Positions 1 to 64,000 of a stretch of 64,000 bases of DNA are shown here, one piece after another. The notes beneath the pieces are model-generated. The model saw only the letters and a list, made by a program, of their open reading frames with translations. It was not told the DNA's origin and searched no databases. The translations under genes were made by a program, and so were the position numbers. Source of the stretch: an uncultured Planctomycetales bacterium. Its GTDB lineage: Bacteria > Omnitrophota > Gorgyraeia > Zapsychrales > JANLHA01. Position 1 is the first letter of the stretch. Every line of letters starts with the position of its first letter. Where the stretch lies: the NCBI GenBank assembly GCA_964474085.1, contig CAYYRJ010000003.1, positions 21,348-85,347 of the forward strand, in the 5' to 3' direction.

Positions 1-335
1 AATTCCAAAGGCAACTGGTTAATTTTTGCTGCAAAGATAAAATCATTTTCACTTAAACCTTTGAGCGCGTGTGTCGTTAAAACAATCTCTAAATTCCGAT
101 ATCCCGACAAATGAATATCCGGATGATGGTTTTCATCCTCCGCGATAGAGGCAACTTTATTGATTAAACGTATCGCAGCCATAAAGTTTTTCATTCCAAA
201 TTTCCGGGAAATGCTATCGGAGTTTACACTTAATTGCCAACCGGTGATATCGTTTAGCAATTTTACCGCTGCATCGTTGGTTAAAGCTTTTGCTGTGCCT
301 TCACAGGGGACACATTTTTTTTGGTCTAAAGTCAT
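1..335 (-). CDS. pterin-4a-carbinolamine dehydratase (PCD/DCoH-like); C-terminal part runs off the window start
   Basis: Minus-strand translation from ATG at 335-333 gives MTLDQKKCVPCEG...IAEDENHHPDIHLSGYRNLEIVLTTHA; the E-x-HHPD motif is the PCD family signature. The ATG overlaps the upstream gene stop (ATGA). Confidence 0.6.
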   Translation of the reverse strand, partial: MTLDQKKCVPCEGTAKALTNDAAVKLLNDITGWQLSVNSDSISRKFGMKNFMAAIRLINKVASIAEDENHHPDIHLSGYRNLEIVLTTHALKGLSENDFIFAAKINQLPLE

Positions 336-892
336 AGAGCAAGTTCGACGGTAATTTCGGGATTATACTCATCCCGCAAAAGGTTTTCAATGGCTTTTAA
401 GGTTCCCATTGCAGAACTTGGGCAGGACCCGCAGGCCCCCTGATAATTGATGCGCAAAACGTTTCCCTCTAAAGCAAGCAATTGCAAGTCTCCCCCATCC
501 ATCTGTAAATAAGGACGGACACTTTTGTTGATGATCGAATCAATTTTGATCAATTCCGGATCGGTTAAAGGCGGCTTTGTCGTTTGAAATGACGTGTCCG
601 TTTCAAAGTTTGGGTCATGCGCGGCAATTTCTTCCAAGATGGTTATTTTGACTTTTTCTTCCAGGACATCCCAATCGGCGGCGCCGTCCTGTGTCACGGT
701 AATATAATTATCAAAAAAATAAACTTCAGCAACATGGGGAATTGAAAAGATTTTTCGGGCTAAGGGGTTCTTGTGGCATTCCTCGGCATTGCGGTAAGTG
801 ATGTTGCCGCTGGTTTTAACAGGTGTATTAACAACAAATTTAAGTGCGTTGGGATTTGGCGTGCCTTGTATCATTATTCGATAGTCCATCAT
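332..892 (-). CDS. Nfu/NifU-like Fe-S cluster scaffold (Nfu_N domain + NifU C-terminal CxxC domain)
   Basis: N-terminal IMIQGTPNPNALKF (Nfu_N), C-terminal VRPYLQMDGGD...GACGSCPSS (NifU C-term). Internal start MMDYR chosen over the longer ORF. Confidence 0.75.
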   Translation of the reverse strand: MMDYRIMIQGTPNPNALKFVVNTPVKTSGNITYRNAEECHKNPLARKIFSIPHVAEVYFFDNYITVTQDGAADWDVLEEKVKITILEEIAAHDPNFETDTSFQTTKPPLTDPELIKIDSIINKSVRPYLQMDGGDLQLLALEGNVLRINYQGACGSCPSSAMGTLKAIENLLRDEYNPEITVELAL

Positions 893-1025
893 AAGCTCCT
901 TTAGCGCAAGAAATGCATTTTGTGACGGCAATTTTAGCAAAGAACACTTAAAAGTCAAGTATTTAATAAGTTGTATTTTGCCTTATTTGCAGTATAGCGC
1001 AGAGGTGTTGAAAGACGAGAATAGT

Positions 1026-2222
1026 TTAAACCGTAATGTAGTTTTGAACAATGTAGTCTGCAAACGGGAATGCGCAGGTAAAAGCGGGTGAAACCGCATT
1101 GAGGACATGGACACTGTTTTTGTCGGCTTCGATAACGAAGTCTTGCACAAGCGAAAGGTTTGTTTTATCCAAGAGTTGGGCGCGAATGCCGGGCTTAGTC
1201 CATGTGGTAAACCCGGCCGGATCAATTTTTTGAACCATCGCCGTTGCAAGACTTATAAAATAAGTCTTGTTGTATTTGCGCATTTCTTCAAAGGCAAGCT
1301 CGCGGAATTTAAACGAGTTGGTCAAAAACAAACGGGTTTGATACGAGAGCGTTGAGGCGCATTCGCTAAAATTAAATTTGGATAGGCCTTGATAATTTTC
1401 GCGCCAAAAAGCGGGAATTGCCGTCGGGCCGATTTTGATGTCGCCTGTCACGGTTTTGGTATAGTGGACGCCTAAGAACGGATTTTTTAAATTCGGGACT
1501 GGATAAATATTGATTTTAATATCGGTTTTGTTCTTTGTGTACTTTAGATAAAGACCTTTAAACGGCATCATCGTATAACGATGCCCAAAGCCAAAATCTT
1601 GTGCTACTTTGTCCGCATAAAGTCCACTGCAGTTAATAATTTTTACAGCAGTAAAATCTCCGGCAGTTGTTCGAACTGTATTATCTTGATGCGATAAATA
1701 TCGGGTATTAAATGAAAAATCAACGTCTAGATTTTTTAAATCATTTTTAATGTTAAAACAAACTTCTTTAGGATCCACGCTGGCGGTGTCGGGCGAATAC
1801 AGGGCTTTTTGAAAAGTTTTAACATTGGGTTCAAACTCTCTGGCTTGCCCCTCGGAAATGATACGGACATTTGAGCCATTGCGCTTACCTCGTCGCTCAA
1901 GCTCATAAAGCTGGTTTAATTCGGTTTCATTTTGTGCAACGACAAGTTTTCCGCACTCATTGATGGGGATATTTTTTGACCGGCAATACGCTTTCATCTG
2001 ACGGCTGCCTTCGACGGTAAATTTTGCTTTAAGGCTGTCGGCTGTATAATAAAATCCTGCATGCAAAACACCGCTGTTGCGTCCGGAAGCGTGGACGGCG
2101 CAGTCTTCTTCTTTATCAAGAATTAAAATTCGTGCATTTGACGATTTGGCTTTCAGGGAACGGGCAACGCTTAAGCCGATGATGCCGGCACCGATGATAA
2201 GATAGTCGTATGATTTTTGCAT
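1026..2222 (-). CDS. FAD-dependent oxidoreductase, L-2-hydroxyglutarate oxidase (LhgO)-like
   Basis: N-terminal YDYLIIGAGIIGLSVA dinucleotide-binding motif and HASGRNSGVLHAGFYY typical of the LhgO/GlpD family; 398 aa. Confidence 0.65.
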   Translation of the reverse strand: MQKSYDYLIIGAGIIGLSVARSLKAKSSNARILILDKEEDCAVHASGRNSGVLHAGFYYTADSLKAKFTVEGSRQMKAYCRSKNIPINECGKLVVAQNETELNQLYELERRGKRNGSNVRIISEGQAREFEPNVKTFQKALYSPDTASVDPKEVCFNIKNDLKNLDVDFSFNTRYLSHQDNTVRTTAGDFTAVKIINCSGLYADKVAQDFGFGHRYTMMPFKGLYLKYTKNKTDIKINIYPVPNLKNPFLGVHYTKTVTGDIKIGPTAIPAFWRENYQGLSKFNFSECASTLSYQTRLFLTNSFKFRELAFEEMRKYNKTYFISLATAMVQKIDPAGFTTWTKPGIRAQLLDKTNLSLVQDFVIEADKNSVHVLNAVSPAFTCAFPFADYIVQNYITV

Positions 2223-2278
2223 TCGTAAAATATAAAGGTTTTTATTGTAAATTTCAACTTAATGTTAAAATATTCACC

Positions 2279-2518
2279 ATGTCTGAGACAAACTCTTATC
2301 ACCCATATCCTATTGACGTTGAAGCCCGACGCTATTCTTGGTGTTCGTGCGGGCATTCAAAAAAACAACCCTTTTGCGATGGCAATCACGGCGAAAGTGG
2401 TTTTTTTCCTAAGACAGTTACCTTTACCGAAAAACAAACTGTTGTCTTTTGCGGCTGTAAAGCAACCTCCACTCCCCCATTTTGTGACGGAAGTCATAAG
2501 CATTTTAAAAAAGATTAA
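2279..2518 (+). CDS. CDGSH iron-sulfur domain protein (two CDGSH-type motifs)
   Basis: Contains CDGNH and CDGSH motifs (C-x-C-x2-(S/T)-x3-P-x-CDG(S/N)H); start taken at MSETNSYHP, divergent from the LhgO-like gene. Confidence 0.75.
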   Translation: MSETNSYHPYPIDVEARRYSWCSCGHSKKQPFCDGNHGESGFFPKTVTFTEKQTVVFCGCKATSTPPFCDGSHKHFKKD

Positions 2519-2662
2519 TGTTGGGAATCTTAAAGGGTACACTATCCTTGCTCGAACAGTCCTCGCTCAAGTCGGTTCTTCTAAAATAAAAACCGTAAGT
2601 AACCGACTTGGCTGCGGAACTCGCTGGATAGTGCACCCTTTAAGATTCTAAACTAAAGCGTA

Positions 2663-3265
2663 TTATTTTTCTAAAACGTAAATCCCGATATGGGCAAAGA
2701 GATTGGGGAAAAACGGAATTTCTTTGGTCGTGTCGATGGCGCGTTCTTTGCGGATTTTGATGTGGTTGACTTTGCAAAAAGTTTTAAAATCTTTAAGCGA
2801 AAAGAAGCGCAAGTTGGGCGTATCGTACCATTGATAGGGCAACTCTTTGGTGACAGGAACGCGGCCGCGAAAAAATATTTGAAAACGCGCAAGGATATGG
2901 CAAAAATTCGGAATACCGACGACAACTTTCTTGCCGACACGCAAAGCTTCCAGGATGGCTTTTTGCGGACTTAACATCTGCTGCAAACTTTCGTTAAGAA
3001 TCACGTAATCAAAACGTTTGTCAGCGTACTCGCTTAAGCCTGAATCGATATCTCCGTGTGAAACGGTCAAGCCTTTGGCGATGCAGGCATAAATTGCTTT
3101 TTCGTCGATTTCGATGCCGGTGGCTTTGCAGGCTTTGTATTCAATAAGCAAAGACAACAGTTCCCCGTCGCCGCAACCTAAATCGAGAACTTTTGAACTG
3201 CGTTCAACAAGATCCGTGATCACGCGATAATCAAGGCGAATTTTGGGGTCGTTTAAAATAGCCAT
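2663..3265 (-). CDS. metW: methionine biosynthesis protein MetW
   Basis: 200 aa, LDLGCGDGELL SAM-MTase-like motif, immediately downstream of metX; classical metXW arrangement. Confidence 0.8.
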   Translation of the reverse strand: MAILNDPKIRLDYRVITDLVERSSKVLDLGCGDGELLSLLIEYKACKATGIEIDEKAIYACIAKGLTVSHGDIDSGLSEYADKRFDYVILNESLQQMLSPQKAILEALRVGKKVVVGIPNFCHILARFQIFFRGRVPVTKELPYQWYDTPNLRFFSLKDFKTFCKVNHIKIRKERAIDTTKEIPFFPNLFAHIGIYVLEK

Positions 3266-3266
3266 A

Positions 3267-4415
3267 TTAAATTGTGAAATCCTCTTTGGTTTCTTTTTCC
3301 ATGCGGGTCAAGAAGTGTTTCACTAAATGCGATTGCCCTTCTATCTCGACGAGAAAAGCGTCGTGCCCATAATTGGTATTAATTTCTATGTAGGAGACGT
3401 CCAGCCCGCCAAGTTTAAGCGCTTTGACAAATTCTTTAGATTGATAAGCTGGGTATAACCAGTCGGATGTAAAGGCGATCACCAAAAAATGCGACTTTGT
3501 ATTCTTAAAAACAGTGTTTAAATTGCCTTCTTCGGCTAAATCAAAATAATCTAGCGCTTTAGTCAGATACAAATAGGAATTGGCATCAAAGCGTTGGACA
3601 AAACTGTCACCTCGATACTTTAGATAATTTTCGACTTCGAAATCCGTCGAGAAATCATATCCGAGTTTTTCTTTGCCGATGAGTTTGCGGCCAAACTTTT
3701 CGTCCATGGACTTTTCGCTCATATAAGTAATGTGCCCGATCATCCGTGAGAGCGCCATGCCGCGAGCAGGCAGAGTCTTTCCATAATAGTCGCCCCCGCA
3801 CCACTCGGGATCCGACATAATGGCTTGACGGCAAACTTCGTGTAAAGCGATTTGTTGGGCAGTGTGACGGTGATTGGTGGCAACTGCGATAACCGATTTG
3901 ACCATCTCTGGATACATGATCGCCCATTTAAGCGCCTGCAAGCCGCCCATCGAGCCGCCGGCGACCGACAGCAATTTTGCAATTCCTAAATGTTCAATGA
4001 GTTTGCGTTGCGCGACGACCATGTCTTCAATCGTGACAACAGGAAAACTCAAGCCATAAGGTTTGCCGGTTGCGGGATTTATTGATGTTGGTCCCGTCGA
4101 ACCTTTGCAGCTGCCTAGGCAGTTAGACGAAATGATAAAATATTTGTCTGTATCAAATGCTTTGCCCGGGCCGATCATGCCATCCCACCAGCCGGGTTTT
4201 TTGGCATCTTTATGAAAACCGGCGGCATGCGCATCCCCTGTCAAAGCATGAAAAATAAGAATGGCATTCGATTTTGCAGCATTAAGCTCGCCGTAAGTTT
4301 CATAAGCGAGGGTTATAGGTCCAAGTTTAATACCGCTTTTGAGAACCATTTCGTTGGGCGGTTCTCCAAATGAAAAGAATTTTGTTTCGACGATACCTAA
4401 GGATTCTGCGGGCAT
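3267..4415 (-). CDS. metX: homoserine O-acetyltransferase MetX (alpha/beta hydrolase)
   Basis: [16 protein letters not shown]...[41 protein letters not shown] nucleophile elbow; internal start MPAESLG chosen so the gene abuts nadA. Confidence 0.85.
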
Positions 4416-4416
4416 A

Positions 4417-5448
4417 TTATCCTTCAACATAGCGAAACATCGCTTCAATGGTTTTATACGCGCGGTCGCGGATTGAGGCGTCAAGGACAACGCGATCGCG
4501 GTTGGTCGGGTTTTTAAAGACGCGCAAAATGTCTTCCAACGTATTGGATTTCATATATTTGCATAAGGTGCACGAACCGACAAGTTTTTTATTAGGAAAT
4601 TCAACCTCAAGCCGCGAGGATAGCCCGCATTCGGTCAACATCAAAAATTCTTTGGCCTCGGTTTTTTTCATGTACGTGAGCATTTGCGCCGTCGAGCCGA
4701 CAAAGTCCGAGTCATGAATTATCGCTGGAGAACATTCGGGATGGCTGACAACTTTGGCATTGGGATATTCGAGACGGATCTTATGGATCTGATCTGGTGT
4801 ATATTCTTCGTGCACGTAACAGGTGCCGTTAAAAAACTTGATGTCCTTTTTGACCCCGCGCTTTTTGATTTCTTCGATCAGATTTAAACCCATCAGTTTG
4901 TCGGGCAAAAAATAGATTTTGTCGTTGGGGATGCGCTCGACAATGTCATAGACATTCGCCGATGTCACGCAAACATCACTCTCTGCTTTGACTTCGGCGG
5001 TTGTGTTGATGTAACAGACAAAGGTATAGTCAGGAAATTCTTTTCTAAGTCGGCGAACCTCGTCGCCGCTAATTGCATCAGCCAGTGTGCAGCCGTCGAG
5101 CAGTCCGGGGATCAAAACTTCTTTTTCGGGATTGAGTATTTGTGCCGTTTCACCCATAAAACGGACGGCCGCAAAAATGATTTTTTTAGCCGACGTCGAC
5201 ATCGCATCTTTGCTTAGCGCATACGAATCGCCGACAAAATCTGCGACCCCGTAAATGATCTCAGGCGAAACGTAGGAATGCGCGAGGATAACGGCATTTT
5301 GCTGTTCTTTAAGGGCGTTGATTTCATTGATCAGCGGTACAAATTCTTCGCATTTTTTGAGGCTGTATTTGCACACCGTTCCCCCGACCCTGACGTTTTG
5401 CAGGATTTGATAAAGTTCCTCGGTGGTAAAGTGTTTTTTGCTTGTCAT
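4417..5448 (-). CDS. nadA: quinolinate synthase NadA
   Basis: [53 protein letters not shown] match NadA blocks; start at MTSKKHF. Confidence 0.85.
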
Positions 5449-5548
5449 AGTGGATGCAATATAGCGTATTTGAGGTGGAAAATCAATATCGTTGTAGGGA
5501 CAGGTAGGCAACAGGCATGCCTGTTCTCCACAGAAATGTGACGTGTGG

Positions 5549-6919
5549 TCACTTAGCTTTAAGCGCGTGCGGTGAAGCGGCGATGATTAAGACATCCAAA
5601 AATTGTCCGGGCTTAAAATTTCCTTTTCCCAAAAGCACAAGATGGCCGCCGTCGGTGCGGCCGACGAAATCATTTTGCAATTTATTGGTCCCCTGCTCAA
5701 CTAAAACATTGAGCGTTTTGCCGATATGAGCGGCATTCTTTTTGTGAGTGATGTCTTTCTGGATATCCTGAAGGCGAATGATGCGTTTCTTTTTGTCTTC
5801 GTCAGAAACATCATCGGGATACTTTTTCGAAGCAATTGTGTTTTTGCGCTCCGAATATTTAAAAATAAAGGCCGCATCAAACTCAACCTGTTGGATAACG
5901 TTGACAGTGTCTTCAAATTCTGCGTCCGTTTCCGTCGGAAAACCAACAATGACATCGGTTGAAAGAAAAATATCCGGACACAGCCGGCGGATTTTGGCGG
6001 CCAGATCGATAAAATCTTTTTGCGTATAGGTGCGGTTCATCAATTCCAAAATGCGATCATTGCCAGCTTGCAGGGGCAAATGAATGTGTTTGCAAACCTT
6101 TGGGTTGTTAGCCACGACGTCGATTAATTTATCAGGAAAATCTTTTGGATGCGGCGAGGTAAAGCGAATACGTTTAATGCCGTCGATTTTACTAACCGCG
6201 TTAAGCAGGTCAGCAAAGTCCCGCGGTTGACTGTCATTGCGAGGAGCCGAAGGCGACGAAGCAATCTCTAGATTTTGTTGTGAATAATCCTTATATGAAT
6301 TGACGTTCTGTCCTAGGAGAGTGACTTGCTGAAAGCCTTCGGCCACAAGGCGTGTCACTTCTTCGACCACGTTTTCAACGGATCGGCTGCGTTCTCGGCC
6401 GCGTGTGTAAGGCACGACGCAAAAGGTACAAAAATTATCGCACCCTCGCATGACAGATACCCATGCGTTGACGCCGGTTTTGTGCTGGGGATAAATGTCC
6501 GAGTAAGTTTCGAATTCCGAAAGCGTCACGTCGAAAGGCTTTTCGCCATGCAATCCCGACTGACGTATCAAATCGCCTAAACGCTTGTAGCTGTCGGGTC
6601 CAGCGATAAAATCAATAGCAAGATTTTCATTGTCCAGCAATTCTTGGCGCAAGTTCGTTGCCATACAACCTAAAATGCCAATGGTAACCGGCTTACCTTC
6701 ACGCTTGTGTCGAATCTCGTGAACGCGTCCGTAAACTTTGCGATGCGCGTTTTCGCGGATGGCACACGTGTTAAGCATCACGACGTCGGCCTGCAACTCA
6801 TCCTTGACGAATTCAAAATTTTCTTTGGCCAAAACGGCACGAATAATTTCCGTATCGGCCTCGTTCATTTGGCAGCCGTAGGTTTCGACAAATATTTTTT
6901 GTTTACCGTGATTTATCAT
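5549..6919 (-). CDS. miaB: tRNA-2-methylthio-N6-dimethylallyladenosine synthase MiaB (radical SAM methylthiotransferase)
   Basis: KIFVETYGCQMNEADTE UPF0004 domain, CDNFCTFCVVP radical-SAM CxxxCxxC, C-terminal TRAM; internal start MINHGKQ gives ~456 aa. Confidence 0.85.
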   Translation of the reverse strand: MINHGKQKIFVETYGCQMNEADTEIIRAVLAKENFEFVKDELQADVVMLNTCAIRENAHRKVYGRVHEIRHKREGKPVTIGILGCMATNLRQELLDNENLAIDFIAGPDSYKRLGDLIRQSGLHGEKPFDVTLSEFETYSDIYPQHKTGVNAWVSVMRGCDNFCTFCVVPYTRGRERSRSVENVVEEVTRLVAEGFQQVTLLGQNVNSYKDYSQQNLEIASSPSAPRNDSQPRDFADLLNAVSKIDGIKRIRFTSPHPKDFPDKLIDVVANNPKVCKHIHLPLQAGNDRILELMNRTYTQKDFIDLAAKIRRLCPDIFLSTDVIVGFPTETDAEFEDTVNVIQQVEFDAAFIFKYSERKNTIASKKYPDDVSDEDKKKRIIRLQDIQKDITHKKNAAHIGKTLNVLVEQGTNKLQNDFVGRTDGGHLVLLGKGNFKPGQFLDVLIIAASPHALKAK

Positions 6920-7028
6920 ATTCTCTGTCATCCCCGAATGTTTTTGTCGGGGATCCATTTTCTGTTTTTGAACCCGGCACTTTTGGAAATGTTCTCCTAG
7001 TTTCTCCTCTGCTGGGGCGCGCTCTCTT

Positions 7029-8348
7029 TTATTCTCTCCAGACCCCCTTAAAATATTCATACGCCTTACGTTTTTGGCGCATCAAAGGATCTGCGCCATT
7101 ACCGTAAGAAAGAATACCCCAATATTCATCATGCATCAGCGGTTGGTTTTCTACCCAATTGCGCCCTCCTGGGTTATGTTCAAATGGTTTGTAATTCATA
7201 TACCAATGATCGGTCCAATGGAAAAGACATGCTCCGATCACATTGCCGCGGCCTTGATTGTGGATCCAACGGTGATGCGCGCTGTTCTTAGAAATATCCT
7301 CCCACGCGACTTTAAAATACCGGTATTGCCGCTCTTCGTCCTCGCCCTTTTTTGAATACGCGAAAGCGCCAAACTCAGAAATAAAGATCGGCCGATCAAA
7401 GATCTCTTTTGTTTTTTCCCAAACAGGGGTGAATTCATACTGACGGTAGGAATTATAAGCAACAATATCCACCGCCGGAGCTAATTTCGCATAATGCTTG
7501 AGCATAACAAAATGCCCATCGTCCCCGTCGCAAATCGCTACGGGATGATCTGGGTCAAGTTCATGGATCATTTCCGCGATCTCCCCGACGAGACTGGCAT
7601 AAGCCTCCGGATGCTGCGGAGTGTTTTGAAATGACCAGGTGGAAATATTATTTTCATTTCCCAGAAGCCACATCAGAACATAGGGTTCATCTTTATGATC
7701 CAGCACCATGGCTTTCACGGATCGTTTAATATTCTCGCGATGTTTTTGGTTGGTATAATCCACCCCTTCTGTCCAGGGCACTCCCGCGCCGATCGTCCAG
7801 GATCCCATAAAATGTCCAACGATCACCCGGATCCCGAATCTTTGGTAGAGCTCCAGCAGGAGTTCTTTGTTAGGCGCGTGATCAAACATATTGCTTTGGT
7901 TCTTGTCGATCCTGTAAAGATCCCCAACAAAAGGATGATTCGATGCAAGATGATAGAGCCTGAGCGTGTTGACCCCCATTTCTTTAAGAAGCGCGAAATC
8001 ACCGGTAACGGGTTCTTCTGGATCACGGAGATTATTTTTGTTCTCATCGACCCATGTTTGATACGCGATGTCATTGATCTCGTCGCCGGTATGGTCAGGA
8101 TCCATCCAATCCTGCTGGGTGGCCTCATCAGGGCTTTCGCCGATATTGACCGGGCCAAAGACGACCCCCTTAATAAAATATGGCTTGCCCTCAACTAATA
8201 ATTGCCAAGTCCCGTCGTCGTATTTGACGGCTTTGACTTTGCCGCCGCGTTGTTCGACAATACTGCGCTCCTGGGCCTGGACAGGGTTAGCCCATAGCAC
8301 TGCGAAAAAGAGCCCATATCCGATAACTTTTATTCCGCACTGTCGCAT
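7029..8348 (-). CDS. secreted glycoside hydrolase, clan GH-A TIM-barrel candidate
   Basis: Signal peptide MRQCGIKVIGYGLFFAVLWANPVQA; LLGNENN (acid/base-like) and FISEFG (nucleophile-like) motifs; AGGAGA RBS 6 nt before the chosen ATG at 8348. Confidence 0.5.
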   Translation of the reverse strand: MRQCGIKVIGYGLFFAVLWANPVQAQERSIVEQRGGKVKAVKYDDGTWQLLVEGKPYFIKGVVFGPVNIGESPDEATQQDWMDPDHTGDEINDIAYQTWVDENKNNLRDPEEPVTGDFALLKEMGVNTLRLYHLASNHPFVGDLYRIDKNQSNMFDHAPNKELLLELYQRFGIRVIVGHFMGSWTIGAGVPWTEGVDYTNQKHRENIKRSVKAMVLDHKDEPYVLMWLLGNENNISTWSFQNTPQHPEAYASLVGEIAEMIHELDPDHPVAICDGDDGHFVMLKHYAKLAPAVDIVAYNSYRQYEFTPVWEKTKEIFDRPIFISEFGAFAYSKKGEDEERQYRYFKVAWEDISKNSAHHRWIHNQGRGNVIGACLFHWTDHWYMNYKPFEHNPGGRNWVENQPLMHDEYWGILSYGNGADPLMRQKRKAYEYFKGVWRE

Positions 8349-8373
8349 AAGAGATCTCCTGCTAACCGTCATT

Positions 8374-8402
8374 CGGAACATTTCCGGCAGTGCCGGGTTC
8401 AC
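8374..8402. repeat. D-family palindromic repeat (GGAACATTTCC + CCGGCNGTGCCGGGTTC), copy D1
   Basis: ggaacatttccggcagtgccgggttcac; same two-hairpin motif recurs at 10471, 11741, 13897, 15061, 16955 and 17512. Confidence 0.6.
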
Positions 8403-8551
8403 TTTATTGTTTTTGGGGAAATATACGCAATCTTTCCGTCTTTCCATACTGCCAGCGAGCGACCAGATTTTTTATGCCGCTCCACAACTTGCCGCACGGC
8501 TTTTTTTAACGCTGTTTCTGCTTTATCCTGCAAGGACAGTCTTTTTTTCAT
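8399..8551 (-). CDS. hypothetical ~50 aa protein translationally coupled to the zeta-like kinase (possible partner/antitoxin)
   Basis: ATG at 8551 overlaps the TGA of the upstream gene (ATGA); translation MKKRLSLQDKAETALKKAVRQVVERHKKSGRSLAVWKDGKIAYISPKTIK; not in the supplied track because it is <60 aa. Confidence 0.4.
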   Translation of the reverse strand: MKKRLSLQDKAETALKKAVRQVVERHKKSGRSLAVWKDGKIAYISPKTIK

Positions 8552-9126
8552 GCTTCTCCTCTGATTGTTAGGAATAAATTATTATCAAAGATCTCAGGGG
8601 AACCATTTTTCTTTTTTGCAATGAGGGCGGGTTTTATTTTTGAATTATCAAACAGCATCCATGAATCCAGTAATGGTTCGTATAATTTAAAGAAATTATT
8701 GATGCTGCGAGAAAAACGCCGTTTCACGTCCAGACTTGGCACATTGTGCCCGCCTTCTAAGACGCGATTTTTGATACGCGCAATTGCCAACCCTGTACTC
8801 GGAATCCATAAAAAGAAAAGATGGATGGCATAACCTTGTGATTTTAAATCTTTGAGTAAACCTGCATAAGATTTTCCTGACAATGTTGTCTCAAATGCAA
8901 AATCGATACGTCGCGCAGAGTAGTCGCTGATTTGCTGCAGAACAAGTTTTCCGGCTTTGATAGCGGCAGCGCGAGGTTCAAACGGTGCCAACCCTAGGGC
9001 AATGAGATCCGCATTAACAAAGTTGTTGCAATGAACATATTGCGGCAAAAACTCTCGAGCGAATGTTGTTTTGCCTGCTCCATTCGGGCCTGCAATAATA
9101 TAAACATTCGGATTATTTTTACTCAT
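8548..9126 (-). CDS. P-loop kinase, zeta-toxin / AAA_33-like family
   Basis: VYIIAGPNGAGKTTFA Walker A at the N-terminus, 192 aa, NADLIA block; resembles zeta toxin-family proteins. Confidence 0.55.
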   Translation of the reverse strand: MSKNNPNVYIIAGPNGAGKTTFAREFLPQYVHCNNFVNADLIALGLAPFEPRAAAIKAGKLVLQQISDYSARRIDFAFETTLSGKSYAGLLKDLKSQGYAIHLFFLWIPSTGLAIARIKNRVLEGGHNVPSLDVKRRFSRSINNFFKLYEPLLDSWMLFDNSKIKPALIAKKKNGSPEIFDNNLFLTIRGEA

Positions 9127-9151
9127 ATATTTTTCCTAAAAATTCTCTTAG

Positions 9152-9198
9152 AGTACTCAAATACTGCACCCTACGGGCAACCGTAGGTTTCGACGTAG
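9152..9198. repeat. U-family conserved palindromic element (short variant), copy U1
   Basis: tactcaaatactgcaccc + cctacgg-gcaa-ccgtagg hairpin + tttcgacg; conserved flanks shared with U2-U5. Confidence 0.55.
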
Positions 9199-9217
9199 AT
9201 TCTTTTATTTTTGATTA

Positions 9218-9841
9218 TCATAGTTCTTTATGCCGATTTGGAGGCAAGAGACTCTTAATGCATAAAATTAAGAGTAACAAAATTCCCAGAATAGTAAAAC
9301 CTGTTGTTATGTATAAGAAAGATACTCTGTATTCTTTAATTAATAAAAAATAAAGGGCTGTCATCAATGTGCAGAATTTTATCAATAAAATAACAGTTGT
9401 ATCTTTCTTAAAATTTGTAGTATATACCTCAAGATTCTTAATATTATTTTTTCTAGTATTGACCCGATTCTTGATTGATTCAAAATTCCGAAGATTGGTT
9501 TGATGAACTCTGAGTTCAGCTTCTAAACTAGCCATATCTTCTTGAGGGTCAGTTTTTCTTTTTTCTATTTTATGAATGATCGTCTTTATCTCGCTAGCCT
9601 TTATTTCGTGCGTATTTATAATTTTGTCCGCTTCTTGAGACAGCTCTTCGTTTGTATAAAACTCGTATCCCGAGAAATTGTTTACATGGCTTAGCAATCT
9701 TATGAAAACTCCCCATTTCTTTTCCATGTTATCGCCAATTACTTGGAGATGGTAAACGGCAAAAACTGCGGAAATGCCAATCATTGCTGCTAAAGATTGT
9801 ACAATAGTGCTGTAGGTCCAATAATAATGTTCTGGTTCCAT
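9218..9841 (-). CDS. hypothetical membrane protein (N- and C-terminal TM helices, central coiled-coil)
   Basis: Hydrophobic segments SLAAMIGISAVFAVY and ILLIKFCTLMTALYFLLI...GFTILGILLLLILCI; no recognisable family. Confidence 0.35.
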   Translation of the reverse strand: MEPEHYYWTYSTIVQSLAAMIGISAVFAVYHLQVIGDNMEKKWGVFIRLLSHVNNFSGYEFYTNEELSQEADKIINTHEIKASEIKTIIHKIEKRKTDPQEDMASLEAELRVHQTNLRNFESIKNRVNTRKNNIKNLEVYTTNFKKDTTVILLIKFCTLMTALYFLLIKEYRVSFLYITTGFTILGILLLLILCIKSLLPPNRHKEL

Positions 9842-9882
9842 ATTTTACTTAAAAGTTAAATTTTGGAATAATAGAGACGGTT

Positions 9883-10131
9883 TTAGTTAATATTTACGGC
9901 GGGTTTTCCGTCTAAATAGAGTGTGTCGGGGCAAAAATCTTGACCGTGAGGCCATTCGACACTACCTAAGAAAGGACGGACGGCATTAAAAAGTTTTAAA
10001 TCCTTCAATTCTCTAAATATTCCTTTATCTAAATAAGGCTTCACATCAAACACTTTCCTCTCCCCATTATCAAAGACAAGGGTTAAGGTGTAATCGGGAT
10101 TAGGTTTTACGTCTTTTATTCTGGGATTCAT
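9883..10131 (-). CDS. DUF2442 domain protein
   Basis: 82 aa; PNPDYTLTLVFDNGERKVFDVKPYL...WPHGQDFCPDTLY matches the DUF2442 pattern; directly downstream of the DUF4160 gene (known pair). Confidence 0.65.
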   Translation of the reverse strand: MNPRIKDVKPNPDYTLTLVFDNGERKVFDVKPYLDKGIFRELKDLKLFNAVRPFLGSVEWPHGQDFCPDTLYLDGKPAVNIN

Positions 10132-10132
10132 A

Positions 10133-10402
10133 CTATTTTAATGGGTCAATTTTAAATACTTCTTGGCCGTTAGCCGCTAATTGCCAATCGGCCATTAATT
10201 CATCTTTATGAATTTCAACCCATGCTTGAGCAAGTTTTAATTTCGCTGGGTTTAATTTCCCTGCTAAAACAGCACCGTCAGGGATCGAAAGAACCGCTTC
10301 TTCATCTTGATAACGGACATGGATGTGGGGTGCTTTATGCTCTTTGTTATCAAAGAAATAAAGCGAAACGATAATTCCGTAAAACATTGAGATGACTGGC
10401 AT
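10133..10402 (-). CDS. DUF4160 domain protein
   Basis: MPVISMFYGIIVSLYFFDNKEHKAPHIHVRYQ matches DUF4160 N-terminal consensus (MP.IS.F.GI.I.MY..DH.PPHFHA.Y). Confidence 0.65.
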   Translation of the reverse strand: MPVISMFYGIIVSLYFFDNKEHKAPHIHVRYQDEEAVLSIPDGAVLAGKLNPAKLKLAQAWVEIHKDELMADWQLAANGQEVFKIDPLK

Positions 10403-10470
10403 ATCTTTTCCTTTTTGGTCTAGTATAACATCTTGTTAAGTGATTTCAAAAAATAACCTTTCCCAATTAT

Positions 10471-10500
10471 CCGGAACATTTCCGGCGGTGCCGGGTTCGC
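10471..10500. repeat. D-family palindromic repeat, copy D2
   Basis: ccggaacatttccggcggtgccgggttcgc, followed by T-rich run on plus strand. Confidence 0.6.
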
Positions 10501-10519
10501 TTAAAATTTTTATTACTTT

Positions 10520-10809
10520 TTTACTCCGCATGCCAATTCCGAGCGGCATGAACTATACCGGTAATCCAAATTTCGTCTTTATTAATCCGATACATAAGCC
10601 GATAGGCGCCGTAAATGATTTCGCGACAGTTTTTCATTTTTTATTTCGGAGATAATGCGTCCAGATTCAGGAAATTTCTCGAGGCGGTCGGTCATTTCGA
10701 TGATGCGAGTTACAAATAATGCGGCTTGATCTACAGAATCGCGCTCAATATATTCGGCAATGGATTCAATATCGTTTAGTGCGGAGGGTGCCCAAATTAT
10801 TTTACCCAT
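10520..10809 (-). pseudogene. ParE/RelE-family toxin, copy 1, disrupted by +1 frameshift in an A6 run (coding strand)
   Basis: N-terminal 58 aa identical or near-identical to the intact copy at 11782-12069. Coding-strand A6 here vs A5 in copy 2 shifts the frame; the conserved C-terminal coding (IYGAYRLMYRIN...VHAARNWHAE) continues out of frame down to 10520. Confidence 0.6.
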
Positions 10810-10979
10810 TTACGAAGTCTCTTTTTGGCGTCCTCGTGAGGGATGCCCTTTTTTTGTTTTATTTCTTGCTCGCCATGCTGAAATTTGGCATGAACATACA
10901 AAGCATGGATAATATCATCCATCGTCGCTTTTTGCGGTAGAGAATCAACAACATTTTTGGCAATTTCTTTTACGGTCAT
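10797..10979 (-). CDS. putative antitoxin, addiction-module-component-like (copy 1)
   Basis: MTVKEIAKNVVDSLPQKATMDDIIHALYVHAKFQHGEQEIKQKKGIPHEDAKKRLRKWVK; overlaps toxin start; 100% nucleotide identity with copy 2 across 10801-11076. Confidence 0.5.
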   Translation of the reverse strand: MTVKEIAKNVVDSLPQKATMDDIIHALYVHAKFQHGEQEIKQKKGIPHEDAKKRLRKWVK

Positions 10980-11053
10980 AGTTCCCTCCATAAATTTGGT
11001 ATTAAAGAAAGTATACCATAGCATCGGTCAATTTTAAGCGTAGATTTTCCCCA

Positions 11054-11108
11054 AAAACTCCCCGAAAGTCCTCAAATAGTGACCCCAATGGCCAACCATA
11101 AGTTTCCA
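11054..11108. repeat. U-family conserved element, copy U2 (variant right flank)
   Basis: agtcctcaaatagtgacccc ... ccaaccataagtttccacaaaaatc; left flank identical to U3. Confidence 0.55.
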
Positions 11109-11205
11109 CAAAAATCTTTTTTGGTAATATGTTATTTATCATAATGTTATGAAAAGTCAGATTCTTTCAACGGTTAAAACTTTTAGATGAACGAATATGA
11201 CTTCT

Positions 11206-11649
11206 CTATTTTCTGCCAATCTCAGCAAGTTCCCTGGAAGCGATAGAATTACTCGGGTCAATGATTCTAACTTTCTCAAAATATTTTATTGCCTCGGCAA
11301 AATTACCAAGCGTCTTATTGCAAGCCCCCGCAGCAATGTTAGGAGCGATTTTATCAGGGCTCAACTGTGCCGCTGCTTCGAAATAGGCGACTGCATCCTG
11401 TGGTCTCTGGGTTTTAAAATAAAGTGTGCCGATAGCCATGTTAATAGCGTATTTATTATTGATGGTCTTAGGATCTGTGGCAACATCTTGTAAAATTAAC
11501 GTGTGTGCTTGTAAATAATTTTTTAATGCCTGTTCAACGTTTTGTTCCTTCTCAAACTTTATGCCTAACTGATAATATGAAAGATAATCCGCAGAGTTAG
11601 CTGTTAATGTACTAAAAATCATAATAACCAAAATGGCAACGAGTCGCAT
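11206..11649 (-). CDS. secreted TPR-repeat protein
   Basis: Signal peptide MRLVAILVIMIFSTLTANSA; TPR-like YLQA...AYFEAAAQLSPD...AIKYFEKVRIIDPSN. Confidence 0.45.
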   Translation of the reverse strand: MRLVAILVIMIFSTLTANSADYLSYYQLGIKFEKEQNVEQALKNYLQAHTLILQDVATDPKTINNKYAINMAIGTLYFKTQRPQDAVAYFEAAAQLSPDKIAPNIAAGACNKTLGNFAEAIKYFEKVRIIDPSNSIASRELAEIGRK

Positions 11650-11740
11650 GTCTTCTCCTTTTGTGTTAGCTTTTATCCTTAAAGCGATTCATGACTAGAA
11701 TCAACGGGATAATTAAGGCCAATTTTAAAATCGGAAAAAT

Positions 11741-11775
11741 TTGGAACATTTCCAAATGTGCCGCAAAATGTCGTT
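11741..11775. repeat. D-family repeat variant, copy D3 (GGAACATTTCC-AAATGTGCC-GCAAAATGTCG)
   Basis: ttggaacatttccaaatgtgccgcaaaatgtcgtttaatt; near-identical copy at 15061-15095. Confidence 0.55.
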
Positions 11776-11781
11776 TAATTT

Positions 11782-12069
11782 CTACTCCGCATGCCAATTT
11801 CGAGCTGCATGAACAATGCCAGTAATCCAAATTTCGTCTTTATTTATGCGATACATAAGCCGATAGGCGCCGTAGATTATTTCGCGGCAATTCTTAATTT
11901 TTATTTCAGGGATAATGCGTCCGGATTCAGGAAATTTTTCTAGGCGGTCGGTCATTTCGATGATGCGCGTCACAAACAAGGCGGCTTGGTCTACAGAATC
12001 GCGTTTAATATATTCGGCAATGGATTCGATATCGTTTAGCGCGGAGGGTGCCCAAATTATTTTACCCAT
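11782..12069 (-). CDS. type II toxin, ParE/RelE family (intact copy 2)
   Basis: 95 aa MGKIIWAPSALNDIESIAEYIKRDSVDQAALFVTRIIEMTDRLEKFPESGRII...ITGIVHAARNWHAE; downstream of and overlapping the small antitoxin gene. Confidence 0.7.
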   Translation of the reverse strand: MGKIIWAPSALNDIESIAEYIKRDSVDQAALFVTRIIEMTDRLEKFPESGRIIPEIKIKNCREIIYGAYRLMYRINKDEIWITGIVHAARNWHAE

Positions 12070-12239
12070 TTACGAAGTCTCTTTTTGGCGTCCTCGTGAG
12101 GGATGCCCTTTTTTTGTTTTATTTCTTGCTCGCCATGCTGAAATTTGGCATGAACATACAAAGCATGGATAATATCATCCATCGTCGCTTTTTGCGGTAG
12201 AGAATCAACAACATTTTTGGCAATTTCTTTTACGGTCAT
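12057..12239 (-). CDS. putative antitoxin, addiction-module-component-like (copy 2)
   Basis: Identical to copy 1; start MTVKEI preceded by GGAGGG RBS and an extended -10 (TGGTATACT). Confidence 0.55.
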   Translation of the reverse strand: MTVKEIAKNVVDSLPQKATMDDIIHALYVHAKFQHGEQEIKQKKGIPHEDAKKRLRKWVK

Positions 12240-12269
12240 AGTTCCCTCCATAAATTTGGTATTAAAGAA

Positions 12270-12278
12270 AGTATACCA
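12270..12278 (-). promoter_or_regulatory. extended -10 promoter element (TGGTATACT) for antitoxin-ParE operon copy 2; identical element upstream of copy 1 (about 11010-11018)
   Basis: Reverse complement of agtatacca = TGGTATACT about 31 nt upstream of the antitoxin ATG with GGAGGG RBS between. Confidence 0.35.
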
Positions 12279-12323
12279 TAGCATCGGTCAATTTTAAGCG
12301 TAGATTTTCCCCAAAAACTCCCC

Positions 12324-12384
12324 GAAAGTCCTCAAATAGTGACCCCCCGCCACAAAGCGTTGGCGGGCAGGTATCGGTCAATCG
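12324..12384. repeat. U-family conserved element, copy U3 (abuts Fic-family gene stop)
   Basis: agtcctcaaatagtgaccccccgccacaaagcgttggcgggcaggtatcggtcaatcg; imperfect palindrome cccgccaca/gttggcggg. Confidence 0.55.
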
Positions 12385-13377
12385 TTAATTCAATTTATTA
12401 ATCAAGTTTACCACTAAAGCCGTAATCACATCTTTTTCTTTAGGTTGGCTCTCTGCGATCATTAATGTAATCGCGACCAAGGCATTATCGGCGATTCGTT
12501 TGCTGCCATCGACTTTATAAAGGATTTTATTCCTATCCAGAAACCAAACAAATAATGTGGCAGCAATACGTTTATTCCCATCTGAAAACGCATGATTTTT
12601 GACAACTAAATAAAGTAGATTTGCGGCTTTTTCTTCAATGCTCGGGTACAAATCTTTAGTGCCAAATGTCTGGTAAATTGCTCCCAGCGCACTTTTAAAT
12701 GAAGCATCTTTTTCCTGTCCAAATAAATCACTACCACCAAATTTTTGACGCATTTGTTTGATAAGTCGAATGCCTTCATCATAACTCAATTGATACGATT
12801 CTTTCGCCGTCGCTGATTTGATTTCAATACGGCCATGGTCATAATCGTCCAAAACATCCAAACCATAGCTATAATCACGGAGAACCTCAAATAACCCAGT
12901 CGTTTCATCACTCGTCAAAGCTTTCCGTTGGCTTAAATCAACAAGCATTTTCACGGCATTTTGAAGAGTTTTTAAACTTGCCGTGTGTTCTTTAAGCCGT
13001 TTGTCGTTAAGGGTATAACCTTGAATCAAGTGTTGCTTTAGAATATTGGTTGCCCAGATACGGAACTGGGTGGCTTTAGAGGAATTGACACGATAACCAA
13101 CTGATATGATGACATCAAGATTATAAAGTTGTATCGGCTTGTCTGAATTAGCAATGTGCATTTTTTGCACATTGCTTTCTCGCTCTAACTCTTTATTTTC
13201 AAATATATTGCGTAAATGTTTAGTGATAACACTGCGTTCGGTCAAAAACAAGTTCGCCATTTGAGCTTGTGTGAGCCACACAGACTCGTTTTTAAATTGA
13301 ACTTCAACTGTAATTTGAGATCCTCTGGGACGAAAAATAACTAGATTTTGAATATTCTCTGAATTGATTTTTTTCAT
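12385..13377 (-). CDS. RhuM/Fic/DOC family protein
   Basis: N-terminal RhuM-type block (VWLTQAQMANLF...YNLDVIISVGYRVNSSKATQFRIWAT) and C-terminal Doc-type motif HAFSDGNKRIA; 330 aa. Confidence 0.7.
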   Translation of the reverse strand: MKKINSENIQNLVIFRPRGSQITVEVQFKNESVWLTQAQMANLFLTERSVITKHLRNIFENKELERESNVQKMHIANSDKPIQLYNLDVIISVGYRVNSSKATQFRIWATNILKQHLIQGYTLNDKRLKEHTASLKTLQNAVKMLVDLSQRKALTSDETTGLFEVLRDYSYGLDVLDDYDHGRIEIKSATAKESYQLSYDEGIRLIKQMRQKFGGSDLFGQEKDASFKSALGAIYQTFGTKDLYPSIEEKAANLLYLVVKNHAFSDGNKRIAATLFVWFLDRNKILYKVDGSKRIADNALVAITLMIAESQPKEKDVITALVVNLINKLN

Positions 13378-13465
13378 AAATGCACCCCTCCTTGTTTATT
13401 CACTAGGGGTGTCGTGAACATGTTTATATAATTACTCACAATGAATTTGTTTTAAAAATTCCGAT

Positions 13466-13537
13466 AAAGTCCTCAAATACTGCACCCCTGCCACAAAGCG
13501 TTGGCGGGCAGGCATCGGTCAACCGTAGGTTTCGACG
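13466..13537. repeat. U-family conserved element, copy U4 (full-length variant)
   Basis: aagtcctcaaatactgcacccctgccacaaagcgttggcgggcaggcatcggtcaaccgtaggtttcgacg. Confidence 0.55.
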
Positions 13538-13539
13538 AA

Positions 13540-13588
13540 ACACTCACACAGACGTTTTACGGTAACACTCACACAGACGTTTTACGGG
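13540..13588. repeat. direct tandem repeat, 2 x 24 bp (acactcacacagacgttttacgg) separated by 1 nt
   Basis: Read directly from sequence; lies immediately beside U4 in a gene-free 550 bp stretch. Confidence 0.7.
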
Positions 13589-13896
13589 AAATAAACAATT
13601 ACATAAACTTACAAAACAATTCCGGCAATTGTTGGCGAAGTTATTTATTAGATATCTTATAAAATTTTGAACACTTCGACGGTGCCTGGTTCACCCGCTT
13701 TTGGCGGGCTTGTCCGCCGATGGCGAGTTCACGTTTGAAGGTGACACTTTTGGAAACGTTCTCTTCTGTCTTTCTTCTGTCTCCCAATTTTCCCGATATC
13801 GGAAGAATTGGGTGAAGCTCTCCCTTTCGCTTCAGGAAAAAATCCGAAACATTTCCCCATGCTTCGCTAAAATATTTTTGTTTTAGCTTCGCAGGG

Positions 13897-13918
13897 CAAG
13901 CGCCGGTGCCGGGTTCGC
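13897..13918. repeat. D-family repeat, copy D4 (GC hairpin module; the GGAACATTTCC-like module sits about 30 bp upstream at about 13850)
   Basis: cgccggtgccgggttcgcc; preceded by ccgaaacatttcccc. Confidence 0.5.
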
Positions 13919-13924
13919 CAGCTT

Positions 13925-14098
13925 TTATTTAAGTGCAAACCGAGTGTTAACGACCAGCATTTTCTTCCATTTGGCGTAAGCTTTTTTATCAAAAGTCTCG
14001 CGCAAATTAAACTTAACGAATTCTAAATAATCATCCATCGAAAGAATCTTTGTACTCGATGCGGCTGTTTTTATAATTGGCAGGTTGAGTTTTTTCAT
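13925..14098 (-). CDS. hypothetical 57 aa protein translationally coupled to the nucleotidyltransferase-fold gene
   Basis: ATG at 14098 overlaps upstream TGA (ATGA); MKKLNLPIIKTAASSTKILSMDDYLEFVKFNLRETFDKKAYAKWKKMLVVNTRFALK. Confidence 0.4.
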   Translation of the reverse strand: MKKLNLPIIKTAASSTKILSMDDYLEFVKFNLRETFDKKAYAKWKKMLVVNTRFALK

Positions 14099-14634
14099 TT
14101 TAGAGCCTCCAGTATTTTTTGATACAGATCGGCTGTCCCGTATTTTAAACAGAGTTCTTTGAACTTTTTGTCCTTGATATCGACTTGATTTATTCTTATC
14201 AAGTTGATAATGTCTGGTAAATCTTTAGTCAGGCGAATTTTGGTATTAAACTTTATCGAATGCAGTTTTAAAGCGATTAAATGTAATAGCGATGGAACGA
14301 CAAGTTTCTGACCTGCGATGGTGATTTTTTTACCTTCGTTCTTGATCTTTGTCAGGGTTTCATCGTCGACAAACATAAAATCGACATCTAAAAGTGATAA
14401 ACGACTGCTTTGGAGTTGGGCAAAGTTTTCCTGAATCAGGGCTTTCTTGTATCCAGCTTTTTCTAAGAGTCCGGCTATTTTATCAAAGTCTGCTTTGGTG
14501 ATTAAGAAATCTACATCCGCTGTTTGTCGGGTTACGCGGTAATAATTTATCGCGAAGCCCCCGATTAAAACACATGACACTCCCTCTTCGTGTGTTAAAT
14601 CAGAAATAAGATGAAAAACCGAACGCTGCGTCAT
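14095..14634 (-). CDS. nucleotidyltransferase-fold (pol-beta superfamily) protein, possible TA/abortive-infection-type component
   Basis: LIGGFAINYYRVTRQTADVDFLI fits hG[GS]-x9-13-DhD NTase signature; 179 aa; U element upstream. Confidence 0.45.
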   Translation of the reverse strand: MTQRSVFHLISDLTHEEGVSCVLIGGFAINYYRVTRQTADVDFLITKADFDKIAGLLEKAGYKKALIQENFAQLQSSRLSLLDVDFMFVDDETLTKIKNEGKKITIAGQKLVVPSLLHLIALKLHSIKFNTKIRLTKDLPDIINLIRINQVDIKDKKFKELCLKYGTADLYQKILEALK

Positions 14635-14675
14635 GGCAATTCTTTTTCTTATAAAGTTCTCTAAAATTTCCCTAT

Positions 14676-14752
14676 AGTCCTCAAATAGTAAACCCCTGCT
14701 ACAAAGCGTTGGCGGGCAGGCATCAGCTAACCGTAAGTTTTCACAAAAATCG
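14676..14752. repeat. U-family conserved element, copy U5
   Basis: tagtcctcaaatagtaaacccctgctacaaagcgttggcgggcaggcatcagctaaccgtaagttttcacaaaaatcg. Confidence 0.55.
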
Positions 14753-14838
14753 TTTTTTTGACTTGATTTGTCATAATTTTTCAGTCATTGCGAGCGCTTT
14801 TTGCGAAGCAATCGCCTTGTATCCTAGGCGGTCAACCG

Positions 14839-15024
14839 TCATTTACAGCCTTGATAACTCCATGGTTCACCAGTTTTTTCATCTATACCATCCAAAACAA
14901 CATAGCGCTGACCTGGGGGGCATTGCATTCTCATTTCGTTTCTAGCTACGCAATAAAGAACAATCAATAACAAAATCAATAGGAATAATAACATTGCCTT
15001 TTTCTTCATAATGATTTTCCTCAA
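14839..15024 (-). CDS. small secreted protein (61 aa, signal peptide, 4 Cys)
   Basis: MRKIIMKKKAMLLFLLILLLIVLYCVA then CPPGQRYVVLDG...YQGCK; weak, no homologue recognised. Confidence 0.3.
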   Translation of the reverse strand: MRKIIMKKKAMLLFLLILLLIVLYCVARNEMRMQCPPGQRYVVLDGIDEKTGEPWSYQGCK

Positions 15025-15060
15025 TCCAGTGGACGGTTAGTCGAGAAAATGAAGACGTTT

Positions 15061-15125
15061 TGTACATTTCCAAATGTGCCTCAAAATGTCGTTTAATTTT
15101 TACTCCGCATGCCAGTTCCGAGCGG
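15061..15125 (-). pseudogene. remnant of a ParE/RelE toxin 3' end (last 12 codons, GIVHAARNWHAE*) fused to a D-family repeat
   Basis: tttactccgcatgccagttccgagcggcatgaacaat translates on minus strand to GIVHAARNWHAE-stop, identical to the C-terminus of ParE copy 2; adjacent gtacatttccaaatgtgcctcaaaatgtcg matches D3. Confidence 0.6.
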
Positions 15126-15368
15126 CATGAACAATCCCCGTTAATCAGGGACGGAGCCCAATTGTTTTTGTTAGATTATGGGAAGGATTATAGCGTTTTT
15201 GCTCTAAAAAGTAAAACGTTAGGGACACGGATTAAAAATAGTGGCTATATGAATTGTTTATATGTTATCTTTGGTCTAGAAGCTATTTTTAGACACATGG
15301 TTTTTTAAATGTGCTTTAGATATTGTGAATTTGGAGTCATAAAGAGTTATATTTTCGGAGATAAAATT

Positions 15369-16946
15369 ATGAGAAATTTATTTCGATTTCTTAAGAAAAT
15401 CGTTTGGATCGAGATAGTTGTCATTGGTATTTTTATAGCACTTCCGAAGAGTGGATTAGCTCAAAACCCTTTGAATGGAACATTTCTCGAGATAGGTTAT
15501 TTAACGACAACCAATATTTCTGCGATTTTAGATGAGCTTAAAAGCTTTGACGAATCTGTTGTTATTATCCAGGCCCTTCGTCAGCGAAACTGCTCAAGCG
15601 CTAGCTACACTTGGGCCAATGGTCTTCCACAGACAACAAGTGAGATTCAGAAAATCATAGACGCCTTACTGAGTAAGGCAAAGGAAAATGGAATTTCTGT
15701 ATATTTGGGAACGAGTTTGTTTTTAGATTACTGGAGCTGCTCCTCGTTCTTTAATGAAAGTAACACGAAATTGGCAATCAGCGATCTCGCAGCGTTGGAT
15801 CCTGTCTTGACTGTCGCGCAAAAGTATTCCTCTTTTGCTGGTTGGTATATTTCTGAAGAGCCAGCTATTGCAAGCTGGTCCGATATTGAGTTTAATAGTT
15901 CAATTCCCTATTATAGGGGCATCGCAAAAGCGCTTAAAGCCAAGGCTAACAAACCTATAATTGTTTCGCCCTATTTAAATGGTGCCGTAAAGGCGAATAT
16001 AACTCCGGACACGCTTGCAGTGCGGGCGCTAGATTTTAAGAATAGAACGGATATTGATATTGAAGCTTGGCAAGATAGTGTCGGGACTGACGCGATCAAG
16101 CTTACTTCAAAAGCGCCGGAGAGGGCAACAGAGTACAGCCTAGATCAGTATTTTATGAAATTATCAGAGAAGATTGGACGAGGCTGCTTATGGGCAGTCC
16201 CGGAAATGTTCAATTTCGGGGTTAAGCAAGGCAAGAGTTTGAGTAATGACTTCTTTGGAGGGTATTATCATTCAGCCTCACTAATGCGTTTAAATCAACA
16301 GATGTCCTTGGAGTCCAGCGCTTGGGTCTCGGCACGGGTAGCCTGGACTAATCTAAGCCACATGACCAAACAAAACTTTACTTATGGCACGATGCCTGAA
16401 GCGGTTCGAATGTTTGAAACTTATAAGGCTGTTTATGGACTTGGCAACCGAATTTTACGACCTGCATCGTATAAGTGGATAACTCCGCCAAATTCTAATT
16501 ATAATGACTTTGCTAATAATAAATTGTTCGATTCTATTACAGGAGATCCTAAATATTTAACAGACACGGCGTGGGTTGGAATTCCTGCCTGGACTTATAC
16601 TTCTAATGATCTGCCTGGTGTTCTTCCTGATGTTCAATTCGGCGGGAAGGCGGAGGTTCAAATAAACTTTTCATTGCCTCAATATGTTGATTGGGTCGGG
16701 GTGCATTCAGGAAACTTCAATAAAGCGGGCGTCTATTTTCCTATGTTAATGGATATATTCTGCCAAGCGACTACTACAAGTCCGTGGAAAACTCTCGGAA
16801 GTTGGGGTAGCATGGTAAGTCAGGATGACAGTGAATATGTTCTTTCCAACATTCGTCCCCTGGATGCGCAGTGTTCTTCTATTCGAATCAGGTTAGAGCG
16901 TAAAAGCTGGATTTTCCTTAGCGAAGTGGAAATTGTTGGGCATTAA
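15369..16946 (+). CDS. secreted GH-like (DUF4434-like TIM-barrel?) protein with C-terminal discoidin/F5-8 type C-like domain
   Basis: Signal peptide MRNLFRFLKKIVWIEIVVIGIFIALPKSGLAQ; C-terminal SIRIRLERKSWIFLSEVEIVG resembles discoidin domain ends; family call is tentative. Confidence 0.4.
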   Translation: MRNLFRFLKKIVWIEIVVIGIFIALPKSGLAQNPLNGTFLEIGYLTTTNISAILDELKSFDESVVIIQALRQRNCSSASYTWANGLPQTTSEIQKIIDALLSKAKENGISVYLGTSLFLDYWSCSSFFNESNTKLAISDLAALDPVLTVAQKYSSFAGWYISEEPAIASWSDIEFNSSIPYYRGIAKALKAKANKPIIVSPYLNGAVKANITPDTLAVRALDFKNRTDIDIEAWQDSVGTDAIKLTSKAPERATEYSLDQYFMKLSEKIGRGCLWAVPEMFNFGVKQGKSLSNDFFGGYYHSASLMRLNQQMSLESSAWVSARVAWTNLSHMTKQNFTYGTMPEAVRMFETYKAVYGLGNRILRPASYKWITPPNSNYNDFANNKLFDSITGDPKYLTDTAWVGIPAWTYTSNDLPGVLPDVQFGGKAEVQINFSLPQYVDWVGVHSGNFNKAGVYFPMLMDIFCQATTTSPWKTLGSWGSMVSQDDSEYVLSNIRPLDAQCSSIRIRLERKSWIFLSEVEIVGH

Positions 16947-16954
16947 GGGGTAAA

Positions 16955-16997
16955 TCCAGAATATTTCTGGGAGTGCCACCCGCCGGTGTCGGATTCG
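16955..16997. repeat. D-family-like repeat variant, copy D7
   Basis: ccagaatatttctgg (hairpin) + cgccggtgtcggattcgcc immediately after the stop of the plus-strand gene. Confidence 0.4.
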
Positions 16998-17209
16998 CCC
17001 GCTGATTATTTACAAATCTCTTTAAATATTTAATTCTAAAATTCAATAAGACGTTTTATGCAACCCACTCATATCTATTAACATACAAAAGTATTTCCAG
17101 GATTCCTGGAATATTTTTGTAAATTATAGCTATGCTTAATTTTGATAAAACGTCTTTTAGCTAAAAGCCCAGAACATAAAATTTTTAAATCATACATCAC
17201 TTAAATCTT

Positions 17210-17271
17210 GGATCCCTGCTTTCGCAGGGATGACACTGCCTCTTTTGTCATTGCCGCGAAAGCGGGAATCC
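17210..17271. repeat. 62 bp imperfect palindrome (two 26 bp arms each itself a hairpin) in convergent intergenic region; likely bidirectional terminator or structured RNA
   Basis: ggatccctgctttcgcagggatgaca ... tgtcattgccgcgaaagcgggaatcc; arm 2 is about 80% reverse complement of arm 1. Confidence 0.5.
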
Positions 17272-17511
17272 ACTTTTCAAATTGCTCCTTCATCTGACTC
17301 AATTTGCACGAAAGGAGGCTTGCCTAAATAATTGGGACCACTTGTAGCAGAAGTCAAGAAATCCTAAAGGTTTATTTCAGAAGCGGTCTCTGTTGCTCCT
17401 TTTGTTTCTTCACCGTTAAAACCGATAGGCATTTTTAGTGCTTCAATTTCATATCGTTTTGAAGGACTGCGTCACGGAATATATAAAAGTTCTTTCTCGT
17501 CAATGTGTTAT

Positions 17512-17540
17512 TGGAACGTTTCCGGCGGTGCCGGGTTCAG
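17512..17540. repeat. D-family repeat, copy D6
   Basis: ttggaacgtttccggcggtgccgggttcag, followed by inverted ggaaatgttcc. Confidence 0.55.
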
Positions 17541-17633
17541 CTTGAATATGGCACGTTTGGAAATGTTCCGATTTATTCTCAGAAACATTGTTTAGGCGTA
17601 AGTTTTAAAGGGTGCTCGTCAGGAAATCTTTCA

Positions 17634-18053
17634 TTACCCTTGTATGCGGGAGATCAAATTATTGACTCGTTGTGCGACTTCTTTGGCTAACTCGTCTTCT
17701 GGACGGACGACAATTTCTCTTTTGGCTCCGGTGATAAGGATTTCGTCAATTTCTAAAATCAATCGGCCAAACGGATTGACTAAATCATAGGCAATTTTGA
17801 AAGCTAACACCATAAAAATAAACAAGGAAATAAAAATAAAACAAACCGTCGCATAAAACCATTGGGCAATGCAAGGGCCAACCAGTAAATAAGATTTGTT
17901 TAAAATCAGAGAACTGACTTGAGTATTCATTAAATAAACAACAATCAGCAGAGCTGCGCTAATCGCAAACAGTGGTGCTGTGATTAAAAAAATGATCTGC
18001 ATTTGGTACTTGTTATTGAGTGCGAAAATATTGCGTTTGATTTGTGAAGTCAT
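17634..18053 (-). CDS. hypothetical membrane protein (2-3 TM helices)
   Basis: IIFLITAPLFAISAALLIVVYL and WFYATVCFIFISLFIFMVLAF hydrophobic segments. Confidence 0.35.
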   Translation of the reverse strand: MTSQIKRNIFALNNKYQMQIIFLITAPLFAISAALLIVVYLMNTQVSSLILNKSYLLVGPCIAQWFYATVCFIFISLFIFMVLAFKIAYDLVNPFGRLILEIDEILITGAKREIVVRPEDELAKEVAQRVNNLISRIQG

Positions 18054-18170
18054 TGACGCTCCTTTGGCAAGATTGAAAATTTTGTAACCTGATTATTGGC
18101 TACTCATAATTTTGAATTATAGTAGCTTTTGAGGTTAAAAGCAACGCCAAGGCTGCGAATTCCAGAAAGT

Positions 18171-19907
18171 TTAATTCTTATTTATGTGCATGTTTTTTAA
18201 TAGCATTTCTAAGGCGGAACGAATCTCTTGAGATTGGGGGTCTAAACGTTGCGCTTCTTTAAGCAGATTGACGGCTTCTTGCAGTCGCCCTGTATTCGCA
18301 AAAGCGATCGCGAGGTTTTTTAAGACAGCAGGTTTTACAAATCCTAATAGGAGGGCTTTTTGGTAACAGTCAATAGCGCGCTGATATTGCCCCATCTGTG
18401 AGTAGACCACGCCCCAATTATGATAACCGACGGCAAATTCCGGAGATAGTTCGACAGCCTTTTGGGCATAAAAAAGCGCGTCATTAAATTTTTTTTGACC
18501 CGCTAAAGCCATGGCGAGATTTGAAGCAACTTCCGCTGAGTTTGGATTTAAAGTCAGCGATTTTAAAAAGCACTCGGCAGCTTCTTTGTCTCTGCCTTTT
18601 GCGAATAAATCACTGCCTAGATCATTCCAAATCCGAACATTGTCAGGCTGTTTTGAAAGGACATCTTTCCAAAGTTTTTCTTCGCTTTGATAAATTTTAT
18701 TTCGCTGATACGTGACCCCGCCGAACATGAGTGCCAAAATCCCTACGAGGATTACAAAGAATACATTGCGACTTTTAGGATTCACATACCGGTTGATCAT
18801 CGCTTTGATTGCGCCGCTAAAAATAATCGTCAGGCATGAAAGCGGGAGATACATCCGGTATTCATAAATCAAGTCTTTAAGCGGAATAAAGCTCGATGTG
18901 GGCGCTAAGATTACAAAAAAACTTAAACCCAAAAAACTTATCGCAGGATAGAGGCGATATAAACAGGCCAAAAGAATAAGCCAAGTGACGATGATAACCC
19001 ACGAGGGGAAAAGAATAGATATTTCTTTAACGACAGGCCAGTGATAATCAAAGATCAGCGGGTTAGGCCAGAGGGCCAATTGTAAATAACGCAAAACGAC
19101 CCGCGGCTGATTGATCAGATATTCCAGCGGGGTTATCCCTTTCATGCCAAACCCGGCGGTCAGCGTTTGCTCCGGTCGGGTCGTCGCGTAGAGAAAAATC
19201 ATGATAGCCCAAGTGAAGCTCAAGCTTAGATACAGCCACCGATGATCTTTAAAAGCTTTGCCAAACGAAGCCGAAATAAAAGTGCGGTCGTAGAGCAAAA
19301 CCACGACAGGCAAAGCCAGCGCAACTTCCTTGGTTAACCCGCAGAACAAAGCGCTAATCCCTGCGCTGACTAACCATCGGATTTTTCGGGTCGTAAAATA
19401 TTGCGTCGAAAAATACAACGTGATTATAAAAAAAAGAGCCATGAGCGATTCGGCCCGCTGAATGATATAGGTTACCGCTTGCGTTTGCAGCGGATGACAG
19501 ACCCAAAGCAAAGAAGTGCCAAAGGCTAAAAGGACTGCATCTCGACGGACACTCTCTCCTATTGATGGCAAACGGCAGGTTTTTACGGTCAAAAGAAACA
19601 AAGACAACGCCGTTAAAATATGGACACAAAGGTTAAAAACATGAAACCCAAACGTATTTAAGCCGCCTTGATGAACGTTAAACGCTAAACTTGCATAGAG
19701 AATAGGCCGGCGATTATTGAACAAAAATTGCCATGGCCAATGCAAGGATTGGATTTTGGGATTCAACACAATTTGTGTCATGTCATCAAATAGAAATGGA
19801 ACGTGAAATGTATCTCGGTAGACGAGCAGTGCGGCCAAACAAACCACAATCACGCCCAAAATCAATGAAATATTTTTTTGCAGGTAAGCTTTAGCCCGGG
19901 GAGTCAT
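18171..19907 (-). CDS. TPR-repeat membrane protein with N-terminal multi-pass GT-C/PMT-like (TMTC-type) domain, paralogue 1
   Basis: About 400 aa polytopic N-terminal domain with acidic loop motif (LFDDMTQ) followed by C-terminal TPR repeats (AMALAGQKKFNDALFYAQKAVELSPE...). Confidence 0.5.
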   Translation of the reverse strand: MTPRAKAYLQKNISLILGVIVVCLAALLVYRDTFHVPFLFDDMTQIVLNPKIQSLHWPWQFLFNNRRPILYASLAFNVHQGGLNTFGFHVFNLCVHILTALSLFLLTVKTCRLPSIGESVRRDAVLLAFGTSLLWVCHPLQTQAVTYIIQRAESLMALFFIITLYFSTQYFTTRKIRWLVSAGISALFCGLTKEVALALPVVVLLYDRTFISASFGKAFKDHRWLYLSLSFTWAIMIFLYATTRPEQTLTAGFGMKGITPLEYLINQPRVVLRYLQLALWPNPLIFDYHWPVVKEISILFPSWVIIVTWLILLACLYRLYPAISFLGLSFFVILAPTSSFIPLKDLIYEYRMYLPLSCLTIIFSGAIKAMINRYVNPKSRNVFFVILVGILALMFGGVTYQRNKIYQSEEKLWKDVLSKQPDNVRIWNDLGSDLFAKGRDKEAAECFLKSLTLNPNSAEVASNLAMALAGQKKFNDALFYAQKAVELSPEFAVGYHNWGVVYSQMGQYQRAIDCYQKALLLGFVKPAVLKNLAIAFANTGRLQEAVNLLKEAQRLDPQSQEIRSALEMLLKNMHINKN

Positions 19908-21888
19908 GTTTTAGCTTTTTGTTTAAGGCCTGCAGATTTTTTTGAGCGCCCTCATGTTGGGGATTGATTGCAAGTGTTTTGCTAAAATCTTTAGCGGCCT
20001 GATCAAAAAGTCCCATCGTCGCATAAACATTCCCTCGGCCGTAATACGCATCGGCGTATTTGGGATTTAATTTGATGGCGGCATTATAATTTTGCAGCGC
20101 TTCTTTAAGCATTTTTTTTTGTTCAAAAACAATTCCTCGATGAGCATAAACCTCGCCGTTTCGCGGATCAATTGACAGCGAGCGATTAAAGTCTGCCAAA
20201 GCCAAATCATATTGTTGCTTTATTCCAAGAATCAAACCCCGCTTATTGTAACCCATCGCCGAATTGGGATTAAGCTTTAAGACTTTTTGAAAATGTTCAA
20301 ACGCTTTGTTAAAGTTGCCTTGTGCATAATAAAAATCACCGAGATTAAAATGTGCTTCAATGTTGGAAGGATCGATATCCACGGCTTTTTGAAAATTTAA
20401 AAGCGCGTTGTTTTTATCCATTTTTATCGCATAAATAATCCCGAGATTATTGTAGGCTTCATCAAAGCGCGGACTAAGTTCTGTAACTTTTAAAAAGTCT
20501 GCCAGGGCAGCGTCGGTTTGTTCGCCGGCTCCGTACATTTGTCCGCGGCTATTGTAACCTTCCGGATAAACCGGATCGACGGCAACAGCCTTATTAAAAT
20601 CGGCAAAAGCCAAAGCATATTTTCCCTCGTCCTTGTAAGCTTCGCCCCGATTAACAAGGGCCATCGAATTATCCGGATAATACTTTAGTTCATGGCTCCA
20701 GAAGGCAATACTTGATTTCCAGACAGATGTTTGGACAAAGGATTTTGCGCTTAAAAGTATCGCGATGAAAACAAGACACGTTGTGGCAAACCACCGAAGG
20801 TTCGGTGTCGGTATTCGTTTGAGAAGTCGATCCACACCATAGCCGATCAAAAAGCAAAACCCAAGGCTTGGCAGATACAAAAAGCGGTTTGAAACCGGTG
20901 GTAGATATTTGATGTCATCAAAACGCAAAAGAAAGAATATCGATAGAAAGTAGAACAGAATTGCAAAAATAAAAAGCCGCTGGCGTCTAAAACGCCATAT
21001 CGCATAAATAAGAAGCCCTAAGCCTAAAAACGATAGGGCAAATTCCGGCGTGCTTAACGAAAATGGCTTGGGAAAACGGTAAAAAAGGACGAGGTCGACA
21101 GGAAAAAGGAATTTGTAAAAATAAAACATCAAGCACCAAACCCACAAAACAATTGCCTCCCCTGCCTGCTGGATCGGATTACGAGCGTTTAAAAGATAGG
21201 TCACAAGCGAAATCGGCACAATATAGAGAAAATGCGGGATTTTATCGAGCAGCATCCATTTGTCAAAACAACGTTTTTTGTACCAATCACAAAGTAAAAA
21301 AATCAACGGCAGGCTTAAGGCCATGGACTTGGCGAGAATACTAAGTATGCCCAAGATGATTGTGGCCACGTAATAGGTAAATTGGCGCTTCTCTAAATAT
21401 TTCCAATAAAAGCACAGAGCCAGCATATAAAAAAATGAATAGAGAACGTCCTTGCGCTCGGTGACCCATGCGACCGACTCGACATGCATCGGGTGTATTC
21501 CAAATAATAGCCCGCCGACAAATGCCGCCAAAAGCGGTAACCCCAACTGCAGGGCAAAATAAAAAACTAAAGCAGTTACGGCAAGGTGCAAAAGTAAATT
21601 ATCAAAATGGTAAATAAACGGCTGGTATTTAAAGAAGTGATACTCAACAGCAAAGGACAATGCCGTCAGCGGGACATAAGTCGGGTTAAAGGGTTTTGTA
21701 AAAATGGATTTGATGTGAGCACGATCGAGCGCCCGGACCGAGGCATTATCGTAAAGATGCAAATTGTCGTCGTTATTGACAAAACCGCTTTTGAGAGTTG
21801 GCAAATAACAGACAAAGGTGACAAGGAGAATGATTCCCAAATAAATCCTCCCTGCTTTTCCAAAAAAACTTTGTGTATTATTCAGCAT
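19891..21888 (-). CDS. TPR-repeat membrane protein with GT-C/PMT-like (TMTC-type) N-terminal domain, paralogue 2
   Basis: DDNLHL loop motif after TM1, multi-TM region, at least 7 TPRs; about 80% identical over long stretches to paralogue 3 (e.g. HFFKYQPFIYHFDNLLLHLAVTALVFYFALQLGLP). Confidence 0.55.
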   Translation of the reverse strand: MLNNTQSFFGKAGRIYLGIILLVTFVCYLPTLKSGFVNNDDNLHLYDNASVRALDRAHIKSIFTKPFNPTYVPLTALSFAVEYHFFKYQPFIYHFDNLLLHLAVTALVFYFALQLGLPLLAAFVGGLLFGIHPMHVESVAWVTERKDVLYSFFYMLALCFYWKYLEKRQFTYYVATIILGILSILAKSMALSLPLIFLLCDWYKKRCFDKWMLLDKIPHFLYIVPISLVTYLLNARNPIQQAGEAIVLWVWCLMFYFYKFLFPVDLVLFYRFPKPFSLSTPEFALSFLGLGLLIYAIWRFRRQRLFIFAILFYFLSIFFLLRFDDIKYLPPVSNRFLYLPSLGFCFLIGYGVDRLLKRIPTPNLRWFATTCLVFIAILLSAKSFVQTSVWKSSIAFWSHELKYYPDNSMALVNRGEAYKDEGKYALAFADFNKAVAVDPVYPEGYNSRGQMYGAGEQTDAALADFLKVTELSPRFDEAYNNLGIIYAIKMDKNNALLNFQKAVDIDPSNIEAHFNLGDFYYAQGNFNKAFEHFQKVLKLNPNSAMGYNKRGLILGIKQQYDLALADFNRSLSIDPRNGEVYAHRGIVFEQKKMLKEALQNYNAAIKLNPKYADAYYGRGNVYATMGLFDQAAKDFSKTLAINPQHEGAQKNLQALNKKLKHDSPG

Positions 21889-23629
21889 TTTGCCCGGCTT
21901 GAAGTTTGTTTAATAGCTGTTGGCTTCGCTCTGCCCCTAAATGGTGGGGATTGATTTTAAGCGCTTTTTCAAAATCTTTTGCCGCTTGATCAAAAATTCC
22001 CATTGTTGCATAAACATTCCCGCGGCCATAATAAGCATCAGCGCTATGGGGATTTAATTGGATGGCTTTATTGTAATTTGCAAGAGCTTGTTTGGGCATT
22101 CTCTTTTGTTCAAAAATAATACCGAGATTATAATGCGCTTGACCATTAGCCGGATCGATTTCAATCGCTTTTTTAAAATAAATAAGCGCTTTTTCATTGT
22201 CTTTTTTCATCGTATAAATAATGCCAATATTATTATACGCTTCGTCAAAATGAGGATTAAGTTCAATAACTTTTAAGAAATCCTCTAAAGCCTCGTCGAT
22301 GTTTCCCCGCATCGCTAATATTTGCCCGCGGCTGTTGTAGCCTTCGGCGTATTTGGGGTCAACGCGGATGGCGTTGTTAAAATCTTCGAGCGCCTTGTCG
22401 TATTGGCCAATATCTTTATAGGCTTCCCCTCGATTGCCATAAGCTGTGGCATTGTCAGGGTAATATTTTAGTTCGTGATTCCAAAACGGAATGCTGTCCT
22501 TCCAAATCTGCGTTTGGGCAAATGTTTTTGCGCCTAAAAGAATCGCTATAGGAATGGCGATCACAAATACAATTTTGCGAAGGTGCTCTTTTTTTAGAAG
22601 TTGATCAAACGAATAACCGATCAAAAAACAAATGCCAAGACACGGCAGGTACATAAACCGGTCGGCAACGATGTTTTTATCAACGGCATTGTCATATCGA
22701 AAAAGGAAAAACATGGAGAAAAAATAATACAGGCCTGCAAAGACAACCCAACGCTGACGCCGGAAAATAAATAATATAGTCGTCAAAATCCCTAGTAATC
22801 CCATGGCGCCTAAATAATGCGGATTGGTCCATGAAATCGGCTGCGGCAGCGCATACATCGGGACCAGAGTTAACGGAAAAAAGAATTTGTGGATGTAAAA
22901 AACGGCCGTCCAAATCCAGATGATAATCCCACTAGAAATATTTTCTCCGGGAATACGTGCATTTAAAGAGTAGGTTATCCACGCTATCGAGACGATATAA
23001 AGAAAATGCGGGACTTTATCGAGAATCATCCATTTGTCAAAAGAGCGTTTTTTAAGCCAATCACAAACAAAAAATATCAACGGCAGGCTTAAGGCCATTG
23101 GTTTGGAGAGAATGCTTAAAATACCAAAAACAATCGTTAGCACATAGGGTTTAATCTCTCGTCGGGAAAGATATTTCCAGTAAAAAAACAACGATAACAT
23201 ATAAAAAAACGCATAGAGCACATCTTTTCTTTCCGTCACCCACGCAACTGATTCAACATGCATCGGGTGAATGCCGAACAATAATCCCGCTGCAAAAGCC
23301 GCTCGAAGCGGCAAGCCAACCTGCAGAGCAAAATAAAACACCAAGGCTGTCACGCCAAGATGCAGGAGTAAATTGTCTAAATGGTAAATAAAAGGATTGT
23401 ATTTAAAGAAATGATATTCAACGGCAAAGGAAAGAAATGTCAGCGGAGCATAGACTTTGTCGACGCTGGTCGTAAATATTTGCCGGATGTGGTCTGCATC
23501 CAAGGCCCGGATAGACGAATTTTCTAAAAGATGCGTGTCATCGTCTAAGTAGACAAAATGATTTCCAAGGGTTGGCGCGTAAGATACTACGGCAGCCAAA
23601 AGAACAATAAACAGAGCTCTTTTAATCAT
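21878..23629 (-). CDS. TPR-repeat membrane protein with GT-C/PMT-like (TMTC-type) N-terminal domain, paralogue 3
   Basis: YLDDDTHLL loop motif, multi-TM, C-terminal TPRs; tandem duplicate of paralogue 2. Confidence 0.55.
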   Translation of the reverse strand: MIKRALFIVLLAAVVSYAPTLGNHFVYLDDDTHLLENSSIRALDADHIRQIFTTSVDKVYAPLTFLSFAVEYHFFKYNPFIYHLDNLLLHLGVTALVFYFALQVGLPLRAAFAAGLLFGIHPMHVESVAWVTERKDVLYAFFYMLSLFFYWKYLSRREIKPYVLTIVFGILSILSKPMALSLPLIFFVCDWLKKRSFDKWMILDKVPHFLYIVSIAWITYSLNARIPGENISSGIIIWIWTAVFYIHKFFFPLTLVPMYALPQPISWTNPHYLGAMGLLGILTTILFIFRRQRWVVFAGLYYFFSMFFLFRYDNAVDKNIVADRFMYLPCLGICFLIGYSFDQLLKKEHLRKIVFVIAIPIAILLGAKTFAQTQIWKDSIPFWNHELKYYPDNATAYGNRGEAYKDIGQYDKALEDFNNAIRVDPKYAEGYNSRGQILAMRGNIDEALEDFLKVIELNPHFDEAYNNIGIIYTMKKDNEKALIYFKKAIEIDPANGQAHYNLGIIFEQKRMPKQALANYNKAIQLNPHSADAYYGRGNVYATMGIFDQAAKDFEKALKINPHHLGAERSQQLLNKLQAGQNAE

Positions 23630-23664
23630 TAATTTTTATTTGCTTGTTGCCACGCCTTTTTCTG

Positions 23665-26600
23665 TTAAAAAACTTCCTTTTCTTGGTTAACATGCCACGT
23701 TGAAGAATTGGTCGTAATTTTCCAATAGGGACGATATGGCGTTAAGCTATAGGGATTATGCGGTTCCCAAATTAAAGTTGCTTTTGGATTCTTTAAATCA
23801 TTCATTATCTGTGTGTACTCTCGCAAAAGATTGAGCCGTTTTTCGTTGTCGCTTTGCTTTAATGTGCGCATAAGTGTTGATAAATTCTTTAACATGTTCT
23901 TAATGACCTGAGTTTTGACTAATTCGACAGCTGTTGTTTTATTGACATCAAAGAAACGTTCAGGCGTTTTTGTCCAGCTAACTTCTTTAAATGATCCATC
24001 TAAGGCGCTAATGATAATTACCGCGCTGGTAAGATTGTTTTTGTTGTTTGTTATTTTTTTATACGAAACCAGATAATAGTCGCCTTTTTCGATATCTGGA
24101 CGGGTGACACGGATGACTTGGCCCATTTCACAATTTTCAAAGGCCGAAATAGCTTGCGTGTCGGTTAAAAAATTTTTGTCCACGAGATCTTGCCAAGCCC
24201 GTTTTTTAATTTTTTTGGCTTTCAATTTTGCTGTTGTTGTAGTGTTTAGCAAAGGATTGTTTGCGTTAATAAAATCAAGATTTTCGTTATTTGTCAGGGG
24301 TTTCATTACTTTGATTGTCGCTGTGCTTATTTTATTCGGAGGTTCTGCGACTTGAACATATCGCCCATTATAGGCATCCCCGGGGGCGTCCAACGGCAAA
24401 AAATAAGTTGAACGACATTCTGCAGCTGTTTTATAAGTATCCTGCCCAATTCCTGTAATGAGTGGGTCGCTCATCCAAAAACCAAACAAAGCAAAATCCG
24501 GTGTATAAAACGGATTTGTTGTCGGTAGTGGACAGGGATTATTGCTGGCTGCAAAACCTTTGATTGCGACCCAATGCGAGTAATTACCATATAATGGTAC
24601 GGCCGCCGGCGTATTAGGACGTGCTACGAAGGGACCATCTTTCCACCACTGCTCTTGCTTAACGGTAAACGCTATCCAATGGCTTATATTGCGCATATAG
24701 GCATTGATCGCATCCGGGGAAGCAACATGGCTGTCAACGCTGAAATTGTAACCTTGGTATGGATTGCCATTGGGACGTGCATCATAGACGTCATAGCTAT
24801 TGCTAACTAATGTGTCGTAAGGGTCAAAATGTCCCAGCGCTTTTGCGATTTGATCGGCGTTTAATTCACCGCTTAGTGTTGCTGGGGACTTGGCGTATTC
24901 ATAAATTTCATTTTGTGTCTTAGTCGGTAGGCCGGCTCCTTCACGCATATAATCTATGATCATTTGACTGGTTGCTGCACCTGTTGAGGAATAAGGCGCA
25001 ATATTTTGTCGCCAAGGCATTTGACTTAAGTTTAAAATATAGTCGTGAATATCTCCCAGAGGACCACCATGAATGCCCATATCATTGCGTGTGGCATTTA
25101 AGTCATTAAACCGGCTGTCTGGGTCGCCTCCATTGACAGCGGGTGAAGAAAGATTTAATTGAAAATCCCTTGTATCAATAAACCTTGGATCTGTGTAAAT
25201 GTTATTTGTCGCTAAACTGATGCCGGTTGCTAGTTGGCCGGTTGTGTTATTCCAAAAATCGTTATAGGAGTACTCTTGTATCCCGCTGCCCGCAGCGTAA
25301 ATCGTTTGAGCGCCAAGTGTGTTTTGCATGAAAATATTATTTTTTGCTGTAATATTCGAATTGATCGCGTAGGTTACAACCCCCTGTGTTGTTGCGCCGG
25401 CGTTCCCGCGGGTATTATAAAAAACATTATTATAAAGGCTTACGGTACTGTTGTTCGCATTAAGAGCACCGCCCTTGCCCAAATTTGAAATTCTTCCGCT
25501 TATAAAAACATTATTTTGCAGTGTTGCTGTTGAGTTTGTGATTGTAACGCCAGCTCCCTGATCCCAAGAACCACAAGAGGAAAATCGGTTTCGGATGATT
25601 TCCAGATTTGAGCCGTCGCTGATTTTAAGGGCCCCTTCCCAGCGTTCCTTAAAAAGATTGTCTTGAATTAATCCTGTCGATGAAGTCAACGAGATACCCG
25701 GCGGAAGCGGCCCTAAAGTATTGCCAAAAGTATTTCCGATGATTTGAATGCTGTTGTGACCAAGTCCGCGGATTGGTTCAGAGTCGTTGATGGTGTTATT
25801 TCTTATAATCGCTGCGGCGTTATCGTCAAGAGATATTCCTTTTCGCGATAAAATGTTATTGTCAATTTGCAACGAACTGACCGTCGGTAAACATCGGATG
25901 GCTACCGAGCCGCCGGTTATTGTAAAACCGGTAATCCGTGCTTTGATATCGCCAAAAAGATTTGAGGCAGTAATGTTTGCTGTTGTTGTTAAGCCGTTTA
26001 GTATTGATTTTTGATTTTCACCCGTTAGCGTTACCCCGCTTTTATTAAAATTTAAATTTTCGGTATATGTCCCGGGAGCGACTAAGACTGTGTCGCCGCT
26101 TGTCGAAGCATCAATCGCTGCTTGGATCGTTGGATAATCTGCAGGTACACGGCGGATTTGGCCTGTCGACGAGTAAAGGTAACTTAAGGCATTTTGAACT
26201 TTTGTGAAATAACCGGTATTTTTAGCGGCATAGTGTAGAAATGTGGGTTTGCCGTCATGAATGTTAAGTCCCTGATCGATGGATAACACAGTATAGGCGG
26301 CACTTAAAGTTTCAAAAATAAAACGGGCGACAGGTGGTGTATAGGCGGCATTATTTTTAATGATGCTCGTGGTCACTTCAAAACCAAAAGGTTTATGTCC
26401 GTCGCTGCCATTGTGATAATAATGGGCCGTGTCATTTTTTAAGTCCCCGATTTTTGTGATCAACGTATTGATATCTAAAGGGTCTAAGTCCGGCCCAATA
26501 TTAAAAGGAATAAAAAAAGCATGGGGCGTTGCGTTCGCTGAAACACTTGCCGGCACTTCATTGGGAAGATTAGGCGGGGTATAAAATCCGACTCCGCTTG

Positions 26601-27627
26601 GCTGGGTCATTGCATCTGAAAACGCTGGATAATCAACCCCGCGCAGGTTACCAAAAGCCAAATGGGCTTTGACGGCATTAGCAAAAGATGAGTTACTGTA
26701 TTGATTTTCGATTCCTGTTTCCCATTTTGCGACGGGAAATCCGGATAATGAGCGCACTCCCCAAGTGAACATCGCATTAAACCATGCCGCTTCTTTAACA
26801 ATAATGTTATTCCACTGGCGAGGTGATTTTTTCATGACATCGACGATATTTTTATATTCATCGAAGGTAATCGAGTCTGACGCATAAGCGATCCACGCCA
26901 TCATGCCGCCTTCATCAGCGTAGACATCCCATTGGCTGCTTCCCTGCTTTCCATTAGACGCATCGACAACATGTTTTAAATATTCTTTATGTGCATCAAG
27001 AAAAATTCTGAAATTCATTTTTTTGCTAATCGATAAAGCTTTGGTTTCAATTGTGCCAAGGCCATTAACATTCGCCCAGCCTTGCGCGATTAAAAGCGAT
27101 GTGTATAAAAAACCATTGTCAACCGAGGGAATAAAAACATTGGCATCATGATACGGTGTTGTTAGGTCAACCCCAGAAGGGGTCGTTACATAATAATAAG
27201 GGTAAAACAAAGAACGATAACTTTGCGAAGGGTCATTTTGGAGGCGGATCATTGTATCAAGAGATTTTTCAATTCGACTTGAAGCATTTGATACGGTGAT
27301 GATTCCTCGGTCTGCGGCGACGATCCATGCGAGTATGGCATAACCCCATTCGGTTGGATTTGAATAATTGTATTGACCGCGATTGCCTTCCCGATAAGCG
27401 CCCAACGGAAATCCGGATGATGTAATAGCGTCGGATGACAAAAAATAATTGAGGTGTGTTTTTAACATTTCATCGAGCAGAGCATACTGCGTGCTCGTTA
27501 AAAATGGGCGTGGACTGGCCGCAGGAAGTTCATCTAAAGCGTAAGATTTCTGGGAATCAAAGGGTAGACTTAAGAGCAGGCATAAAAAAAATACAACAGT
27601 CACTCTTGTCTTGAAAAAAAAATTCAT
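23665..27627 (-). CDS. large secreted multidomain protein (1320 aa) with central right-handed parallel beta-helix (PbH1) repeats
   Basis: Signal peptide MNFFFKTRVTVVFFLCLLLSLPF; beta-helix repeats NNILSRKGISL...RNNTINDSEPIRG...IGNTFGNT, NNVFISG...NNSTVSLYNNVFYNT...AKNNIFMQN; N- and C-terminal domains unassigned. Confidence 0.55.
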   Translation of the reverse strand: MNFFFKTRVTVVFFLCLLLSLPFDSQKSYALDELPAASPRPFLTSTQYALLDEMLKTHLNYFLSSDAITSSGFPLGAYREGNRGQYNYSNPTEWGYAILAWIVAADRGIITVSNASSRIEKSLDTMIRLQNDPSQSYRSLFYPYYYVTTPSGVDLTTPYHDANVFIPSVDNGFLYTSLLIAQGWANVNGLGTIETKALSISKKMNFRIFLDAHKEYLKHVVDASNGKQGSSQWDVYADEGGMMAWIAYASDSITFDEYKNIVDVMKKSPRQWNNIIVKEAAWFNAMFTWGVRSLSGFPVAKWETGIENQYSNSSFANAVKAHLAFGNLRGVDYPAFSDAMTQPSGVGFYTPPNLPNEVPASVSANATPHAFFIPFNIGPDLDPLDINTLITKIGDLKNDTAHYYHNGSDGHKPFGFEVTTSIIKNNAAYTPPVARFIFETLSAAYTVLSIDQGLNIHDGKPTFLHYAAKNTGYFTKVQNALSYLYSSTGQIRRVPADYPTIQAAIDASTSGDTVLVAPGTYTENLNFNKSGVTLTGENQKSILNGLTTTANITASNLFGDIKARITGFTITGGSVAIRCLPTVSSLQIDNNILSRKGISLDDNAAAIIRNNTINDSEPIRGLGHNSIQIIGNTFGNTLGPLPPGISLTSSTGLIQDNLFKERWEGALKISDGSNLEIIRNRFSSCGSWDQGAGVTITNSTATLQNNVFISGRISNLGKGGALNANNSTVSLYNNVFYNTRGNAGATTQGVVTYAINSNITAKNNIFMQNTLGAQTIYAAGSGIQEYSYNDFWNNTTGQLATGISLATNNIYTDPRFIDTRDFQLNLSSPAVNGGDPDSRFNDLNATRNDMGIHGGPLGDIHDYILNLSQMPWRQNIAPYSSTGAATSQMIIDYMREGAGLPTKTQNEIYEYAKSPATLSGELNADQIAKALGHFDPYDTLVSNSYDVYDARPNGNPYQGYNFSVDSHVASPDAINAYMRNISHWIAFTVKQEQWWKDGPFVARPNTPAAVPLYGNYSHWVAIKGFAASNNPCPLPTTNPFYTPDFALFGFWMSDPLITGIGQDTYKTAAECRSTYFLPLDAPGDAYNGRYVQVAEPPNKISTATIKVMKPLTNNENLDFINANNPLLNTTTTAKLKAKKIKKRAWQDLVDKNFLTDTQAISAFENCEMGQVIRVTRPDIEKGDYYLVSYKKITNNKNNLTSAVIIISALDGSFKEVSWTKTPERFFDVNKTTAVELVKTQVIKNMLKNLSTLMRTLKQSDNEKRLNLLREYTQIMNDLKNPKATLIWEPHNPYSLTPYRPYWKITTNSSTWHVNQEKEVF

Positions 27628-27817
27628 AATTCTCCCCTTTCGATAATGCAGTTAATCAGAAAATTTAGTCTAGAGCGATTTGTTTAACTAAAAGAGCAGC
27701 AGGTCTGATGCAAATTTCGGGTTAAAAATGAGGCCACATATTTTAAAACAAAACAGCAAACTAATTTTAGTTTTAACAAGTTGGATTATAACATCAACTT
27801 AAATAGAGTTTTGAATT

Positions 27818-29263
27818 TTATTTTATTTCAAATGTGTTGCCGAATTTCTCGGCGCTGGCTAATTGTTTTAAGAATAATTCGGGAACAGCATAACCTAAAT
27901 TTTGCGCTTTTTGGGAGTATTCCTTGGCTTTTGCAAAATTTTGTTTATTAAAATAGGCGACGGCAAGGTTATAGTGGCTGTCAGCATCCTGAGGATTAAG
28001 TTCAACCGCTTTTGTATACGATATGATTGCTTGTGCAAGGTTTCCTGTTTGTCCATACGCAAACCCCAGGTCGCGATAAATTTCTGGTGTTTGTACGGCC
28101 AAATCAACAGCTTTTTGTAAATGCGATATCGCTTCGTTGAGTGAATTGCGATCAAGATAAATTTTTCCTAAGTAAGTTAACGCAGAAATATTAGACGGTT
28201 CGCGTTTTAAAACGTCCTGCCAGGCGCTTAAAGCTTCGGTATTCATGCGCATTGCACTGTAGGATTTTGCGATACCGACGAGAGCTTTTAAATAATTCTG
28301 GTCAAGGGCTAGCGCTTCTTTAAAATTTTTGAGGGCTTCACCGTATTTTCCCTCGAGCAATAGTCCTTCTGCGTGATAAGTCAATGCATTCGCTGGGCTG
28401 ATTTGACGATTAAAATCAGCAACCGTTAGCGGTTGATTATAAGTGAAGTATTTTTTGGCTGCATTAACCGGTATGCCAAAATTATGTCCGCTTTGAGGAC
28501 TGAAAGCTTTTGAGATTCCGACGAGATTGCCTTGGGCGTCTAAAATCGGTCCTCCGCTGTTTCCGTGCCCGGTGACTATTTTAGACTGTAAATTTTCATG
28601 TTCGTCGATGACAGTTTTGCTGACAAACGGCCCGCTGGAAGTTTGATAGAACGATCCTTCTCGATGACCGATTGTAAAAAGAATGTCTCCGGGGTTTAAT
28701 TGATCCGAGTCGCCTAAGGGCAGCAGCGGCGCATTGGCGGTGTTGATTTTTAATAAACAAATATCAAGGTCATCATTATAATTTGCGATAAATTCAACCG
28801 GAAAAGTTTCTCCTGTTTTTGTGCGAACACTGATCGATGCGGCGTTAAAAACAACATGAAGATTTGTTGCAATAAGACCATCTGCCGAAACAAAAAATCC
28901 AGTTCCGTTGATGGTGCTGGTCGCCTTTTTTGCCTCGATGACCAACACAGACCGTGAAACACTGTCGATGAGATTGCTGATTTTTTCTGACGGGGATTGC
29001 TCTTGTGCCGGTTTAGGTTCGACAGATTCTAAGGAGTCGGCAGTTATGCTTTCGATTTCATTTCGATAGTAGGTGACCGTAACGCCGGATAAATCAACCT
29101 TAATATAATCCTTATCAGAGGCGATGATTCGCGCAGTCACCGTCGAACCGGATTTGAGTTTAATTTCTTCTGCCCGGGCAAAGCAACAGAAACTCGCGCT
29201 GAAGATAAAAACCAAAAGCAAAAAACGCTGCTGGTTTGTGTTTAGAATTTTCGATCTTTGCAT
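27818..29263 (-). CDS. secreted trypsin-like (S1) serine protease fused to TPR repeats
   Basis: Signal peptide; His block GFFVSADGLIATNLHVV; Ser block GHGNSGGPILD; C-terminal TPRs (YLGKIYLDRNSLNEAISHLQKAVDL...). Confidence 0.7.
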   Translation of the reverse strand: MQRSKILNTNQQRFLLLVFIFSASFCCFARAEEIKLKSGSTVTARIIASDKDYIKVDLSGVTVTYYRNEIESITADSLESVEPKPAQEQSPSEKISNLIDSVSRSVLVIEAKKATSTINGTGFFVSADGLIATNLHVVFNAASISVRTKTGETFPVEFIANYNDDLDICLLKINTANAPLLPLGDSDQLNPGDILFTIGHREGSFYQTSSGPFVSKTVIDEHENLQSKIVTGHGNSGGPILDAQGNLVGISKAFSPQSGHNFGIPVNAAKKYFTYNQPLTVADFNRQISPANALTYHAEGLLLEGKYGEALKNFKEALALDQNYLKALVGIAKSYSAMRMNTEALSAWQDVLKREPSNISALTYLGKIYLDRNSLNEAISHLQKAVDLAVQTPEIYRDLGFAYGQTGNLAQAIISYTKAVELNPQDADSHYNLAVAYFNKQNFAKAKEYSQKAQNLGYAVPELFLKQLASAEKFGNTFEIK

Positions 29264-31086
29264 TCGCTAATATTTAAATAATGGGCATCGGCCAATCGTT
29301 TTTTAGCCTGATAGAGTTCTTTGACTTGCCTTCTCCACTGATGAAGATCTGCACATGTGACACAGCCGTCTTTGTTGAGATCGAACGATAAAATTAAAAT
29401 ATTCTGTCGATCTGTTGTCAGACAGCGGTTGATTAAGGGTTTGAATTGTTCGATGTTTTCCTTGTCACAAAGATACTGCTCATTTCTTGGCGCTGGCGGT
29501 TCGATCCAAGTGCCAAAACCTTTGGTACAACCGCGAAATGATGTCGGTTCAGATTCAGACACGGTATTTTCAACGTAAGTTTTTTTTGATTTTAGGCGTG
29601 ATTCTTTAGCCTTCATGATTTTATCAGCTTTTTCTTTCTCTTGGGCTTCTCGTTTTTCTTTAGCTGCTTGAAGTTTGGCTGCCTTATCGTTTCTAATTTT
29701 AACTGCTTTTGCGTCTCTTTCTTCTTTTGCTTTTTGAATTTTGCCAGTTTTCGTTTTTGCTTTCGCTTCGTTTTCTTCTTTAATCTTTTGAAGTCTTGCA
29801 GATTGTTCTTGGGCTTTTGCTGCTTTTTCTTTTCTTATTTTTTCAGCTTTTTCGTCGGCCTTTGAAGTCTTTGTATTTTTAACTGCAGGAATATCAGCAA
29901 TTTCGGTAGGTGCAGGAGGTACTGCACTTTCAACAATTTCTAAAGGGACTTGTGAATACGTTTGAGCTGGGCTCATTGTCTGGGGATATTGATTATCATC
30001 ATTTTCAAGCAAAGCATTTTTAATATCCGCAGGCTGTTCAACAAATTCAGCGTCTTGTGCCACCTTACGTTCAGCTTTTTCGCGAATTTTAGCGGCTTTG
30101 TCGTCGCGAGCTTGTTGAAGTTTAGCTTCTCTTTGTTCTTTAGCTTCTTGGAGCTTGGCCTGTTTAGCTTCGAGTTGGGCGGCTTTGTCGTCGCGGGATT
30201 GTTGAAACTTGGCTGCTTTTTGTTCTTTGGCTTCTTGGACCTTGGCCCGTTTAGCTTCGAGCTGGGCGGCTTTGTCGTCGCGGGCTTGTTGAAACTTGGC
30301 TTCTTTTTGTTCTTTAGCTTCTTGAAGCTTGGCCCGTTTAGCTTCGAGTTGGGCGGCTTTGTCGTCGCGAGCTTGTTGAAGTTTAGCTTCTTTTTGTTCT
30401 TTATCAGCTTGGAGTTTAGCTGCCTTTTCTTTGGCTTTAGCTTCTTTGTCTTGAATTAATTTTTTATGTTTTTCTTTTTTGATGCTCGATTTACTATTTT
30501 TCAGTTCTTCTATTTGCGCGATGGCAAATTGTTTGCAGAGTTTGAAATCTAAAAGATTTTGAGGTTGTTCGCATCCTGCGACTGTTGACTTCGCATTTAA
30601 CCCGACAAGGCAGGATGTTTTAGCCGCGCTGGTATCAATTAACTCGCAAATGGTTTTGTCATTGAGCTGTTTTGCGCGAAATTCTAAACAAATGGAAAGA
30701 TCCTTTGCATTTGAGGAGCAGCTGTAACATTCTTTTTTTATATCTAGGTCGGAAATCATTTTGCAAAAGGAAAGATCTCCTGTTGTTTGCTTAAGTTGGG
30801 AGAGACAAGCGTTGATATCTTTTGGGTTTTGATTAAGCTGACAATCAGCTAAGCTTTGGGGTGGATGAGAAACGAAACACATCGCCCGACGTTCTTTGTT
30901 GGTGATTTTTAAGCACAGGGAATAATTTTGTGCTGTGAGTCCAAGAGTTTCAAAACAATCGTCGCGCCATTCCGGATAACCAATCCTTTCACAGCTGAGG
31001 ATCTGTTGTTGCAACAATGATTCTTTTGCATGAAGCATTGGCGTCCATGCTAGTAAAAGTCCCAGAAATAAAAGTAGTTTTTTCAT
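29242..31086 (-). CDS. secreted Cys-rich protein with central 29-aa (87 bp) tandem E/A/K-rich repeats and C-terminal EF-hand-like loop
   Basis: Signal peptide MKKLLLFLGLLLAWTPMLHA; >=4.5 repeats of AKLQEAKEQKEAKFQQARDDKAAQLEAKR (87 bp period in DNA at about 30060-30460); C-terminal DLNKDGCVTCAD fits the EF-hand loop pattern. Confidence 0.55.
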   Translation of the reverse strand: MKKLLLFLGLLLAWTPMLHAKESLLQQQILSCERIGYPEWRDDCFETLGLTAQNYSLCLKITNKERRAMCFVSHPPQSLADCQLNQNPKDINACLSQLKQTTGDLSFCKMISDLDIKKECYSCSSNAKDLSICLEFRAKQLNDKTICELIDTSAAKTSCLVGLNAKSTVAGCEQPQNLLDFKLCKQFAIAQIEELKNSKSSIKKEKHKKLIQDKEAKAKEKAAKLQADKEQKEAKLQQARDDKAAQLEAKRAKLQEAKEQKEAKFQQARDDKAAQLEAKRAKVQEAKEQKAAKFQQSRDDKAAQLEAKQAKLQEAKEQREAKLQQARDDKAAKIREKAERKVAQDAEFVEQPADIKNALLENDDNQYPQTMSPAQTYSQVPLEIVESAVPPAPTEIADIPAVKNTKTSKADEKAEKIRKEKAAKAQEQSARLQKIKEENEAKAKTKTGKIQKAKEERDAKAVKIRNDKAAKLQAAKEKREAQEKEKADKIMKAKESRLKSKKTYVENTVSESEPTSFRGCTKGFGTWIEPPAPRNEQYLCDKENIEQFKPLINRCLTTDRQNILILSFDLNKDGCVTCADLHQWRRQVKELYQAKKRLADAHYLNISECKDRKF

Positions 31087-32024
31087 AAAGATCCCTTTGT
31101 TGGAAGGTTAATTGTTTGTGCCAATTCTACCGAGACATTTCCTAGTGGGGTTTTGAGAATTGCATGCAGAGGTCTTTTGGAGCCTGATGCTGAGAAAAAA
31201 ACCTCTGCGGAGACTTTCTTCAGTTGTTTGCCGTTGCTAAAAACATAGGGTTTAAGAAGATAAGATTCATGAACTGTATTATCCGCAAGAATAATTTGTT
31301 TGCTGGCTGAAAGCAAACCGATAAAGTTATAAATGGTATCGTCCGCGTAGAGATCAAATTCAGAAGTATCGCCCAAACTCCAAGGCATCATTCGCAAATA
31401 AAAACCGCCGCTTAACACATCGAGCAAGCGTTTTGGGATCGCAAGCTCTTTGACTTGTCCATTGAGATGATTTTTATAATGGGCTTTGCAGTTTGCATAG
31501 TCGAAATCAACGGTTGACTCAAGAATCACGCCCCCTTTAACGTACTCTTCATGGCGCAGGACAACAAATTTTTTGGCGTCCATATAGGAAACATAGCGGT
31601 CCTTGGCGCCAAAAAGCGCTGTAAAAAACGGCATCGTTTTTGAAATCATTTCAAAGCAATAGACATCTTGTCCGTTGAGAATGGTTTTCCCATTATTGAT
31701 CGTAATAAACTCGCCGATCGTCAGGCCCAAATATTTGGCTTTAAAAATAAGTTTTTCTTGTTCTGGCATCTTTTCTGCAGCCAAAGCCAATGCCGATGAT
31801 TCAATTGATGCGGCAGGCGGCTCTAATAACGCGGTAGCGTTGTGTTCGACTACAGGAATTTGCGGTTCTTGCTTGGGTAAGGTGGCTTTGATTTTTTGGG
31901 CTTCCAAGAGGATGTCCTCTTTTTTCAAAACAGACGCACATCCTATTATCAAAAGAAAAGACAAGAATCCGATCAAAAACTTTAATTTAGGCATGATCGT
32001 TTTTAGAAAGAAATGATTAAGCAA
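31083..32024 (-). CDS. lipoprotein of unknown function
   Basis: Lipobox LSFLLIIGC-A after positively charged N-terminus; 313 aa. Confidence 0.4.
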   Translation of the reverse strand: MLNHFFLKTIMPKLKFLIGFLSFLLIIGCASVLKKEDILLEAQKIKATLPKQEPQIPVVEHNATALLEPPAASIESSALALAAEKMPEQEKLIFKAKYLGLTIGEFITINNGKTILNGQDVYCFEMISKTMPFFTALFGAKDRYVSYMDAKKFVVLRHEEYVKGGVILESTVDFDYANCKAHYKNHLNGQVKELAIPKRLLDVLSGGFYLRMMPWSLGDTSEFDLYADDTIYNFIGLLSASKQIILADNTVHESYLLKPYVFSNGKQLKKVSAEVFFSASGSKRPLHAILKTPLGNVSVELAQTINLPTKGSL

Positions 32025-32550
32025 CTTTATTGTCTTGTTTTAATTTTGGCCAATGTTCCTCGGCTAAAATATAGCCAACGCAACGGCTGGCGCGGCAATA
32101 GCAACGGTGTTCATCATACCCGTCATACCCGTAGCTGTAATTGTAGGTAATCTCTTCTCCCTTTTTGATGTCGCGCAGCGCAATCGTCCAAATTTTCCCG
32201 CGGATGATTTCTGTTTCGGCATTCGGGTCGCAGGAGTGATTGACATGTCGCGCTGTATTATAGGGAACATTGCCATCGATATCATAGCGTTTGTTAAGGT
32301 CAAAAAGATATACTGCCCCGAGAGTTTGATCTTCTTTATGGCGATGCAATGGAATAAGGGCCCGTTTTTCAGCTTCTGCTTTTGTGATTTTTTCGCCGAC
32401 GTATTCAATGATCCGTGTTCCTTCAGGGATATCTTTTTTTGCGAAAACCCCGCGGCCGTGGATCGCTGAATTTCGGACCGTAATAAAAGGACTGGTTGTT
32501 TTTTGTGGTTTCATATTGGGTAGAATAGCACGCTCGTCAGAGAAATTCAT
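32017..32550 (-). CDS. SET-domain protein (putative protein-lysine N-methyltransferase)
   Basis: HGRGVFA (GxG block), NHSCDPN (SET motif III), ITYNY, and post-SET Cys cluster CYCRASRC; 177 aa. Confidence 0.7.
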   Translation of the reverse strand: MNFSDERAILPNMKPQKTTSPFITVRNSAIHGRGVFAKKDIPEGTRIIEYVGEKITKAEAEKRALIPLHRHKEDQTLGAVYLFDLNKRYDIDGNVPYNTARHVNHSCDPNAETEIIRGKIWTIALRDIKKGEEITYNYSYGYDGYDEHRCYCRASRCVGYILAEEHWPKLKQDNKVA

Positions 32551-32572
32551 TATTTACCTGGAATTTTTAACA

Positions 32573-33580
32573 TCACTTTGCGGATCTATAAGTTTTTTTC
32601 CAATACGCCTCCAAAAAACGACGTTTCTTGACGAGCCACGCCTGATGATCATGGTACCAACGGATAGTTTCGTCAAGGCCTCTTTTAAATTCGACCTTCG
32701 GCGTCCACCCGAGTTTTTCAAGTTTGCTGCAGTCAACGCTATAGCGAAAATCATGGCCAAGCCGATCCTGGACAAATTCAATCAGCGAATGGGGTTTACC
32801 TAAATGATCCAAAATCATTTTGACGGTATTAATATTCTGTTGTTCAAAATAACTTCCGATATTATAAACTTCACCGATTTTTCCCTTGCGCAAGATCGTA
32901 TCGATACCGTTGGCACAGTCACTGACGTGCAGCCATTCGCGGATTTGTGCGCCTTTCCCATAAACGGGGACTTTTGTATTATTCAAAGCTTTCAAAATAA
33001 TGACCGGAATTAACTTTTCCGGATATTGCCAGGGCCCGTAATTATTGGCCGGCCGGACAATGATCGCTGGAAATTTATAAGTATGCAAGGCCGCCTGGAC
33101 TAAAAGTTCTCCAGCAGCTTTTGTTGACGAATAAGGATTTTTGGCTTTGAGCGGATCGGTTTCTTTGAAATAACCGTTTTTGCTCTCGCCATAAATTTCG
33201 TCGGTTGAAATATGGATAAATTTTTTTATTTTAAATTCACGCGAAAGATCAATAAGATTTTGCGTCCCCTGCACATTGGTCTTAATAAATGCTGATGCAT
33301 TTTGTATGCTGCGGTCGACGTGGGTTTCGGCGGCAAAATGAATGACGATTTGCGGCGCTTCTTTTTTAAAAATTGCGTGGAGTTTTTTGTGGTCGCAGAT
33401 ATCAACTTTATAAAACTTGATTTCTTTGCCGACATCTTTAAGCCGCTCTAAATCTCCGGCATATGTCAATTTGTCGACGCCTACCAGAGAATAATTCTTT
33501 TTAACGGACTGACGGACAAACTGGCTGCCGATAAAACCTGCAGCGCCTGTGACTAATATTTTATCGATGGATTTTTGCAT
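32573..33580 (-). CDS. rmlB: dTDP-glucose 4,6-dehydratase
   Basis: ILVTGAAGFIGS Rossmann motif, YSSTKAAGE catalytic YxxxK, 335 aa; adjacent to rmlA. Confidence 0.85.
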   Translation of the reverse strand: MQKSIDKILVTGAAGFIGSQFVRQSVKKNYSLVGVDKLTYAGDLERLKDVGKEIKFYKVDICDHKKLHAIFKKEAPQIVIHFAAETHVDRSIQNASAFIKTNVQGTQNLIDLSREFKIKKFIHISTDEIYGESKNGYFKETDPLKAKNPYSSTKAAGELLVQAALHTYKFPAIIVRPANNYGPWQYPEKLIPVIILKALNNTKVPVYGKGAQIREWLHVSDCANGIDTILRKGKIGEVYNIGSYFEQQNINTVKMILDHLGKPHSLIEFVQDRLGHDFRYSVDCSKLEKLGWTPKVEFKRGLDETIRWYHDHQAWLVKKRRFLEAYWKKTYRSAK

Positions 33581-33598
33581 TATTGAAATGTCCTTTTT

Positions 33599-34465
33599 CT
33601 ATTCACGGGTAGCTATTTTTTTTAGATATGTGCCGTAACTCGTCGGGATTGCATCGGCTAAAACGAGTAATTGTTTTTTGGTAATCCAGCCTTGATTAAA
33701 AGCAACTTCCTCGATGCAGCCGATTTTAAGGCCTTGCCGGTCTTCGATCGTTTTAATAAAAATGGACGCATCCGTCAATGATGTATAGGTCCCGGTGTCA
33801 AGCCAGGCATACCCGCGGTTTAAAACTTTGACGTTGAGCTTTTTATTTTTTAAATAAAGACGGTTGATGTCGGTAATCTCAAGTTCTCCGCGAGCGGACG
33901 GTTTTATTTTTTTGGCGTAGGCGACGACATTGGCATCATAGAAATAAAGGCCTGTCACAGCAAAATTGGATTTTGGTTTTTGGGGTTTTTCTTCGATGGA
34001 TGTCGCCTGAAGATTTTTATTAAACGCGACAACCCCGTATCGCTCTGGGTCCGAAACATTGTACGCAAAAACGCTGGCACCCGTTTTGGTTTTAGCTGCC
34101 TGTTTAAGCAGAACAGTCAACCGGTCACCATAAAAAATATTGTCGCCCAGAATTAAACAAACTGGATCTTGGCCGATAAATTTTTCGCCCACAAGAAAGG
34201 CTTGGGCGATCCCTTGGGGCTTGGGTTGTTCTTTATAGCTAATCTTAAGCCCCAGTTCTTTGCCATCGCCAAAAAGTTTTTCAAATAAAGGCAAATCAGT
34301 TGGCGTTGAAATGATTAGGATCTCCCGAATGCCGGCAAGCATAAGCACGGAAAGAGGATAATAAATCATCGGCTTATCGTAAATTGGTAACAGTTGTTTG
34401 CAAACGCTCTTGGTAATCGGATAAAGCCGTGTCGCTTTTCCACCGGCGAGGATAATGCCTTTCAT
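33599..34465 (-). CDS. rmlA: glucose-1-phosphate thymidylyltransferase
   Basis: [39 protein letters not shown] is the canonical RmlA N-terminus; 288 aa. Confidence 0.85.
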
Positions 34466-34480
34466 AAGGAGTAAACCTTT

Positions 34481-35695
34481 CTAACTGTTGACTAAAACAT
34501 CATTAAGAAAATTTTTGAATATTTCCCCGGGATCAAATTGAACAATCTGTTGCGACAAGTTTTGTGCGGATTGTCGGTACTTATTTTCTGCCAAAAGTTC
34601 ATGAATAGCGGCACTAACAGTATTTTTTGTTGCCAAAGACGGACGGATCAATTTTCCGGCGCCCAATTCTACAATTTGTTCCATGACAAAAAACTGGTCC
34701 ATGTTCGTCGGGAAACCTAAAACAGGAACACCATCTGATAACCCCTGGTAAACTGAGCCACTGCCGCCGTTTGTAATGAATAATTGGGCGACTTTAGCCA
34801 CTTCTAATCCTGAAACATAATCGGTCACAAAAAAGTTTTCAGGCATATTCGCACTACTGGCTCGGCCGGAAGTCGTAAAAATGACCGTGACCTCCATTTT
34901 TTTTAAGACATCCTTAATAAGGGTTAGTATCGAGATGTTCCCGGAAGACCCTAAGGATAAATAAATAAGCGGTTTGTTCTCGGGCCATTTGCCCCACCAC
35001 TCTGGATGTACCATATTTGGTAATTCACAAATTGGTCCCAAGTATTTGTGTGTGTTGGGTAAATTTTCGCTTGGAGCAATTTGCGGTACGTCGGGGTAAA
35101 GTGTCCATGTTCCCTGTGAATACATCTCTTGAATCGTTTTAACAGTTTCTAAGCCGTATTGGCGGCAAATTTTGTTGAAATCTCGATAATGAAGAGAAAA
35201 TCCGATTGGTGAAAAAATGCGGAACAATATCTCGCCGAGTTGAGGTCCGAGTGCTTTTGCGATTGGTAACTCGGGAAACGGACTTTCATTGCGTTTTGAA
35301 AATGGGCTCCAATAGGCGTTAATCAGACACACATAAGGAATTTTCGCAAGACGGCTGGAAATACCCAATGAGATGCGAAAATCTCCAACAATCAGATTAG
35401 GCTTTGTTTTTTCAAAGAGTTCTCGTTCATCGAGAAGATACTGTTCAAGCCGATCATGCGTATAGACAGGTTCGCCGGTGGATAATCTTTTATTAAACTC
35501 TTCCGTTGACATCGACGGCAATTCCACCCAGGGAAATCCTGCATTTTCAATCAGTGCCCGATAACGTTTATCGCATGCAAAGACAATTTCATAATTCTCT
35601 TTATCAAGGCTTTGGGCCAAAAACACAGGCCTAATGATATGCGATAAAGTAACTCCCTCTCCAATAAAAAGAATACGTTTTTTGGGCGAAGTCAT
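34481..35695 (-). CDS. GT1-family glycosyltransferase (UDP/dTDP-sugar glycosyltransferase, MGT/OleD-like)
   Basis: C-terminal nucleotide-sugar binding region ITNGGSGSVYQGLSDGVPVLGFPTNMDQF; 404 aa; start overlaps the stop of the upstream E1-nitroreductase gene. Confidence 0.65.
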   Translation of the reverse strand: MTSPKKRILFIGEGVTLSHIIRPVFLAQSLDKENYEIVFACDKRYRALIENAGFPWVELPSMSTEEFNKRLSTGEPVYTHDRLEQYLLDERELFEKTKPNLIVGDFRISLGISSRLAKIPYVCLINAYWSPFSKRNESPFPELPIAKALGPQLGEILFRIFSPIGFSLHYRDFNKICRQYGLETVKTIQEMYSQGTWTLYPDVPQIAPSENLPNTHKYLGPICELPNMVHPEWWGKWPENKPLIYLSLGSSGNISILTLIKDVLKKMEVTVIFTTSGRASSANMPENFFVTDYVSGLEVAKVAQLFITNGGSGSVYQGLSDGVPVLGFPTNMDQFFVMEQIVELGAGKLIRPSLATKNTVSAAIHELLAENKYRQSAQNLSQQIVQFDPGEIFKNFLNDVLVNS

Positions 35696-37659
35696 GTCGT
35701 CATTAATTCCGATAGTTCTTTTCTTACTGACCGAGGGACAGGTAATGTTGTTGGAGGAATCCCGACTCGTCCCATAAAGGCAATATTGTTAATGGGAACT
35801 ATTTCCCCGAGCTTTAAAGCGAGTGTATCGGCACGTTTTTGCATATTCGAATTTGTCGTAAATGAAATTTTATTTTTGCCGTAATAGGCAAAAGCCACTG
35901 TGGCAACGGCCGGCTGCATCACAAGCCCCAGTTGAGTTAATTGCAGCCAAAATCTTTGCAAAGCTTCGCCCGTCGCTAATAATGTTTGTGTATTGGTAGC
36001 ATCGTTAGGATTTTTCCATTCAATAATGTAATGCGCTGCACAAAAAACTCTGGGCAAGAAATCCATCTCGAGTTGTGGAACAATGGCTCCACCTAAAAAT
36101 TTATTCATAACGTTGACCCGTTGCCAACTTTGAATGCTAAATTCCAGCAATTTCTGTGTCGGCAGCGAAATCCCGGCTGCCTTAATGGGAACTTTATCCG
36201 GACTAAAATCATTTTTAAAATCCATCATGTGCTTGTGGGTTTTGTAGGTTTCTTTGATGCTCAGACGAATCTGCGTTGATAAAGCATTTAAACGGCTTAT
36301 GGCCAGCCGTTGGGAAAAATTTTCAAACCAATGAATTTTAAATTGATTGCCCAAAGAGTTTTCTAATATTGATTTTTGTTTTTGGGTCAAAGGCCGCATC
36401 TTGTAAGGAAAACGGTTGACGGAACGGATTTTTATAAATGGAGCCAACAGGCTTTCTTTGATTAAAGCATCTTTTGTGATTTTAAAATGAACTTTATGCG
36501 TTTTAGGGCCAACCGATTCATACGTGTACTCTGTTCGATAACCCAAAGTTGATGCGGCGATACGAAAAGTTTCGATAAAAAATCCAATGGTCATAATGGA
36601 GGGTTTTCCTGCAAAGTCATAGGTGCTGTCTTCATTGTGAAAATGAAGAATAAATTCAGAGTCGCTGGTGACTTGAAATTGCCACGGTTGCGAGTTGTCT
36701 CCTGACGGTGACCATTTGGCCAGATCGAGGATAATTTCAAGAGTATTTTTAAATATGTGTAAGGAAGTTTTTTCAAAAGAATTAGTTGATGCTAATTTTT
36801 GTAAAAGTCGAGTTGCAAAAGCGATACGAAGTCGCTGGGCTAGATTACGCTTGCCGCCACGAAGGTACCCTTTTTTTAAAATGTTGCGATAGGAGTCAAA
36901 ATTTTGGAACCAGGGTGCAGCAAGAACTTGGCCACGGTTTAAAAGGATTTTTAGCGCTTCGGCTCCGACAACAGCTGCGCAGAGATTACAAGCAATGACT
37001 GTGGAAGGCCCCCGGTTTTCTTCCATATTAACAGCGGCAGGATAAGCCAGATAAAAGCGTTGTCCTGCCGACGGGTTAAGCCCCAAAAGAAATTTGATTT
37101 GATTTTTAAAAGGTGTTTTTGGGTCAAATCCGTAGTATTCGTCAAAACTCATTTTCCCTGGCATAAAAATTTGATAGGAAACACCCATGCCCAGCGGTGC
37201 AGCTGTAATGGCAGGAATATTTAACTGGTGGCAACGCTTAAAAACTTTTTGACGAATATCTAAAACAAAAAAATCAAGTCCATCGACGTAAAGATCGGTA
37301 TCTTTAAGAAAATCGTCAATGTTGGCTTCTGTCACGCCGTTTGTAAATGGGGTGATTTTGATATTAGGGTTAATGTCACACGCTATTTTTGAAAGAGTTT
37401 CAACCTTGGATTTATTTAGTGTACTGACAAAAGCGCCAGCTTGACGGTTAATATTGGCTAATTCAAAATTATCCAGATCGGCAATATGAAAATTTTCAAT
37501 TCCTAGCCGCGCCAAAGTCAAAAGATGGCTCCCCCCTACACCACCTAAGCCGGCAATCGCTATTTTTTTATTACGCAAAATTTGCTGTTCCCAAGCCGTG
37601 ACCCAACCGATATTTCGGCTAAAAGCTTTATCAAAATCAAAAATTTCGTTAGTATTCAT
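35692..37659 (-). CDS. fusion protein: N-terminal E1-like adenylyltransferase (ThiF/MoeB superfamily, TcdA-like) + C-terminal tandem nitroreductase-fold (SagB/McbC-like) domain
   Basis: KIAIAGLGGVGGSHLLTLARLGIENFHIADLDNFELANINRQ (E1 nucleotide-binding), no CxxC zinc motif (TcdA-like); C-terminal SPSGDNSQPWQF and RFPYKMRPLT nitroreductase signatures; 655 aa. Confidence 0.65.
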   Translation of the reverse strand: MNTNEIFDFDKAFSRNIGWVTAWEQQILRNKKIAIAGLGGVGGSHLLTLARLGIENFHIADLDNFELANINRQAGAFVSTLNKSKVETLSKIACDINPNIKITPFTNGVTEANIDDFLKDTDLYVDGLDFFVLDIRQKVFKRCHQLNIPAITAAPLGMGVSYQIFMPGKMSFDEYYGFDPKTPFKNQIKFLLGLNPSAGQRFYLAYPAAVNMEENRGPSTVIACNLCAAVVGAEALKILLNRGQVLAAPWFQNFDSYRNILKKGYLRGGKRNLAQRLRIAFATRLLQKLASTNSFEKTSLHIFKNTLEIILDLAKWSPSGDNSQPWQFQVTSDSEFILHFHNEDSTYDFAGKPSIMTIGFFIETFRIAASTLGYRTEYTYESVGPKTHKVHFKITKDALIKESLLAPFIKIRSVNRFPYKMRPLTQKQKSILENSLGNQFKIHWFENFSQRLAISRLNALSTQIRLSIKETYKTHKHMMDFKNDFSPDKVPIKAAGISLPTQKLLEFSIQSWQRVNVMNKFLGGAIVPQLEMDFLPRVFCAAHYIIEWKNPNDATNTQTLLATGEALQRFWLQLTQLGLVMQPAVATVAFAYYGKNKISFTTNSNMQKRADTLALKLGEIVPINNIAFMGRVGIPPTTLPVPRSVRKELSELMTT

Positions 37660-37665
37660 ATTTTC

Positions 37666-37902
37666 TTATTCGCTGGTTTGTTGTGATCGGGTGGTTATAG
37701 CTGTATCGAGGATTTTTTTTGTGCTGTCCAAAGTGCTTTTGTAGCTCGACGAATCTAGGCTGGTTTGCTTGAAATAGTTATTTGTATTTGCAGTCTTCTT
37801 ATCCTTTGAGATAAAAAAGTAAATTAGACCAATAATAGCCAATGCGAACAGAATTGAAAGTAAACCCATACCCTTGTTGTTTGATAATCGATGGATGTGC
37901 AT
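37666..37902 (-). CDS. small membrane protein with Ser/Thr-rich C-terminal tail
   Basis: GMGLLSILFALAIIGLIYFFI TM helix then TSLDSSSYKSTLDSTKKILDTAITTRSQQTSE; lies between the prepilin gene and the E1-nitroreductase fusion. Confidence 0.35.
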   Translation of the reverse strand: MHIHRLSNNKGMGLLSILFALAIIGLIYFFISKDKKTANTNNYFKQTSLDSSSYKSTLDSTKKILDTAITTRSQQTSE

Positions 37903-37916
37903 TTTTATAAAAATTT

Positions 37917-38306
37917 TTAAAATTCCTCGAGCACGGCACCTGTTGAAATTGTATAGCTGTGTTTTCCAGTTGAACTGCTCATCGGCACGGCAGATATAAA
38001 ATAGGAATACGGATCTAAAACGTCCGCCACATAAGTAAACCCGTTTCGCCCTGTTGTAAAATAATCTGAATTCAAATACGGTGGGGTTGCCCCAACGAGT
38101 GATGTTGTATCCTCAGGATATTCATTATTTAATGCGTAGTAATTTTCAAGTGAACTTGATATGGTCCGCAGTGTTGCTTGCGCGGACGATTCGTTGGCTT
38201 GAATTTTAGCTCGGATGAGATTTGGCATAGCAATTGTTGCCAAAAGCGCAATGATGACAACGATAATCAAAATCTCAATGAGGGTAAATCCGTTTTTATT
38301 TTTCAT
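37917..38306 (-). CDS. prepilin-type N-terminal cleavage/methylation domain protein (type IV pilin / pseudopilin)
   Basis: MKNKNGFTLIEILIIVVIIALLATIA: canonical G-FTLIE class III signal peptide. Confidence 0.8.
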   Translation of the reverse strand: MKNKNGFTLIEILIIVVIIALLATIAMPNLIRAKIQANESSAQATLRTISSSLENYYALNNEYPEDTTSLVGATPPYLNSDYFTTGRNGFTYVADVLDPYSYFISAVPMSSSTGKHSYTISTGAVLEEF

Positions 38307-38953
38307 TTTTTATTTCCAAGCAAAGGTTTAATTTTGAAATATTCGCCGGGAGTATATCCGCCATAATTTTTTGTTGGTGTCGGTGGTGGTGTATTTTGTT
38401 CAATCGGGGTATTTGCCGTAGGCGTTGGTGTAACGACTGGGACAGTAACTTGTGGATTTAAAGCGTTTCGGATAGCGTTGATATCGTTGCCAAAAATAAT
38501 TTTTCCTCCAACGCGGGTCATTGGAAGTTGTGCGTTTTGCAAAGTTTTGTAAAAGTCTATTGCGGCTGGTGAACTTTCAACATCATATACCGAAAACTTA
38601 ATTTTATGGACGTCAAGAAGCGTTAGCAGACGCGTACAGTCTTGACAGTCAGATTTAACAAAAACTTCAACAGGAGTATTTAAGTTTTGCGGTGTCGGAA
38701 TCGTACTTAAGTTTTGTGGTTGGGTAGTTTGTTCTGCGTTTTCCGGCACGACAGAGACTGGCTTGTTATTTTCAATTTTTTTGAGTTGTTCTTCAACTTG
38801 GCTTAAATATTGGTCCGGAACTTTATTATAATCGGTGTTTACGATGTGTTTTTTACCATGGATATCTGTGTAGTTGACAAAGGCCGCTTCGCCGGAGGTG
38901 ATAAACGAAACGGACAAGAGAAGAAGTAGCAAAAGCTTATAGCAGGTTTTCAT
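38303..38953 (-). CDS. secreted thioredoxin-fold (glutaredoxin-like CxxC) protein with Pro/Thr-rich C-terminus
   Basis: Signal peptide MKTCYKLLLLLLLSVSFITSGEA; VFVKSDCQDCTRLL CxxC in Grx-like context. Confidence 0.35.
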   Translation of the reverse strand: MKTCYKLLLLLLLSVSFITSGEAAFVNYTDIHGKKHIVNTDYNKVPDQYLSQVEEQLKKIENNKPVSVVPENAEQTTQPQNLSTIPTPQNLNTPVEVFVKSDCQDCTRLLTLLDVHKIKFSVYDVESSPAAIDFYKTLQNAQLPMTRVGGKIIFGNDINAIRNALNPQVTVPVVTPTPTANTPIEQNTPPPTPTKNYGGYTPGEYFKIKPLLGNKK

Positions 38954-39092
38954 AGATGTTTAATTTATATCATAATCCGTGATAAAAAACTAAAAAAATC
39001 AAATTTTTAACCCTTTAGCGCGCCGGTTGCAATATTAAGGAAATAGGCTATAATTTACGGAATTTCTATCACATATATTAGAGTAAACACTT

Positions 39093-40073
39093 ATGAAAAT
39101 CGGCTCTATCACTATTGATCATCCTCTCTGTCTTGCTCCGATGGAAGACGTGACCGACTTGTCTTTTCGCCGAATTTCGAGAGAATTAGGCGCAGATATT
39201 GTCTTTACTGAATTTACAAGTAGCGAAGCGCTCATTCGCGATATTCCCAAGGCTTTGCGAAAAATCAAAATTTGTGATGAAGAGCGTCCCGTGGGGATTC
39301 AAATTTATGGCGGCGTTGAAGCGTCGATGGATGGCGCGGCCAAAGTTGCGGAAAGTTTTCATCCGGATTTTATTGATATCAATTGCGGCTGTTGGGTCAA
39401 AAATCATGTTCAGCGCTGTGAGTGTGCCGGGTTGCTGCGGGATTTGGCCAAATTTGAACGGATTGTCAAGGCTGTGGTTCGTGGGACAAAGTTGCCGGTT
39501 ACAGTTAAAACACGCTTAGGTTGGGATGAGAATTCCATTGTTATTCTCGACGTCGCTCGTATGCTTGAGAACATCGGTGTCGCGGCGTTGACGATTCATT
39601 GTCGCACGCGCATGCAAGGTTATAAAGGTTTGGCTGATTGGCGTTGGCTCGAAAAAATCCGCAAGGTGATTTCTATCCCTCTTATTGGTAACGGTGATGT
39701 GATTACCCCATATGATGTTCGCGCGATGTTTCAAACCGGCTGTGATGGCGTTATGATCGGGCGCGGGGCTATCAGCAATCCTTTTCTGTTTCGTGAGGCG
39801 AAATATTATTTAAAATCCGGAACACTTATGCCGCCGGCGTCACTGGAAGAACGTGTCCAACTGTGTTTGCGCCATCTGCATTTAAGCATTGAGTATAAAG
39901 GCCTAAACCGCGGGATCATTGAGTTTCGCAAATATTATGTCGGGTATTTTCATGGCCAGCCGAATATTGCCAAATTGCGTGCGGATTTGATGCAAATGAC
40001 CGATTTGGATGTTATTACCCGTCGGCTCTATGAGTATCTAGAAGAAACTTTCCCGTTAGTCCTTAGCGCTTAA
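39093..40073 (+). CDS. tRNA-dihydrouridine synthase
   Basis: LCLAPMEDVTDLSFRRI, IDINCGC, TIHCRTR blocks of the Dus family; 326 aa. Confidence 0.85.
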   Translation: MKIGSITIDHPLCLAPMEDVTDLSFRRISRELGADIVFTEFTSSEALIRDIPKALRKIKICDEERPVGIQIYGGVEASMDGAAKVAESFHPDFIDINCGCWVKNHVQRCECAGLLRDLAKFERIVKAVVRGTKLPVTVKTRLGWDENSIVILDVARMLENIGVAALTIHCRTRMQGYKGLADWRWLEKIRKVISIPLIGNGDVITPYDVRAMFQTGCDGVMIGRGAISNPFLFREAKYYLKSGTLMPPASLEERVQLCLRHLHLSIEYKGLNRGIIEFRKYYVGYFHGQPNIAKLRADLMQMTDLDVITRRLYEYLEETFPLVLSA

Positions 40074-40086
40074 GAAAGAGGTATTT

Positions 40087-41478
40087 ATGAAGAAATTCGA
40101 TGTGATTGTGATCGGGTCCGGCGGCGGCAGCAAAATCGCCTCCCCTGCCTCAAAACTCGGGTTAAAAGTTGCAATGATCGAAAAAGGCCCTTTAGGCGGA
40201 ACATGTCTAAACCGCGGCTGTATCCCTTCAAAGATGCTCATTTATCCTGCCGAGGTTGCCGTGGCCGTCCGTGATGCCCATCAATTTAATATTAAAAATG
40301 ACCCTGCGTTTTCGGTGGATTTTGCAAAACTTGTTGAGCGAATTTCCAAAACGGTTGATACTGATTCAGCGAGCATCTCGGCGGGGTATGCCCGCAATTC
40401 CAATATCACCTATTACCCTGGCGAAGGAAAATTTATCGCTGACAAAGTTTTGCAGGTTTTGGGTGAAGAAATTACGGCGGACAAGATTTTCATTACCGTT
40501 GGCGCCAGGCCGCAAATTCCGGATATCCCGGGCCTTGCGGGAACGCCGTTTATGACGTCGACGGAAGCTTTGCGTAACAAAATTTTACCGAAATCGATGA
40601 TTGTTTTAGGCGGCGGGTATATTGCAACCGAACTGGGGTTTGCGTATGGGGCATTTGGCAGTGAGGTTCACTTTTTGGTGCGAACGACTCTCTTGCGGCA
40701 TGAAGACCGCCAGACCGCCGATGAATTCCAAAAGGTTTTTTCGCAAAATCATCATGTGAACTTGCACACAACGATTAAGAGTGTCGACTACGCTAATGGA
40801 GAATTCACGGTTTTTTATTCGCAGGATGGCGTTGCTAAACACATTTCTGCCGAAAGTTTGCTTGTTGCCACCGGGGTTGTCCCCAATACAGATACTTTGA
40901 ATTTGGAAAGGACAGGGATTCTACTTGATAAAAATGGTTTTGTGCAAGTTGATGATCGTTTGCAAACAACCGTTGATGGTGTGTATGCTTTTGGCGATTG
41001 CATTGGCCGGTATCTTTATCGGCACAGCGCTAACTTTGAAGGGGAATATCTTTTTGAAAATGTTTTTGTCCATCCTTCGAGCGTGCCGATTGATTATCCG
41101 CCCGTGCCGCATGCGGTTTTTTCACATCCGCAAATTGCCGGGGTTGGTTTGACCGAAGAAGAAACGAAAGCCGCCGGCATTGACTATGTCGTCGGGGTTA
41201 ATCATTATCAAAACAGCGCTATGGGCATGGCGATGCTTTCGAATTACGGCTTTGTCAAAATTATCATTGAACGCAACACTCGCGAGATCTTAGGGGCGCA
41301 TATCGTCGGAGCAGAGGCAGCCAATATGATCCACATGTTGATTGCTTTTATGAGCAAAAATTCAACACTTGATGATCTTTTGAACATGATTTATATTCAT
41401 CCGGCCTTACCGGAAATTGTCCGCAACGCCGCCCGCAAAGCCAAAGCAGCGCTAGAAATGCAAATGGCTAAAAGATAA
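40087..41478 (+). CDS. class I pyridine nucleotide-disulfide oxidoreductase, dihydrolipoyl dehydrogenase family
   Basis: FDVIVIGSGGGS FAD motif and GGTCLNRGCIPSK redox-active disulfide; C-terminal dimerisation domain; 463 aa. Confidence 0.65.
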   Translation: MKKFDVIVIGSGGGSKIASPASKLGLKVAMIEKGPLGGTCLNRGCIPSKMLIYPAEVAVAVRDAHQFNIKNDPAFSVDFAKLVERISKTVDTDSASISAGYARNSNITYYPGEGKFIADKVLQVLGEEITADKIFITVGARPQIPDIPGLAGTPFMTSTEALRNKILPKSMIVLGGGYIATELGFAYGAFGSEVHFLVRTTLLRHEDRQTADEFQKVFSQNHHVNLHTTIKSVDYANGEFTVFYSQDGVAKHISAESLLVATGVVPNTDTLNLERTGILLDKNGFVQVDDRLQTTVDGVYAFGDCIGRYLYRHSANFEGEYLFENVFVHPSSVPIDYPPVPHAVFSHPQIAGVGLTEEETKAAGIDYVVGVNHYQNSAMGMAMLSNYGFVKIIIERNTREILGAHIVGAEAANMIHMLIAFMSKNSTLDDLLNMIYIHPALPEIVRNAARKAKAALEMQMAKR

Positions 41479-41522
41479 ACACTCGACAATGTTTAGAATT
41501 TGAGCAATAATGTTCCAAAATT

Positions 41523-42812
41523 ATGCCAAACGAAAATTTAAACAGTATCGCCATTGTCAATCCCTTGATCTTAGAGCGGATACGCGCCAAACAATCGGCG
41601 ATTCACGCTTGGTTAAATAGCCTCGAAGGCAGCAATGAACTTCCTCTTTACTCGTCGGTAGATATCCGCGATGCCGGTTTTAAAATTGCCGTTGTTGATA
41701 CCAATATTTTTCCTGCCGGTTTTAATAATCTTTGCGAACACGGGTTGGACGATGCCGTCGCGTTAATGAAAGCGGCGATTTTAAAACGTGTCCCTGCCTG
41801 CCAGGATATTTTGCTGATCACCGAAGAGCACACGCGCAATGTTTGGTATTTGGAAAATATCCGCATTTTGCAGGAAATTATTATCAAAGCCGGATTTAAT
41901 GCCAAGATTGCAACATTTATGAGCGTTCAGCCGGACTTTTGCAATACAGCCAATTATGTCGAACTAGAAACGGCGACCGGTAAGCCGGTGAGGATATTTT
42001 GTTTGAAAAAATTGCTCGCCAAGTTTGAGGCCGGCGCCGGTAATTATGATTTGATCATTCTTAACAACGACCTGACAACTGGCATTCCAGAAATTTTGAA
42101 GAATTCTAAAATCCCGATTTACCCGTCGATACAAGCCGGATGGCATTCGCGTCTTAAGTCACAACATTTTCGCCTCACCCATGAGCTTATGGAAGAATTT
42201 GCGCGGATTGTGGATTTTGATCCGTGGCTTTTTTCAGCCTATTTTGATATTGTCGATAATGTCAATATTAATGATCAGGTCGACCGCATGCGTTTGTATG
42301 CGGCGGCTATGCAATTGTTTTCTAAGATTGCTGAAAAATACCGCAAGGAAAATATTTCCGAAAAGCCGTATATTGTCGTCAAGTCTGACTCTGGCACCTA
42401 TGGGATGGGTGTTATGGCCATTGAAAACCCGCAGGAAATTCTTGATCTTAACCGGAAAGAAAAAAACAAATTACACGTCGGAAAAGGCGCTCAAGTGATC
42501 GATCGTTATCTTTTGCAGGAAGGTGTGCCGACGATACACAATATCGATAATCAGGTCAGTGAAGTTTGCCTTTATCAGATTGATAATCATTTTGTCGGCG
42601 GATTTTATCGCTCGCATGCCCAAAAAAGCGAACGGGATAATCTTAATTCGCAAGGCGCAGAATTTAAACGGATGTGCCCACATTTGAAGAAATATGGAGA
42701 TAGTTGTGTGCATGATAATTTAACGTTGTTTGATATTTATCGTATTTTAGCTCGTATTGCCGGCATTGCGGCGCATCGGGAAATCATGGCTTTGGAGGCA
42801 AGAACGAAATGA
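41523..42812 (+). CDS. putative glutamate--cysteine ligase (assigned mainly from context immediately upstream of gshB)
   Basis: 429 aa; no motif I can verify by eye; position directly upstream of glutathione synthetase and glutaredoxins suggests gshA-like role. Confidence 0.4.
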   Translation: MPNENLNSIAIVNPLILERIRAKQSAIHAWLNSLEGSNELPLYSSVDIRDAGFKIAVVDTNIFPAGFNNLCEHGLDDAVALMKAAILKRVPACQDILLITEEHTRNVWYLENIRILQEIIIKAGFNAKIATFMSVQPDFCNTANYVELETATGKPVRIFCLKKLLAKFEAGAGNYDLIILNNDLTTGIPEILKNSKIPIYPSIQAGWHSRLKSQHFRLTHELMEEFARIVDFDPWLFSAYFDIVDNVNINDQVDRMRLYAAAMQLFSKIAEKYRKENISEKPYIVVKSDSGTYGMGVMAIENPQEILDLNRKEKNKLHVGKGAQVIDRYLLQEGVPTIHNIDNQVSEVCLYQIDNHFVGGFYRSHAQKSERDNLNSQGAEFKRMCPHLKKYGDSCVHDNLTLFDIYRILARIAGIAAHREIMALEARTK

Positions 42813-42851
42813 CCGGCGTTAATTTTCTATACGGAGGGAATACTTTTTAGT

Positions 42852-43802
42852 ATGAAATTTGTATTTCTTATGGATCCGCTGGAAAGTGTCATTTTTGAAA
42901 AAGACACGACCTTTGTTCTTATGCTCGGCGCCAAAGAGCGAGGGCATCAGATTTATTTTTTGCCATCCGACGGGATAACGTTGAAAAACGGTCAAATTGT
43001 TTTTGATGTGACGCAGGTGGTCCCCCAGCGGATTAAATCGCAGCCGTTTATTATTAAGCAAAAACTTAAATTGTCCGCCAAAGATGTCGACGTTGTTTTT
43101 ATTCGCACGGATCCTCCCTTTGGCGAAAAGTATCTGATGCATACGTGGCTTTTGGACCAGTTGCCGGACAACGTTGTGGTTATGAATCGTCCTTCCGGTA
43201 TACGGACAGTGAATGAAAAGATATGGGCGATGCAGTTTACCGCTCTTCTGCCGCCAACGATGGTTAGTTGCCATCGTCAGGAGCTTTTAGATTTTATAGC
43301 TAAAGAAAAAGATGTTATCGCCAAACCGACCAATGGTCACGGCGGGAAATCAGTTTTTCGTATCAAAAAAGGCGACACCAATACGCATGTGATTTTAGAA
43401 ACGTTAAGTGAACGCTTTCAGACAGAAATTATTTTACAAAAATATGTACCTGCTGCCGCCAAAGGCGACAAGCGGATTTTGCTTTTGAATGGCGAACCTT
43501 TAGGTGCTGTTTTGCGTGTCCATGCCAAAGATGATCATCGCAATAATTTTTTCTCCGGCGGCAAAGCATATCCGGCAAAGCTGACAGCTCGCGATAAAGA
43601 AGTGATGGGCGTTTTAAAACCGCATTTGCGGCGTTTGGGCTTGTATTTTGTAGGAATTGATATGTTAGGGGATTATTTGACGGAAGTCAATGTGACTTCC
43701 CCGACGTGCTTGCAGGAAATGAATCGTTTTTTGGGTCAAAAGTTAGAAAAAAATGTGATCGCCTTTGCTGAAGGCTTGGTCCGCGAAAGGACATCCGCAT
43801 GA
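42852..43802 (+). CDS. gshB: glutathione synthetase (prokaryotic ATP-grasp type)
   Basis: MKFVFLMDPLESVIFEKDTTFVLMLGAKERGHQIYF matches the GshB N-terminal domain; ATP-grasp C-terminus; 316 aa. Confidence 0.8.
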   Translation: MKFVFLMDPLESVIFEKDTTFVLMLGAKERGHQIYFLPSDGITLKNGQIVFDVTQVVPQRIKSQPFIIKQKLKLSAKDVDVVFIRTDPPFGEKYLMHTWLLDQLPDNVVVMNRPSGIRTVNEKIWAMQFTALLPPTMVSCHRQELLDFIAKEKDVIAKPTNGHGGKSVFRIKKGDTNTHVILETLSERFQTEIILQKYVPAAAKGDKRILLLNGEPLGAVLRVHAKDDHRNNFFSGGKAYPAKLTARDKEVMGVLKPHLRRLGLYFVGIDMLGDYLTEVNVTSPTCLQEMNRFLGQKLEKNVIAFAEGLVRERTSA

Positions 43803-44053
43803 CCGATTTAGTGCTGTACTATATGCCGACCTGTCCTTTTTGTCAGAAGGTCATCGGTTTTATGAAAAAAAACGACATCGAAGTAGCGATGAAAGATACT
43901 TTGATCAATCAGGAGTTTCGTCAGGAACTTTTAGGAATTGGCGGAAAAACACAGGTCCCTTGTCTTGTGATCGACGGCAAAGCCCTTTATGAATCGGATG
44001 ATATCATAATGTGGTTTAAAGAAAATTGGAAAAAAGTAAAGCAGGAGTGGTAA
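43799..44053 (+). CDS. glutaredoxin
   Basis: LYYMPTCPFCQKV CPFC active site; 84 aa. Confidence 0.8.
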   Translation: MTDLVLYYMPTCPFCQKVIGFMKKNDIEVAMKDTLINQEFRQELLGIGGKTQVPCLVIDGKALYESDDIIMWFKENWKKVKQEW

Positions 44054-44317
44054 ATGTCCCTTTTAAAAGAACTTCAAGAAAAAATTGAAAAACTTGTTCC
44101 CCATTCAACCGTTTATGTTCTTGATCCTCGGCGAGATGGACAGCATTTGCAGGCGCTGGTCATCAGTCCGGTTTTTGAGGGCATGCCGCTTGTCAAACAG
44201 CATCAAATGGTGATGACGCCGCTAAAACAAGATTTTAGCTCGTCTTTGCACGCTTTGGGTTTAAAGACTTTTACGCCGGAAAAATGGCAAGAGGTTAAAG
44301 GTCAATATCACTTATAA
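44054..44317 (+). CDS. BolA family protein
   Basis: 87 aa; PRRDGQHLQALVISPVFEGMPLVKQHQMV resembles BolA core; sits between two glutaredoxins (BolA-Grx partnership). Confidence 0.6.
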   Translation: MSLLKELQEKIEKLVPHSTVYVLDPRRDGQHLQALVISPVFEGMPLVKQHQMVMTPLKQDFSSSLHALGLKTFTPEKWQEVKGQYHL

Positions 44318-44326
44318 GGAGGAAAA

Positions 44327-44638
44327 ATGGACGCACAATTACAAAAGCGTATCGAGGATCAACTTAAAAGCAACAAGGTTATTTTGTTTATGAAAGGCAC
44401 TCCGCAAATGCCGCAATGCGGATTTTCGGCCAAAGCGTTAGACATGCTACGAACCTATCAAGTTCCTTTTGTGACATTTAATATTCTCAACGACGAGGAT
44501 ATTCGGCAAGGCCTTAAAGAATACTCTGATTGGCCGACCTATCCGCAGCTTTATGTTAATGCACAACTTGTCGGCGGCTGTGACATCATAGCCCAACTGC
44601 ATGAGAACGGCGAGCTTAAGGAGATTTTACAAAAATAA
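44327..44638 (+). CDS. monothiol glutaredoxin (Grx4 family, CGFS)
   Basis: VILFMKGTPQMPQCGFSAKALDML with CGFS active site; 103 aa. Confidence 0.85.
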   Translation: MDAQLQKRIEDQLKSNKVILFMKGTPQMPQCGFSAKALDMLRTYQVPFVTFNILNDEDIRQGLKEYSDWPTYPQLYVNAQLVGGCDIIAQLHENGELKEILQK

Positions 44639-44643
44639 CGTAT

Positions 44644-45954
44644 TTATTTATCTGCTAGTTTGCGAATTGTCGGATAAGGGTAAATTCCAGACGAATGACC
44701 GTCATTCCAATTGATCCCGATAGCATAATTGCCCAAGGCCAGGCAGGCATTGGGTGCAATATTTTCCGCGACGTTCTCTTCTTTTAGAATCAACTCCCCT
44801 GTCATTTCATTGACGCATAAAGCACAACGACAGCTTAAACGCAGGTCACGGTTTTTGACTTTTATTTCTTCCCCGTCGGGCCATTTGAGAAAAGTATGTG
44901 TAGCATCAAAGCGGATGATGGGGACCTGTTTTTGCAAAATGCTCATTTTGCCCAGAGCGCGCATCGTGTTGTCAACGGCGGTCATAATAAACTCATTGGC
45001 TAGCGGCCCAAATATCTTTTTTGTAAATTGAGCTAAAAGTGGAACTTCTGCAAGTATTTCAAGCCCAAAACGATCTTTGAGCGATTGTTCGGCGCTGCCG
45101 CCGAAAATATAGTGTTTTTTAGAACAATTATCACAGACAAAATAAGACATGTTCTCGATAATACCCAAAATTGGCACATTGACTTTTTCAAACATGAGAA
45201 TTCCGCGCGCCACATCAACGAGCGAAAGGGTTTGGCGGGTCGTGACAATGACCGCTCCACTTAAGGCAATGGTTTGTGTAATCGTCAGCTGAATATCTCC
45301 TGTTCCCGGCGGCATGTCGATAAAAAGATAATCCAGTTCTCCCCAGGCGGTGGCGTGCAAAATTTGCTGGACGTATTGGGTGACCATCGGCCCGCGCATG
45401 ACAGCAGGTTGCTCGCCGAGTAAAAAACCAAAAGACATGATTTTTAAATTATGAAATTCTACTGGGATAAATTGACGTTTTTCATTTGTAAAAATTTCAA
45501 CATGATGCAGATCAAACAAGGCCGGTAGGGATGGCCCGTGAATGTCCGTATCCACAAGGCCGACTTTGTATCCTCGTTGGGAAAGCTCCAGGGCCATGTA
45601 AGCGGCCATGGTGGACTTCCCAACGCCCCCTTTGCACGAAGAAACAGCAATAATAGATTTGACATCTTTGAGAGTAGATTCATTAGCTTGGACGCTGGAG
45701 GCAGTTTTTCGTGCGAGCGTCGTCATTTTGACGGTCACGGTTTTAACACCATCCAAATTTTTTATAAGTGTTTCTGCCTGCTTTTGAAACTCATCCTTGA
45801 CCGGACATGCGGGTGTCGTCAGAGCAATATCAAAAGAAACATCGCCGCCACTTATTTTGATATTTTGAATAAATCCTAAACTGACAATGTCGCGATTAAA
45901 ATCAGGGTCGATGATTTTGGATAAGGCTTTGAGTATTTCGCTTTCGGAAAGCAT
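44644..45954 (-). CDS. Mrp/NBP35 (ApbC) family Fe-S cluster carrier ATPase with N-terminal DUF59 and C-terminal DUF971-like domain
   Basis: IAVSSCKGGVGKSTMAAYMALEL deviant Walker A, CxxC (CDNC), N-terminal MIP18/DUF59 block. Confidence 0.8.
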   Translation of the reverse strand: MLSESEILKALSKIIDPDFNRDIVSLGFIQNIKISGGDVSFDIALTTPACPVKDEFQKQAETLIKNLDGVKTVTVKMTTLARKTASSVQANESTLKDVKSIIAVSSCKGGVGKSTMAAYMALELSQRGYKVGLVDTDIHGPSLPALFDLHHVEIFTNEKRQFIPVEFHNLKIMSFGFLLGEQPAVMRGPMVTQYVQQILHATAWGELDYLFIDMPPGTGDIQLTITQTIALSGAVIVTTRQTLSLVDVARGILMFEKVNVPILGIIENMSYFVCDNCSKKHYIFGGSAEQSLKDRFGLEILAEVPLLAQFTKKIFGPLANEFIMTAVDNTMRALGKMSILQKQVPIIRFDATHTFLKWPDGEEIKVKNRDLRLSCRCALCVNEMTGELILKEENVAENIAPNACLALGNYAIGINWNDGHSSGIYPYPTIRKLADK

Positions 45955-46128
45955 AAGAATTTTTGTCCTTTGGTAAAAGTTTGCCTAAGCTTAAATGATT
46001 TATAGGATATATTCAAGTACTTTGTATAGGCTTGTTTCTCGAAGAGAAAGTCGCGAAAAATCGCTTGCATTTTAAAGTCAGTTTAGTTAATATTAAGCTC
46101 ATATTTTTACCGGACGCGCTTACATTTT

Positions 46129-47859
46129 ATGAAAACAAAACCTAAACAATCCAAACCACTTACCGGCGGCGAAGCATTGATCAAATGCTTGGAGTCCTAC
46201 GGTGTGGAGTATATTTTTGGCCTTTCGGGCGGCGCTGCCATCCCTATTTTTGACGCTTTGGTTGGATCAAAAATTAAGTTGATTTTGACCCGCCATGAAC
46301 AAGGGGCGACGCATATGGCCGACGGTTATGCGCGGGCGACGGGCAAGCCGGGTGTTGTGCTTGTGACCAGCGGGCCGGGAGCAACCAATACTGTGACCGG
46401 AATTTTGACCGCGATGATGGACTCGGTGCCGATGATTGTTTTGACTGGGCAGACGATTCGCTCGATGCTTGGAAAAGATGCCTTTCAGGAAGCGGATATC
46501 GCCGGGATTACAATGCCTATTGTCAAACACAGCTATCTTGTGAAAGATACCAATGACATCCCCCGCGTGATCAAGGAAGCGTTTCATATTACCAATACCG
46601 GCCGGCCGGGACCTGTGCTCATTGATCTGCCCAAAGATGTCACTTCAGGACCTTTTACGGGTGACTCGTTGGATCCGGCAATGGATATTCCGGGATACAA
46701 AATTCCGTCTAGGCCAAACGCTGCGGATATTAAAAAATTTGCAAAGTTGTTTAAAGGTTCCAAAAAACCTTTACTTTTAATTGGTCATGGGGCCGTGATT
46801 TCACATGCCAGCAAAGCCGTGCGCGCTTTAGCCGAAAAATTAAACGCGCCGGTGACCAATACGCTTTTAGGCAAAGGCGCTTTTCCCGAGACCCATCCCT
46901 TATCTCTTGGCATGATCGGAATGCACGGGACGGCGTATTCGAACAAAGCTTTGGTCAGTTGCGATTTGATTTGTTCGATCGGTTCGCGCTGGGATGATCG
47001 GATTAACGGGAATAATGATGAATTTTGTATTGGCGCCAAGAAGTTGCACATTGACATTGATCCGGCAGAAATTGGAAAGATCGTTAAGCCGGATGCAAGT
47101 TTGATTGGCGATGCTCGCCAGATCGTCGAGGAATTATTAAAACATGTCGAAGCGCTTGATACCGCTGACTGGCTTAAGGAGCTTGACTACTACAAAAAAG
47201 AATTTCCCCTTAAATATAAGACCGACAATGGTCTGACTGCTCAGCATGTTTTGGATGAACTTTATAAAGTGACAAAAGGCAATGCGATTGTGACCACCGA
47301 CGTCGGCCAGCATCAGATGTGGGCGGCACAGTTTTATTTGACGAATGACGGCGATAAATGGATCTCTTCCGGTGGAGCGGGAACGATGGGTTATGGTTTT
47401 CCGGCGGCTATTGGTGCGCAATTTGGCAAACCGAATGATGTGGTTGTTGCTGTTGTCGGCGACGGTGGTTTTCAGATGACGCTTTGTGAACTGGCAACCA
47501 TTTTTATCCATAAGTTGCCGGTCAAAATTTTAGTTATCGATAATAAGTATCTTGGCATGGTGCGCCAATGGCAGGAACTTTTCTTTGATAACCGTTATTC
47601 GGGCGTGGATTTGGAAGGCAACCCAGATTTTGTGAAATTAGCAGAAGCTTATGGCGTTAAGGGTTTTCATATTGATAAAGCAGAGAATGTGACCGATGTT
47701 TTGATTCAAGCGTTTGCATATAATGGTCCTGCGCTTATTCATGCAGAAGTCATCAAAGAAGGCAATGTGTTTCCGATGGTTCCGGCGGGCAAAAGCGCCT
47801 ATCACATGATCATCGAAGCTCCGACGACAAAATTGGAAAAACCAACCGGAAGCACTTAA
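46129..47859 (+). CDS. ilvB: acetolactate synthase large subunit
   Basis: TGGEALIKCLESYGVEYIFGLSGGAAIPIFDAL TPP-enzyme N-terminus, GDGGFQM TPP motif; 576 aa. Confidence 0.85.
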   Translation: MKTKPKQSKPLTGGEALIKCLESYGVEYIFGLSGGAAIPIFDALVGSKIKLILTRHEQGATHMADGYARATGKPGVVLVTSGPGATNTVTGILTAMMDSVPMIVLTGQTIRSMLGKDAFQEADIAGITMPIVKHSYLVKDTNDIPRVIKEAFHITNTGRPGPVLIDLPKDVTSGPFTGDSLDPAMDIPGYKIPSRPNAADIKKFAKLFKGSKKPLLLIGHGAVISHASKAVRALAEKLNAPVTNTLLGKGAFPETHPLSLGMIGMHGTAYSNKALVSCDLICSIGSRWDDRINGNNDEFCIGAKKLHIDIDPAEIGKIVKPDASLIGDARQIVEELLKHVEALDTADWLKELDYYKKEFPLKYKTDNGLTAQHVLDELYKVTKGNAIVTTDVGQHQMWAAQFYLTNDGDKWISSGGAGTMGYGFPAAIGAQFGKPNDVVVAVVGDGGFQMTLCELATIFIHKLPVKILVIDNKYLGMVRQWQELFFDNRYSGVDLEGNPDFVKLAEAYGVKGFHIDKAENVTDVLIQAFAYNGPALIHAEVIKEGNVFPMVPAGKSAYHMIIEAPTTKLEKPTGST

Positions 47860-47872
47860 TGAAATTTCAACG

Positions 47873-47952
47873 CCCGGGTGGCGCGCAGGGGAGTCCTCTA
47901 CTCGCCCGCAGCAGTAGCGAGGACGAGTAGAGTCCCGCAGCGACAGGACCCG
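47873..47952. repeat. GC-rich nested inverted repeats in ilvB-ilvN spacer (structured element)
   Basis: cccgggtg...cctctactcg cccgcagcagtagcgagg acgagtagag...acccgg; about 65% GC in an AT-rich context. Confidence 0.45.
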
Positions 47953-47992
47953 GAAAGCCAGATAATTAAATATCACCGCTTTAAGGTAAAAC

Positions 47993-48505
47993 ATGACAAA
48001 TATAATAAATCCTAAAAAAAATATTCACACCATCAGTTTGCTCGTGGCCAACAAGCCGGGCGTCTTGGTGCGCATTGCCCTGGTGTTTGCACGGCGCAAT
48101 TATAATATTGATTCCTTGGTCGTCTCCCCTTCTTTTAACGCGAAGTTTTCGCGCATGACTATTACCGCTCAAGGCGATCCGCAGACACTCGAACAGATTA
48201 TCAAGCAGGCCAATAAGCTCATTGATGTTATTCACGCCAGTGAACACAATGACACGGATGCTGTGCATAATGAATTGGCTCTGATGAAGATCAAAGTGAC
48301 ACCGGCCAATAAGCCCGTTATCTTAAAACTTCTCAAGAAATTTAACACTTCCGTTATAGATACGACGGGAAATATCCTTATTATTTCTCAGGCTGGCACA
48401 ACCACAGAGCTTGATGAGCTCGAAGCTTCCCTCAAAAAATACCACCTTATCGAAATTGTTCGCACTGGCAAAGTTGCCATGGCTCGCGGCCATGATGAGA
48501 CCTAA
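47993..48505 (+). CDS. ilvN: acetolactate synthase small (regulatory) subunit
   Basis: HTISLLVANKPGVLVRIALVFARRNYNIDSLVV ACT-domain N-terminus typical of IlvN/IlvH; 170 aa. Confidence 0.8.
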   Translation: MTNIINPKKNIHTISLLVANKPGVLVRIALVFARRNYNIDSLVVSPSFNAKFSRMTITAQGDPQTLEQIIKQANKLIDVIHASEHNDTDAVHNELALMKIKVTPANKPVILKLLKKFNTSVIDTTGNILIISQAGTTTELDELEASLKKYHLIEIVRTGKVAMARGHDET

Positions 48506-48509
48506 AGAC

Positions 48510-48660
48510 TTCCTCGTTTGGCGATCTGCTTTGTTGCAGACTTCGGTGCTCGCTTAACATTAAAATTTGTTATGTCAGACGATTTAGGAAGTCCTTTTTA
48601 AGGCGAATAGCGTCATAGAGACGCCAAACAGTTGAGCCGAAAAAGGACTTCCTAAATTGT
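48510..48660. repeat. about 150 bp structured intergenic element between convergent ilvN and the 136 aa gene; contains a perfect 15 bp inverted repeat (taggaagtccttttt / aaaaaggacttccta) with nested hairpins
   Basis: Arms at 48585-48599 and 48641-48655; inner hairpin ggcg-aatagcgtcatagaga-cgcc; alternative pairing cgtttggcg (48516) with cgccaaacag (48620). Confidence 0.5.
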
Positions 48661-48691
48661 CTAAACTTCATACTGCGTTTTTTATTATTTT

Positions 48692-49102
48692 TTATCGCTT
48701 AAGATTGCAGGGCAGGATTTGTGGCATTTCCTTAGGGGGCAGGACAATTTCGGCGATTTCAATACCGGCTTCATTCTCAGTAATGGAAGTAATTTGACAG
48801 CGCTCAAAATCAATCCCTTCCCTTGCCTGTCCTAAATACTGGACAATCGCCGCGCGCAGCGCATCGAATTCCAAATACAGAATAAATTTTGACTCTTCAT
48901 CGGTAAGTTTAAGATCCGCAAGCAGACTAAGGTAGGAAATTTCGAGGATTTGATCCAGGGTTTTGCCTTTTAAATATTTGCAAAATTCTGTTTCGGCTGC
49001 AATCTCACGCCCGCAGGTGATTTTTGCAAACTCAAAAGAGACAAACCTCTCCTGATGGTCAAGTTTTATAAAAATACTAGAAGAGGAATCATTGCAAGGC
49101 AT
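48692..49102 (-). CDS. hypothetical 136 aa cytoplasmic protein, last gene of the OMT-E1-nitroreductase operon
   Basis: No signal peptide or recognisable motif; 8 nt downstream of the nitroreductase-like gene. Confidence 0.35.
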   Translation of the reverse strand: MPCNDSSSSIFIKLDHQERFVSFEFAKITCGREIAAETEFCKYLKGKTLDQILEISYLSLLADLKLTDEESKFILYLEFDALRAAIVQYLGQAREGIDFERCQITSITENEAGIEIAEIVLPPKEMPQILPCNLKR

Positions 49103-49109
49103 GGGTATT

Positions 49110-50177
49110 CTAAAAAGTATTTTGGCTTTTGGATAAAAGCAGTTGCGAAACAGAATGACGTTTGGATCGGCATGAAAGTGGGTGGATCGGATAACCCAAA
49201 CGCAAAAATATTCCTGGTTTATAGATGTCAGTTTGTAATTTTAGGAACTTTTGATAAACATCGTTAACAAGATTTTGATGCGGTAGGCTATACACATCAG
49301 GCGTTAAATGACAATCAAATGAAATCAACGAGTGCCCAAATGGTTGGCAGGATAAGCCTCTTTGTGTAATCTCAAGCCATATTTCTTGTAGGCATCTTCC
49401 AAGATCAAACCAAGACCAGTTATTGTATGTGCTCGTCGATATATAGATAAGTCCGCTTGAATTTTCAAGAAGCCGCTTACATCCTAAATATGTAAAAATA
49501 CGTTCAACGCCAATCCAGAAAATAAATCGCAAAAACGGAAATATCGTCAGCGCCCGGAGTGTGACTTCTCCAACCCAGGGTATCTCAAGACTATTGGCAG
49601 CGACCCCGGCATTATTACCGTCTTTGTTAAAGTGTAAGGCGCGCATAAAATGTTGATAATGATATTCATTTTGGTAACGAATCACATCGAGTCTTGAAAT
49701 AAGAGTGGCGATATCAGAAAAATCAGATGTGAATAAATTTAGATTTAAGTCTTTATATTTTTGCACAATTTTCTTTATGGGGTCTAAATCACTTTCCGTT
49801 AACGATTTTTTTTGAAAAATTCCCCGTCGGGTCTGTCGCTTGCATATCAATGATGCCCAAGGTGTTTTGTCGACGAACGACGACTTTGTCAGTACTACTG
49901 AAAAGCCGTTGTCTTCTATGGGGAGAATCGTGTCAAGATCGTATCCATCGCTGCGAGCAATAGAAGTAAGGTTTTGGCAAAAGCAGCCCAAGGCGAAGGT
50001 GTTTAGAGCAATGTCCAGTTTTCGTGCGCTATGGAATTTGGGATTGATTGCTAAACGGAACGTGATTTTTGAATGGGTCTGGATTTCCCAGTCGATGGTC
50101 CAAGGCTGAAGATTATCAGCAGACGGTGCCCAGCGTGCGATTTCTAACCAGTTTATAATGAGCTTGCTAGACGGCAA
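49110..50177 (-). CDS. double nitroreductase-fold (SagB/McbC-like dehydrogenase-like) protein
   Basis: N-terminal WAPSADNLQPW and CKRQTRRGIF nitroreductase signatures; 355 aa (about 2x a single nitroreductase domain); paralogous to the C-terminal half of the 35692-37659 fusion. Confidence 0.55.
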   Translation of the reverse strand: MPSSKLIINWLEIARWAPSADNLQPWTIDWEIQTHSKITFRLAINPKFHSARKLDIALNTFALGCFCQNLTSIARSDGYDLDTILPIEDNGFSVVLTKSSFVDKTPWASLICKRQTRRGIFQKKSLTESDLDPIKKIVQKYKDLNLNLFTSDFSDIATLISRLDVIRYQNEYHYQHFMRALHFNKDGNNAGVAANSLEIPWVGEVTLRALTIFPFLRFIFWIGVERIFTYLGCKRLLENSSGLIYISTSTYNNWSWFDLGRCLQEIWLEITQRGLSCQPFGHSLISFDCHLTPDVYSLPHQNLVNDVYQKFLKLQTDIYKPGIFLRLGYPIHPLSCRSKRHSVSQLLLSKSQNTF

Positions 50178-50185
50178 CGAACACC

Positions 50186-51073
50186 TTATTTCGTTTTATT
50201 GTACGCAGTTAAAGCCAGTTGACGTTTTAGCTGTTGAAGTGGATTGCGATTGCCCCAAAGGAGAAATTTTCGCGCTATTCTTCTTTGTGCAGCGTCAAAT
50301 TGAAAATACCGAGGGGCGAGGAATGGTTTTCCTCTCTTTGTCAGAATTTGCATTGCTTCAATGCACGCTACTCCCGCGCAAAGCTCAATGGCAGGCGCTA
50401 ATGAGGGCCCTTGTTTTTTTTCAAAATCAACATACTTCATATCAATTTGTCCGATGTGCAAAAGCGCCGGACAGGTTCCAATTATAAAAGCAACAATTTC
50501 CTCTTGGGAAGTTTTGCAATTTTTAAAATCAAAATAGTCTTCATAGCTCATAGAACCTGGTCCAAAAACATGAAGTGTGGTTGTTAAACCAATTGGGCCT
50601 GATGCAACAGCATAAATTCTTTTAGCGTGGCAGGCGTTGTGCAATGCTCTGCGTGGCGAAATTGCAAAAGCGTCGATCCCATCCATTGCCAGATCGACAG
50701 AATCAAGAAATTCATCTAAGTTTTTTTCATTGATTCCTTCATCAAATGTTTTTATTTGAGCAAAAGGATTAATGTCGCGGATCATTTCAGCAATAACATC
50801 CGTCTTGGGTCGATTCAAATTTGAAATGCTGGCTCCTCTTTGCCGATTAAAGTTTACGGGTTCAAAACGATCAAGATCTGCCAAGTGAAAGTGGCCTACA
50901 CCCATTCGTGCTAAAGTTAACGCATGGGCTCCTCCGACTCCGCCGAGACCAGCGATAGCCACACGTGATCGGCCAAGAATTTCCTGTTCGTGCTCAGAAA
51001 GAATCCCTAAATTTCTGGAGAATAGGTTCTGATAAGTTGCTTGAACCTTGGAATTAGAAAAGTTATCGGTCAT
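50186..51073 (-). CDS. E1-like adenylyltransferase, ThiF/MoeB superfamily (TcdA/CsdL-like, no CxxC zinc motif)
   Basis: RVAIAGLGGVGGAHALTLARMGVGHFHLADLDRFEPVNFNRQ; DGIDAF...ASGPIG pattern resembles TcdA-type E1; paralogous to the N-terminus of the fusion protein. Confidence 0.6.
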   Translation of the reverse strand: MTDNFSNSKVQATYQNLFSRNLGILSEHEQEILGRSRVAIAGLGGVGGAHALTLARMGVGHFHLADLDRFEPVNFNRQRGASISNLNRPKTDVIAEMIRDINPFAQIKTFDEGINEKNLDEFLDSVDLAMDGIDAFAISPRRALHNACHAKRIYAVASGPIGLTTTLHVFGPGSMSYEDYFDFKNCKTSQEEIVAFIIGTCPALLHIGQIDMKYVDFEKKQGPSLAPAIELCAGVACIEAMQILTKRGKPFLAPRYFQFDAAQRRIARKFLLWGNRNPLQQLKRQLALTAYNKTK

Positions 51074-52137
51074 TACTTGATTCCAACAATGATGCCGTGA
51101 TCAAAGCCAAGTTCATATTTTTTAACACTGCTAAAGCCAGCTTCAAGGATCCACTCTTGGTATTCGTTCCATGTATAGAGCATACCAAGTCCTGTTGCAA
51201 TGCTTAAGAAATACGGGGAGCCTATGGCTGCGCTCAAAGGTCCTGTTTCATCGTTATTTTGCATCATATTGAAAATAATCACTTGTCCGCCGCGCGGAAG
51301 GGCTGAAAAACATTTTTTGAGCAGCTCACTATCTTTTTCTTTGCCCCAAATCGTAAAAAAGTGGCAAAACATGATTGCGGAAGCATCTTGCGGAAATGGA
51401 TCATTAAAACAATTTCCCGCTACGGCAAAGACCCGGTCGGACATGCCATTTTGCCGAATGTTTTCTTTTGCGATTTCACAGACAGACGGAGAATCAAAAA
51501 CTGTTGCATGCAAGTGCGGCCATTTCTTTGCAATTGCCATGGCATTTGTCCCATTGCCTCCTCCAACATCAACCAAATGCTTTACTTTGGATAGATCTAG
51601 CCGATCTTTTAATTGGGAATTTGCATAAACGGAAATTTCTTCCATCGCCTCTTGAAAAATCTTTTCGGTTTCAGGATCGTAAGCCAGTCTTTGATAAAGC
51701 GTTGGCTCAGTGCCTTTAAACTCACGAAGACCGACATTCGTATTTTGTTGAACAGACTCGAGTAACCAATAAACTCCCTTGTACATCACCCGATGCTGAA
51801 GCTCAACATAGGCAGTGATTTTATAAGGACTCGATTTAAGCAAGAATAAACTGGCAAAATAAGTAATCGAATAGCGATTAGCAGATTTTTTAAGAAAACC
51901 ACAAGAACAAAGGCCTAATAAAATTATCCGAATAGGCTGTTCCTGAAGTTTTAACTTTTCAGCAATCTCTTTTAGAGTTAAGGGGCCTTCTGTGTGCAGG
52001 AGATTAAAAATATTTAACTGGATTGCCGTGCGAAGAGTTTGAAACAAAATATGGCCGCCAAAAACAAGAGCTCCGCGTTCAAAATCTTTTCGTAAAACAA
52101 TTTTTGTGATCACATATTTCAATAATTTTTTTAACAT
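51073..52137 (-). CDS. class I SAM-dependent O-methyltransferase (Methyltransf_2 / COMT-like with N-terminal dimerisation domain)
   Basis: VDVGGGNGTNAMAIAKKWPHLHATVFDSP SAM-binding motif I and downstream blocks typical of plant/bacterial small-molecule O-MTases; 354 aa; stop overlaps E1 gene start. Confidence 0.65.
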   Translation of the reverse strand: MLKKLLKYVITKIVLRKDFERGALVFGGHILFQTLRTAIQLNIFNLLHTEGPLTLKEIAEKLKLQEQPIRIILLGLCSCGFLKKSANRYSITYFASLFLLKSSPYKITAYVELQHRVMYKGVYWLLESVQQNTNVGLREFKGTEPTLYQRLAYDPETEKIFQEAMEEISVYANSQLKDRLDLSKVKHLVDVGGGNGTNAMAIAKKWPHLHATVFDSPSVCEIAKENIRQNGMSDRVFAVAGNCFNDPFPQDASAIMFCHFFTIWGKEKDSELLKKCFSALPRGGQVIIFNMMQNNDETGPLSAAIGSPYFLSIATGLGMLYTWNEYQEWILEAGFSSVKKYELGFDHGIIVGIK

Positions 52138-52281
52138 AATCTTCTTCCTTTATTTGGTTGTAGAATTTAAATATTAAGCCACTTTATATTGATTATTTAA
52201 GAATCAATATACAAAGCAAGCATAACATTAAATTTAAAGAAGACCTTTAGAATTATTAAAAATATTTAAAACTTGGAAGTT

Positions 52282-53343
52282 TTACCATTCCAGCGCGCCG
52301 CCGGTTTGATACTCGGTTACGCGGGTTTCAAAAAAGTTCTTCTCTTTTTTAAGGTCAATGACTTCGCTCATCCACGGAAATGGATTTTCGCTGCCATATT
52401 GTTCCGGCAGACCAAGGCGGCTAAAACGCCGGTCGGCGATATATTGAACATATTCCTTAAGAAGAGCAGGATTTAAACCTAAAATGCCGTCTTTAACGCA
52501 GTCTTCACAGTAGCGGTGTTCGAGTTCGACGGCATTTTTAATAAACGTAATGATCTCACCTTCAAATGCCTTGTCCCAGACATTGGGATTTTCTTCGCGG
52601 ATGGTGTTGATCAGGTCAATTCCAAAATTCATGTGAATGCTTTCGTCTCGCAAAATATACTGGATTTGTTCGCAGGTCCCCGGAATGCGGTTCTGCCGTC
52701 CAAAGGAAAGCATCGTCACAAACCCGCCATAAAAGAAAATGCCTTCGGTGATAACGTAAAGGCCCACCATGTTTTTAAGCAGGGTTTGTAAACCTTCTTT
52801 TGTGTGCGTGTCAAGGTTGGGATCAAGAACACTGTTTGTGCAACTCATCGCATATTGGTCCTTATCAAAGATTGTTTCGACTTCGCGGTACATATTAAAC
52901 ATTTCACCCTCGTCGAGAGAAAGCGACTGCACGATATACTGAAAAGCGTGAATGTGAATGGCCTCTTCAAAGGCTTGCCGCAGCAAATATTGGCGGCATT
53001 CGGGATTATCGACACAGCGATAAACCGCCAAAACCAGATTGTTTCCGACGAGTGACTCGGCAGTTGCAAAAAATCCAAGCACGCGCTTAATGACTCGCCG
53101 TTCGCTGTCAGTAAACCCTTTGGGGTCTTTCCATTGTTCAATATCGCGCTGCATCGAGACTTCGGTTGGCATCCAGTGATTGGCACAGCCGTCGAGATAA
53201 TAGTTCCAGGCAAAACGGTATTTTATTGGGACAAGTTGGTTGCAATCGACGGTGCGGTCATTGTTAATAACTCTTTTTCTTTCAACAGTCATTCTTTCTT
53301 TGCTCATTGAAATGCTTAAATCGGACATAATCTTTTTCCTCAA
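52282..53343 (-). CDS. nrdB: ribonucleotide reductase class I beta (R2) subunit
   Basis: Ferritin-like diiron ligands in AESLVGNNL...EEAIHIHAF...[11 protein letters not shown]...RDESIHMNF. Confidence 0.85.
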
Positions 53344-53349
53344 AAAATT

Positions 53350-53550
53350 TTAAAGTTTGGATTTGTTTTTAGCCTTGGGTGCGGTGACGCCAAAAAGATT
53401 ATCTTGACAGCGACGGTTGATTTCCCGTTCGATGCCGCGGACAGAATAACGAAAAACACCTAACATCGCCCGCAACTGTTCGATATCAAGTTTTTGGAGT
53501 TCTTCGTCTTTGATATTTAATAATTTTTTTAAAGATTTTAGTTCAATCAT
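53350..53550 (-). CDS. small hypothetical protein between nrdA and nrdB
   Basis: 66 aa ORF, charged/helical, no family recognised. Confidence 0.25.
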   Translation of the reverse strand: MIELKSLKKLLNIKDEELQKLDIEQLRAMLGVFRYSVRGIEREINRRCQDNLFGVTAPKAKNKSKL

Positions 53551-53693
53551 AGATGTTCTCCGAGATTTTCGTCCCTGCTGATTCCCTTAGCTAAACGATT
53601 TATGTTGACCGCCTCGTCTGACGATAGCTTCCTCCCTGCTAATTCTCTCGCAGGATGCTCGAGAATTAATGCGCAGGGACTTCGGCTTGCCTT

Positions 53694-56600
53694 CTATTGG
53701 CAAGCCTCGCAATCTTCTTTGGGTTCAACGCTCAACGAAGGCGTTGCGGCTTTGAGTGTTTGGGTTGCTTCTACCGCGGGGGTATTTGCAACAGGGATTT
53801 CACCGATTTTTCCTTGTTCATCGCGCTGCCGTTTTCCGACGATGTTTCCGCTGTATTTAGCGTTAGTGATATCAAGCGTGCTTTTTTCAATTCGCGTTGC
53901 GCCCATGGACCGCAGATAATAGGTTGTTTTTAATCCCTTTTCCCAAGCAAACATATACATATCGCTGACCTTTTGTCCATTAGGTTTGGCTTGATAGAGA
54001 TTAAGTGATTGACCCATGTCGATCCATTTTTGCCGGCGGCTGGCGGCTTCAATGACCCATTCATATTCGACTTCAAAAGCGGTTGCATATTTTTGTTTTA
54101 ATTCGACCGGGATGCGTTCAATCTCTTGAATGCTGCCGTCAAAGTATTTAAGGTCGTCGATCATTTCTTTGTCCCAAAGTTTGAGTTTTTTAAGATCGTT
54201 GACTAAAAACTCGTTAACGACCGTAAACTCGCCGGAGAGATTGCTTTTAACAAAGATGTTTTTGTAGAGCGGTTCAACCGAGGATGTTACGCCAATGATA
54301 TTGGCAATCGTTGCCGTCGGCGCAATGGCCATGGTATTGCTGTTTCGCATGCCAAATTTTTTGACAGACTCGCGAAGGGTTTTCCAATCCATGCGGCTCG
54401 TGCGGTCCACTTTTAAGAAACCACCACGTTCTTTTTCTAAAAGATCGAGTGTGTCTAACGGCAACAAACCGCGATCCCACTTAGAACCTTTATACGTAGA
54501 ATATTGTCCACGTTCTTTTGCTAACTCCATGGAACCGAGAATGGCATAGTAAGAAATCGCTTCCATACTATAATCGCTAAACTCAACAGCCGCTGTGGAA
54601 GCGTAGCTTAAGTTTTGTATCCAAAGCGCATCTTGAAAACCCATAATCCCCATCCCGATTGGACGATGGCGCTGATTGGCGGCTTTTGCCTCGACGGTTG
54701 GATAATAATTAATGTCAATCACATTGTCGAGCATGCGAACAGCGGTTGCAATGGTCTCTTTGAGCTTAGGTAAATCTAACCCTTGCGCTGTGGTGTGTGC
54801 CGCAAGATTAATCGATCCTAAGTTGCAGACGGCCGTTTCTTCTTTAGAAGTATTCAAAAGAATTTCTGTGCAAAGGTTTGAGCTGTGCACAACACCGACG
54901 TGATCCTGCGGAGAACGGATATTTGACGGATCTTTCCATGTCATCCAGGGATGGCCGGTTTCAAAAAGCATGTTAAGCATTTTGCGCCATAGCGCGATCG
55001 CGGGCATTTCTTTATAAAGTTTTAACTGGCCGCTTCGCCCTAACCGTTCATATTCCTGATAACGTTTTTCGAATGCACTGCCGCAAAGATGATGCAAATC
55101 CGGCGTTTCACTTGGGCTAAACAAAGACCAATTGGCATTGGCTTTGACTCGTTTCATAAAAAGATCTGGAATCCAGTTGGCGGTATGCATATCGTGCGTC
55201 CGACGACGATCATCGCCGGTGTTTTTGCGCAATTCGAGAAATTCTTCGATATCATGGTGCCAAACTTCTAGATAGGCGCACATAGCCCCTTGTCGTTTTC
55301 CACCCTGATTGACGGCAATCGCTGTATCGTTGGCAACTTTTAAGAAAGGAATAACCCCCTGACTTTTGCCATTGGTCCCTTTAATGCGGGCGCCCATGGA
55401 ACGGACATTTGTCCAGTCATTGCCCAGTCCCCCGCTCCATTTGGAAAGCATCGCATCGTCCTGAATGCATTTAAAGATATGGTGAAGATCATCCTCTACG
55501 GTCGTCAAAAAGCAGGATGATAATTGCGCATGCAAAGTCCCGGAGTTAAACAAAGTCGGCGTTGAAGAAACAAACCGGAAAGAAGAAAGGATGTTATAAA
55601 ATTCAATGGCGCGTTCATTTTTTTGGCTGCCTTCTAATTGAGCCAGTCCCATGGCAACACGCATCCAAAAGATTTGCGGTAATTCTAAACGTTGTCCGTC
55701 GCTGTGAATAAAGTAACGGTCATAAAGCGTTTGCAATCCCATATAGCGAAACAGAAAATCCCGCTTAGGTTGAATGGCATTTCCCAAAACGGTCAGGTCA
55801 AATTCTAAAAGCGCAGGACTTAACAGCTCCAGCTCAACGGCTTTTTGAATAAATTTCTTAAAATAAACCGGATATTCGGTCTTGATTTTTTCGAAGCTCA
55901 AATCTTTTTCTAAAGTTTCGCGGTAAATTTTAAGCAGCAGAAGCCGTGCTGCCGCATAGGCATAATTCGGTTCGACTTCCAAAAAAGACTTTGCCGCCAT
56001 AATATTGGCGATTGTCATTTTTTCGTCGGTGATCCCGTTATAATAATTTTTGACAGCTTCAAAAAGGATTTTGTTTGTCGAAACGTTTTCCAATCCCTGG
56101 CAGCAGGTATCGATGGTAAAATGGCATTCATCGATATTAAAGGGGCGTTCTTTACCGTCGGCGCTTTTGACATTGATTTTTTTGACCCATTCGAAAGTTA
56201 CGCCCAAGTCGCCTAATTTATCCTGTCGGGCTTTAGCGCGTTCTTCACGATAGAGAATATAGCGTTTGGCCACGTCGTGAAGGTTAAATTTCATCAGTGA
56301 TTTTTCAACCAAGTCTTGGATTTCTTCAATATGCAAGGCTTTGCCGTTGGGCCATTGGCGGTGAATTTCACTGAGGACTTCGGCGGCAATTTCACGGGAT
56401 TGTTTTAAAAGCGCACCGGTCAAATGGGTATTGTGATGCGCCGCCAAAGCTTTTGAAACTGCGGCAGCGATTTTTTCGGGTTTAAAGGAAACGCTGCGGC
56501 CGTCGCGCTTGATCGTCGAGTAAATATCTAAACTGGCGCGTTTGGCAGCGCGTTCTTTGCGGTAATTGGTGTAGATTTCGGCGACTTCTTTGTAGCCGTT

Positions 56601-56876
56601 TTCGTAAAGCTGGCGAATCGCATCATCCTGAATTTCTTCAACGTTGACCGATTCCTGGGTATTAAATTTTTCGTGCAAAACCGAAAAAACGCTTGCGCTC
56701 ACCTTTTCGACATCTTCTAAAACAAGCTCAGGAAGCTGGGCTTCGCGTGGAAGATGATGATACTGCTTAAATGCGTTGGCGATGGCATTCGTAATCCGGT
56801 CCGGATTGAAAGCAACGAGTTGGCCGGTACGTTTTTGAACTTTTCGGTCTAAGTTGATGAGTTTGTCTTTGGACAT
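53694..56876 (-). CDS. nrdA: ribonucleoside-diphosphate reductase class I alpha subunit with three N-terminal ATP-cone domains
   Basis: 1060 aa. Three ATP-cone-like blocks (VQKRTGQLVAFNPDRITNAIANAF; IKRDGRSVSFKPEKIAAAVSKAL; VKSADGKERPFNIDECHFTIDTC). Catalytic core with NLCTEI, and a C-terminal CEAC tail. Confidence 0.85.
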   Translation of the reverse strand: MSKDKLINLDRKVQKRTGQLVAFNPDRITNAIANAFKQYHHLPREAQLPELVLEDVEKVSASVFSVLHEKFNTQESVNVEEIQDDAIRQLYENGYKEVAEIYTNYRKERAAKRASLDIYSTIKRDGRSVSFKPEKIAAAVSKALAAHHNTHLTGALLKQSREIAAEVLSEIHRQWPNGKALHIEEIQDLVEKSLMKFNLHDVAKRYILYREERAKARQDKLGDLGVTFEWVKKINVKSADGKERPFNIDECHFTIDTCCQGLENVSTNKILFEAVKNYYNGITDEKMTIANIMAAKSFLEVEPNYAYAAARLLLLKIYRETLEKDLSFEKIKTEYPVYFKKFIQKAVELELLSPALLEFDLTVLGNAIQPKRDFLFRYMGLQTLYDRYFIHSDGQRLELPQIFWMRVAMGLAQLEGSQKNERAIEFYNILSSFRFVSSTPTLFNSGTLHAQLSSCFLTTVEDDLHHIFKCIQDDAMLSKWSGGLGNDWTNVRSMGARIKGTNGKSQGVIPFLKVANDTAIAVNQGGKRQGAMCAYLEVWHHDIEEFLELRKNTGDDRRRTHDMHTANWIPDLFMKRVKANANWSLFSPSETPDLHHLCGSAFEKRYQEYERLGRSGQLKLYKEMPAIALWRKMLNMLFETGHPWMTWKDPSNIRSPQDHVGVVHSSNLCTEILLNTSKEETAVCNLGSINLAAHTTAQGLDLPKLKETIATAVRMLDNVIDINYYPTVEAKAANQRHRPIGMGIMGFQDALWIQNLSYASTAAVEFSDYSMEAISYYAILGSMELAKERGQYSTYKGSKWDRGLLPLDTLDLLEKERGGFLKVDRTSRMDWKTLRESVKKFGMRNSNTMAIAPTATIANIIGVTSSVEPLYKNIFVKSNLSGEFTVVNEFLVNDLKKLKLWDKEMIDDLKYFDGSIQEIERIPVELKQKYATAFEVEYEWVIEAASRRQKWIDMGQSLNLYQAKPNGQKVSDMYMFAWEKGLKTTYYLRSMGATRIEKSTLDITNAKYSGNIVGKRQRDEQGKIGEIPVANTPAVEATQTLKAATPSLSVEPKEDCEACQ

Positions 56877-57027
56877 TTTGCGCGTCCTCCTTAATTAAAG
56901 CTACAGAGCGATGATTATAAAATATTTTACCGTTTTAGAGACAAAGAATCCTTATAGATTTAAAGCAAAAACATTAGTTTTAGGGTTGATCGAGACCAGA
57001 TGTGTTGCAAACGTTTTCATGAGGAGA

Positions 57028-57080
57028 ACAGCACTATATATGGAAATATTATCAATGACAACCGCTAGATATAGTATATT
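57028..57080. promoter_or_regulatory. two NrdR-box-like palindromes upstream of nrdA
   Basis: acaGCACTATATATgg (57028-57043) resembles the NrdR box consensus acaCTATATATAGtgt; second weaker AT-palindrome ctagatatagtatatt (57065-57080). Confidence 0.3.
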
Positions 57081-57135
57081 AAGCAAGCGCTTTGTCAACG
57101 TAATTTTTAAAAAATACGTCTAAATTTTTGATCAA

Positions 57136-57756
57136 TCACTTTACGGCGATGTAATTTTTGTTAACGGCATCCCAGTCGATGATGTTCCAGAATGCGGCAA
57201 TGTAATCCGGCCGGCGATTTTGATAATTAAGATAATAGGCATGTTCCCAGACATCGAGTCCAAAAACCGGTTTGCCTTTTAATTCAGAAACATCCATAAG
57301 CGGATTATCCTGATTTGGTGTTGAGCCGATGACAAGTTTGCCGCCGCTGACAACTAACCACGCCCAGCCGCTGCCAAAACGGGTCGTTGCGGCTTGGCCG
57401 AATTTTTCTTTAAAGGCGTCAAAGCTCCCAAAGTCACGGTCAATGGCTAAAGCTAATTCGCCGGTCGGTTTTCCGCCGCCTTTGGCGCTTAAAATTTTCC
57501 AAAACATCGCATGGTTCCAATGCCCGCCGCCATTATTGCGGACTGCACTGCGAATCGCCTCGGGAATGTCAGCGATTTTGCTAATCAACTGTTCGACCGT
57601 TTTGCTTTCAAGCTCGCTCTTGCCTTCTAAAGCTTTGTTGAGATTATTGACATATGCCGCGTGGTGTTTGCCGTGATGAATTTCCATTGTTTTGGCGTCT
57701 ATGTGCGGTTCGAGCGCATTGGTTGCATACGCTAAAGCGGGTAATGAAAAAGACAT
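57136..57756 (-). CDS. Fe/Mn superoxide dismutase
   Basis: [36 protein letters not shown] and DVWEHAYYL metal-ligand blocks; 206 aa. Confidence 0.9.
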
Positions 57757-57781
57757 GGGGGACTCCTTAAGTTAGAAAAAA

Positions 57782-58300
57782 TTAAATATTTTTTAAAGCA
57801 TTTAATGCAGCGTTGTAGTCCGGTTCTTGGGCTACTTCGCTCACAATTTGCTTGTATTGTACTTTTCCACTTTGGTCAATCACAAAAATGGCGCGAGCCA
57901 AAAGACGCAAATTTTTAATTAAAACGCCATAGGCTTCCCCAAAAGCGGCAAAACGATAATCCGAAAGCGTTTGGACTTTGTCGCTGGCAGTAGCCCCGCA
58001 CCAGCGCTTTTGCGCAAAAGGTAAATCCATGCTGATCGTCAAAATCTTGACGCTTTCGCCTAACTTTGCGGCTTCGGCATTAAAACGTTTGGTTTGTAAA
58101 TCGCAAATCGGTGTGTCTAAGGATGGGACGACGGAAATAATCAGTTTTTTACCGAAGAATGAGGAAATTTTTACTTCGGAAAGGTCGTTAGCAACTACGG
58201 TTGCATCCGGTGCTTTTTGTCCGACACTAATATCAGGGCCCAGCAATGTCAGCGGATTGCCTTTCATCGTGATGACATTATTGCGTTCAAGAACGTTCAT
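57782..58300 (-). CDS. tpx: thiol peroxidase (atypical 2-Cys peroxiredoxin)
   Basis: GQKAPDATVVANDLSEV...VVPSLDTPICDLQTKRFN with Tpx peroxidatic Cys context; 172 aa. Confidence 0.85.
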   Translation of the reverse strand: MNVLERNNVITMKGNPLTLLGPDISVGQKAPDATVVANDLSEVKISSFFGKKLIISVVPSLDTPICDLQTKRFNAEAAKLGESVKILTISMDLPFAQKRWCGATASDKVQTLSDYRFAAFGEAYGVLIKNLRLLARAIFVIDQSGKVQYKQIVSEVAQEPDYNAALNALKNI

Positions 58301-58487
58301 TTTTCACTCCTTTTTCGGTTCAAGCCGAAATCTAAAATTGATGTTTAGAGTGCTTCTTTTTTAAGAAGCTTACGTATATTACAATTTTTGAAAGTTTTGT
58401 CAACACAAGAAATCAGATGATTTATAGCGACGAGAAAATATGAATTAAAAACGAAAAAAAGCATCGATTGTGCTATAATCCGTCAAT

Positions 58488-58886
58488 ATGTTTATTTACC
58501 AAACAACAATTAAACTTCACGAAACCGATGCCGCCGGGCGTTTGTTTTTTAGTGAGCAGTTTAAAATCGTTCATGACGCTTATCAAGAACTGTTAGACAG
58601 CCTCGGTCTTGGGTTGCCTGTTGTGCTTAAGAAAAAAAATTATTTCCTCCCCATTGTCCACGCACAAAGCGATTACAAAAAGCCGCTTTTTGTCGGGGAT
58701 CATTTAAAAGTTGAACTGCAGGTCAAACATTTGGGAAAGACTTCGCTTTCTTTATCCTATCGACTTTTTAATCAAAAAAATGTTTTAGTCGGCAGTGCTC
58801 AAACTGTCCATGTGGCGGTTGCGAAAAAAACAGGCAAAAAAATTTCTTTGCCCGCAGAAATACGCAAAGCTTTAGCGAAGGTTTAA
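58488..58886 (+). CDS. hotdog-fold acyl-CoA thioesterase (4HBT/YbgC-like); candidate DHNA-CoA thioesterase by context
   Basis: 132 aa; IKLHETDAAGRLFFSEQFKIVHDAY 4HBT-type N-terminus; divergent from men genes. Confidence 0.5.
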   Translation: MFIYQTTIKLHETDAAGRLFFSEQFKIVHDAYQELLDSLGLGLPVVLKKKNYFLPIVHAQSDYKKPLFVGDHLKVELQVKHLGKTSLSLSYRLFNQKNVLVGSAQTVHVAVAKKTGKKISLPAEIRKALAKV

Positions 58887-60221
58887 GGCAGATTTCAAGG
58901 CTTGTCGATTGGGTTTGATGCCTTTCTGACAATATTCGTCAGGAAAATCGTAAAACGAATCAGGGATTTTAAAGGCGGGTAAGGTTTTAGTCAGGTGATC
59001 TTTCAGTTGCCGAAGCGAACCATTGATTTTGACAAAAGCGACAGGCCGATACCCAAACAGAGCATTTTTAACCGGCACAACCACAGCTTGTTCAACAACT
59101 CCCGAACCCAACAAAGCTTTTTCAATTTCTTCAGGATAAATATTCTCTCCGCCGGAAATAAACATATTGTCCTTGCGCCCAAGAACTTGTAACCCTTGCG
59201 TTCGATCGATTCGCCCTAAGTCGCCGGTATGAAAACAGCCGTTGGCATCAAGGGGTCGGACAATTTTTCCGTTTTTTAAATACCCTTTAAATAATGTCGC
59301 GCCACCGACGAGAATTTCGCCATCGGAGGCGGTTTTTAATTGCCGGTATTTTAATGTTCGGATTTTTCCGTTGATGGATTGACTGGTTGCTACCTGCGAT
59401 GCCATTTCGGTCAATCCATAGGTTAAAAAAACAGGCAGTTTTAATCGGTGTGCGGATTCGATCAGTTCCTGCGCAATCGGACCTCCACCCAGGAGAATGG
59501 CTTTGAGTTTTTGAAGTGTCTTGATGTGCGCAGTATTATTTAAAGCGCGGATCAACTGGGTTGGCACCATCGAAACATGCGTCACGTTAAATTTCTTTAT
59601 CGACTCAATAATATTCTCCGTCGGATCATGGATAACAATTGAGGCGCCGGCTAAGGCGCATCGCCAGAGAATACTTAAACCGCTGACGTGATAAAGCGCT
59701 AAAGACAAAAGCCAGCGGTCGGTCGTTGCGACCGGGATATTTTGATTTGAGCCCAAGGCGCTGAAATAATGATTCCCGATGGTGTGGACGACCGCTTTGG
59801 GGTCCCCGCAACTGCCGGATGTGAGCATAATTGTCGCGGGAGAATTAAGCTGAAATATCATTTGTGCCTTATTATTTTTGAACTTCCCCAGCCCCCTCTT
59901 TAACAAAAGAGGGGGTAAAGATTTTAATTCTATAATTTGTTTTTTTATCTGCGCTTGCGGAGTGCGTGGACTTAAAAGGCAGGCGACAGCGCCAATGCGC
60001 CAAAGCGCAAAAAGGCAAACAATATCGTCTAGCGAGTTGTTAGTTTGCAAGGCGATTTTTGTTGTGCGACGAATGCCGCGCTTGTGATAATCGAGTTGTT
60101 TTTTTTCAATCTGTTCGTGGAGCTGGCGATATGTGAGCGTTGTCTGATTATTTATAATAGCCAGAGATTGTGGACGACGTGAATTTAAAATTTCGATGGG
60201 ACAACGGATTGTCGTGATCAT
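58872..60221 (-). CDS. menE: o-succinylbenzoate--CoA ligase (AMP-binding enzyme)
   Basis: LTSGSCGDPKAVV AMP-binding motif, YGLTE, GDLGRID; internal start (MITTIR...) chosen so the gene abuts menC; context with menC/menA/menB. Confidence 0.7.
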   Translation of the reverse strand: MITTIRCPIEILNSRRPQSLAIINNQTTLTYRQLHEQIEKKQLDYHKRGIRRTTKIALQTNNSLDDIVCLFALWRIGAVACLLSPRTPQAQIKKQIIELKSLPPLLLKRGLGKFKNNKAQMIFQLNSPATIMLTSGSCGDPKAVVHTIGNHYFSALGSNQNIPVATTDRWLLSLALYHVSGLSILWRCALAGASIVIHDPTENIIESIKKFNVTHVSMVPTQLIRALNNTAHIKTLQKLKAILLGGGPIAQELIESAHRLKLPVFLTYGLTEMASQVATSQSINGKIRTLKYRQLKTASDGEILVGGATLFKGYLKNGKIVRPLDANGCFHTGDLGRIDRTQGLQVLGRKDNMFISGGENIYPEEIEKALLGSGVVEQAVVVPVKNALFGYRPVAFVKINGSLRQLKDHLTKTLPAFKIPDSFYDFPDEYCQKGIKPNRQALKSALNLR

Positions 60222-61321
60222 TTTACTTCTTGGAGCTGTTGTCCATTTAAATGCAGATTTTGTAACTGACATTCTTCGATCAACAAACGTCCTTTGGGCA
60301 GAGCCAAAGGTGGTGAAACAGTATCTGTTTTTAGCCATTTCCCAGTATCTAGCCCGACGGCGGTGTGTTTGGAAAAACAGGCTGCCATGTGGGCCAAAGC
60401 ACGCAAGCCGATTCCTGATTCAAAGGTCGACGAAATAACGCTGCGAAGTCCATAGCTGTGCGCTTCTTCTGTCATGCGCGTGATTTTTTCAAATCCGCCG
60501 AGGATTGTCGGTTTTAAAATAACGACCTCAACCCCATCTAAAGATTTGATTTCCCGCAAGCTGTGTTCTTTAAGCGATTCATCGATGGCCACCGGGATCA
60601 AAGTTTCTTCATAAAATTCAGCGACCCGGGAAAAATCTTTCAGAGGCTCTTCAATATATTCGATGGCGGCAAAATCAATGGCTCTGCAAAATTCAAAAGC
60701 GCTTTTGATATCCCATGCTTTATTTGCATCCAATCGCACGATGGCTCGCCCGTTGATCAGTTTGGTCAGCGCATTACAGGTTGCAATATCGTCGGCGAGG
60801 CTGGCGCTTCCGACTTTTAACTTTAAAGTCGTAAATCCAAGGTCAAGCAAATTTTCGGCTTCTTTAAGGATTGCTTCGCGCGTTCCCTGCAACAGGCCGT
60901 TAACAGCCAGTGTGGTTTGGGGATTTTCGGTCAGAAGATCCGTTAAAGATTTTTTAAGATGCGCAGCTTTAAGCGATAAAACAGCTGTTTCAATTCCAAA
61001 ATGCACCGATGGAGCAAGAGGCATATTTTCAAGCCAAGACGAAAAGTTTTTCCCCTTTTGGCCGATATTTTGCGCAATCACCTGCCCGTTTATGCGCTGG
61101 CGTAAAGTTTTCAATTGATCAACAACGACATTTGGCATTTCAAGGCTTGCCCCCGGCAGCGGCGATGTCTCGCCAAATCCGCTGTTGCCAGCTTCGTCGG
61201 AAAGTTGAATAATAAAGCCTTCGCGTTGTTTTAAAGTTTTGCCAAAAACGGCAAGTTCGCGCGATAAAGGCAGTTGATAGTGAAAAATTTTAAAATCGCA
61301 AATCTGCATAAAGCCATCCAA
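60218..61321 (-). CDS. menC: o-succinylbenzoate synthase (enolase superfamily)
   Basis: LKLKVG...VRLDANKAWD...IEYIEEP metal-ligand pattern of the MR/OSBS subgroup; 367 aa; between menA and menE. Confidence 0.7.
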   Translation of the reverse strand: MDGFMQICDFKIFHYQLPLSRELAVFGKTLKQREGFIIQLSDEAGNSGFGETSPLPGASLEMPNVVVDQLKTLRQRINGQVIAQNIGQKGKNFSSWLENMPLAPSVHFGIETAVLSLKAAHLKKSLTDLLTENPQTTLAVNGLLQGTREAILKEAENLLDLGFTTLKLKVGSASLADDIATCNALTKLINGRAIVRLDANKAWDIKSAFEFCRAIDFAAIEYIEEPLKDFSRVAEFYEETLIPVAIDESLKEHSLREIKSLDGVEVVILKPTILGGFEKITRMTEEAHSYGLRSVISSTFESGIGLRALAHMAACFSKHTAVGLDTGKWLKTDTVSPPLALPKGRLLIEECQLQNLHLNGQQLQEVK

Positions 61322-62189
61322 ATGAAAAGATTAAACCATAGAGAAGTAAAAGCATTCCTGTATCTGCCAACACGCGATTTAAAGCCGGTCCGTCAGTCGT
61401 TGTAAACACCGTGCGTATTGAAGGAGTGGCAAACAAAACAATGGCAGCGCTTAAAAATATCGGTATTCTTTCCTGAATGAGCGCATAAATGATCATCGGC
61501 ATAAGTGAAGCGACAGCAATCAACACAAAATATTGATTTTGTGCAAACCCCCGGCCAAAACGCACAGCCAGAGTTTTTTTGTTTGCTTTTGCGTCGGTTT
61601 GGATATCCCGCAAATTATTGACGACCAAAATTGCCGCGGACAAAAGCCCCGGCGCAATGCCACAGAGAATGATCGCAGGATTCATTTCTTTGGCTTGAAT
61701 ATAATAGGTTCCTGCAACGGCAACCGGTCCAAAAAAAATAAACGCAAAAATTTCTCCCAATCCGTTGTAGCCCAGCGGCCGTGGTCCGGCCGTGTACAGC
61801 AGTCCTGACAGGACGGCTGCAACTCCGATGGCTAAGAGTGGCCAGCCGCCGCGCAAAGCCAGTTGAAATGCAATGGCAAGGGCGACACCAAAAAAAAGTT
61901 TATACGCTAACTTCACTTTTTGCGGGGCAATCAATCCTGCTTGTGTCACACGGATTGGCCCTAAGCGTTCTTTCGTGTCGGTTCCTTTTTTAAAATCATA
62001 ATAATCGTTGGCCAAGTTTGTCCCGATTTGAATGACCAGAGCCCCTATAAAGCAAAGGATAGCGCTTGGGAAATGAAATCCTCCGTCGCCAATGGCCAGC
62101 GCTGTTCCAATAATAACAGGGGCCACCGCCGCGGGTAACGTTTTGGGGCGGCAGGCTAAGAGCCAATTTTTATAAGAATTACTGGACAT
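61290..62189 (-). CDS. menA: 1,4-dihydroxy-2-naphthoate polyprenyltransferase (UbiA family)
   Basis: NLANDYYDFKKGTD Asp-rich motif, multi-TM, 299 aa, start WLLACRPKTLP typical of MenA. Confidence 0.8.
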   Translation of the reverse strand: MSSNSYKNWLLACRPKTLPAAVAPVIIGTALAIGDGGFHFPSAILCFIGALVIQIGTNLANDYYDFKKGTDTKERLGPIRVTQAGLIAPQKVKLAYKLFFGVALAIAFQLALRGGWPLLAIGVAAVLSGLLYTAGPRPLGYNGLGEIFAFIFFGPVAVAGTYYIQAKEMNPAIILCGIAPGLLSAAILVVNNLRDIQTDAKANKKTLAVRFGRGFAQNQYFVLIAVASLMPMIIYALIQERIPIFLSAAIVLFATPSIRTVFTTTDGPALNRVLADTGMLLLLYGLIFSFGWLYADLRF

Positions 62190-62192
62190 TTC

Positions 62193-63017
62193 TTATGGTC
62201 TTTTGGGAAATTTTGAAAAGTCGGGCTTGCGCTTTTCCAAAAACGCATTGCGGCCTTCCTGGCCTTCTTCGCTCATATAAAAAAGCATCGTCGCGTTCCC
62301 AGCCAATTCCTGCAAGCCGGCCTGACCGTCGCAATCGGCGTTGAGACTCGCTTTTAGACAGCGAATGGCCATCGGTGAGTTGGCTAAAATTTCGCGGCAC
62401 CATTTAACAGTCTCGGTTTCCAATTTTTTATACGGTACGACGGTGTTGACCAGTCCCATCGTGAGGGCTTGTTGGGCGCTGTATTGGCGGCAAAGAAACC
62501 AGATTTCACGCGCTTTCTTTTGACCGACGATGCGGGCCATGTAGCTTGCGCCATAGCCGCCGTCGAAAGATCCGACCTTTGGTCCCGTTTGGCCAAAGAC
62601 CGCATTGTCTGCGGCAATAGTCAAGTCGCAGATCATTTGCAAAATTTGTCCGCCGCCTATTGCGTAACCGGCGACCATGGCGATGACAGGTTTGGGGCAC
62701 GTGCGAATTTGCCGCTGCAGGTCAAGGACGTTGAGCCGATGCACACCTTTCGTATCTTTATACCCGGCATCCCCGCGGATTTTTTGGTCGCCGCCCGAAC
62801 AAAACGCGTCTTTTCCCTCTCCAGTCAAAATGATAACACCGATTTTTTCATCGTCGCGTGCTTCGTTTAAAGCGGTAGAAATTTCGATGATCGTCAGAGG
62901 CCGAAACGCATTGCGCACCTGCGGGCGATTGATCGTGATTTTTGCGATTCCATCGAATTTATGATATTTGATGTCGGTAAATTTATCTGATTCTTGCCAT
63001 TTGAAAGCTGTGACCAT
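62193..63017 (-). CDS. menB: 1,4-dihydroxy-2-naphthoyl-CoA synthase (crotonase fold)
   Basis: [17 protein letters not shown]...[18 protein letters not shown]...GGGQ; internal start MVTAFKWQ gives about 274 aa. Confidence 0.85.
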
Positions 63018-63084
63018 AAACAATCCTTTTGTAAAATTGTTTCTCAATATATCAACAATTACCAAGATTGCCAAGGCTGTTTTT

Positions 63085-64000
63085 TTAGATTTCCTGCCAA
63101 TAGATGGTATTGACAATAAACGGGGTAAACGGAATCGTGCGGTTAAGACTTAAGTCCGGGTTAAAACTATAGTCGCGTTTCTTGTAGACATTCAGGTCAA
63201 CTGCGGTTGATCCGATGACGCCTTTGGCGGAAATAGACCCTTTAAATTTCAATTCTCCCTTAGAGTACTTAGGTCCTTGCGCGATAAATTGCCCTTCGGT
63301 CAAAACAAAAGCTTCGATCTTAAGATCCTTTGGGGCTGAGCTTGGAATACGAACATTGCCTTTGGCAAATAACCCAATTTGCGGTGCGGGTGACGTATCT
63401 TTAGCCACAATATTACCATCAATATAAAGATTGCCTGCGGCAACAATTAAAATGGAATTATCAAATTCTCCACTGATGTGAATGTCTTTTTCTGAATAAA
63501 TTATTTGTGGTAAAAATACTCGACCCGGCTCTGGATTCAAGGTTTCTAAATTGCCTAAATCAATATGCAAATCTTCAGTACTATATTTCCCTTCATTGCG
63601 ATCTTCAAGATTTATTGCAAGTGTCTCATAGCGAGACTGATCAACGCCGGCAAACGTGATAGCGGTTGCGCTCTCGGTTTTTCCATCGGGCCCGTAAACG
63701 ACAGCAGGGTTTTTCTCTCCTGTTATCGTGCCCATATAAAGAACTTTGTTGTTAATGTGGATTTGATTTTCCGGCGGCGGTAGAGATGCATTGACATCAA
63801 AAAAAACATTTTTTGCTAACGTCAAATCATTAAGTTGTGAACCGCTATTGATGTGTAAATCTTCCATCGTTGAAATGAGGAATTTGGCAGGGCTTTCGAC
63901 AATGACACGGGCCTTGATCTTGCGTGTTATAATTTTACCCGAGTCTTTGCCGGAAGCGGTAATCCATTGTGTTTTCCAGTTATCGTAATCTGGAGCATCT
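63085..64000 (-). CDS. hypothetical protein, 5' end may extend past window end
   Basis: Open frame from 63085 to beyond 63867; repetitive beta-rich sequence ([29 protein letters not shown]) suggestive of beta-helix/bactofilin-like fold; no family assigned. Confidence 0.3.

Follow-up and report, generated by a model that had tools for sequence, protein, structure and literature searches.

Fused and split homologues of the OxzB/TrzS/TyzBC oxazolone synthetases beside uncharacterised variants of tailoring genes

The 64-kb stretch of DNA analysed here (64,000 nucleotides, hereafter the window) carries one fused and one split copy of a ThiF-nitroreductase enzyme pair. Both loci probably represent oxazolone-synthetase machinery of the OxzB/TrzS/TyzBC family, whose enzymes make oxazolone lipids from N-acyl amino acids. 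They are members of a known enzyme family, in variants whose tailoring genes are uncharacterised. A sequence-only reading had taken the two-domain core to be apparently undescribed. That claim falls: the di-domain is that of OxzB, with TrzS as its fused mycobacterial form and TyzB/TyzC as its split form. Homology, motifs, folds and recurrent gene partners were computed here; the chemistry of the window enzymes we infer from their homologues.

The fusion gene and its two domains are as follows.

35692..37659, (-) strand: OxzB/TrzS-type oxazolone synthetase homologue, a ThiF-like cyclase joined to an FDO-type nitroreductase; ATG ORF, 655 aa.
36880..37620, (-) strand: ThiF-like E1 (ATP-dependent cyclase) domain, aa 14-260; Pfam ThiF, E 1.7e-37.
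35695..36753, (-) strand: flavin-dependent oxidase (FDO) domain, a single-chain tandem nitroreductase of Acg/FDO type, aa 303-655; NCBIfam Acg family and Rv1355c family, Foldseek.

Pfam, NCBIfam, an AF2 model and Foldseek all bear out the fusion of a ThiF-type E1 to a tandem nitroreductase. The E1 part scores 390 bits against the NCBIfam model PRK08223 (cut-off 266). The 679-aa fusion model PRK14851 matches with 370 bits, under its curated cut-off. Residues 303-335 match Pfam Nitroreductase (30.4 bits, cut-off 23.5), and an Acg-family FMN oxidoreductase model is also among the NCBIfam matches. The GxGxxG, NRQ and RxxR-type motifs named in the sequence-only reading were located at GLGGVGG 37-43, NRQ 71-73 and R412-SVN-R416. 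Together with W316-SPSGDNSQPW-326, they are invariant or nearly so across 68 homologues. In the same comparison G37-G43, R72, K85, D126 and D129 are invariant in the E1 domain, and so are WxPSGDNxQPW, R412/R416 (RSVxR) and G630-R631 in the FDO domain. Asp129 aligns with Asp127 of ThiF and Asp130 of MoeB, whose counterpart in TrzS is Asp217. With this adenylation Asp retained, the E1 domain appears from its sequence to be catalytically competent. The statement that it has no CxxC zinc knuckle was essentially right, as the fusion sequence has no four-Cys ThiF/MoeB zinc site, but a single C-x-x-C does exist (C224-N-L-C227), inside a predicted helix. The AF2 model of the fusion (pLDDT 91.8) consists of two domains. 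In Foldseek, ThiF, AclA and MoeB match one half and 2YMV the other, where it is the best nitroreductase-type match (E 1.6e-11, TM(target) 0.70). The FDO half is thus predicted to have the FMN-binding, Acg-like pseudo-dimeric nitroreductase fold.

The second copy is split into two co-directional genes, E1 first and FDO second, with 8 nt between them.

50186..51073, (-) strand: stand-alone ThiF-like cyclase (TyzB-like), 295 aa; Pfam ThiF, E 4.9e-46; PRK08223, 354 bits (cut-off 266).
49110..50177, (-) strand: stand-alone FDO-type nitroreductase (TyzC-like), 355 aa; NCBIfam, AF2, Foldseek.

The recurrence of the two domains as adjacent separate genes at 49110-51073 had been noticed earlier and holds. 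The split E1 is 40% identical to the E1 of the fusion and retains the adenylation-motif Asp. The split nitroreductase is 21% identical to the nitroreductase half of the fusion (E 2e-8), shares its signature residues, and matches only the PRK14851, Rv1355c and Acg family models in NCBIfam. Its AF2 model has a pLDDT of 88.2, and its best Foldseek match is again 2YMV (E 1.6e-13). The earlier proposal hinged on an FMN-type fold in the nitroreductase half, and the predicted structures of both copies point to one. The split FDO is very divergent; only 6 close relatives were found, at 36% identity or more.

The split pair is part of a larger cassette with an O-methyltransferase (OMT), and a further small gene lies 7 nt downstream of the FDO gene.

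51073..52137, (-) strand: small-molecule O-methyltransferase (Methyltransf_2 and dimerisation domain); Pfam.
48692..49102, (-) strand: IscU-like protein, 136 aa, cassette membership uncertain; weak NCBIfam IscU/NifU matches.

The O-methyltransferase gene overlaps the E1 start by 1 nt. The OMT-ThiF-FDO cassette is kept in three other contexts with differing flanks (loci L007, L009 and L010), and the IscU-like gene is retained only in the closest relative, L010. In the distant locus L102, an OMT homologue (45% identity) is found with an E1, an FDO and an N-acyltransferase.

The distance of the fusion to enzymes with a known type of partner was estimated by pairwise identity. A Skermanella aerolata homologue is 45% identical to the fusion over 660 aa; the gene upstream of it matches Acetyltransf_5/FeeM, which places an oxzA directly upstream. 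The homologues in Rheinheimera pacifica, Pseudoalteromonas and Pseudocolwellia are 40-42% identical to the fusion and 42-44% identical to the Skermanella protein; these are genera with validated oxzAB pairs, although de Rond et al. may have expressed the enzymes of other strains. Within this comparison, which covered neither P. rubra nor M. tuberculosis sequences, the fusion appears no more distant from homologues linked to an N-acyl amino acid synthase (NAS) than these are from one another.

The genes around the fusion are the following.

34481..35695, (-) strand: GT1-family (MGT/EryCIII-like) glycosyltransferase, probable tailoring enzyme; Pfam, NCBIfam.
33599..34465, (-) strand: RmlA-type glucose-1-phosphate thymidylyltransferase, possibly for sugar-donor supply; Pfam NTP_transferase, E 5e-74.
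32573..33580, (-) strand: RmlB-type dTDP-glucose 4,6-dehydratase, possibly for sugar-donor supply; Pfam GDP_Man_Dehyd and Epimerase.
37917-38306: pilin-like gene, upstream of the fusion; Pfam.

Pfam agrees with the earlier naming of GT1, rmlA and rmlB as the neighbours; the 64-kb window lacks rmlC and rmlD. RmlB-like genes are also found near oxzB-GT in two of the related loci (L080, L090). The gene-neighbourhood comparison that had been proposed revealed two recurrent partners among 80 related genome loci. An OxzA-family gene lies within 6 kb in 59 of them, mostly directly upstream, and full-length homologues of the GT1 adjoin oxzB in 25, mostly at 33-41% identity (E 1e-68 to 1e-112).

Neither Pfam, run on every long ORF, nor tblastn, jackhmmer or a family HMM with filters off detected an N-acyltransferase of the OxzA/TyzA/TrzA type in the 64 kb. 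Nor was one found in the fusion's lineage (four loci: L003, L011, L013/L014), and the three close split-cassette loci (L007, L009, L010) have no TyzA-like gene. Neither an N-acyltransferase nor a GT is present in 12 of the 80 related loci, several of them with truncated flanks; one of the 12, from Thiomargarita, has an NRPS C-A-T-TE module instead. An adjoining N-acyl amino acid synthase gene is a trait of the pathway, not of the enzyme. The substrate of the window enzymes is unproven, because no N-acyltransferase is present in the 64 kb or in the loci of either lineage.

We propose the following mechanism. The ThiF-like domain of the fusion would bind ATP and adenylate an N-acylated amino acid, most likely an aromatic one, at its carboxylate. 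Attack by the amide oxygen would then close a 5(4H)-oxazolone ring. Using O2, the FMN-dependent oxidase would introduce a double bond between C-alpha and C-beta. This would give a 4-arylidene-oxazolone (tyrazolone, phenazolone or tryptazolone type) or, once hydrolysed, an N-acyl-dehydroamino acid. The split pair (50186-51073 and 49110-50177) may carry out the same reactions with two proteins, like TyzB/TyzC. The GT1, perhaps supplied by RmlA and RmlB, may glycosylate the product or substrate of the fusion, and the O-methyltransferase may methylate the product of the split pair, as in the O-methylated stieleriacines. The N-acyl amino acid could come from an acyltransferase encoded outside the window or from a non-canonical source. 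The sequence-only reading had suggested carboxylate adenylation by a TcdA-like E1 followed by flavin-dependent redox chemistry, and for the family this has been shown experimentally on small-molecule carboxylates (10.1101/2020.06.11.147165; PMC10404671; PMC12856293).

The participation of the sugar genes can be questioned. The GT1-RmlA-RmlB block could be functionally unlinked to the fusion and represent a variable surface-glycan or pilin-glycosylation insert between the fusion and the SET-DUF3108 genes, a possible but doubtful reading. None of the other three genomes with a fusion of this lineage (L003, L011, L013) has the GT1 gene. In L003 the SET-DUF3108 genes directly follow the fusion, with no rml genes between; in L011 the same slot holds a PP-loop protein, RmlA, RmlD, RmlB and ADH. 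The pilin-like gene upstream of the fusion is consistent with such an insert. Against it, the GT1 start overlaps the fusion stop by 4 nt, the 25 loci with a GT homologue beside oxzB belong to unrelated genomes, the GT1 falls in the MGT/EryCIII small-molecule clade (Pfam, NCBIfam), and clustering of oxzB with glycosyltransferases was noted by de Rond et al. (10.1101/2020.06.11.147165). A different question is the substrate. The window enzymes could be orphan OxzB-like enzymes that perform the same adenylation/cyclisation and flavin-dependent desaturation on a carboxylate other than an OxzA-made N-acyl aromatic amino acid, such as that of a glycosylated or methylated precursor, of a peptide C-terminus or of an amino acid carrying a short N-acetyl or N-formyl group. 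The lack of an N-acyltransferase in the window and in every locus of both lineages, the 12 related loci with neither that gene nor a GT, the NRPS module of the Thiomargarita locus and the divergence of the split FDO all fit orphan enzymes. We nevertheless consider this unlikely. The fusion lies within the mutual distance of the NAS-linked homologues, the catalytic and FMN-site motifs are intact, more distant split relatives as well as the OMT locus L102 have an adjoining N-acyltransferase, and the absence in this genome refers to 64 kb of it.

Two further explanations start from the resemblance of the domains to other families. In azol(in)e peptide (TOMM-like) or other RiPP maturation, an E1-like 'C' and a SagB-like 'B' protein would have a ribosomal peptide as their target, perhaps the product of the 78-aa ORF, with a YcaO encoded elsewhere. 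The domain pair, an E1-like protein and a flavoprotein of the nitroreductase superfamily, is superficially alike, and in Foldseek the E1 half resembles the peptide-modifying ThiF-like proteins MccB and PaaA. It is very improbable, however, that the window enzymes act in this way. They have full-length homology to a family acting on small molecules, and across genomes the recurrent partner is an N-acyltransferase rather than a precursor peptide. No SagB-type model is among the best 25 of the 27 families for the fusion, nor does one match the split nitroreductase. Both nitroreductase parts are of Acg/FDO type, so the TOMM B/C analogy drawn earlier is unneeded. As reported earlier, the window has no YcaO, in that Pfam and NCBIfam detect no such domain in any ORF of at least 300 aa. 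There is no Cys/Ser/Thr-rich precursor gene. The sole small ORF nearby (37666-37902), once put forward as a candidate peptide, encodes a 78-aa protein whose N-terminus has a hydrophobic, weakly prepilin-like (N_methyl-like) segment; this protein is conserved, with 66% identity in L011, and is absent from L013. A role as a molybdopterin or thiamine sulfur-carrier adenylyltransferase (MoeB/ThiF/MoeY), the database-style annotation, is hardly credible. It draws on the JGI and NCBI names of homologues and on ThiF and MoeB being the closest solved E1 structures. The scores for TIGR02356 (81 bits, cut-off 275) and TIGR02355 (60 bits, cut-off 376) are far under the equivalog cut-offs, however, and the scans turned up neither a ThiS/MoaD-like gene nor a rhodanese domain; a four-Cys zinc site is lacking as well. 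Rv1355c, named 'MoeY', itself proved to be TrzS (PMC12856293).

The window enzymes were compared with several characterised systems. OxzB, described by de Rond, Asay and Moore in 2020/21 from Pseudoalteromonas rubra and four other proteobacteria (10.1101/2020.06.11.147165; Nat Chem Biol 2021), is a ThiF-nitroreductase enzyme that converts OxzA-made N-acyl-Tyr/Phe to oxazolones in an ATP-dependent reaction (10.1101/2020.06.11.147165; review PMC12596934). The fusion has the same di-domain organisation and length, conserves the adenylation Asp and the FDO motifs, and shares the glycosyltransferase clustering reported for some oxzB genes. It differs in having no oxzA upstream or in the 64 kb, in overlapping a GT1 gene next to rmlA and rmlB, and in its host: OxzB is from Proteobacteria, whereas the closest public genomes of the fusion are MAGs labelled Candidatus Omnitrophota. 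TcdA, the ct6A tRNA dehydratase, is also ThiF-like and uses ATP to cyclise an N-acylated amino-acid moiety by intramolecular dehydration, but the window enzyme is fused to an oxidase and has no tRNA context. The scores against the TcdA model NF011696 (48 bits for the fusion, 68 bits for the split E1) are below its NCBIfam cut-off of 304.

Stieleriacines, thalassotalic acids and kyonggic acids provide another comparison. N-acyl-dehydrotyrosines with an O-methyl group are known from nature, and in their producers the predicted clusters bring together NAS, ThiF-family and nitroreductase-family genes (PMC12479983). The OMT-ThiF-FDO cassette has a precedent in the O-methylated tyrosine derivatives, but the NAS is missing here. 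The candidate O-methyltransferase of Stieleria neptunia lies outside the cluster (PMC12479983), whereas the one in the window is adjacent.

The mycobacterial systems, described by the Eltis lab in 2023 and 2025, match both forms in the window. TrzS (Rv1355c) is a fused enzyme that binds FMN; the closest solved FDO is 2YMV, and the D217A and R540A variants have no cyclase and no desaturase activity, respectively (PMC12856293). With TrzA (Rv1356c), it makes up the N-acyl tryptazolone pathway (PMC12856293). The fusion resembles TrzS in its fused ThiF-FDO architecture, its adenylation-motif Asp, its relation to 2YMV and the match of its FDO half to the Rv1355c-family model. It has no TrzA partner, and belongs to a different subcluster because that match, at 147 bits, is far under the NCBIfam cut-off of 476. 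In the N-acyl tyrazolone pathway, TyzA (Rv2336) is accompanied by TyzB (Rv2338c), a ThiF-type cyclase, and TyzC (Rv2337c), an FDO-type desaturase, as reported by the Eltis lab (PMC10404671). The second copy in the window likewise has its ThiF and FDO parts encoded by two neighbouring genes of one operon. It differs in the lack of a TyzA-like neighbour, in the conserved O-methyltransferase gene that overlaps the ThiF gene, and in the rare, divergent lineage of its FDO. M. tuberculosis has one fused and one split system (PMC12856293, PMC10404671), and the genome studied here likewise combines the two forms.

The two loci and their immediate neighbours in the window are:

31083-32550, minus strand, a SET-domain protein (177 aa) and a DUF3108 protein
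32573-33580, minus strand, RmlB
33599-34465, minus strand, RmlA
34481-35695, minus strand, GT1, a glycosyltransferase
35692-37659, minus strand, the fusion, a ThiF-like E1 domain joined to a nitroreductase
37666-37902, a 78-aa ORF
49110-50177, minus strand, the split nitroreductase (355 aa)
50186-51073, minus strand, the stand-alone ThiF gene (295 aa)
51073-52137, minus strand, OMT, an O-methyltransferase

The fusion is a genuine two-domain gene, as the sequence-only reading had proposed. Its ORF starts at ATG and runs for 655 codons; residues 14-260 match ThiF (E 1.7e-37) and residues 303-335 match nitroreductase in Pfam, and the motifs quoted in that reading are present. In NCBIfam, the E1 part matches PRK08223 with 390 bits against a cut-off of 266, the 679-aa fusion model PRK14851 scores 370 bits, which is under its own cut-off, and the models ‘Rv1355c family protein’ and ‘Acg family FMN-binding oxidoreductase’ match residues ~290-625. 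The second copy as adjacent separate genes, the flanking GT1, RmlA, RmlB and pilin-like genes (by Pfam), and the lack of YcaO, searched for in all window ORFs of at least 300 aa by Pfam or NCBIfam scans, were likewise borne out.

The two-domain core had been considered undescribed, but it is already known as OxzB, TrzS and TyzB/TyzC. OxzB was characterised by De Rond, Asay and Moore as a ‘ThiF-nitroreductase di-domain enzyme’; OxzA transfers an acyl group from acyl-CoA to the nitrogen of Tyr or Phe, after which OxzB, in an ATP-dependent step, produces tyrazolones and phenazolones (bioRxiv 10.1101/2020.06.11.147165). Five proteobacterial oxzAB pairs were expressed in that study, among them the Skermanella aerolata and Rheinheimera pacifica pairs, and the clustering of glycosyltransferases with oxzB was already remarked (10.1101/2020.06.11.147165). 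In M. tuberculosis, the Eltis laboratory found that the ThiF-like cyclase TyzB, the oxidase TyzC and the N-acyltransferase TyzA produce N-acyl tyrazolones; TyzC belongs to the flavin-dependent oxidase (FDO) subgroup of the nitroreductase superfamily, and genetic data link the tyz locus to oxidative stress (PMC10404671). A 2025 review names OxzB as the only validated ThiF-like enzyme with a small-molecule substrate (PMC12596934). The chemistry suggested from the sequence, adenylation of a carboxylate by a TcdA-like E1 followed by flavin-dependent redox, was therefore right, since it matches the published OxzB, Tyz and Trz reactions.

Comparison with these proteins places the fusion within the family. 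More than 1,400 relatives emerged from the protein search. Those listed have 43-84% identity and are ThiF-nitroreductase fusions over their full length; the named sources include Legionella, Fluoribacter, Skermanella and Pelagibius. The fusion is 45% identical to the S. aerolata protein over 660 aligned residues, and the gene 5' of the S. aerolata homologue matches Acetyltransf_5 and FeeM and is therefore OxzA. In a pairwise matrix, the fusion is 40-45% identical to the Skermanella, Rheinheimera pacifica, Pseudoalteromonas and Pseudocolwellia homologues. Identity between the Skermanella homologue and the other three is 42-44%, which puts the fusion inside the spread of the family. D129 of the fusion aligns with the adenylation-motif Asp (D127 in ThiF, D130 in MoeB) and is invariant among 68 homologues, as are the GxGGVGG loop, R72, K85, WxPSGDNxQPW, R412/R416 and G630-R631. 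The AlphaFold model built from the 68-homologue alignment is confident (pLDDT 91.8, pTM 0.84). Foldseek against the PDB matched its N-terminal half to AclA, ThiF, PaaA, MccB and MoeB, with AclA (9egb) as the top structural neighbour; the literature search gave nothing usable on AclA. The best match of the C-terminal half is 2YMV, an M. smegmatis Acg homologue (E 1.6e-11, TM 0.70 on target). Given this fold match and the invariant motifs, the nitroreductase half does not lack the FMN-binding fold, the outcome that the sequence-only reading had named as fatal to its model.

The split pair is a second version of the same system. The stand-alone ThiF protein is 40% identical to the fusion E1, and the tandem nitroreductase gene lies 8 nt 3' of the ThiF gene; its product is 21% identical to the nitroreductase half of the fusion (E 2e-8). 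In NCBIfam it matches only the PRK14851, Rv1355c family and Acg family models. The invariant FDO signature residues are common to both nitroreductases, and the AlphaFold model of the split FDO (pLDDT 88.2) has 2YMV as its first match (E 1.6e-13). It represents a rare lineage: the protein search gave only seven relatives, of which six have at least 36% identity, and the metagenome scan gave no close relatives, with at most 31% identity over extended matches. Abutting E1 and nitroreductase ORFs also make up the OxzB homologue in Janthinobacterium and some other proteobacteria (loci L038, L048 and L058, about 6001-7990), thus fused and split forms interconvert within the family. Next to the split FDO, 7 nt 3' of it, an IscU/NifU-like protein of 136 aa is encoded at 48692-49102 (minus strand); it is kept only in the closest relative, L010. 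Taken together, both the fusion and the split pair are almost certainly oxazolone-synthetase loci of the OxzB/TyzBC family.

[quoted passage not shown] We searched the flanks of 80 genome loci carrying fusion relatives with iterated profiles. An OxzA-family gene lies within 6 kb in 47 loci, mostly immediately upstream on the same strand, and a divergent ~290-aa branch of the family is found in 12 more, giving 59 of 80. In the window, no N-acyltransferase was detected by tblastn with Skermanella OxzA, by Pfam on essentially all ORFs of at least 100 aa (relaxed thresholds included), by jackhmmer, or by an OxzA-family HMM with filters off. The gene is also absent from the fusion-lineage loci L003 (60% identity), L011 (67%) and L013/L014 (73%). 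Elsewhere the supplier may differ. In Candidatus Thiomargarita nelsonii (L015, 8077-12015), an oxzB homologue with 48% identity is followed directly by a single C-A-T-TE NRPS module with no OxzA, and this module is a possible alternative supplier of N-acyl amino acids. The Legionella and Fluoribacter homologues are preceded by a 267-272-aa protein (L004, 7143-7946; L021, 5119-5937) that has no Pfam match and, for the Fluoribacter copy, no OxzA-family HMM match either; it may be an unrecognised partner. The unannotated proteins upstream of the orphan oxzB genes in L033 and L042 have neither Pfam nor OxzA-HMM matches. A peptide substrate had also been suggested for the fusion, in the form of the 78-aa product. 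This ORF was rejected as a precursor peptide: it is conserved, with 66% identity to a 77-aa ORF in L011, it carries an N-terminal hydrophobic, weakly prepilin-like segment, and it is absent from L013. For both systems, N-acyl amino acids are the probable substrates and oxazolones or N-acyl-dehydroamino acids the probable products.

The adjacent genes suggest that these products may be modified further. The GT1 start overlaps the fusion stop codon by 4 nt. Among the 80 loci, 25 have a full-length GT1 homologue next to oxzB, in most cases with 33-41% identity (E 1e-68 to 1e-112); an N-acyltransferase accompanies it in 16 of them and is missing, as in the window, from the other nine. No paper characterising a glycosylated oxazolone was found in the literature search. 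The rml genes are less firmly tied to the fusion. In the fusion lineage (the window, L003 and L011), the SET-domain and DUF3108 proteins always lie 3' of the fusion, and the slot between holds variable sugar genes: it is empty in L003 and contains a different sugar set without GT1 in L011. A protein of 333 aa, which has a PP-loop motif (SGGKDS) and an N-terminal CxxC...CxxC, adjoins the fusion in two different contexts, L011 (11108-12109, minus strand) and L013 (9973-11127, plus strand, where it is split into two ORFs). It has no Pfam match and may belong with the sugar genes; it is absent from the window and was rejected as a conserved partner there.

At the split locus, the cassette OMT (Methyltransf_2 with a dimerisation domain)-ThiF-FDO recurs with differing flanks in three relatives, which have 84%, 49% and 38% identity. 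On L102, a distant high-GC metagenome contig, a 45%-identical OMT homologue occurs with a ThiF gene, an FDO gene and an OxzA-family N-acyltransferase, and an N-acyltransferase adjoins other distant split relatives too. Stieleriacines are N-acyl-dehydrotyrosines with O- or C-methylated rings, and the predicted clusters of their producers contain NAS (N-acyl amino acid synthase), ThiF-family and nitroreductase-family genes (PMC12479983). They provide a chemical precedent for a methylated product of the cassette. Judged by conserved adjacency, GT1 and the OMT may well tailor the products of their neighbours. A fuller picture is tentative and at present rather unlikely to hold as a whole: the lineage would run two OxzB-type systems in parallel, neither with a dedicated N-acyltransferase clustered beside it, coupled to tailoring enzymes uncharacterised for this pathway (a GT1 fed by dTDP-6-deoxyhexose genes and a COMT-type OMT), which might yield glycosylated and O-methylated arylidene-oxazolones or N-acyl-dehydroamino acids, or might use a substrate class other than the N-acyl aromatic amino acids made by OxzA.

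Signalling and stress responses have been proposed as roles of oxazolones. Both loci lie in a redox neighbourhood (38303-44638 and 57136-58300) with a secreted glutaredoxin-like protein directly 5' of the pilin gene, a Gor-like enzyme, GshA, GshB, Grx, BolA, Grx4, Fe-SOD and a peroxiredoxin, which could be coincidence. The rest of the region encodes redox and housekeeping functions: Dus, a glutathione-reductase-like enzyme, GshA, GshB, glutaredoxins, BolA, Mrp, IlvBN, ribonucleotide reductase, Fe-SOD, a peroxiredoxin and menaquinone genes. Between 8548 and 17634, GC drops to 0.38-0.40, with Zeta-toxin-like, Fic/RhuM, NTP_transf_5 and DUF4434 genes separated by long ORF-poor gaps (9841-11206, 13377-14095 and 16946-17634); this looks like a mobile or defence island. 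The minus strand of 17634-31086 encodes, one after another, three proteins (578-665 aa) that carry TPR arrays at the C-terminus and have unannotated N-terminal halves; it also encodes proteins of 1320 aa and 614 aa without Pfam match and a fusion of a trypsin-like protease with TPRs. In seven proteobacterial loci, large TPR proteins (~930-970 aa) are likewise encoded near oxzB and oxzB-GT, and an exosortase/PEP-CTERM cluster adjoins the Skermanella oxzAB pair. Searches of the window for tRNAs and Rfam families gave no match, and promoter and terminator scans around both loci gave nothing above chance.

The records of the closest public genomes, all MAGs, carry the label Candidatus Omnitrophota, and we know of no report of oxazolone metabolism from this phylum. 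Public records name such genes ‘ThiF family adenylyltransferase’, ‘molybdopterin/thiamine biosynthesis adenylyltransferase’ or ‘hypothetical protein’; they can be assigned instead to oxazolone or N-acyl-dehydroamino-acid lipid biosynthesis. What remains of interest is that the sub-architectures oxzB-GT1 and OMT-ThiF-FDO are uncharacterised and that no acyltransferase is clustered with the genes of the window. Both sub-architectures are apparently without experimental study and could yield new glycosylated or methylated oxazolone natural products, and acyltransferase-less loci like the window could reveal whether the enzymes strictly need a dedicated partner.

Among the known systems, the fused Rv1355c protein (TrzS), also studied by the Eltis laboratory in M. 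tuberculosis, works with TrzA to form N-acyl tryptazolones (PMC12856293). TrzS binds FMN; its D217A substitution abolishes cyclisation and R540A abolishes desaturation (PMC12856293). The nearest solved FDO to TrzS is 2YMV (PMC12856293), which is likewise the best match for the C-terminal half of the fusion.

Follow-up and report, generated by a model that had tools for sequence, protein, structure and literature searches.

A horizontally acquired methyltransferase–E1–flavoenzyme cassette in an uncultured PVC-group bacterium and its possible role in making methylated oxazolones

What four tightly packed genes between nrdAB and ilvBN do, and whether all four belong together, is the question raised by one locus in the 64-kb stretch of DNA analysed here, termed the window. 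The preliminary description took them for one operon around a split copy of an E1-plus-nitroreductase core, which also occurs in the window in fused form. Their coordinates, their overlapping or abutting boundaries and the ilvBN and nrdAB flanks were found as described there. All four are encoded on the minus strand: a SAM-dependent methyltransferase (MT; 51073..52137) shares one base with a ThiF/E1-like ATP-dependent adenylating enzyme (E1; 50186..51073), which is followed after 8 nt by a predicted flavin-dependent oxidase of the Acg/FDO type (NTR; 49110..50177, start codon TTG) and, after a further 7 nt, by a gene for a 136 aa protein (48692..49102).

The evolutionary unit, however, comprises three of these genes, not four. 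In five relatives (L002, L004, L005/L006, L007 and L174) the gene for the 136 aa protein, which is IscU-like, is present at the same position while the trio is absent, one of these copies being 93% identical to that of the window; for this reason the trio is to be regarded as an insertion of approximately 3.2 kb, which the 136 aa gene predates. The distance from the nrdB stop to the start of the IscU-like gene is 54 bp in L007, the closest relative devoid of the trio, versus ca. 3.18 kb in the window, and the homology between the two ends exactly at 52282 and 49102. In a further relative, L009, the IscU-like gene is convergent with ilvNB and the contig ends 57 bp upstream, which leaves only the ilvNB side visible. 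L010 (84% identity) contains the trio at the same site. Region 49110-52137 is a horizontally acquired three-gene cassette (MT-E1-NTR), inserted between nrdB and the IscU-like gene. Its genes have a GC3 of 0.33-0.40, versus 0.47-0.51 in the flanking housekeeping genes. They are intact in both the window and L010 despite considerable divergence (dS 0.5-1.5), and with dN/dS values of 0.04 (MT), 0.09 (E1) and 0.17 (NTR) between the two, all three are under purifying selection.

The 136 aa protein had been described as an orphan; it has, in fact, more than 340 homologs of 57-99% identity and is IscU-like. It matches NifU_N of Pfam (3.5e-5) and ISCU entries of the PDB (E about 2e-4), and the best 26 Foldseek matches of its AlphaFold2 model (pLDDT 83) are all IscU (probability 0.82-1.0); with 24 bits, where the cut-off is 192, it scores below the family level of the NCBIfam IscU model. 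It shares the fold of IscU/NifU_N and its first two cysteine motifs can be aligned with theirs (PCND with ACGD, TCG with GCG), but ~35 residues at the N-terminus and the third of the canonical cysteines are lacking, and a C-terminal extension of ~45 residues carries two more invariant cysteines. Of the four conserved cysteines, C30, C102 and C131 (C132 in the numbering of the tool) are invariant among the homologs and C3 nearly so. A carrier or an RRE-like leader-binding fold, which the preliminary description had suggested looking for by structure prediction, was not what the model revealed; a role as ubiquitin-like carrier or RRE partner of E1 was rejected on the same grounds, the fold being that of IscU and neither beta-grasp nor RRE. 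Co-occurrence with E1 was likewise rejected, as the gene is found without E1 in five relatives and E1 without the gene in at least nine loci. The gene is a conserved IscU-like housekeeping gene unrelated to the trio. Since only 7 nt separate it from the NTR stop and no terminator is predicted between the two, it is probably now co-transcribed with the cassette.

A bacterial lipid or signal class recognized only recently (2021-2025) is that of the oxazolones and N-acyl-dehydro-aromatic amino acids; the synthetase systems are OxzA/OxzB in Pseudoalteromonas rubra and, in Mycobacterium, TyzA with TyzB and TyzC, and TrzA with TrzS (Rv1355c). In each, the oxazolone synthetase consists of a ThiF-like E1 and an Acg-type flavin “nitroreductase” (OxzB, bioRxiv 10.1101/2020.06.11.147165; TyzB/TyzC, PMC10404671; TrzS, PMC12856293), the two having been shown experimentally to act as cyclase and desaturase, respectively, on N-acyl aromatic amino acids. 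The window encodes the same two catalytic folds twice, once fused (35692-37659) and once split (50186-51073 and 49110-50177). Both window copies score far below 476 bits with the NCBIfam model of the Rv1355c family (79 and 74 bits), and are therefore not TrzS orthologs; likeness to the OxzB family was measured via a protein of Nitrosospira multiformis, a species taken from the OxzB homolog table.

The split E1 belongs to PF00899 (5e-46) and scores 354 bits with PRK08223 of NCBIfam, above the cut-off of 266. It had been labelled TcdA-like, which holds at the level of the superfamily but not beyond: the TcdA equivalog score is 67.9 bits, with a cut-off of 304, and the match to TcdA in the PDB covers only the Rossmann half. 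Invariant in the alignment are R20, GLGGVGG (42-48), D66/D68, N74-R77-Q78 (NxNRQ), K90 and D131, the last aligning with the conserved Asp of TcdA, MoeB and ThiF, so the nucleotide-binding residues and the catalytic Asp expected of the ThiF part of an oxazolone synthetase are intact. The protein shares 47% identity with the ThiF domain in the OxzB-type fusion of N. multiformis and is predicted to be a cyclase of the type of TyzB or the N-terminal domain of OxzB.

The double nitroreductase fold proposed for NTR is borne out by its AlphaFold model (pLDDT 82.6), whose best match is the Acg homologue 2YMV over the full length (E=1.9e-12, TM 0.65-0.70). NTR has a weak Nitroreductase match, aligns with the C-terminal halves of PRK14851 and of the Rv1355c family, and also matches the Acg family of NCBIfam. 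The model thus points to an Acg-like monomeric double-nitroreductase protein encoded 8 nt downstream of E1, as would be expected of the FDO of an oxazolone synthetase, and a Cα/Cβ desaturase of the TyzC type is predicted. Identity to the FDO domains of OxzB-type proteins is only 21-23%, and a word-indexed search of 5.8 billion proteins returned just seven close homologs; NTR represents a rare and highly divergent subfamily, and its substrate could differ from that of OxzB-type FDOs.

MT comprises a Methyltransf_2 fold (PF00891, 2e-32) and an N-terminal dimerisation domain (PF08100). The earlier designation as an O-methyltransferase fits the name of the Pfam family, but the active site resembles that of a C-methyltransferase, SibL, which acts on 3-hydroxykynurenine and whose structure (4QVG) is the best PDB match (full length, E=3e-59, about 33% identity). 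Kept in MT are Phe296, His335, the SAM-binding residues and the Tyr134/Tyr295 clamp of SibL, the latter as Y148 and Y309 in 9/9 module-linked homologs; the catalytic His/Asp pair of O-methyltransferases is absent from all nine, with T262 and I263 at these positions. Judged by these residues, C-methylation appears more likely than O-methylation. SibL employs Tyr99 to recognize the ring amine of its substrate, and Tyr288 and Asp292 to hold the free amino-acid tail. These three are replaced in MT (Tyr99 by Leu/Trp, Tyr288 by Ser/Gly/Thr, Asp292 by Gly), which indicates that MT is not a SibL ortholog, that its substrate is not 3-hydroxykynurenine and that it is probably not a free amino acid. The family is widespread (626 homologs, E<=1e-40), and its members usually bear the mistaken annotation UbiE or O-methyltransferase.

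The second copy of the core in the window (35692..37659, minus strand) is a fused ThiF-FDO protein, homologous to OxzB-type oxazolone synthetases. Aligned along its whole length (680 aligned positions) with the fused protein of N. multiformis Nl7, it shows 42% identity; de Rond et al. (bioRxiv 10.1101/2020.06.11.147165) include this species in their table of OxzB homologs. Downstream on the same strand follow a glycosyltransferase (GT) of the GT1/MGT family (34481-35695) and genes similar to rmlA (33599-34465) and rmlB (32573-33580); these GT and dTDP-sugar genes (32573..35695) make up a glycosylating variant of the module. Pairwise alignment of the two copies, proposed in the preliminary description as a check of paralogy, revealed that the paralogy is real but old: the E1 parts are 40% identical (E=9e-70), while identity of the NTR parts is 21% (365 collinear residues, E=2e-8). 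Recent duplication or fission within this genome was considered and rejected, as each E1 is closer to E1s of other organisms than to its partner here, at 38% identity. The fused copy with its sugar genes is a second module of this kind, of independent origin.

That the core, fused or split, is a modular biosynthetic unit with varying tailoring enzymes, as had been surmised, is supported by the recurrence of both GT and MT. Of 80 related genome loci, 15 have a homologous GT near E1; MT homologs accompany E1 and NTR in 11 independent loci besides the insertion site of the window. The order MT-E1-NTR, also found in L010, recurs in unrelated contexts (L011, L013); five loci have NTR-MT-E1 (L024, L077, L103, L104, L119) and three NTR-E1-MT (L101, L176, L177). 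In L024 two DDE transposases border the cassette. An N-acyl amino acid synthase (NAS) is encoded within 6 kb in 55 of the 80 loci with a related E1 (26 FeeM-type, 33 TIGR03694-type), and five MT-bearing modules have a NAS adjoining or nearby. None was detected with TIGR03694-type and FeeM-type HMMs in six-frame translations of the 64 kb (best E>0.3), nor within the flanks examined of L010, L011, L013, L024, L101 and L177. A partner that defines the known pathway is thus not encoded in cis; while OxzAB, TyzACB and TrzAS include an N-acyltransferase, none stands beside either window copy, and the cores are accompanied instead by MT (split) or by GT and dTDP-sugar genes (fused).

By gene content, the cassette can be likened to the clusters predicted in 2025 for stieleriacines, the methylated N-acyl-dehydrotyrosines of planctomycetes (PMC12479983). 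In Stieleria neptunia, consecutive methyltransferase, ThiF and nitroreductase genes adjoin NasY, and in S. maiorica the three lie within one longer region (PMC12479983); the roles of the three are only predicted there. As in the former, MT, ThiF and NTR genes lie in a row in the window, but whereas one to four NasY are encoded nearby in the Stieleria clusters (PMC12479983), no NasY-type NAS is present at the window locus. The methyltransferase of S. maiorica groups with tyrosine C3-methyltransferase (PMC12479983), which fits the SibL-like active site of the window MT. The nearest relative of the window with the same cassette is labelled Planctomycetales.

With moderate confidence, we favour the view that the trio is an acquired cassette for the synthesis of methylated oxazolone or N-acyl-dehydro-amino-acid lipids, the acyl substrate being supplied from elsewhere. 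By analogy to the characterized enzymes, E1 would activate an N-acyl aromatic amino acid by adenylation of its carboxylate at the expense of ATP, whereupon the amide oxygen would close the ring to yield an oxazolone. The Acg-type flavoenzyme would then introduce the Cα/Cβ double bond with FMN and O2; the resulting 4-arylidene-oxazolone should be readily hydrolysed to the N-acyl-2,3-dehydro amino acid. MT would methylate the aromatic ring system, a ring carbon ortho to a phenol being a likelier target than oxygen, a step that would mirror the methylation of stieleriacines in planctomycetes. The N-acyl amino acid would have to derive from a NAS encoded outside the window or from another acylamino-acid pool.

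Unlikely is the alternative that a cassette devoid of NAS uses another substrate, such as a peptide by its C-terminal residue (in chemical terms an N-acyl amino acid as well), an N-acetyl or N-succinyl amino acid or another aryl acid, and that its product is not a fatty-acyl oxazolone. The lack of NAS in the window as well as in six further loci with MT, the rarity and divergence of the trio-type NTR, the replaced tail-binding residues in MT and the transposon-flanked L024 cassette, which stands alone, would all be in keeping with it. Against it speak the NAS beside or near five MT-bearing modules and the 44-50% identity of E1 to the E1s of classical NAS-linked loci; further, neither a small ORF that is conserved nor a peptide-like gene was found beside the trio, and planctomycete pathways are reportedly often unclustered (PMC12479983). 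Somewhat more doubtful is the far-reaching version, namely that the NAS-less cassette is a portable unit which acts on a non-fatty-acyl substrate, for example a peptide C-terminus, to form a C-methylated azlactone or dehydro-amino-acid product of a kind not seen so far. In that case, the several hundred conserved MT homologs would point to methylated oxazolone signals as a large, uncharacterised family with ties to PEP-CTERM/exosortase loci.

The cassette might also be a decaying or functionless remnant of a transfer that has lost its NAS partner, as the absence of NAS in cis, the deviating GC3 and the transposases or group II intron reverse transcriptase adjoining homologous cassettes could indicate; this is improbable, however, considering that the catalytic residues are kept and that the reading frames have stayed intact, with low dN/dS, in both the window and L010. 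Very improbable is the four-gene operon of the preliminary description, in which E1 would drive the modification of proteins or peptides, with the 136 aa protein as carrier, leader-binding partner or substrate. In other systems, the C-termini of proteins or peptides are indeed acted upon by E1-like enzymes (PMC12596934), and the likely co-transcription of the 136 aa gene would suit such a role, but in the five relatives without the trio that gene, convergent with ilvNB, occupies an identical position, while the trio does without it in nine loci (L011, L013, L024, L077, L101, L103, L104, L176, L177). Its product, apart from being IscU-like in fold, ends in …LPCNLKR and thus has no Gly-Gly-type tail. 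Synteny largely refutes the four-gene model.

To our knowledge, work on the oxazolone class has to date covered Proteobacteria, Actinomycetota and two planctomycetes; the cyclase/desaturase core is now found also in an uncultured bacterium of the PVC group, twice and independently, which extends the known system and does not overturn current understanding. Together with a conserved methyltransferase of the SibL type, the core travels as a compact cassette, and the existence of cassettes without a clustered acyltransferase is relevant to genome mining wherever its rules depend on the NAS gene.

As to noncoding elements, the upstream insertion junction is an AT-rich spacer of 144 bp (52138..52281, minus strand), which separates the MT start from the nrdB stop. 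It contains a palindrome of 13+13 nt (52185-52211) and may harbour a promoter or operator of the cassette; in a promoter scan its score was not above that of shuffled sequence. On the other side, between the convergent IscU-like and ilvN genes, lies a 23-nt inverted repeat (48577..48662) with arms 96% complementary and 40 nt apart, which by its sequence is a putative terminator-like element.

The methyltransferase gene MT (51073–52137, 354 aa), the ThiF/E1-like gene E1 (50186–51073, 295 aa), the gene NTR (49110–50177, 355 aa) with weak nitroreductase signatures, and an open reading frame for a 136 aa protein (48692–49102) all lie on the minus strand; MT and E1 overlap by one base, and the remaining gaps are 8 nt (E1/NTR) and 7 nt (NTR/136 aa frame). 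Convergent ilvBN borders the array on one side, and on the other nrdAB precedes it in the same orientation. Positions and flanking genes are as claimed in a preliminary description of this region, and its domain identities are backed by Pfam and NCBIfam; this observation was largely correct. Its reading of the four genes as a modular biosynthetic system was right in spirit, but the system is already known and comprises three genes (MT, E1 and NTR) rather than four.

A ThiF protein paired with a nitroreductase is read here as an oxazolone synthetase because of the literature on OxzB, TyzB/TyzC and TrzS. OxzB is a fused ThiF-nitroreductase which, together with the N-acyltransferase OxzA, yields tyrazolones and phenazolones (bioRxiv 10.1101/2020.06.11.147165). 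In the split pair of M. tuberculosis, TyzB is the ThiF protein, an ATP-dependent cyclase, and TyzC the flavin-dependent oxidase (FDO) acting as desaturase; their substrate is N-acyl-Tyr, the product of TyzA (PMC10404671). Rv1355c (TrzS) is a fusion producing tryptazolones, in which cyclisation precedes desaturation, and its nearest structural homolog is Acg (PMC12856293). Nitrosospira multiformis is listed in the OxzB homolog table of de Rond et al.; the fused protein of this species is 42% identical over its full length to the fused ThiF-FDO protein also encoded in the window (35692–37659), and its ThiF domain shares 47% identity with the split E1, its NTR part only 23% with the split NTR. 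The cassette probably belongs to the known oxazolone/N-acyl-dehydro-amino-acid pathway, with a methylating tailoring enzyme. The nearest parallel in the literature is the stieleriacine cluster predicted for the planctomycete Stieleria neptunia, where consecutive methyltransferase, ThiF and nitroreductase genes adjoin NasY; S. maiorica produces ring-C-methylated N-acyl-dehydrotyrosines, and the clustered methyltransferase groups with tyrosine C3-methyltransferase (PMC12479983).

The adenylation residues of E1 are invariant. NTR was left unplaced by a search of the PDB with sequence alone (Acg at E=0.18), which made structure prediction necessary; its AlphaFold model (pLDDT 82.6) aligns over the full length with 2YMV, an Acg homologue that has the monomeric double nitroreductase fold (E=1.9e-12, TM 0.65–0.70). 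Matches in a metagenome scan with the NTR alignment were mostly distant FDOs of 21–26% identity, only those at two loci (L094, L121) being moderately close.

Scanning species-representative genomes with the E1 alignment gave at least 398 relatives, the best 80 loci of which were examined. E1 and NTR are fused in 22 of these; in about 40 E1 is a separate gene, and an NTR homolog was detected close to it. The N. multiformis locus is among the 80. An N-acyl amino acid synthase (NAS), the partner enzyme of known oxazolone pathways, is encoded within 6 kb of E1 in 55 of the 80 (33 of the exosortase-associated TIGR03694 type, 26 of the FeeM type), and homologs of the glycosyltransferase (GT) found downstream of the window's fused copy accompany 15, an association of a kind remarked earlier, in passing, by de Rond et al. 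In Proteobacteria (L015–L093, L176, L177), E1, NTR and NAS genes commonly lie inside PEP-CTERM/exosortase loci (for example L176 1483–12000 and L177 9193–14649) together with genes for PrsT-like TPR lipoproteins, EpsH, PEP-CTERM proteins, chain-length determinants and acyl-CoA ligases, which suggests that oxazolone-type lipids are linked to exosortase systems.

The name O-methyltransferase given to MT in the preliminary description is that of its Pfam family; among solved structures, however, its nearest relative by a wide margin is SibL (E=3e-59, full length), a C-methyltransferase whose target is the 3-hydroxykynurenine ring (PMC4426599). In all nine module-linked MT homologs the catalytic clamp of SibL (Tyr134/Tyr295) is conserved, as are its Phe296 and His335, and the catalytic His/Asp positions of O-methyltransferases are Thr/Ile; the SibL residues that bind the amine on the ring and the tail of the free amino acid, in contrast, are replaced in all nine. 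At E<=1e-40 the MT family has 626 members, whose annotations differ: UbiE, O-methyltransferase or "L-tyrosine C(3)-methyltransferase".

Besides the observed folds, conserved residues and genomic behaviour of the module, we infer a substrate, a product and a regiochemistry for the cassette. E1 would adenylate the carboxylate of an N-acyl aromatic amino acid, cyclisation giving the oxazolone; the FMN enzyme NTR would, with O2, desaturate the Cα–Cβ bond; MT would at some stage methylate the aromatic ring, probably on a carbon ortho to a phenol; and a methylated N-acyl-dehydro amino acid would be released by hydrolysis. No NAS turned up when the six-frame translation of the window was searched with HMMs of the TIGR03694 and FeeM types, and this lack of a nearby NAS for both the fused and the split copy is the main weakness of the oxazolone model. 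Either the NAS is encoded elsewhere in the genome, unclustered NAS genes having been reported as common in Planctomycetota (PMC12479983), or the substrate of the cassette differs from an NAS-made N-acyl amino acid. Elsewhere, NAS genes lie beside or near five MT/E1/NTR modules. An apparent mutual exclusivity of MT and NAS (Fisher p=0.058, with NAS modelled as the TIGR03694 type only) was dropped because Pfam identified a conserved 280-aa neighbour of four MT-bearing modules as a FeeM-type NAS (PF21926).

The three genes recur in different orders: MT-E1-NTR in the window and in L010, L011 and L013, four loci whose E1 proteins group tightly in one clade; NTR-MT-E1 in L024, L077, L103, L104 and L119; and NTR-E1-MT in L101, L176 (Methylomarinovum) and L177 (Nitrosomonas). 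In L024 (Desulfobacter, 2932–9272) the cassette lies between two DDE transposase genes, and in L176 (9134–10321) the MT gene has a group II intron reverse transcriptase as its immediate neighbour; both arrangements would fit a mobile cassette.

That the window holds the same core in fused and split form was borne out by pairwise alignment. The split E1 is 40% identical to the N-terminal half of the 655 aa fused protein (E=9e-70), and the split NTR is collinear with the C-terminal half (21% identity, E=2e-8). L010, L011 and L013 keep the two genes apart too, and their junctions differ, which shows the split to be genuine. A recent origin of the split copy from the fused one, by duplication or fission, was rejected on the E1 identity of only 38% and on a nearest-neighbour analysis, in which the E1 of each copy has nearer relatives in other organisms than its partner in the window; the two copies are, for the same reasons, separate lineages of one family. 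The fused gene heads a long minus-strand row (27818–37659) which holds, downstream of it, a GT gene of the macrolide (MGT) family and RmlA- and RmlB-like genes, and also encodes a SET-domain protein (32017–32550), a DUF3108 protein, a 614 aa protein without family match and a trypsin-like protease with TPR repeats. Pilin-like and small reading frames lie upstream: directly adjacent is a 129 aa frame with a type IV pilin-like N-terminus (GFTLIEILIVV…; 37917–38306), preceded by a gene for a secreted glutaredoxin-domain protein (38303–38953).

The split cassette is an insertion. In an alignment with L007, the closest relative lacking the three genes, homology stops exactly at the nrdB stop codon (52282) and restarts at the start of the 136 aa gene (49102), an interval of 54 bp in L007 and about 3.18 kb in the window; L010, labelled Planctomycetales and more distant than L007, carries the three genes inserted at this very site. 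GC3 of the cassette genes (0.33–0.40) is below that of the flanks (0.47–0.51). Between the window and L010, dN/dS values of 0.04 (MT), 0.09 (E1) and 0.17 (NTR) indicate purifying selection. Synonymous divergence (49110–52137 versus L010 1–2765) of MT (dS 1.46) and E1 (1.18) is two to three times that of NTR, the 136 aa gene, ilvN and ilvB (0.43–0.54); this could mean that recombination replaced part of the cassette, or that codon constraints differ.

Neither direct or inverted repeats nor mobile-element genes were found flanking the insertion in the window. Scans for promoters and terminators yielded no more candidates than shuffled sequence did and were uninformative on operon structure; an Rfam search (E<=1, 48300–57400) returned two sub-threshold chance matches and no riboswitch or known RNA. 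A 13+13 nt palindrome (52185–52211) in the AT-rich nrdB-MT spacer could serve as an operator. Between the convergent 136 aa and ilvN genes lies a 23-nt inverted repeat (48577–48662) whose arms enclose a 40-nt loop, and the ancestral 54 bp spacer between nrdB and the 136 aa gene in L007 likewise holds a hairpin.

The 136 aa protein, initially taken for an orphan and for a fourth member of the unit, has more than 340 homologs at 57–99% identity, some labelled Omnitrophica (93% for L007). It matches NifU_N weakly and ISCU structures at E of about 2e-4, and the top 26 Foldseek matches of its AlphaFold model (pLDDT 83) are all IscU. C30, C102 and C131 (C132 in the numbering of the tool) are invariant in the family and C3 nearly so; compared with IscU, the protein lacks the third canonical cysteine and the N-terminal ~35 residues, and the family carries a C-terminal β-hairpin extension. 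This truncated IscU-fold family may represent a variant Fe-S or metal-binding protein.

In five relatives the IscU-like gene occupies the same position, convergent with ilvNB and immediately after nrdB, without MT, E1 or NTR, except that in L174 it lies directly behind AhpC-SOD and in another is set apart by a PEP-CTERM-domain gene on the reverse strand; in a sixth, L009, only the ilvNB side is visible, the contig stopping 57 bp upstream. As it is found at the same place without the trio, the gene stands outside the module; it is a conserved IscU-like gene that lies downstream of the insertion point by happenstance. A link to ribonucleotide reductase, as a YfaE/NrdI analogue, was dropped, since L174 has the gene after AhpC-SOD and no nrdAB. 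In the window, L002, L004, L005, L007, L009 and L174 the gene is convergent with ilvNB and, but for L009, is seen downstream of an AhpC-SOD-(nrdAB) block; many genes around it have Fe-S or redox roles (Mrp/ApbC, Grx, BolA, gshAB).

Elsewhere in the window, a low-GC stretch (0.34–0.40; 8548–14634) with zeta-toxin-like, RhuM/Fic-domain and NTP_transf_5 nucleotidyltransferase genes, and one for a 207 aa protein without family match, resembles a small island of toxin or defence genes. A 1320 aa protein (23665–27627) has a weak NosD-like (β-helix) match as its sole match; its gene is followed by those of three paralogous proteins of ~580–665 aa (18171–23629), which have unassigned N-terminal parts and TPR repeats as their C-terminal thirds.
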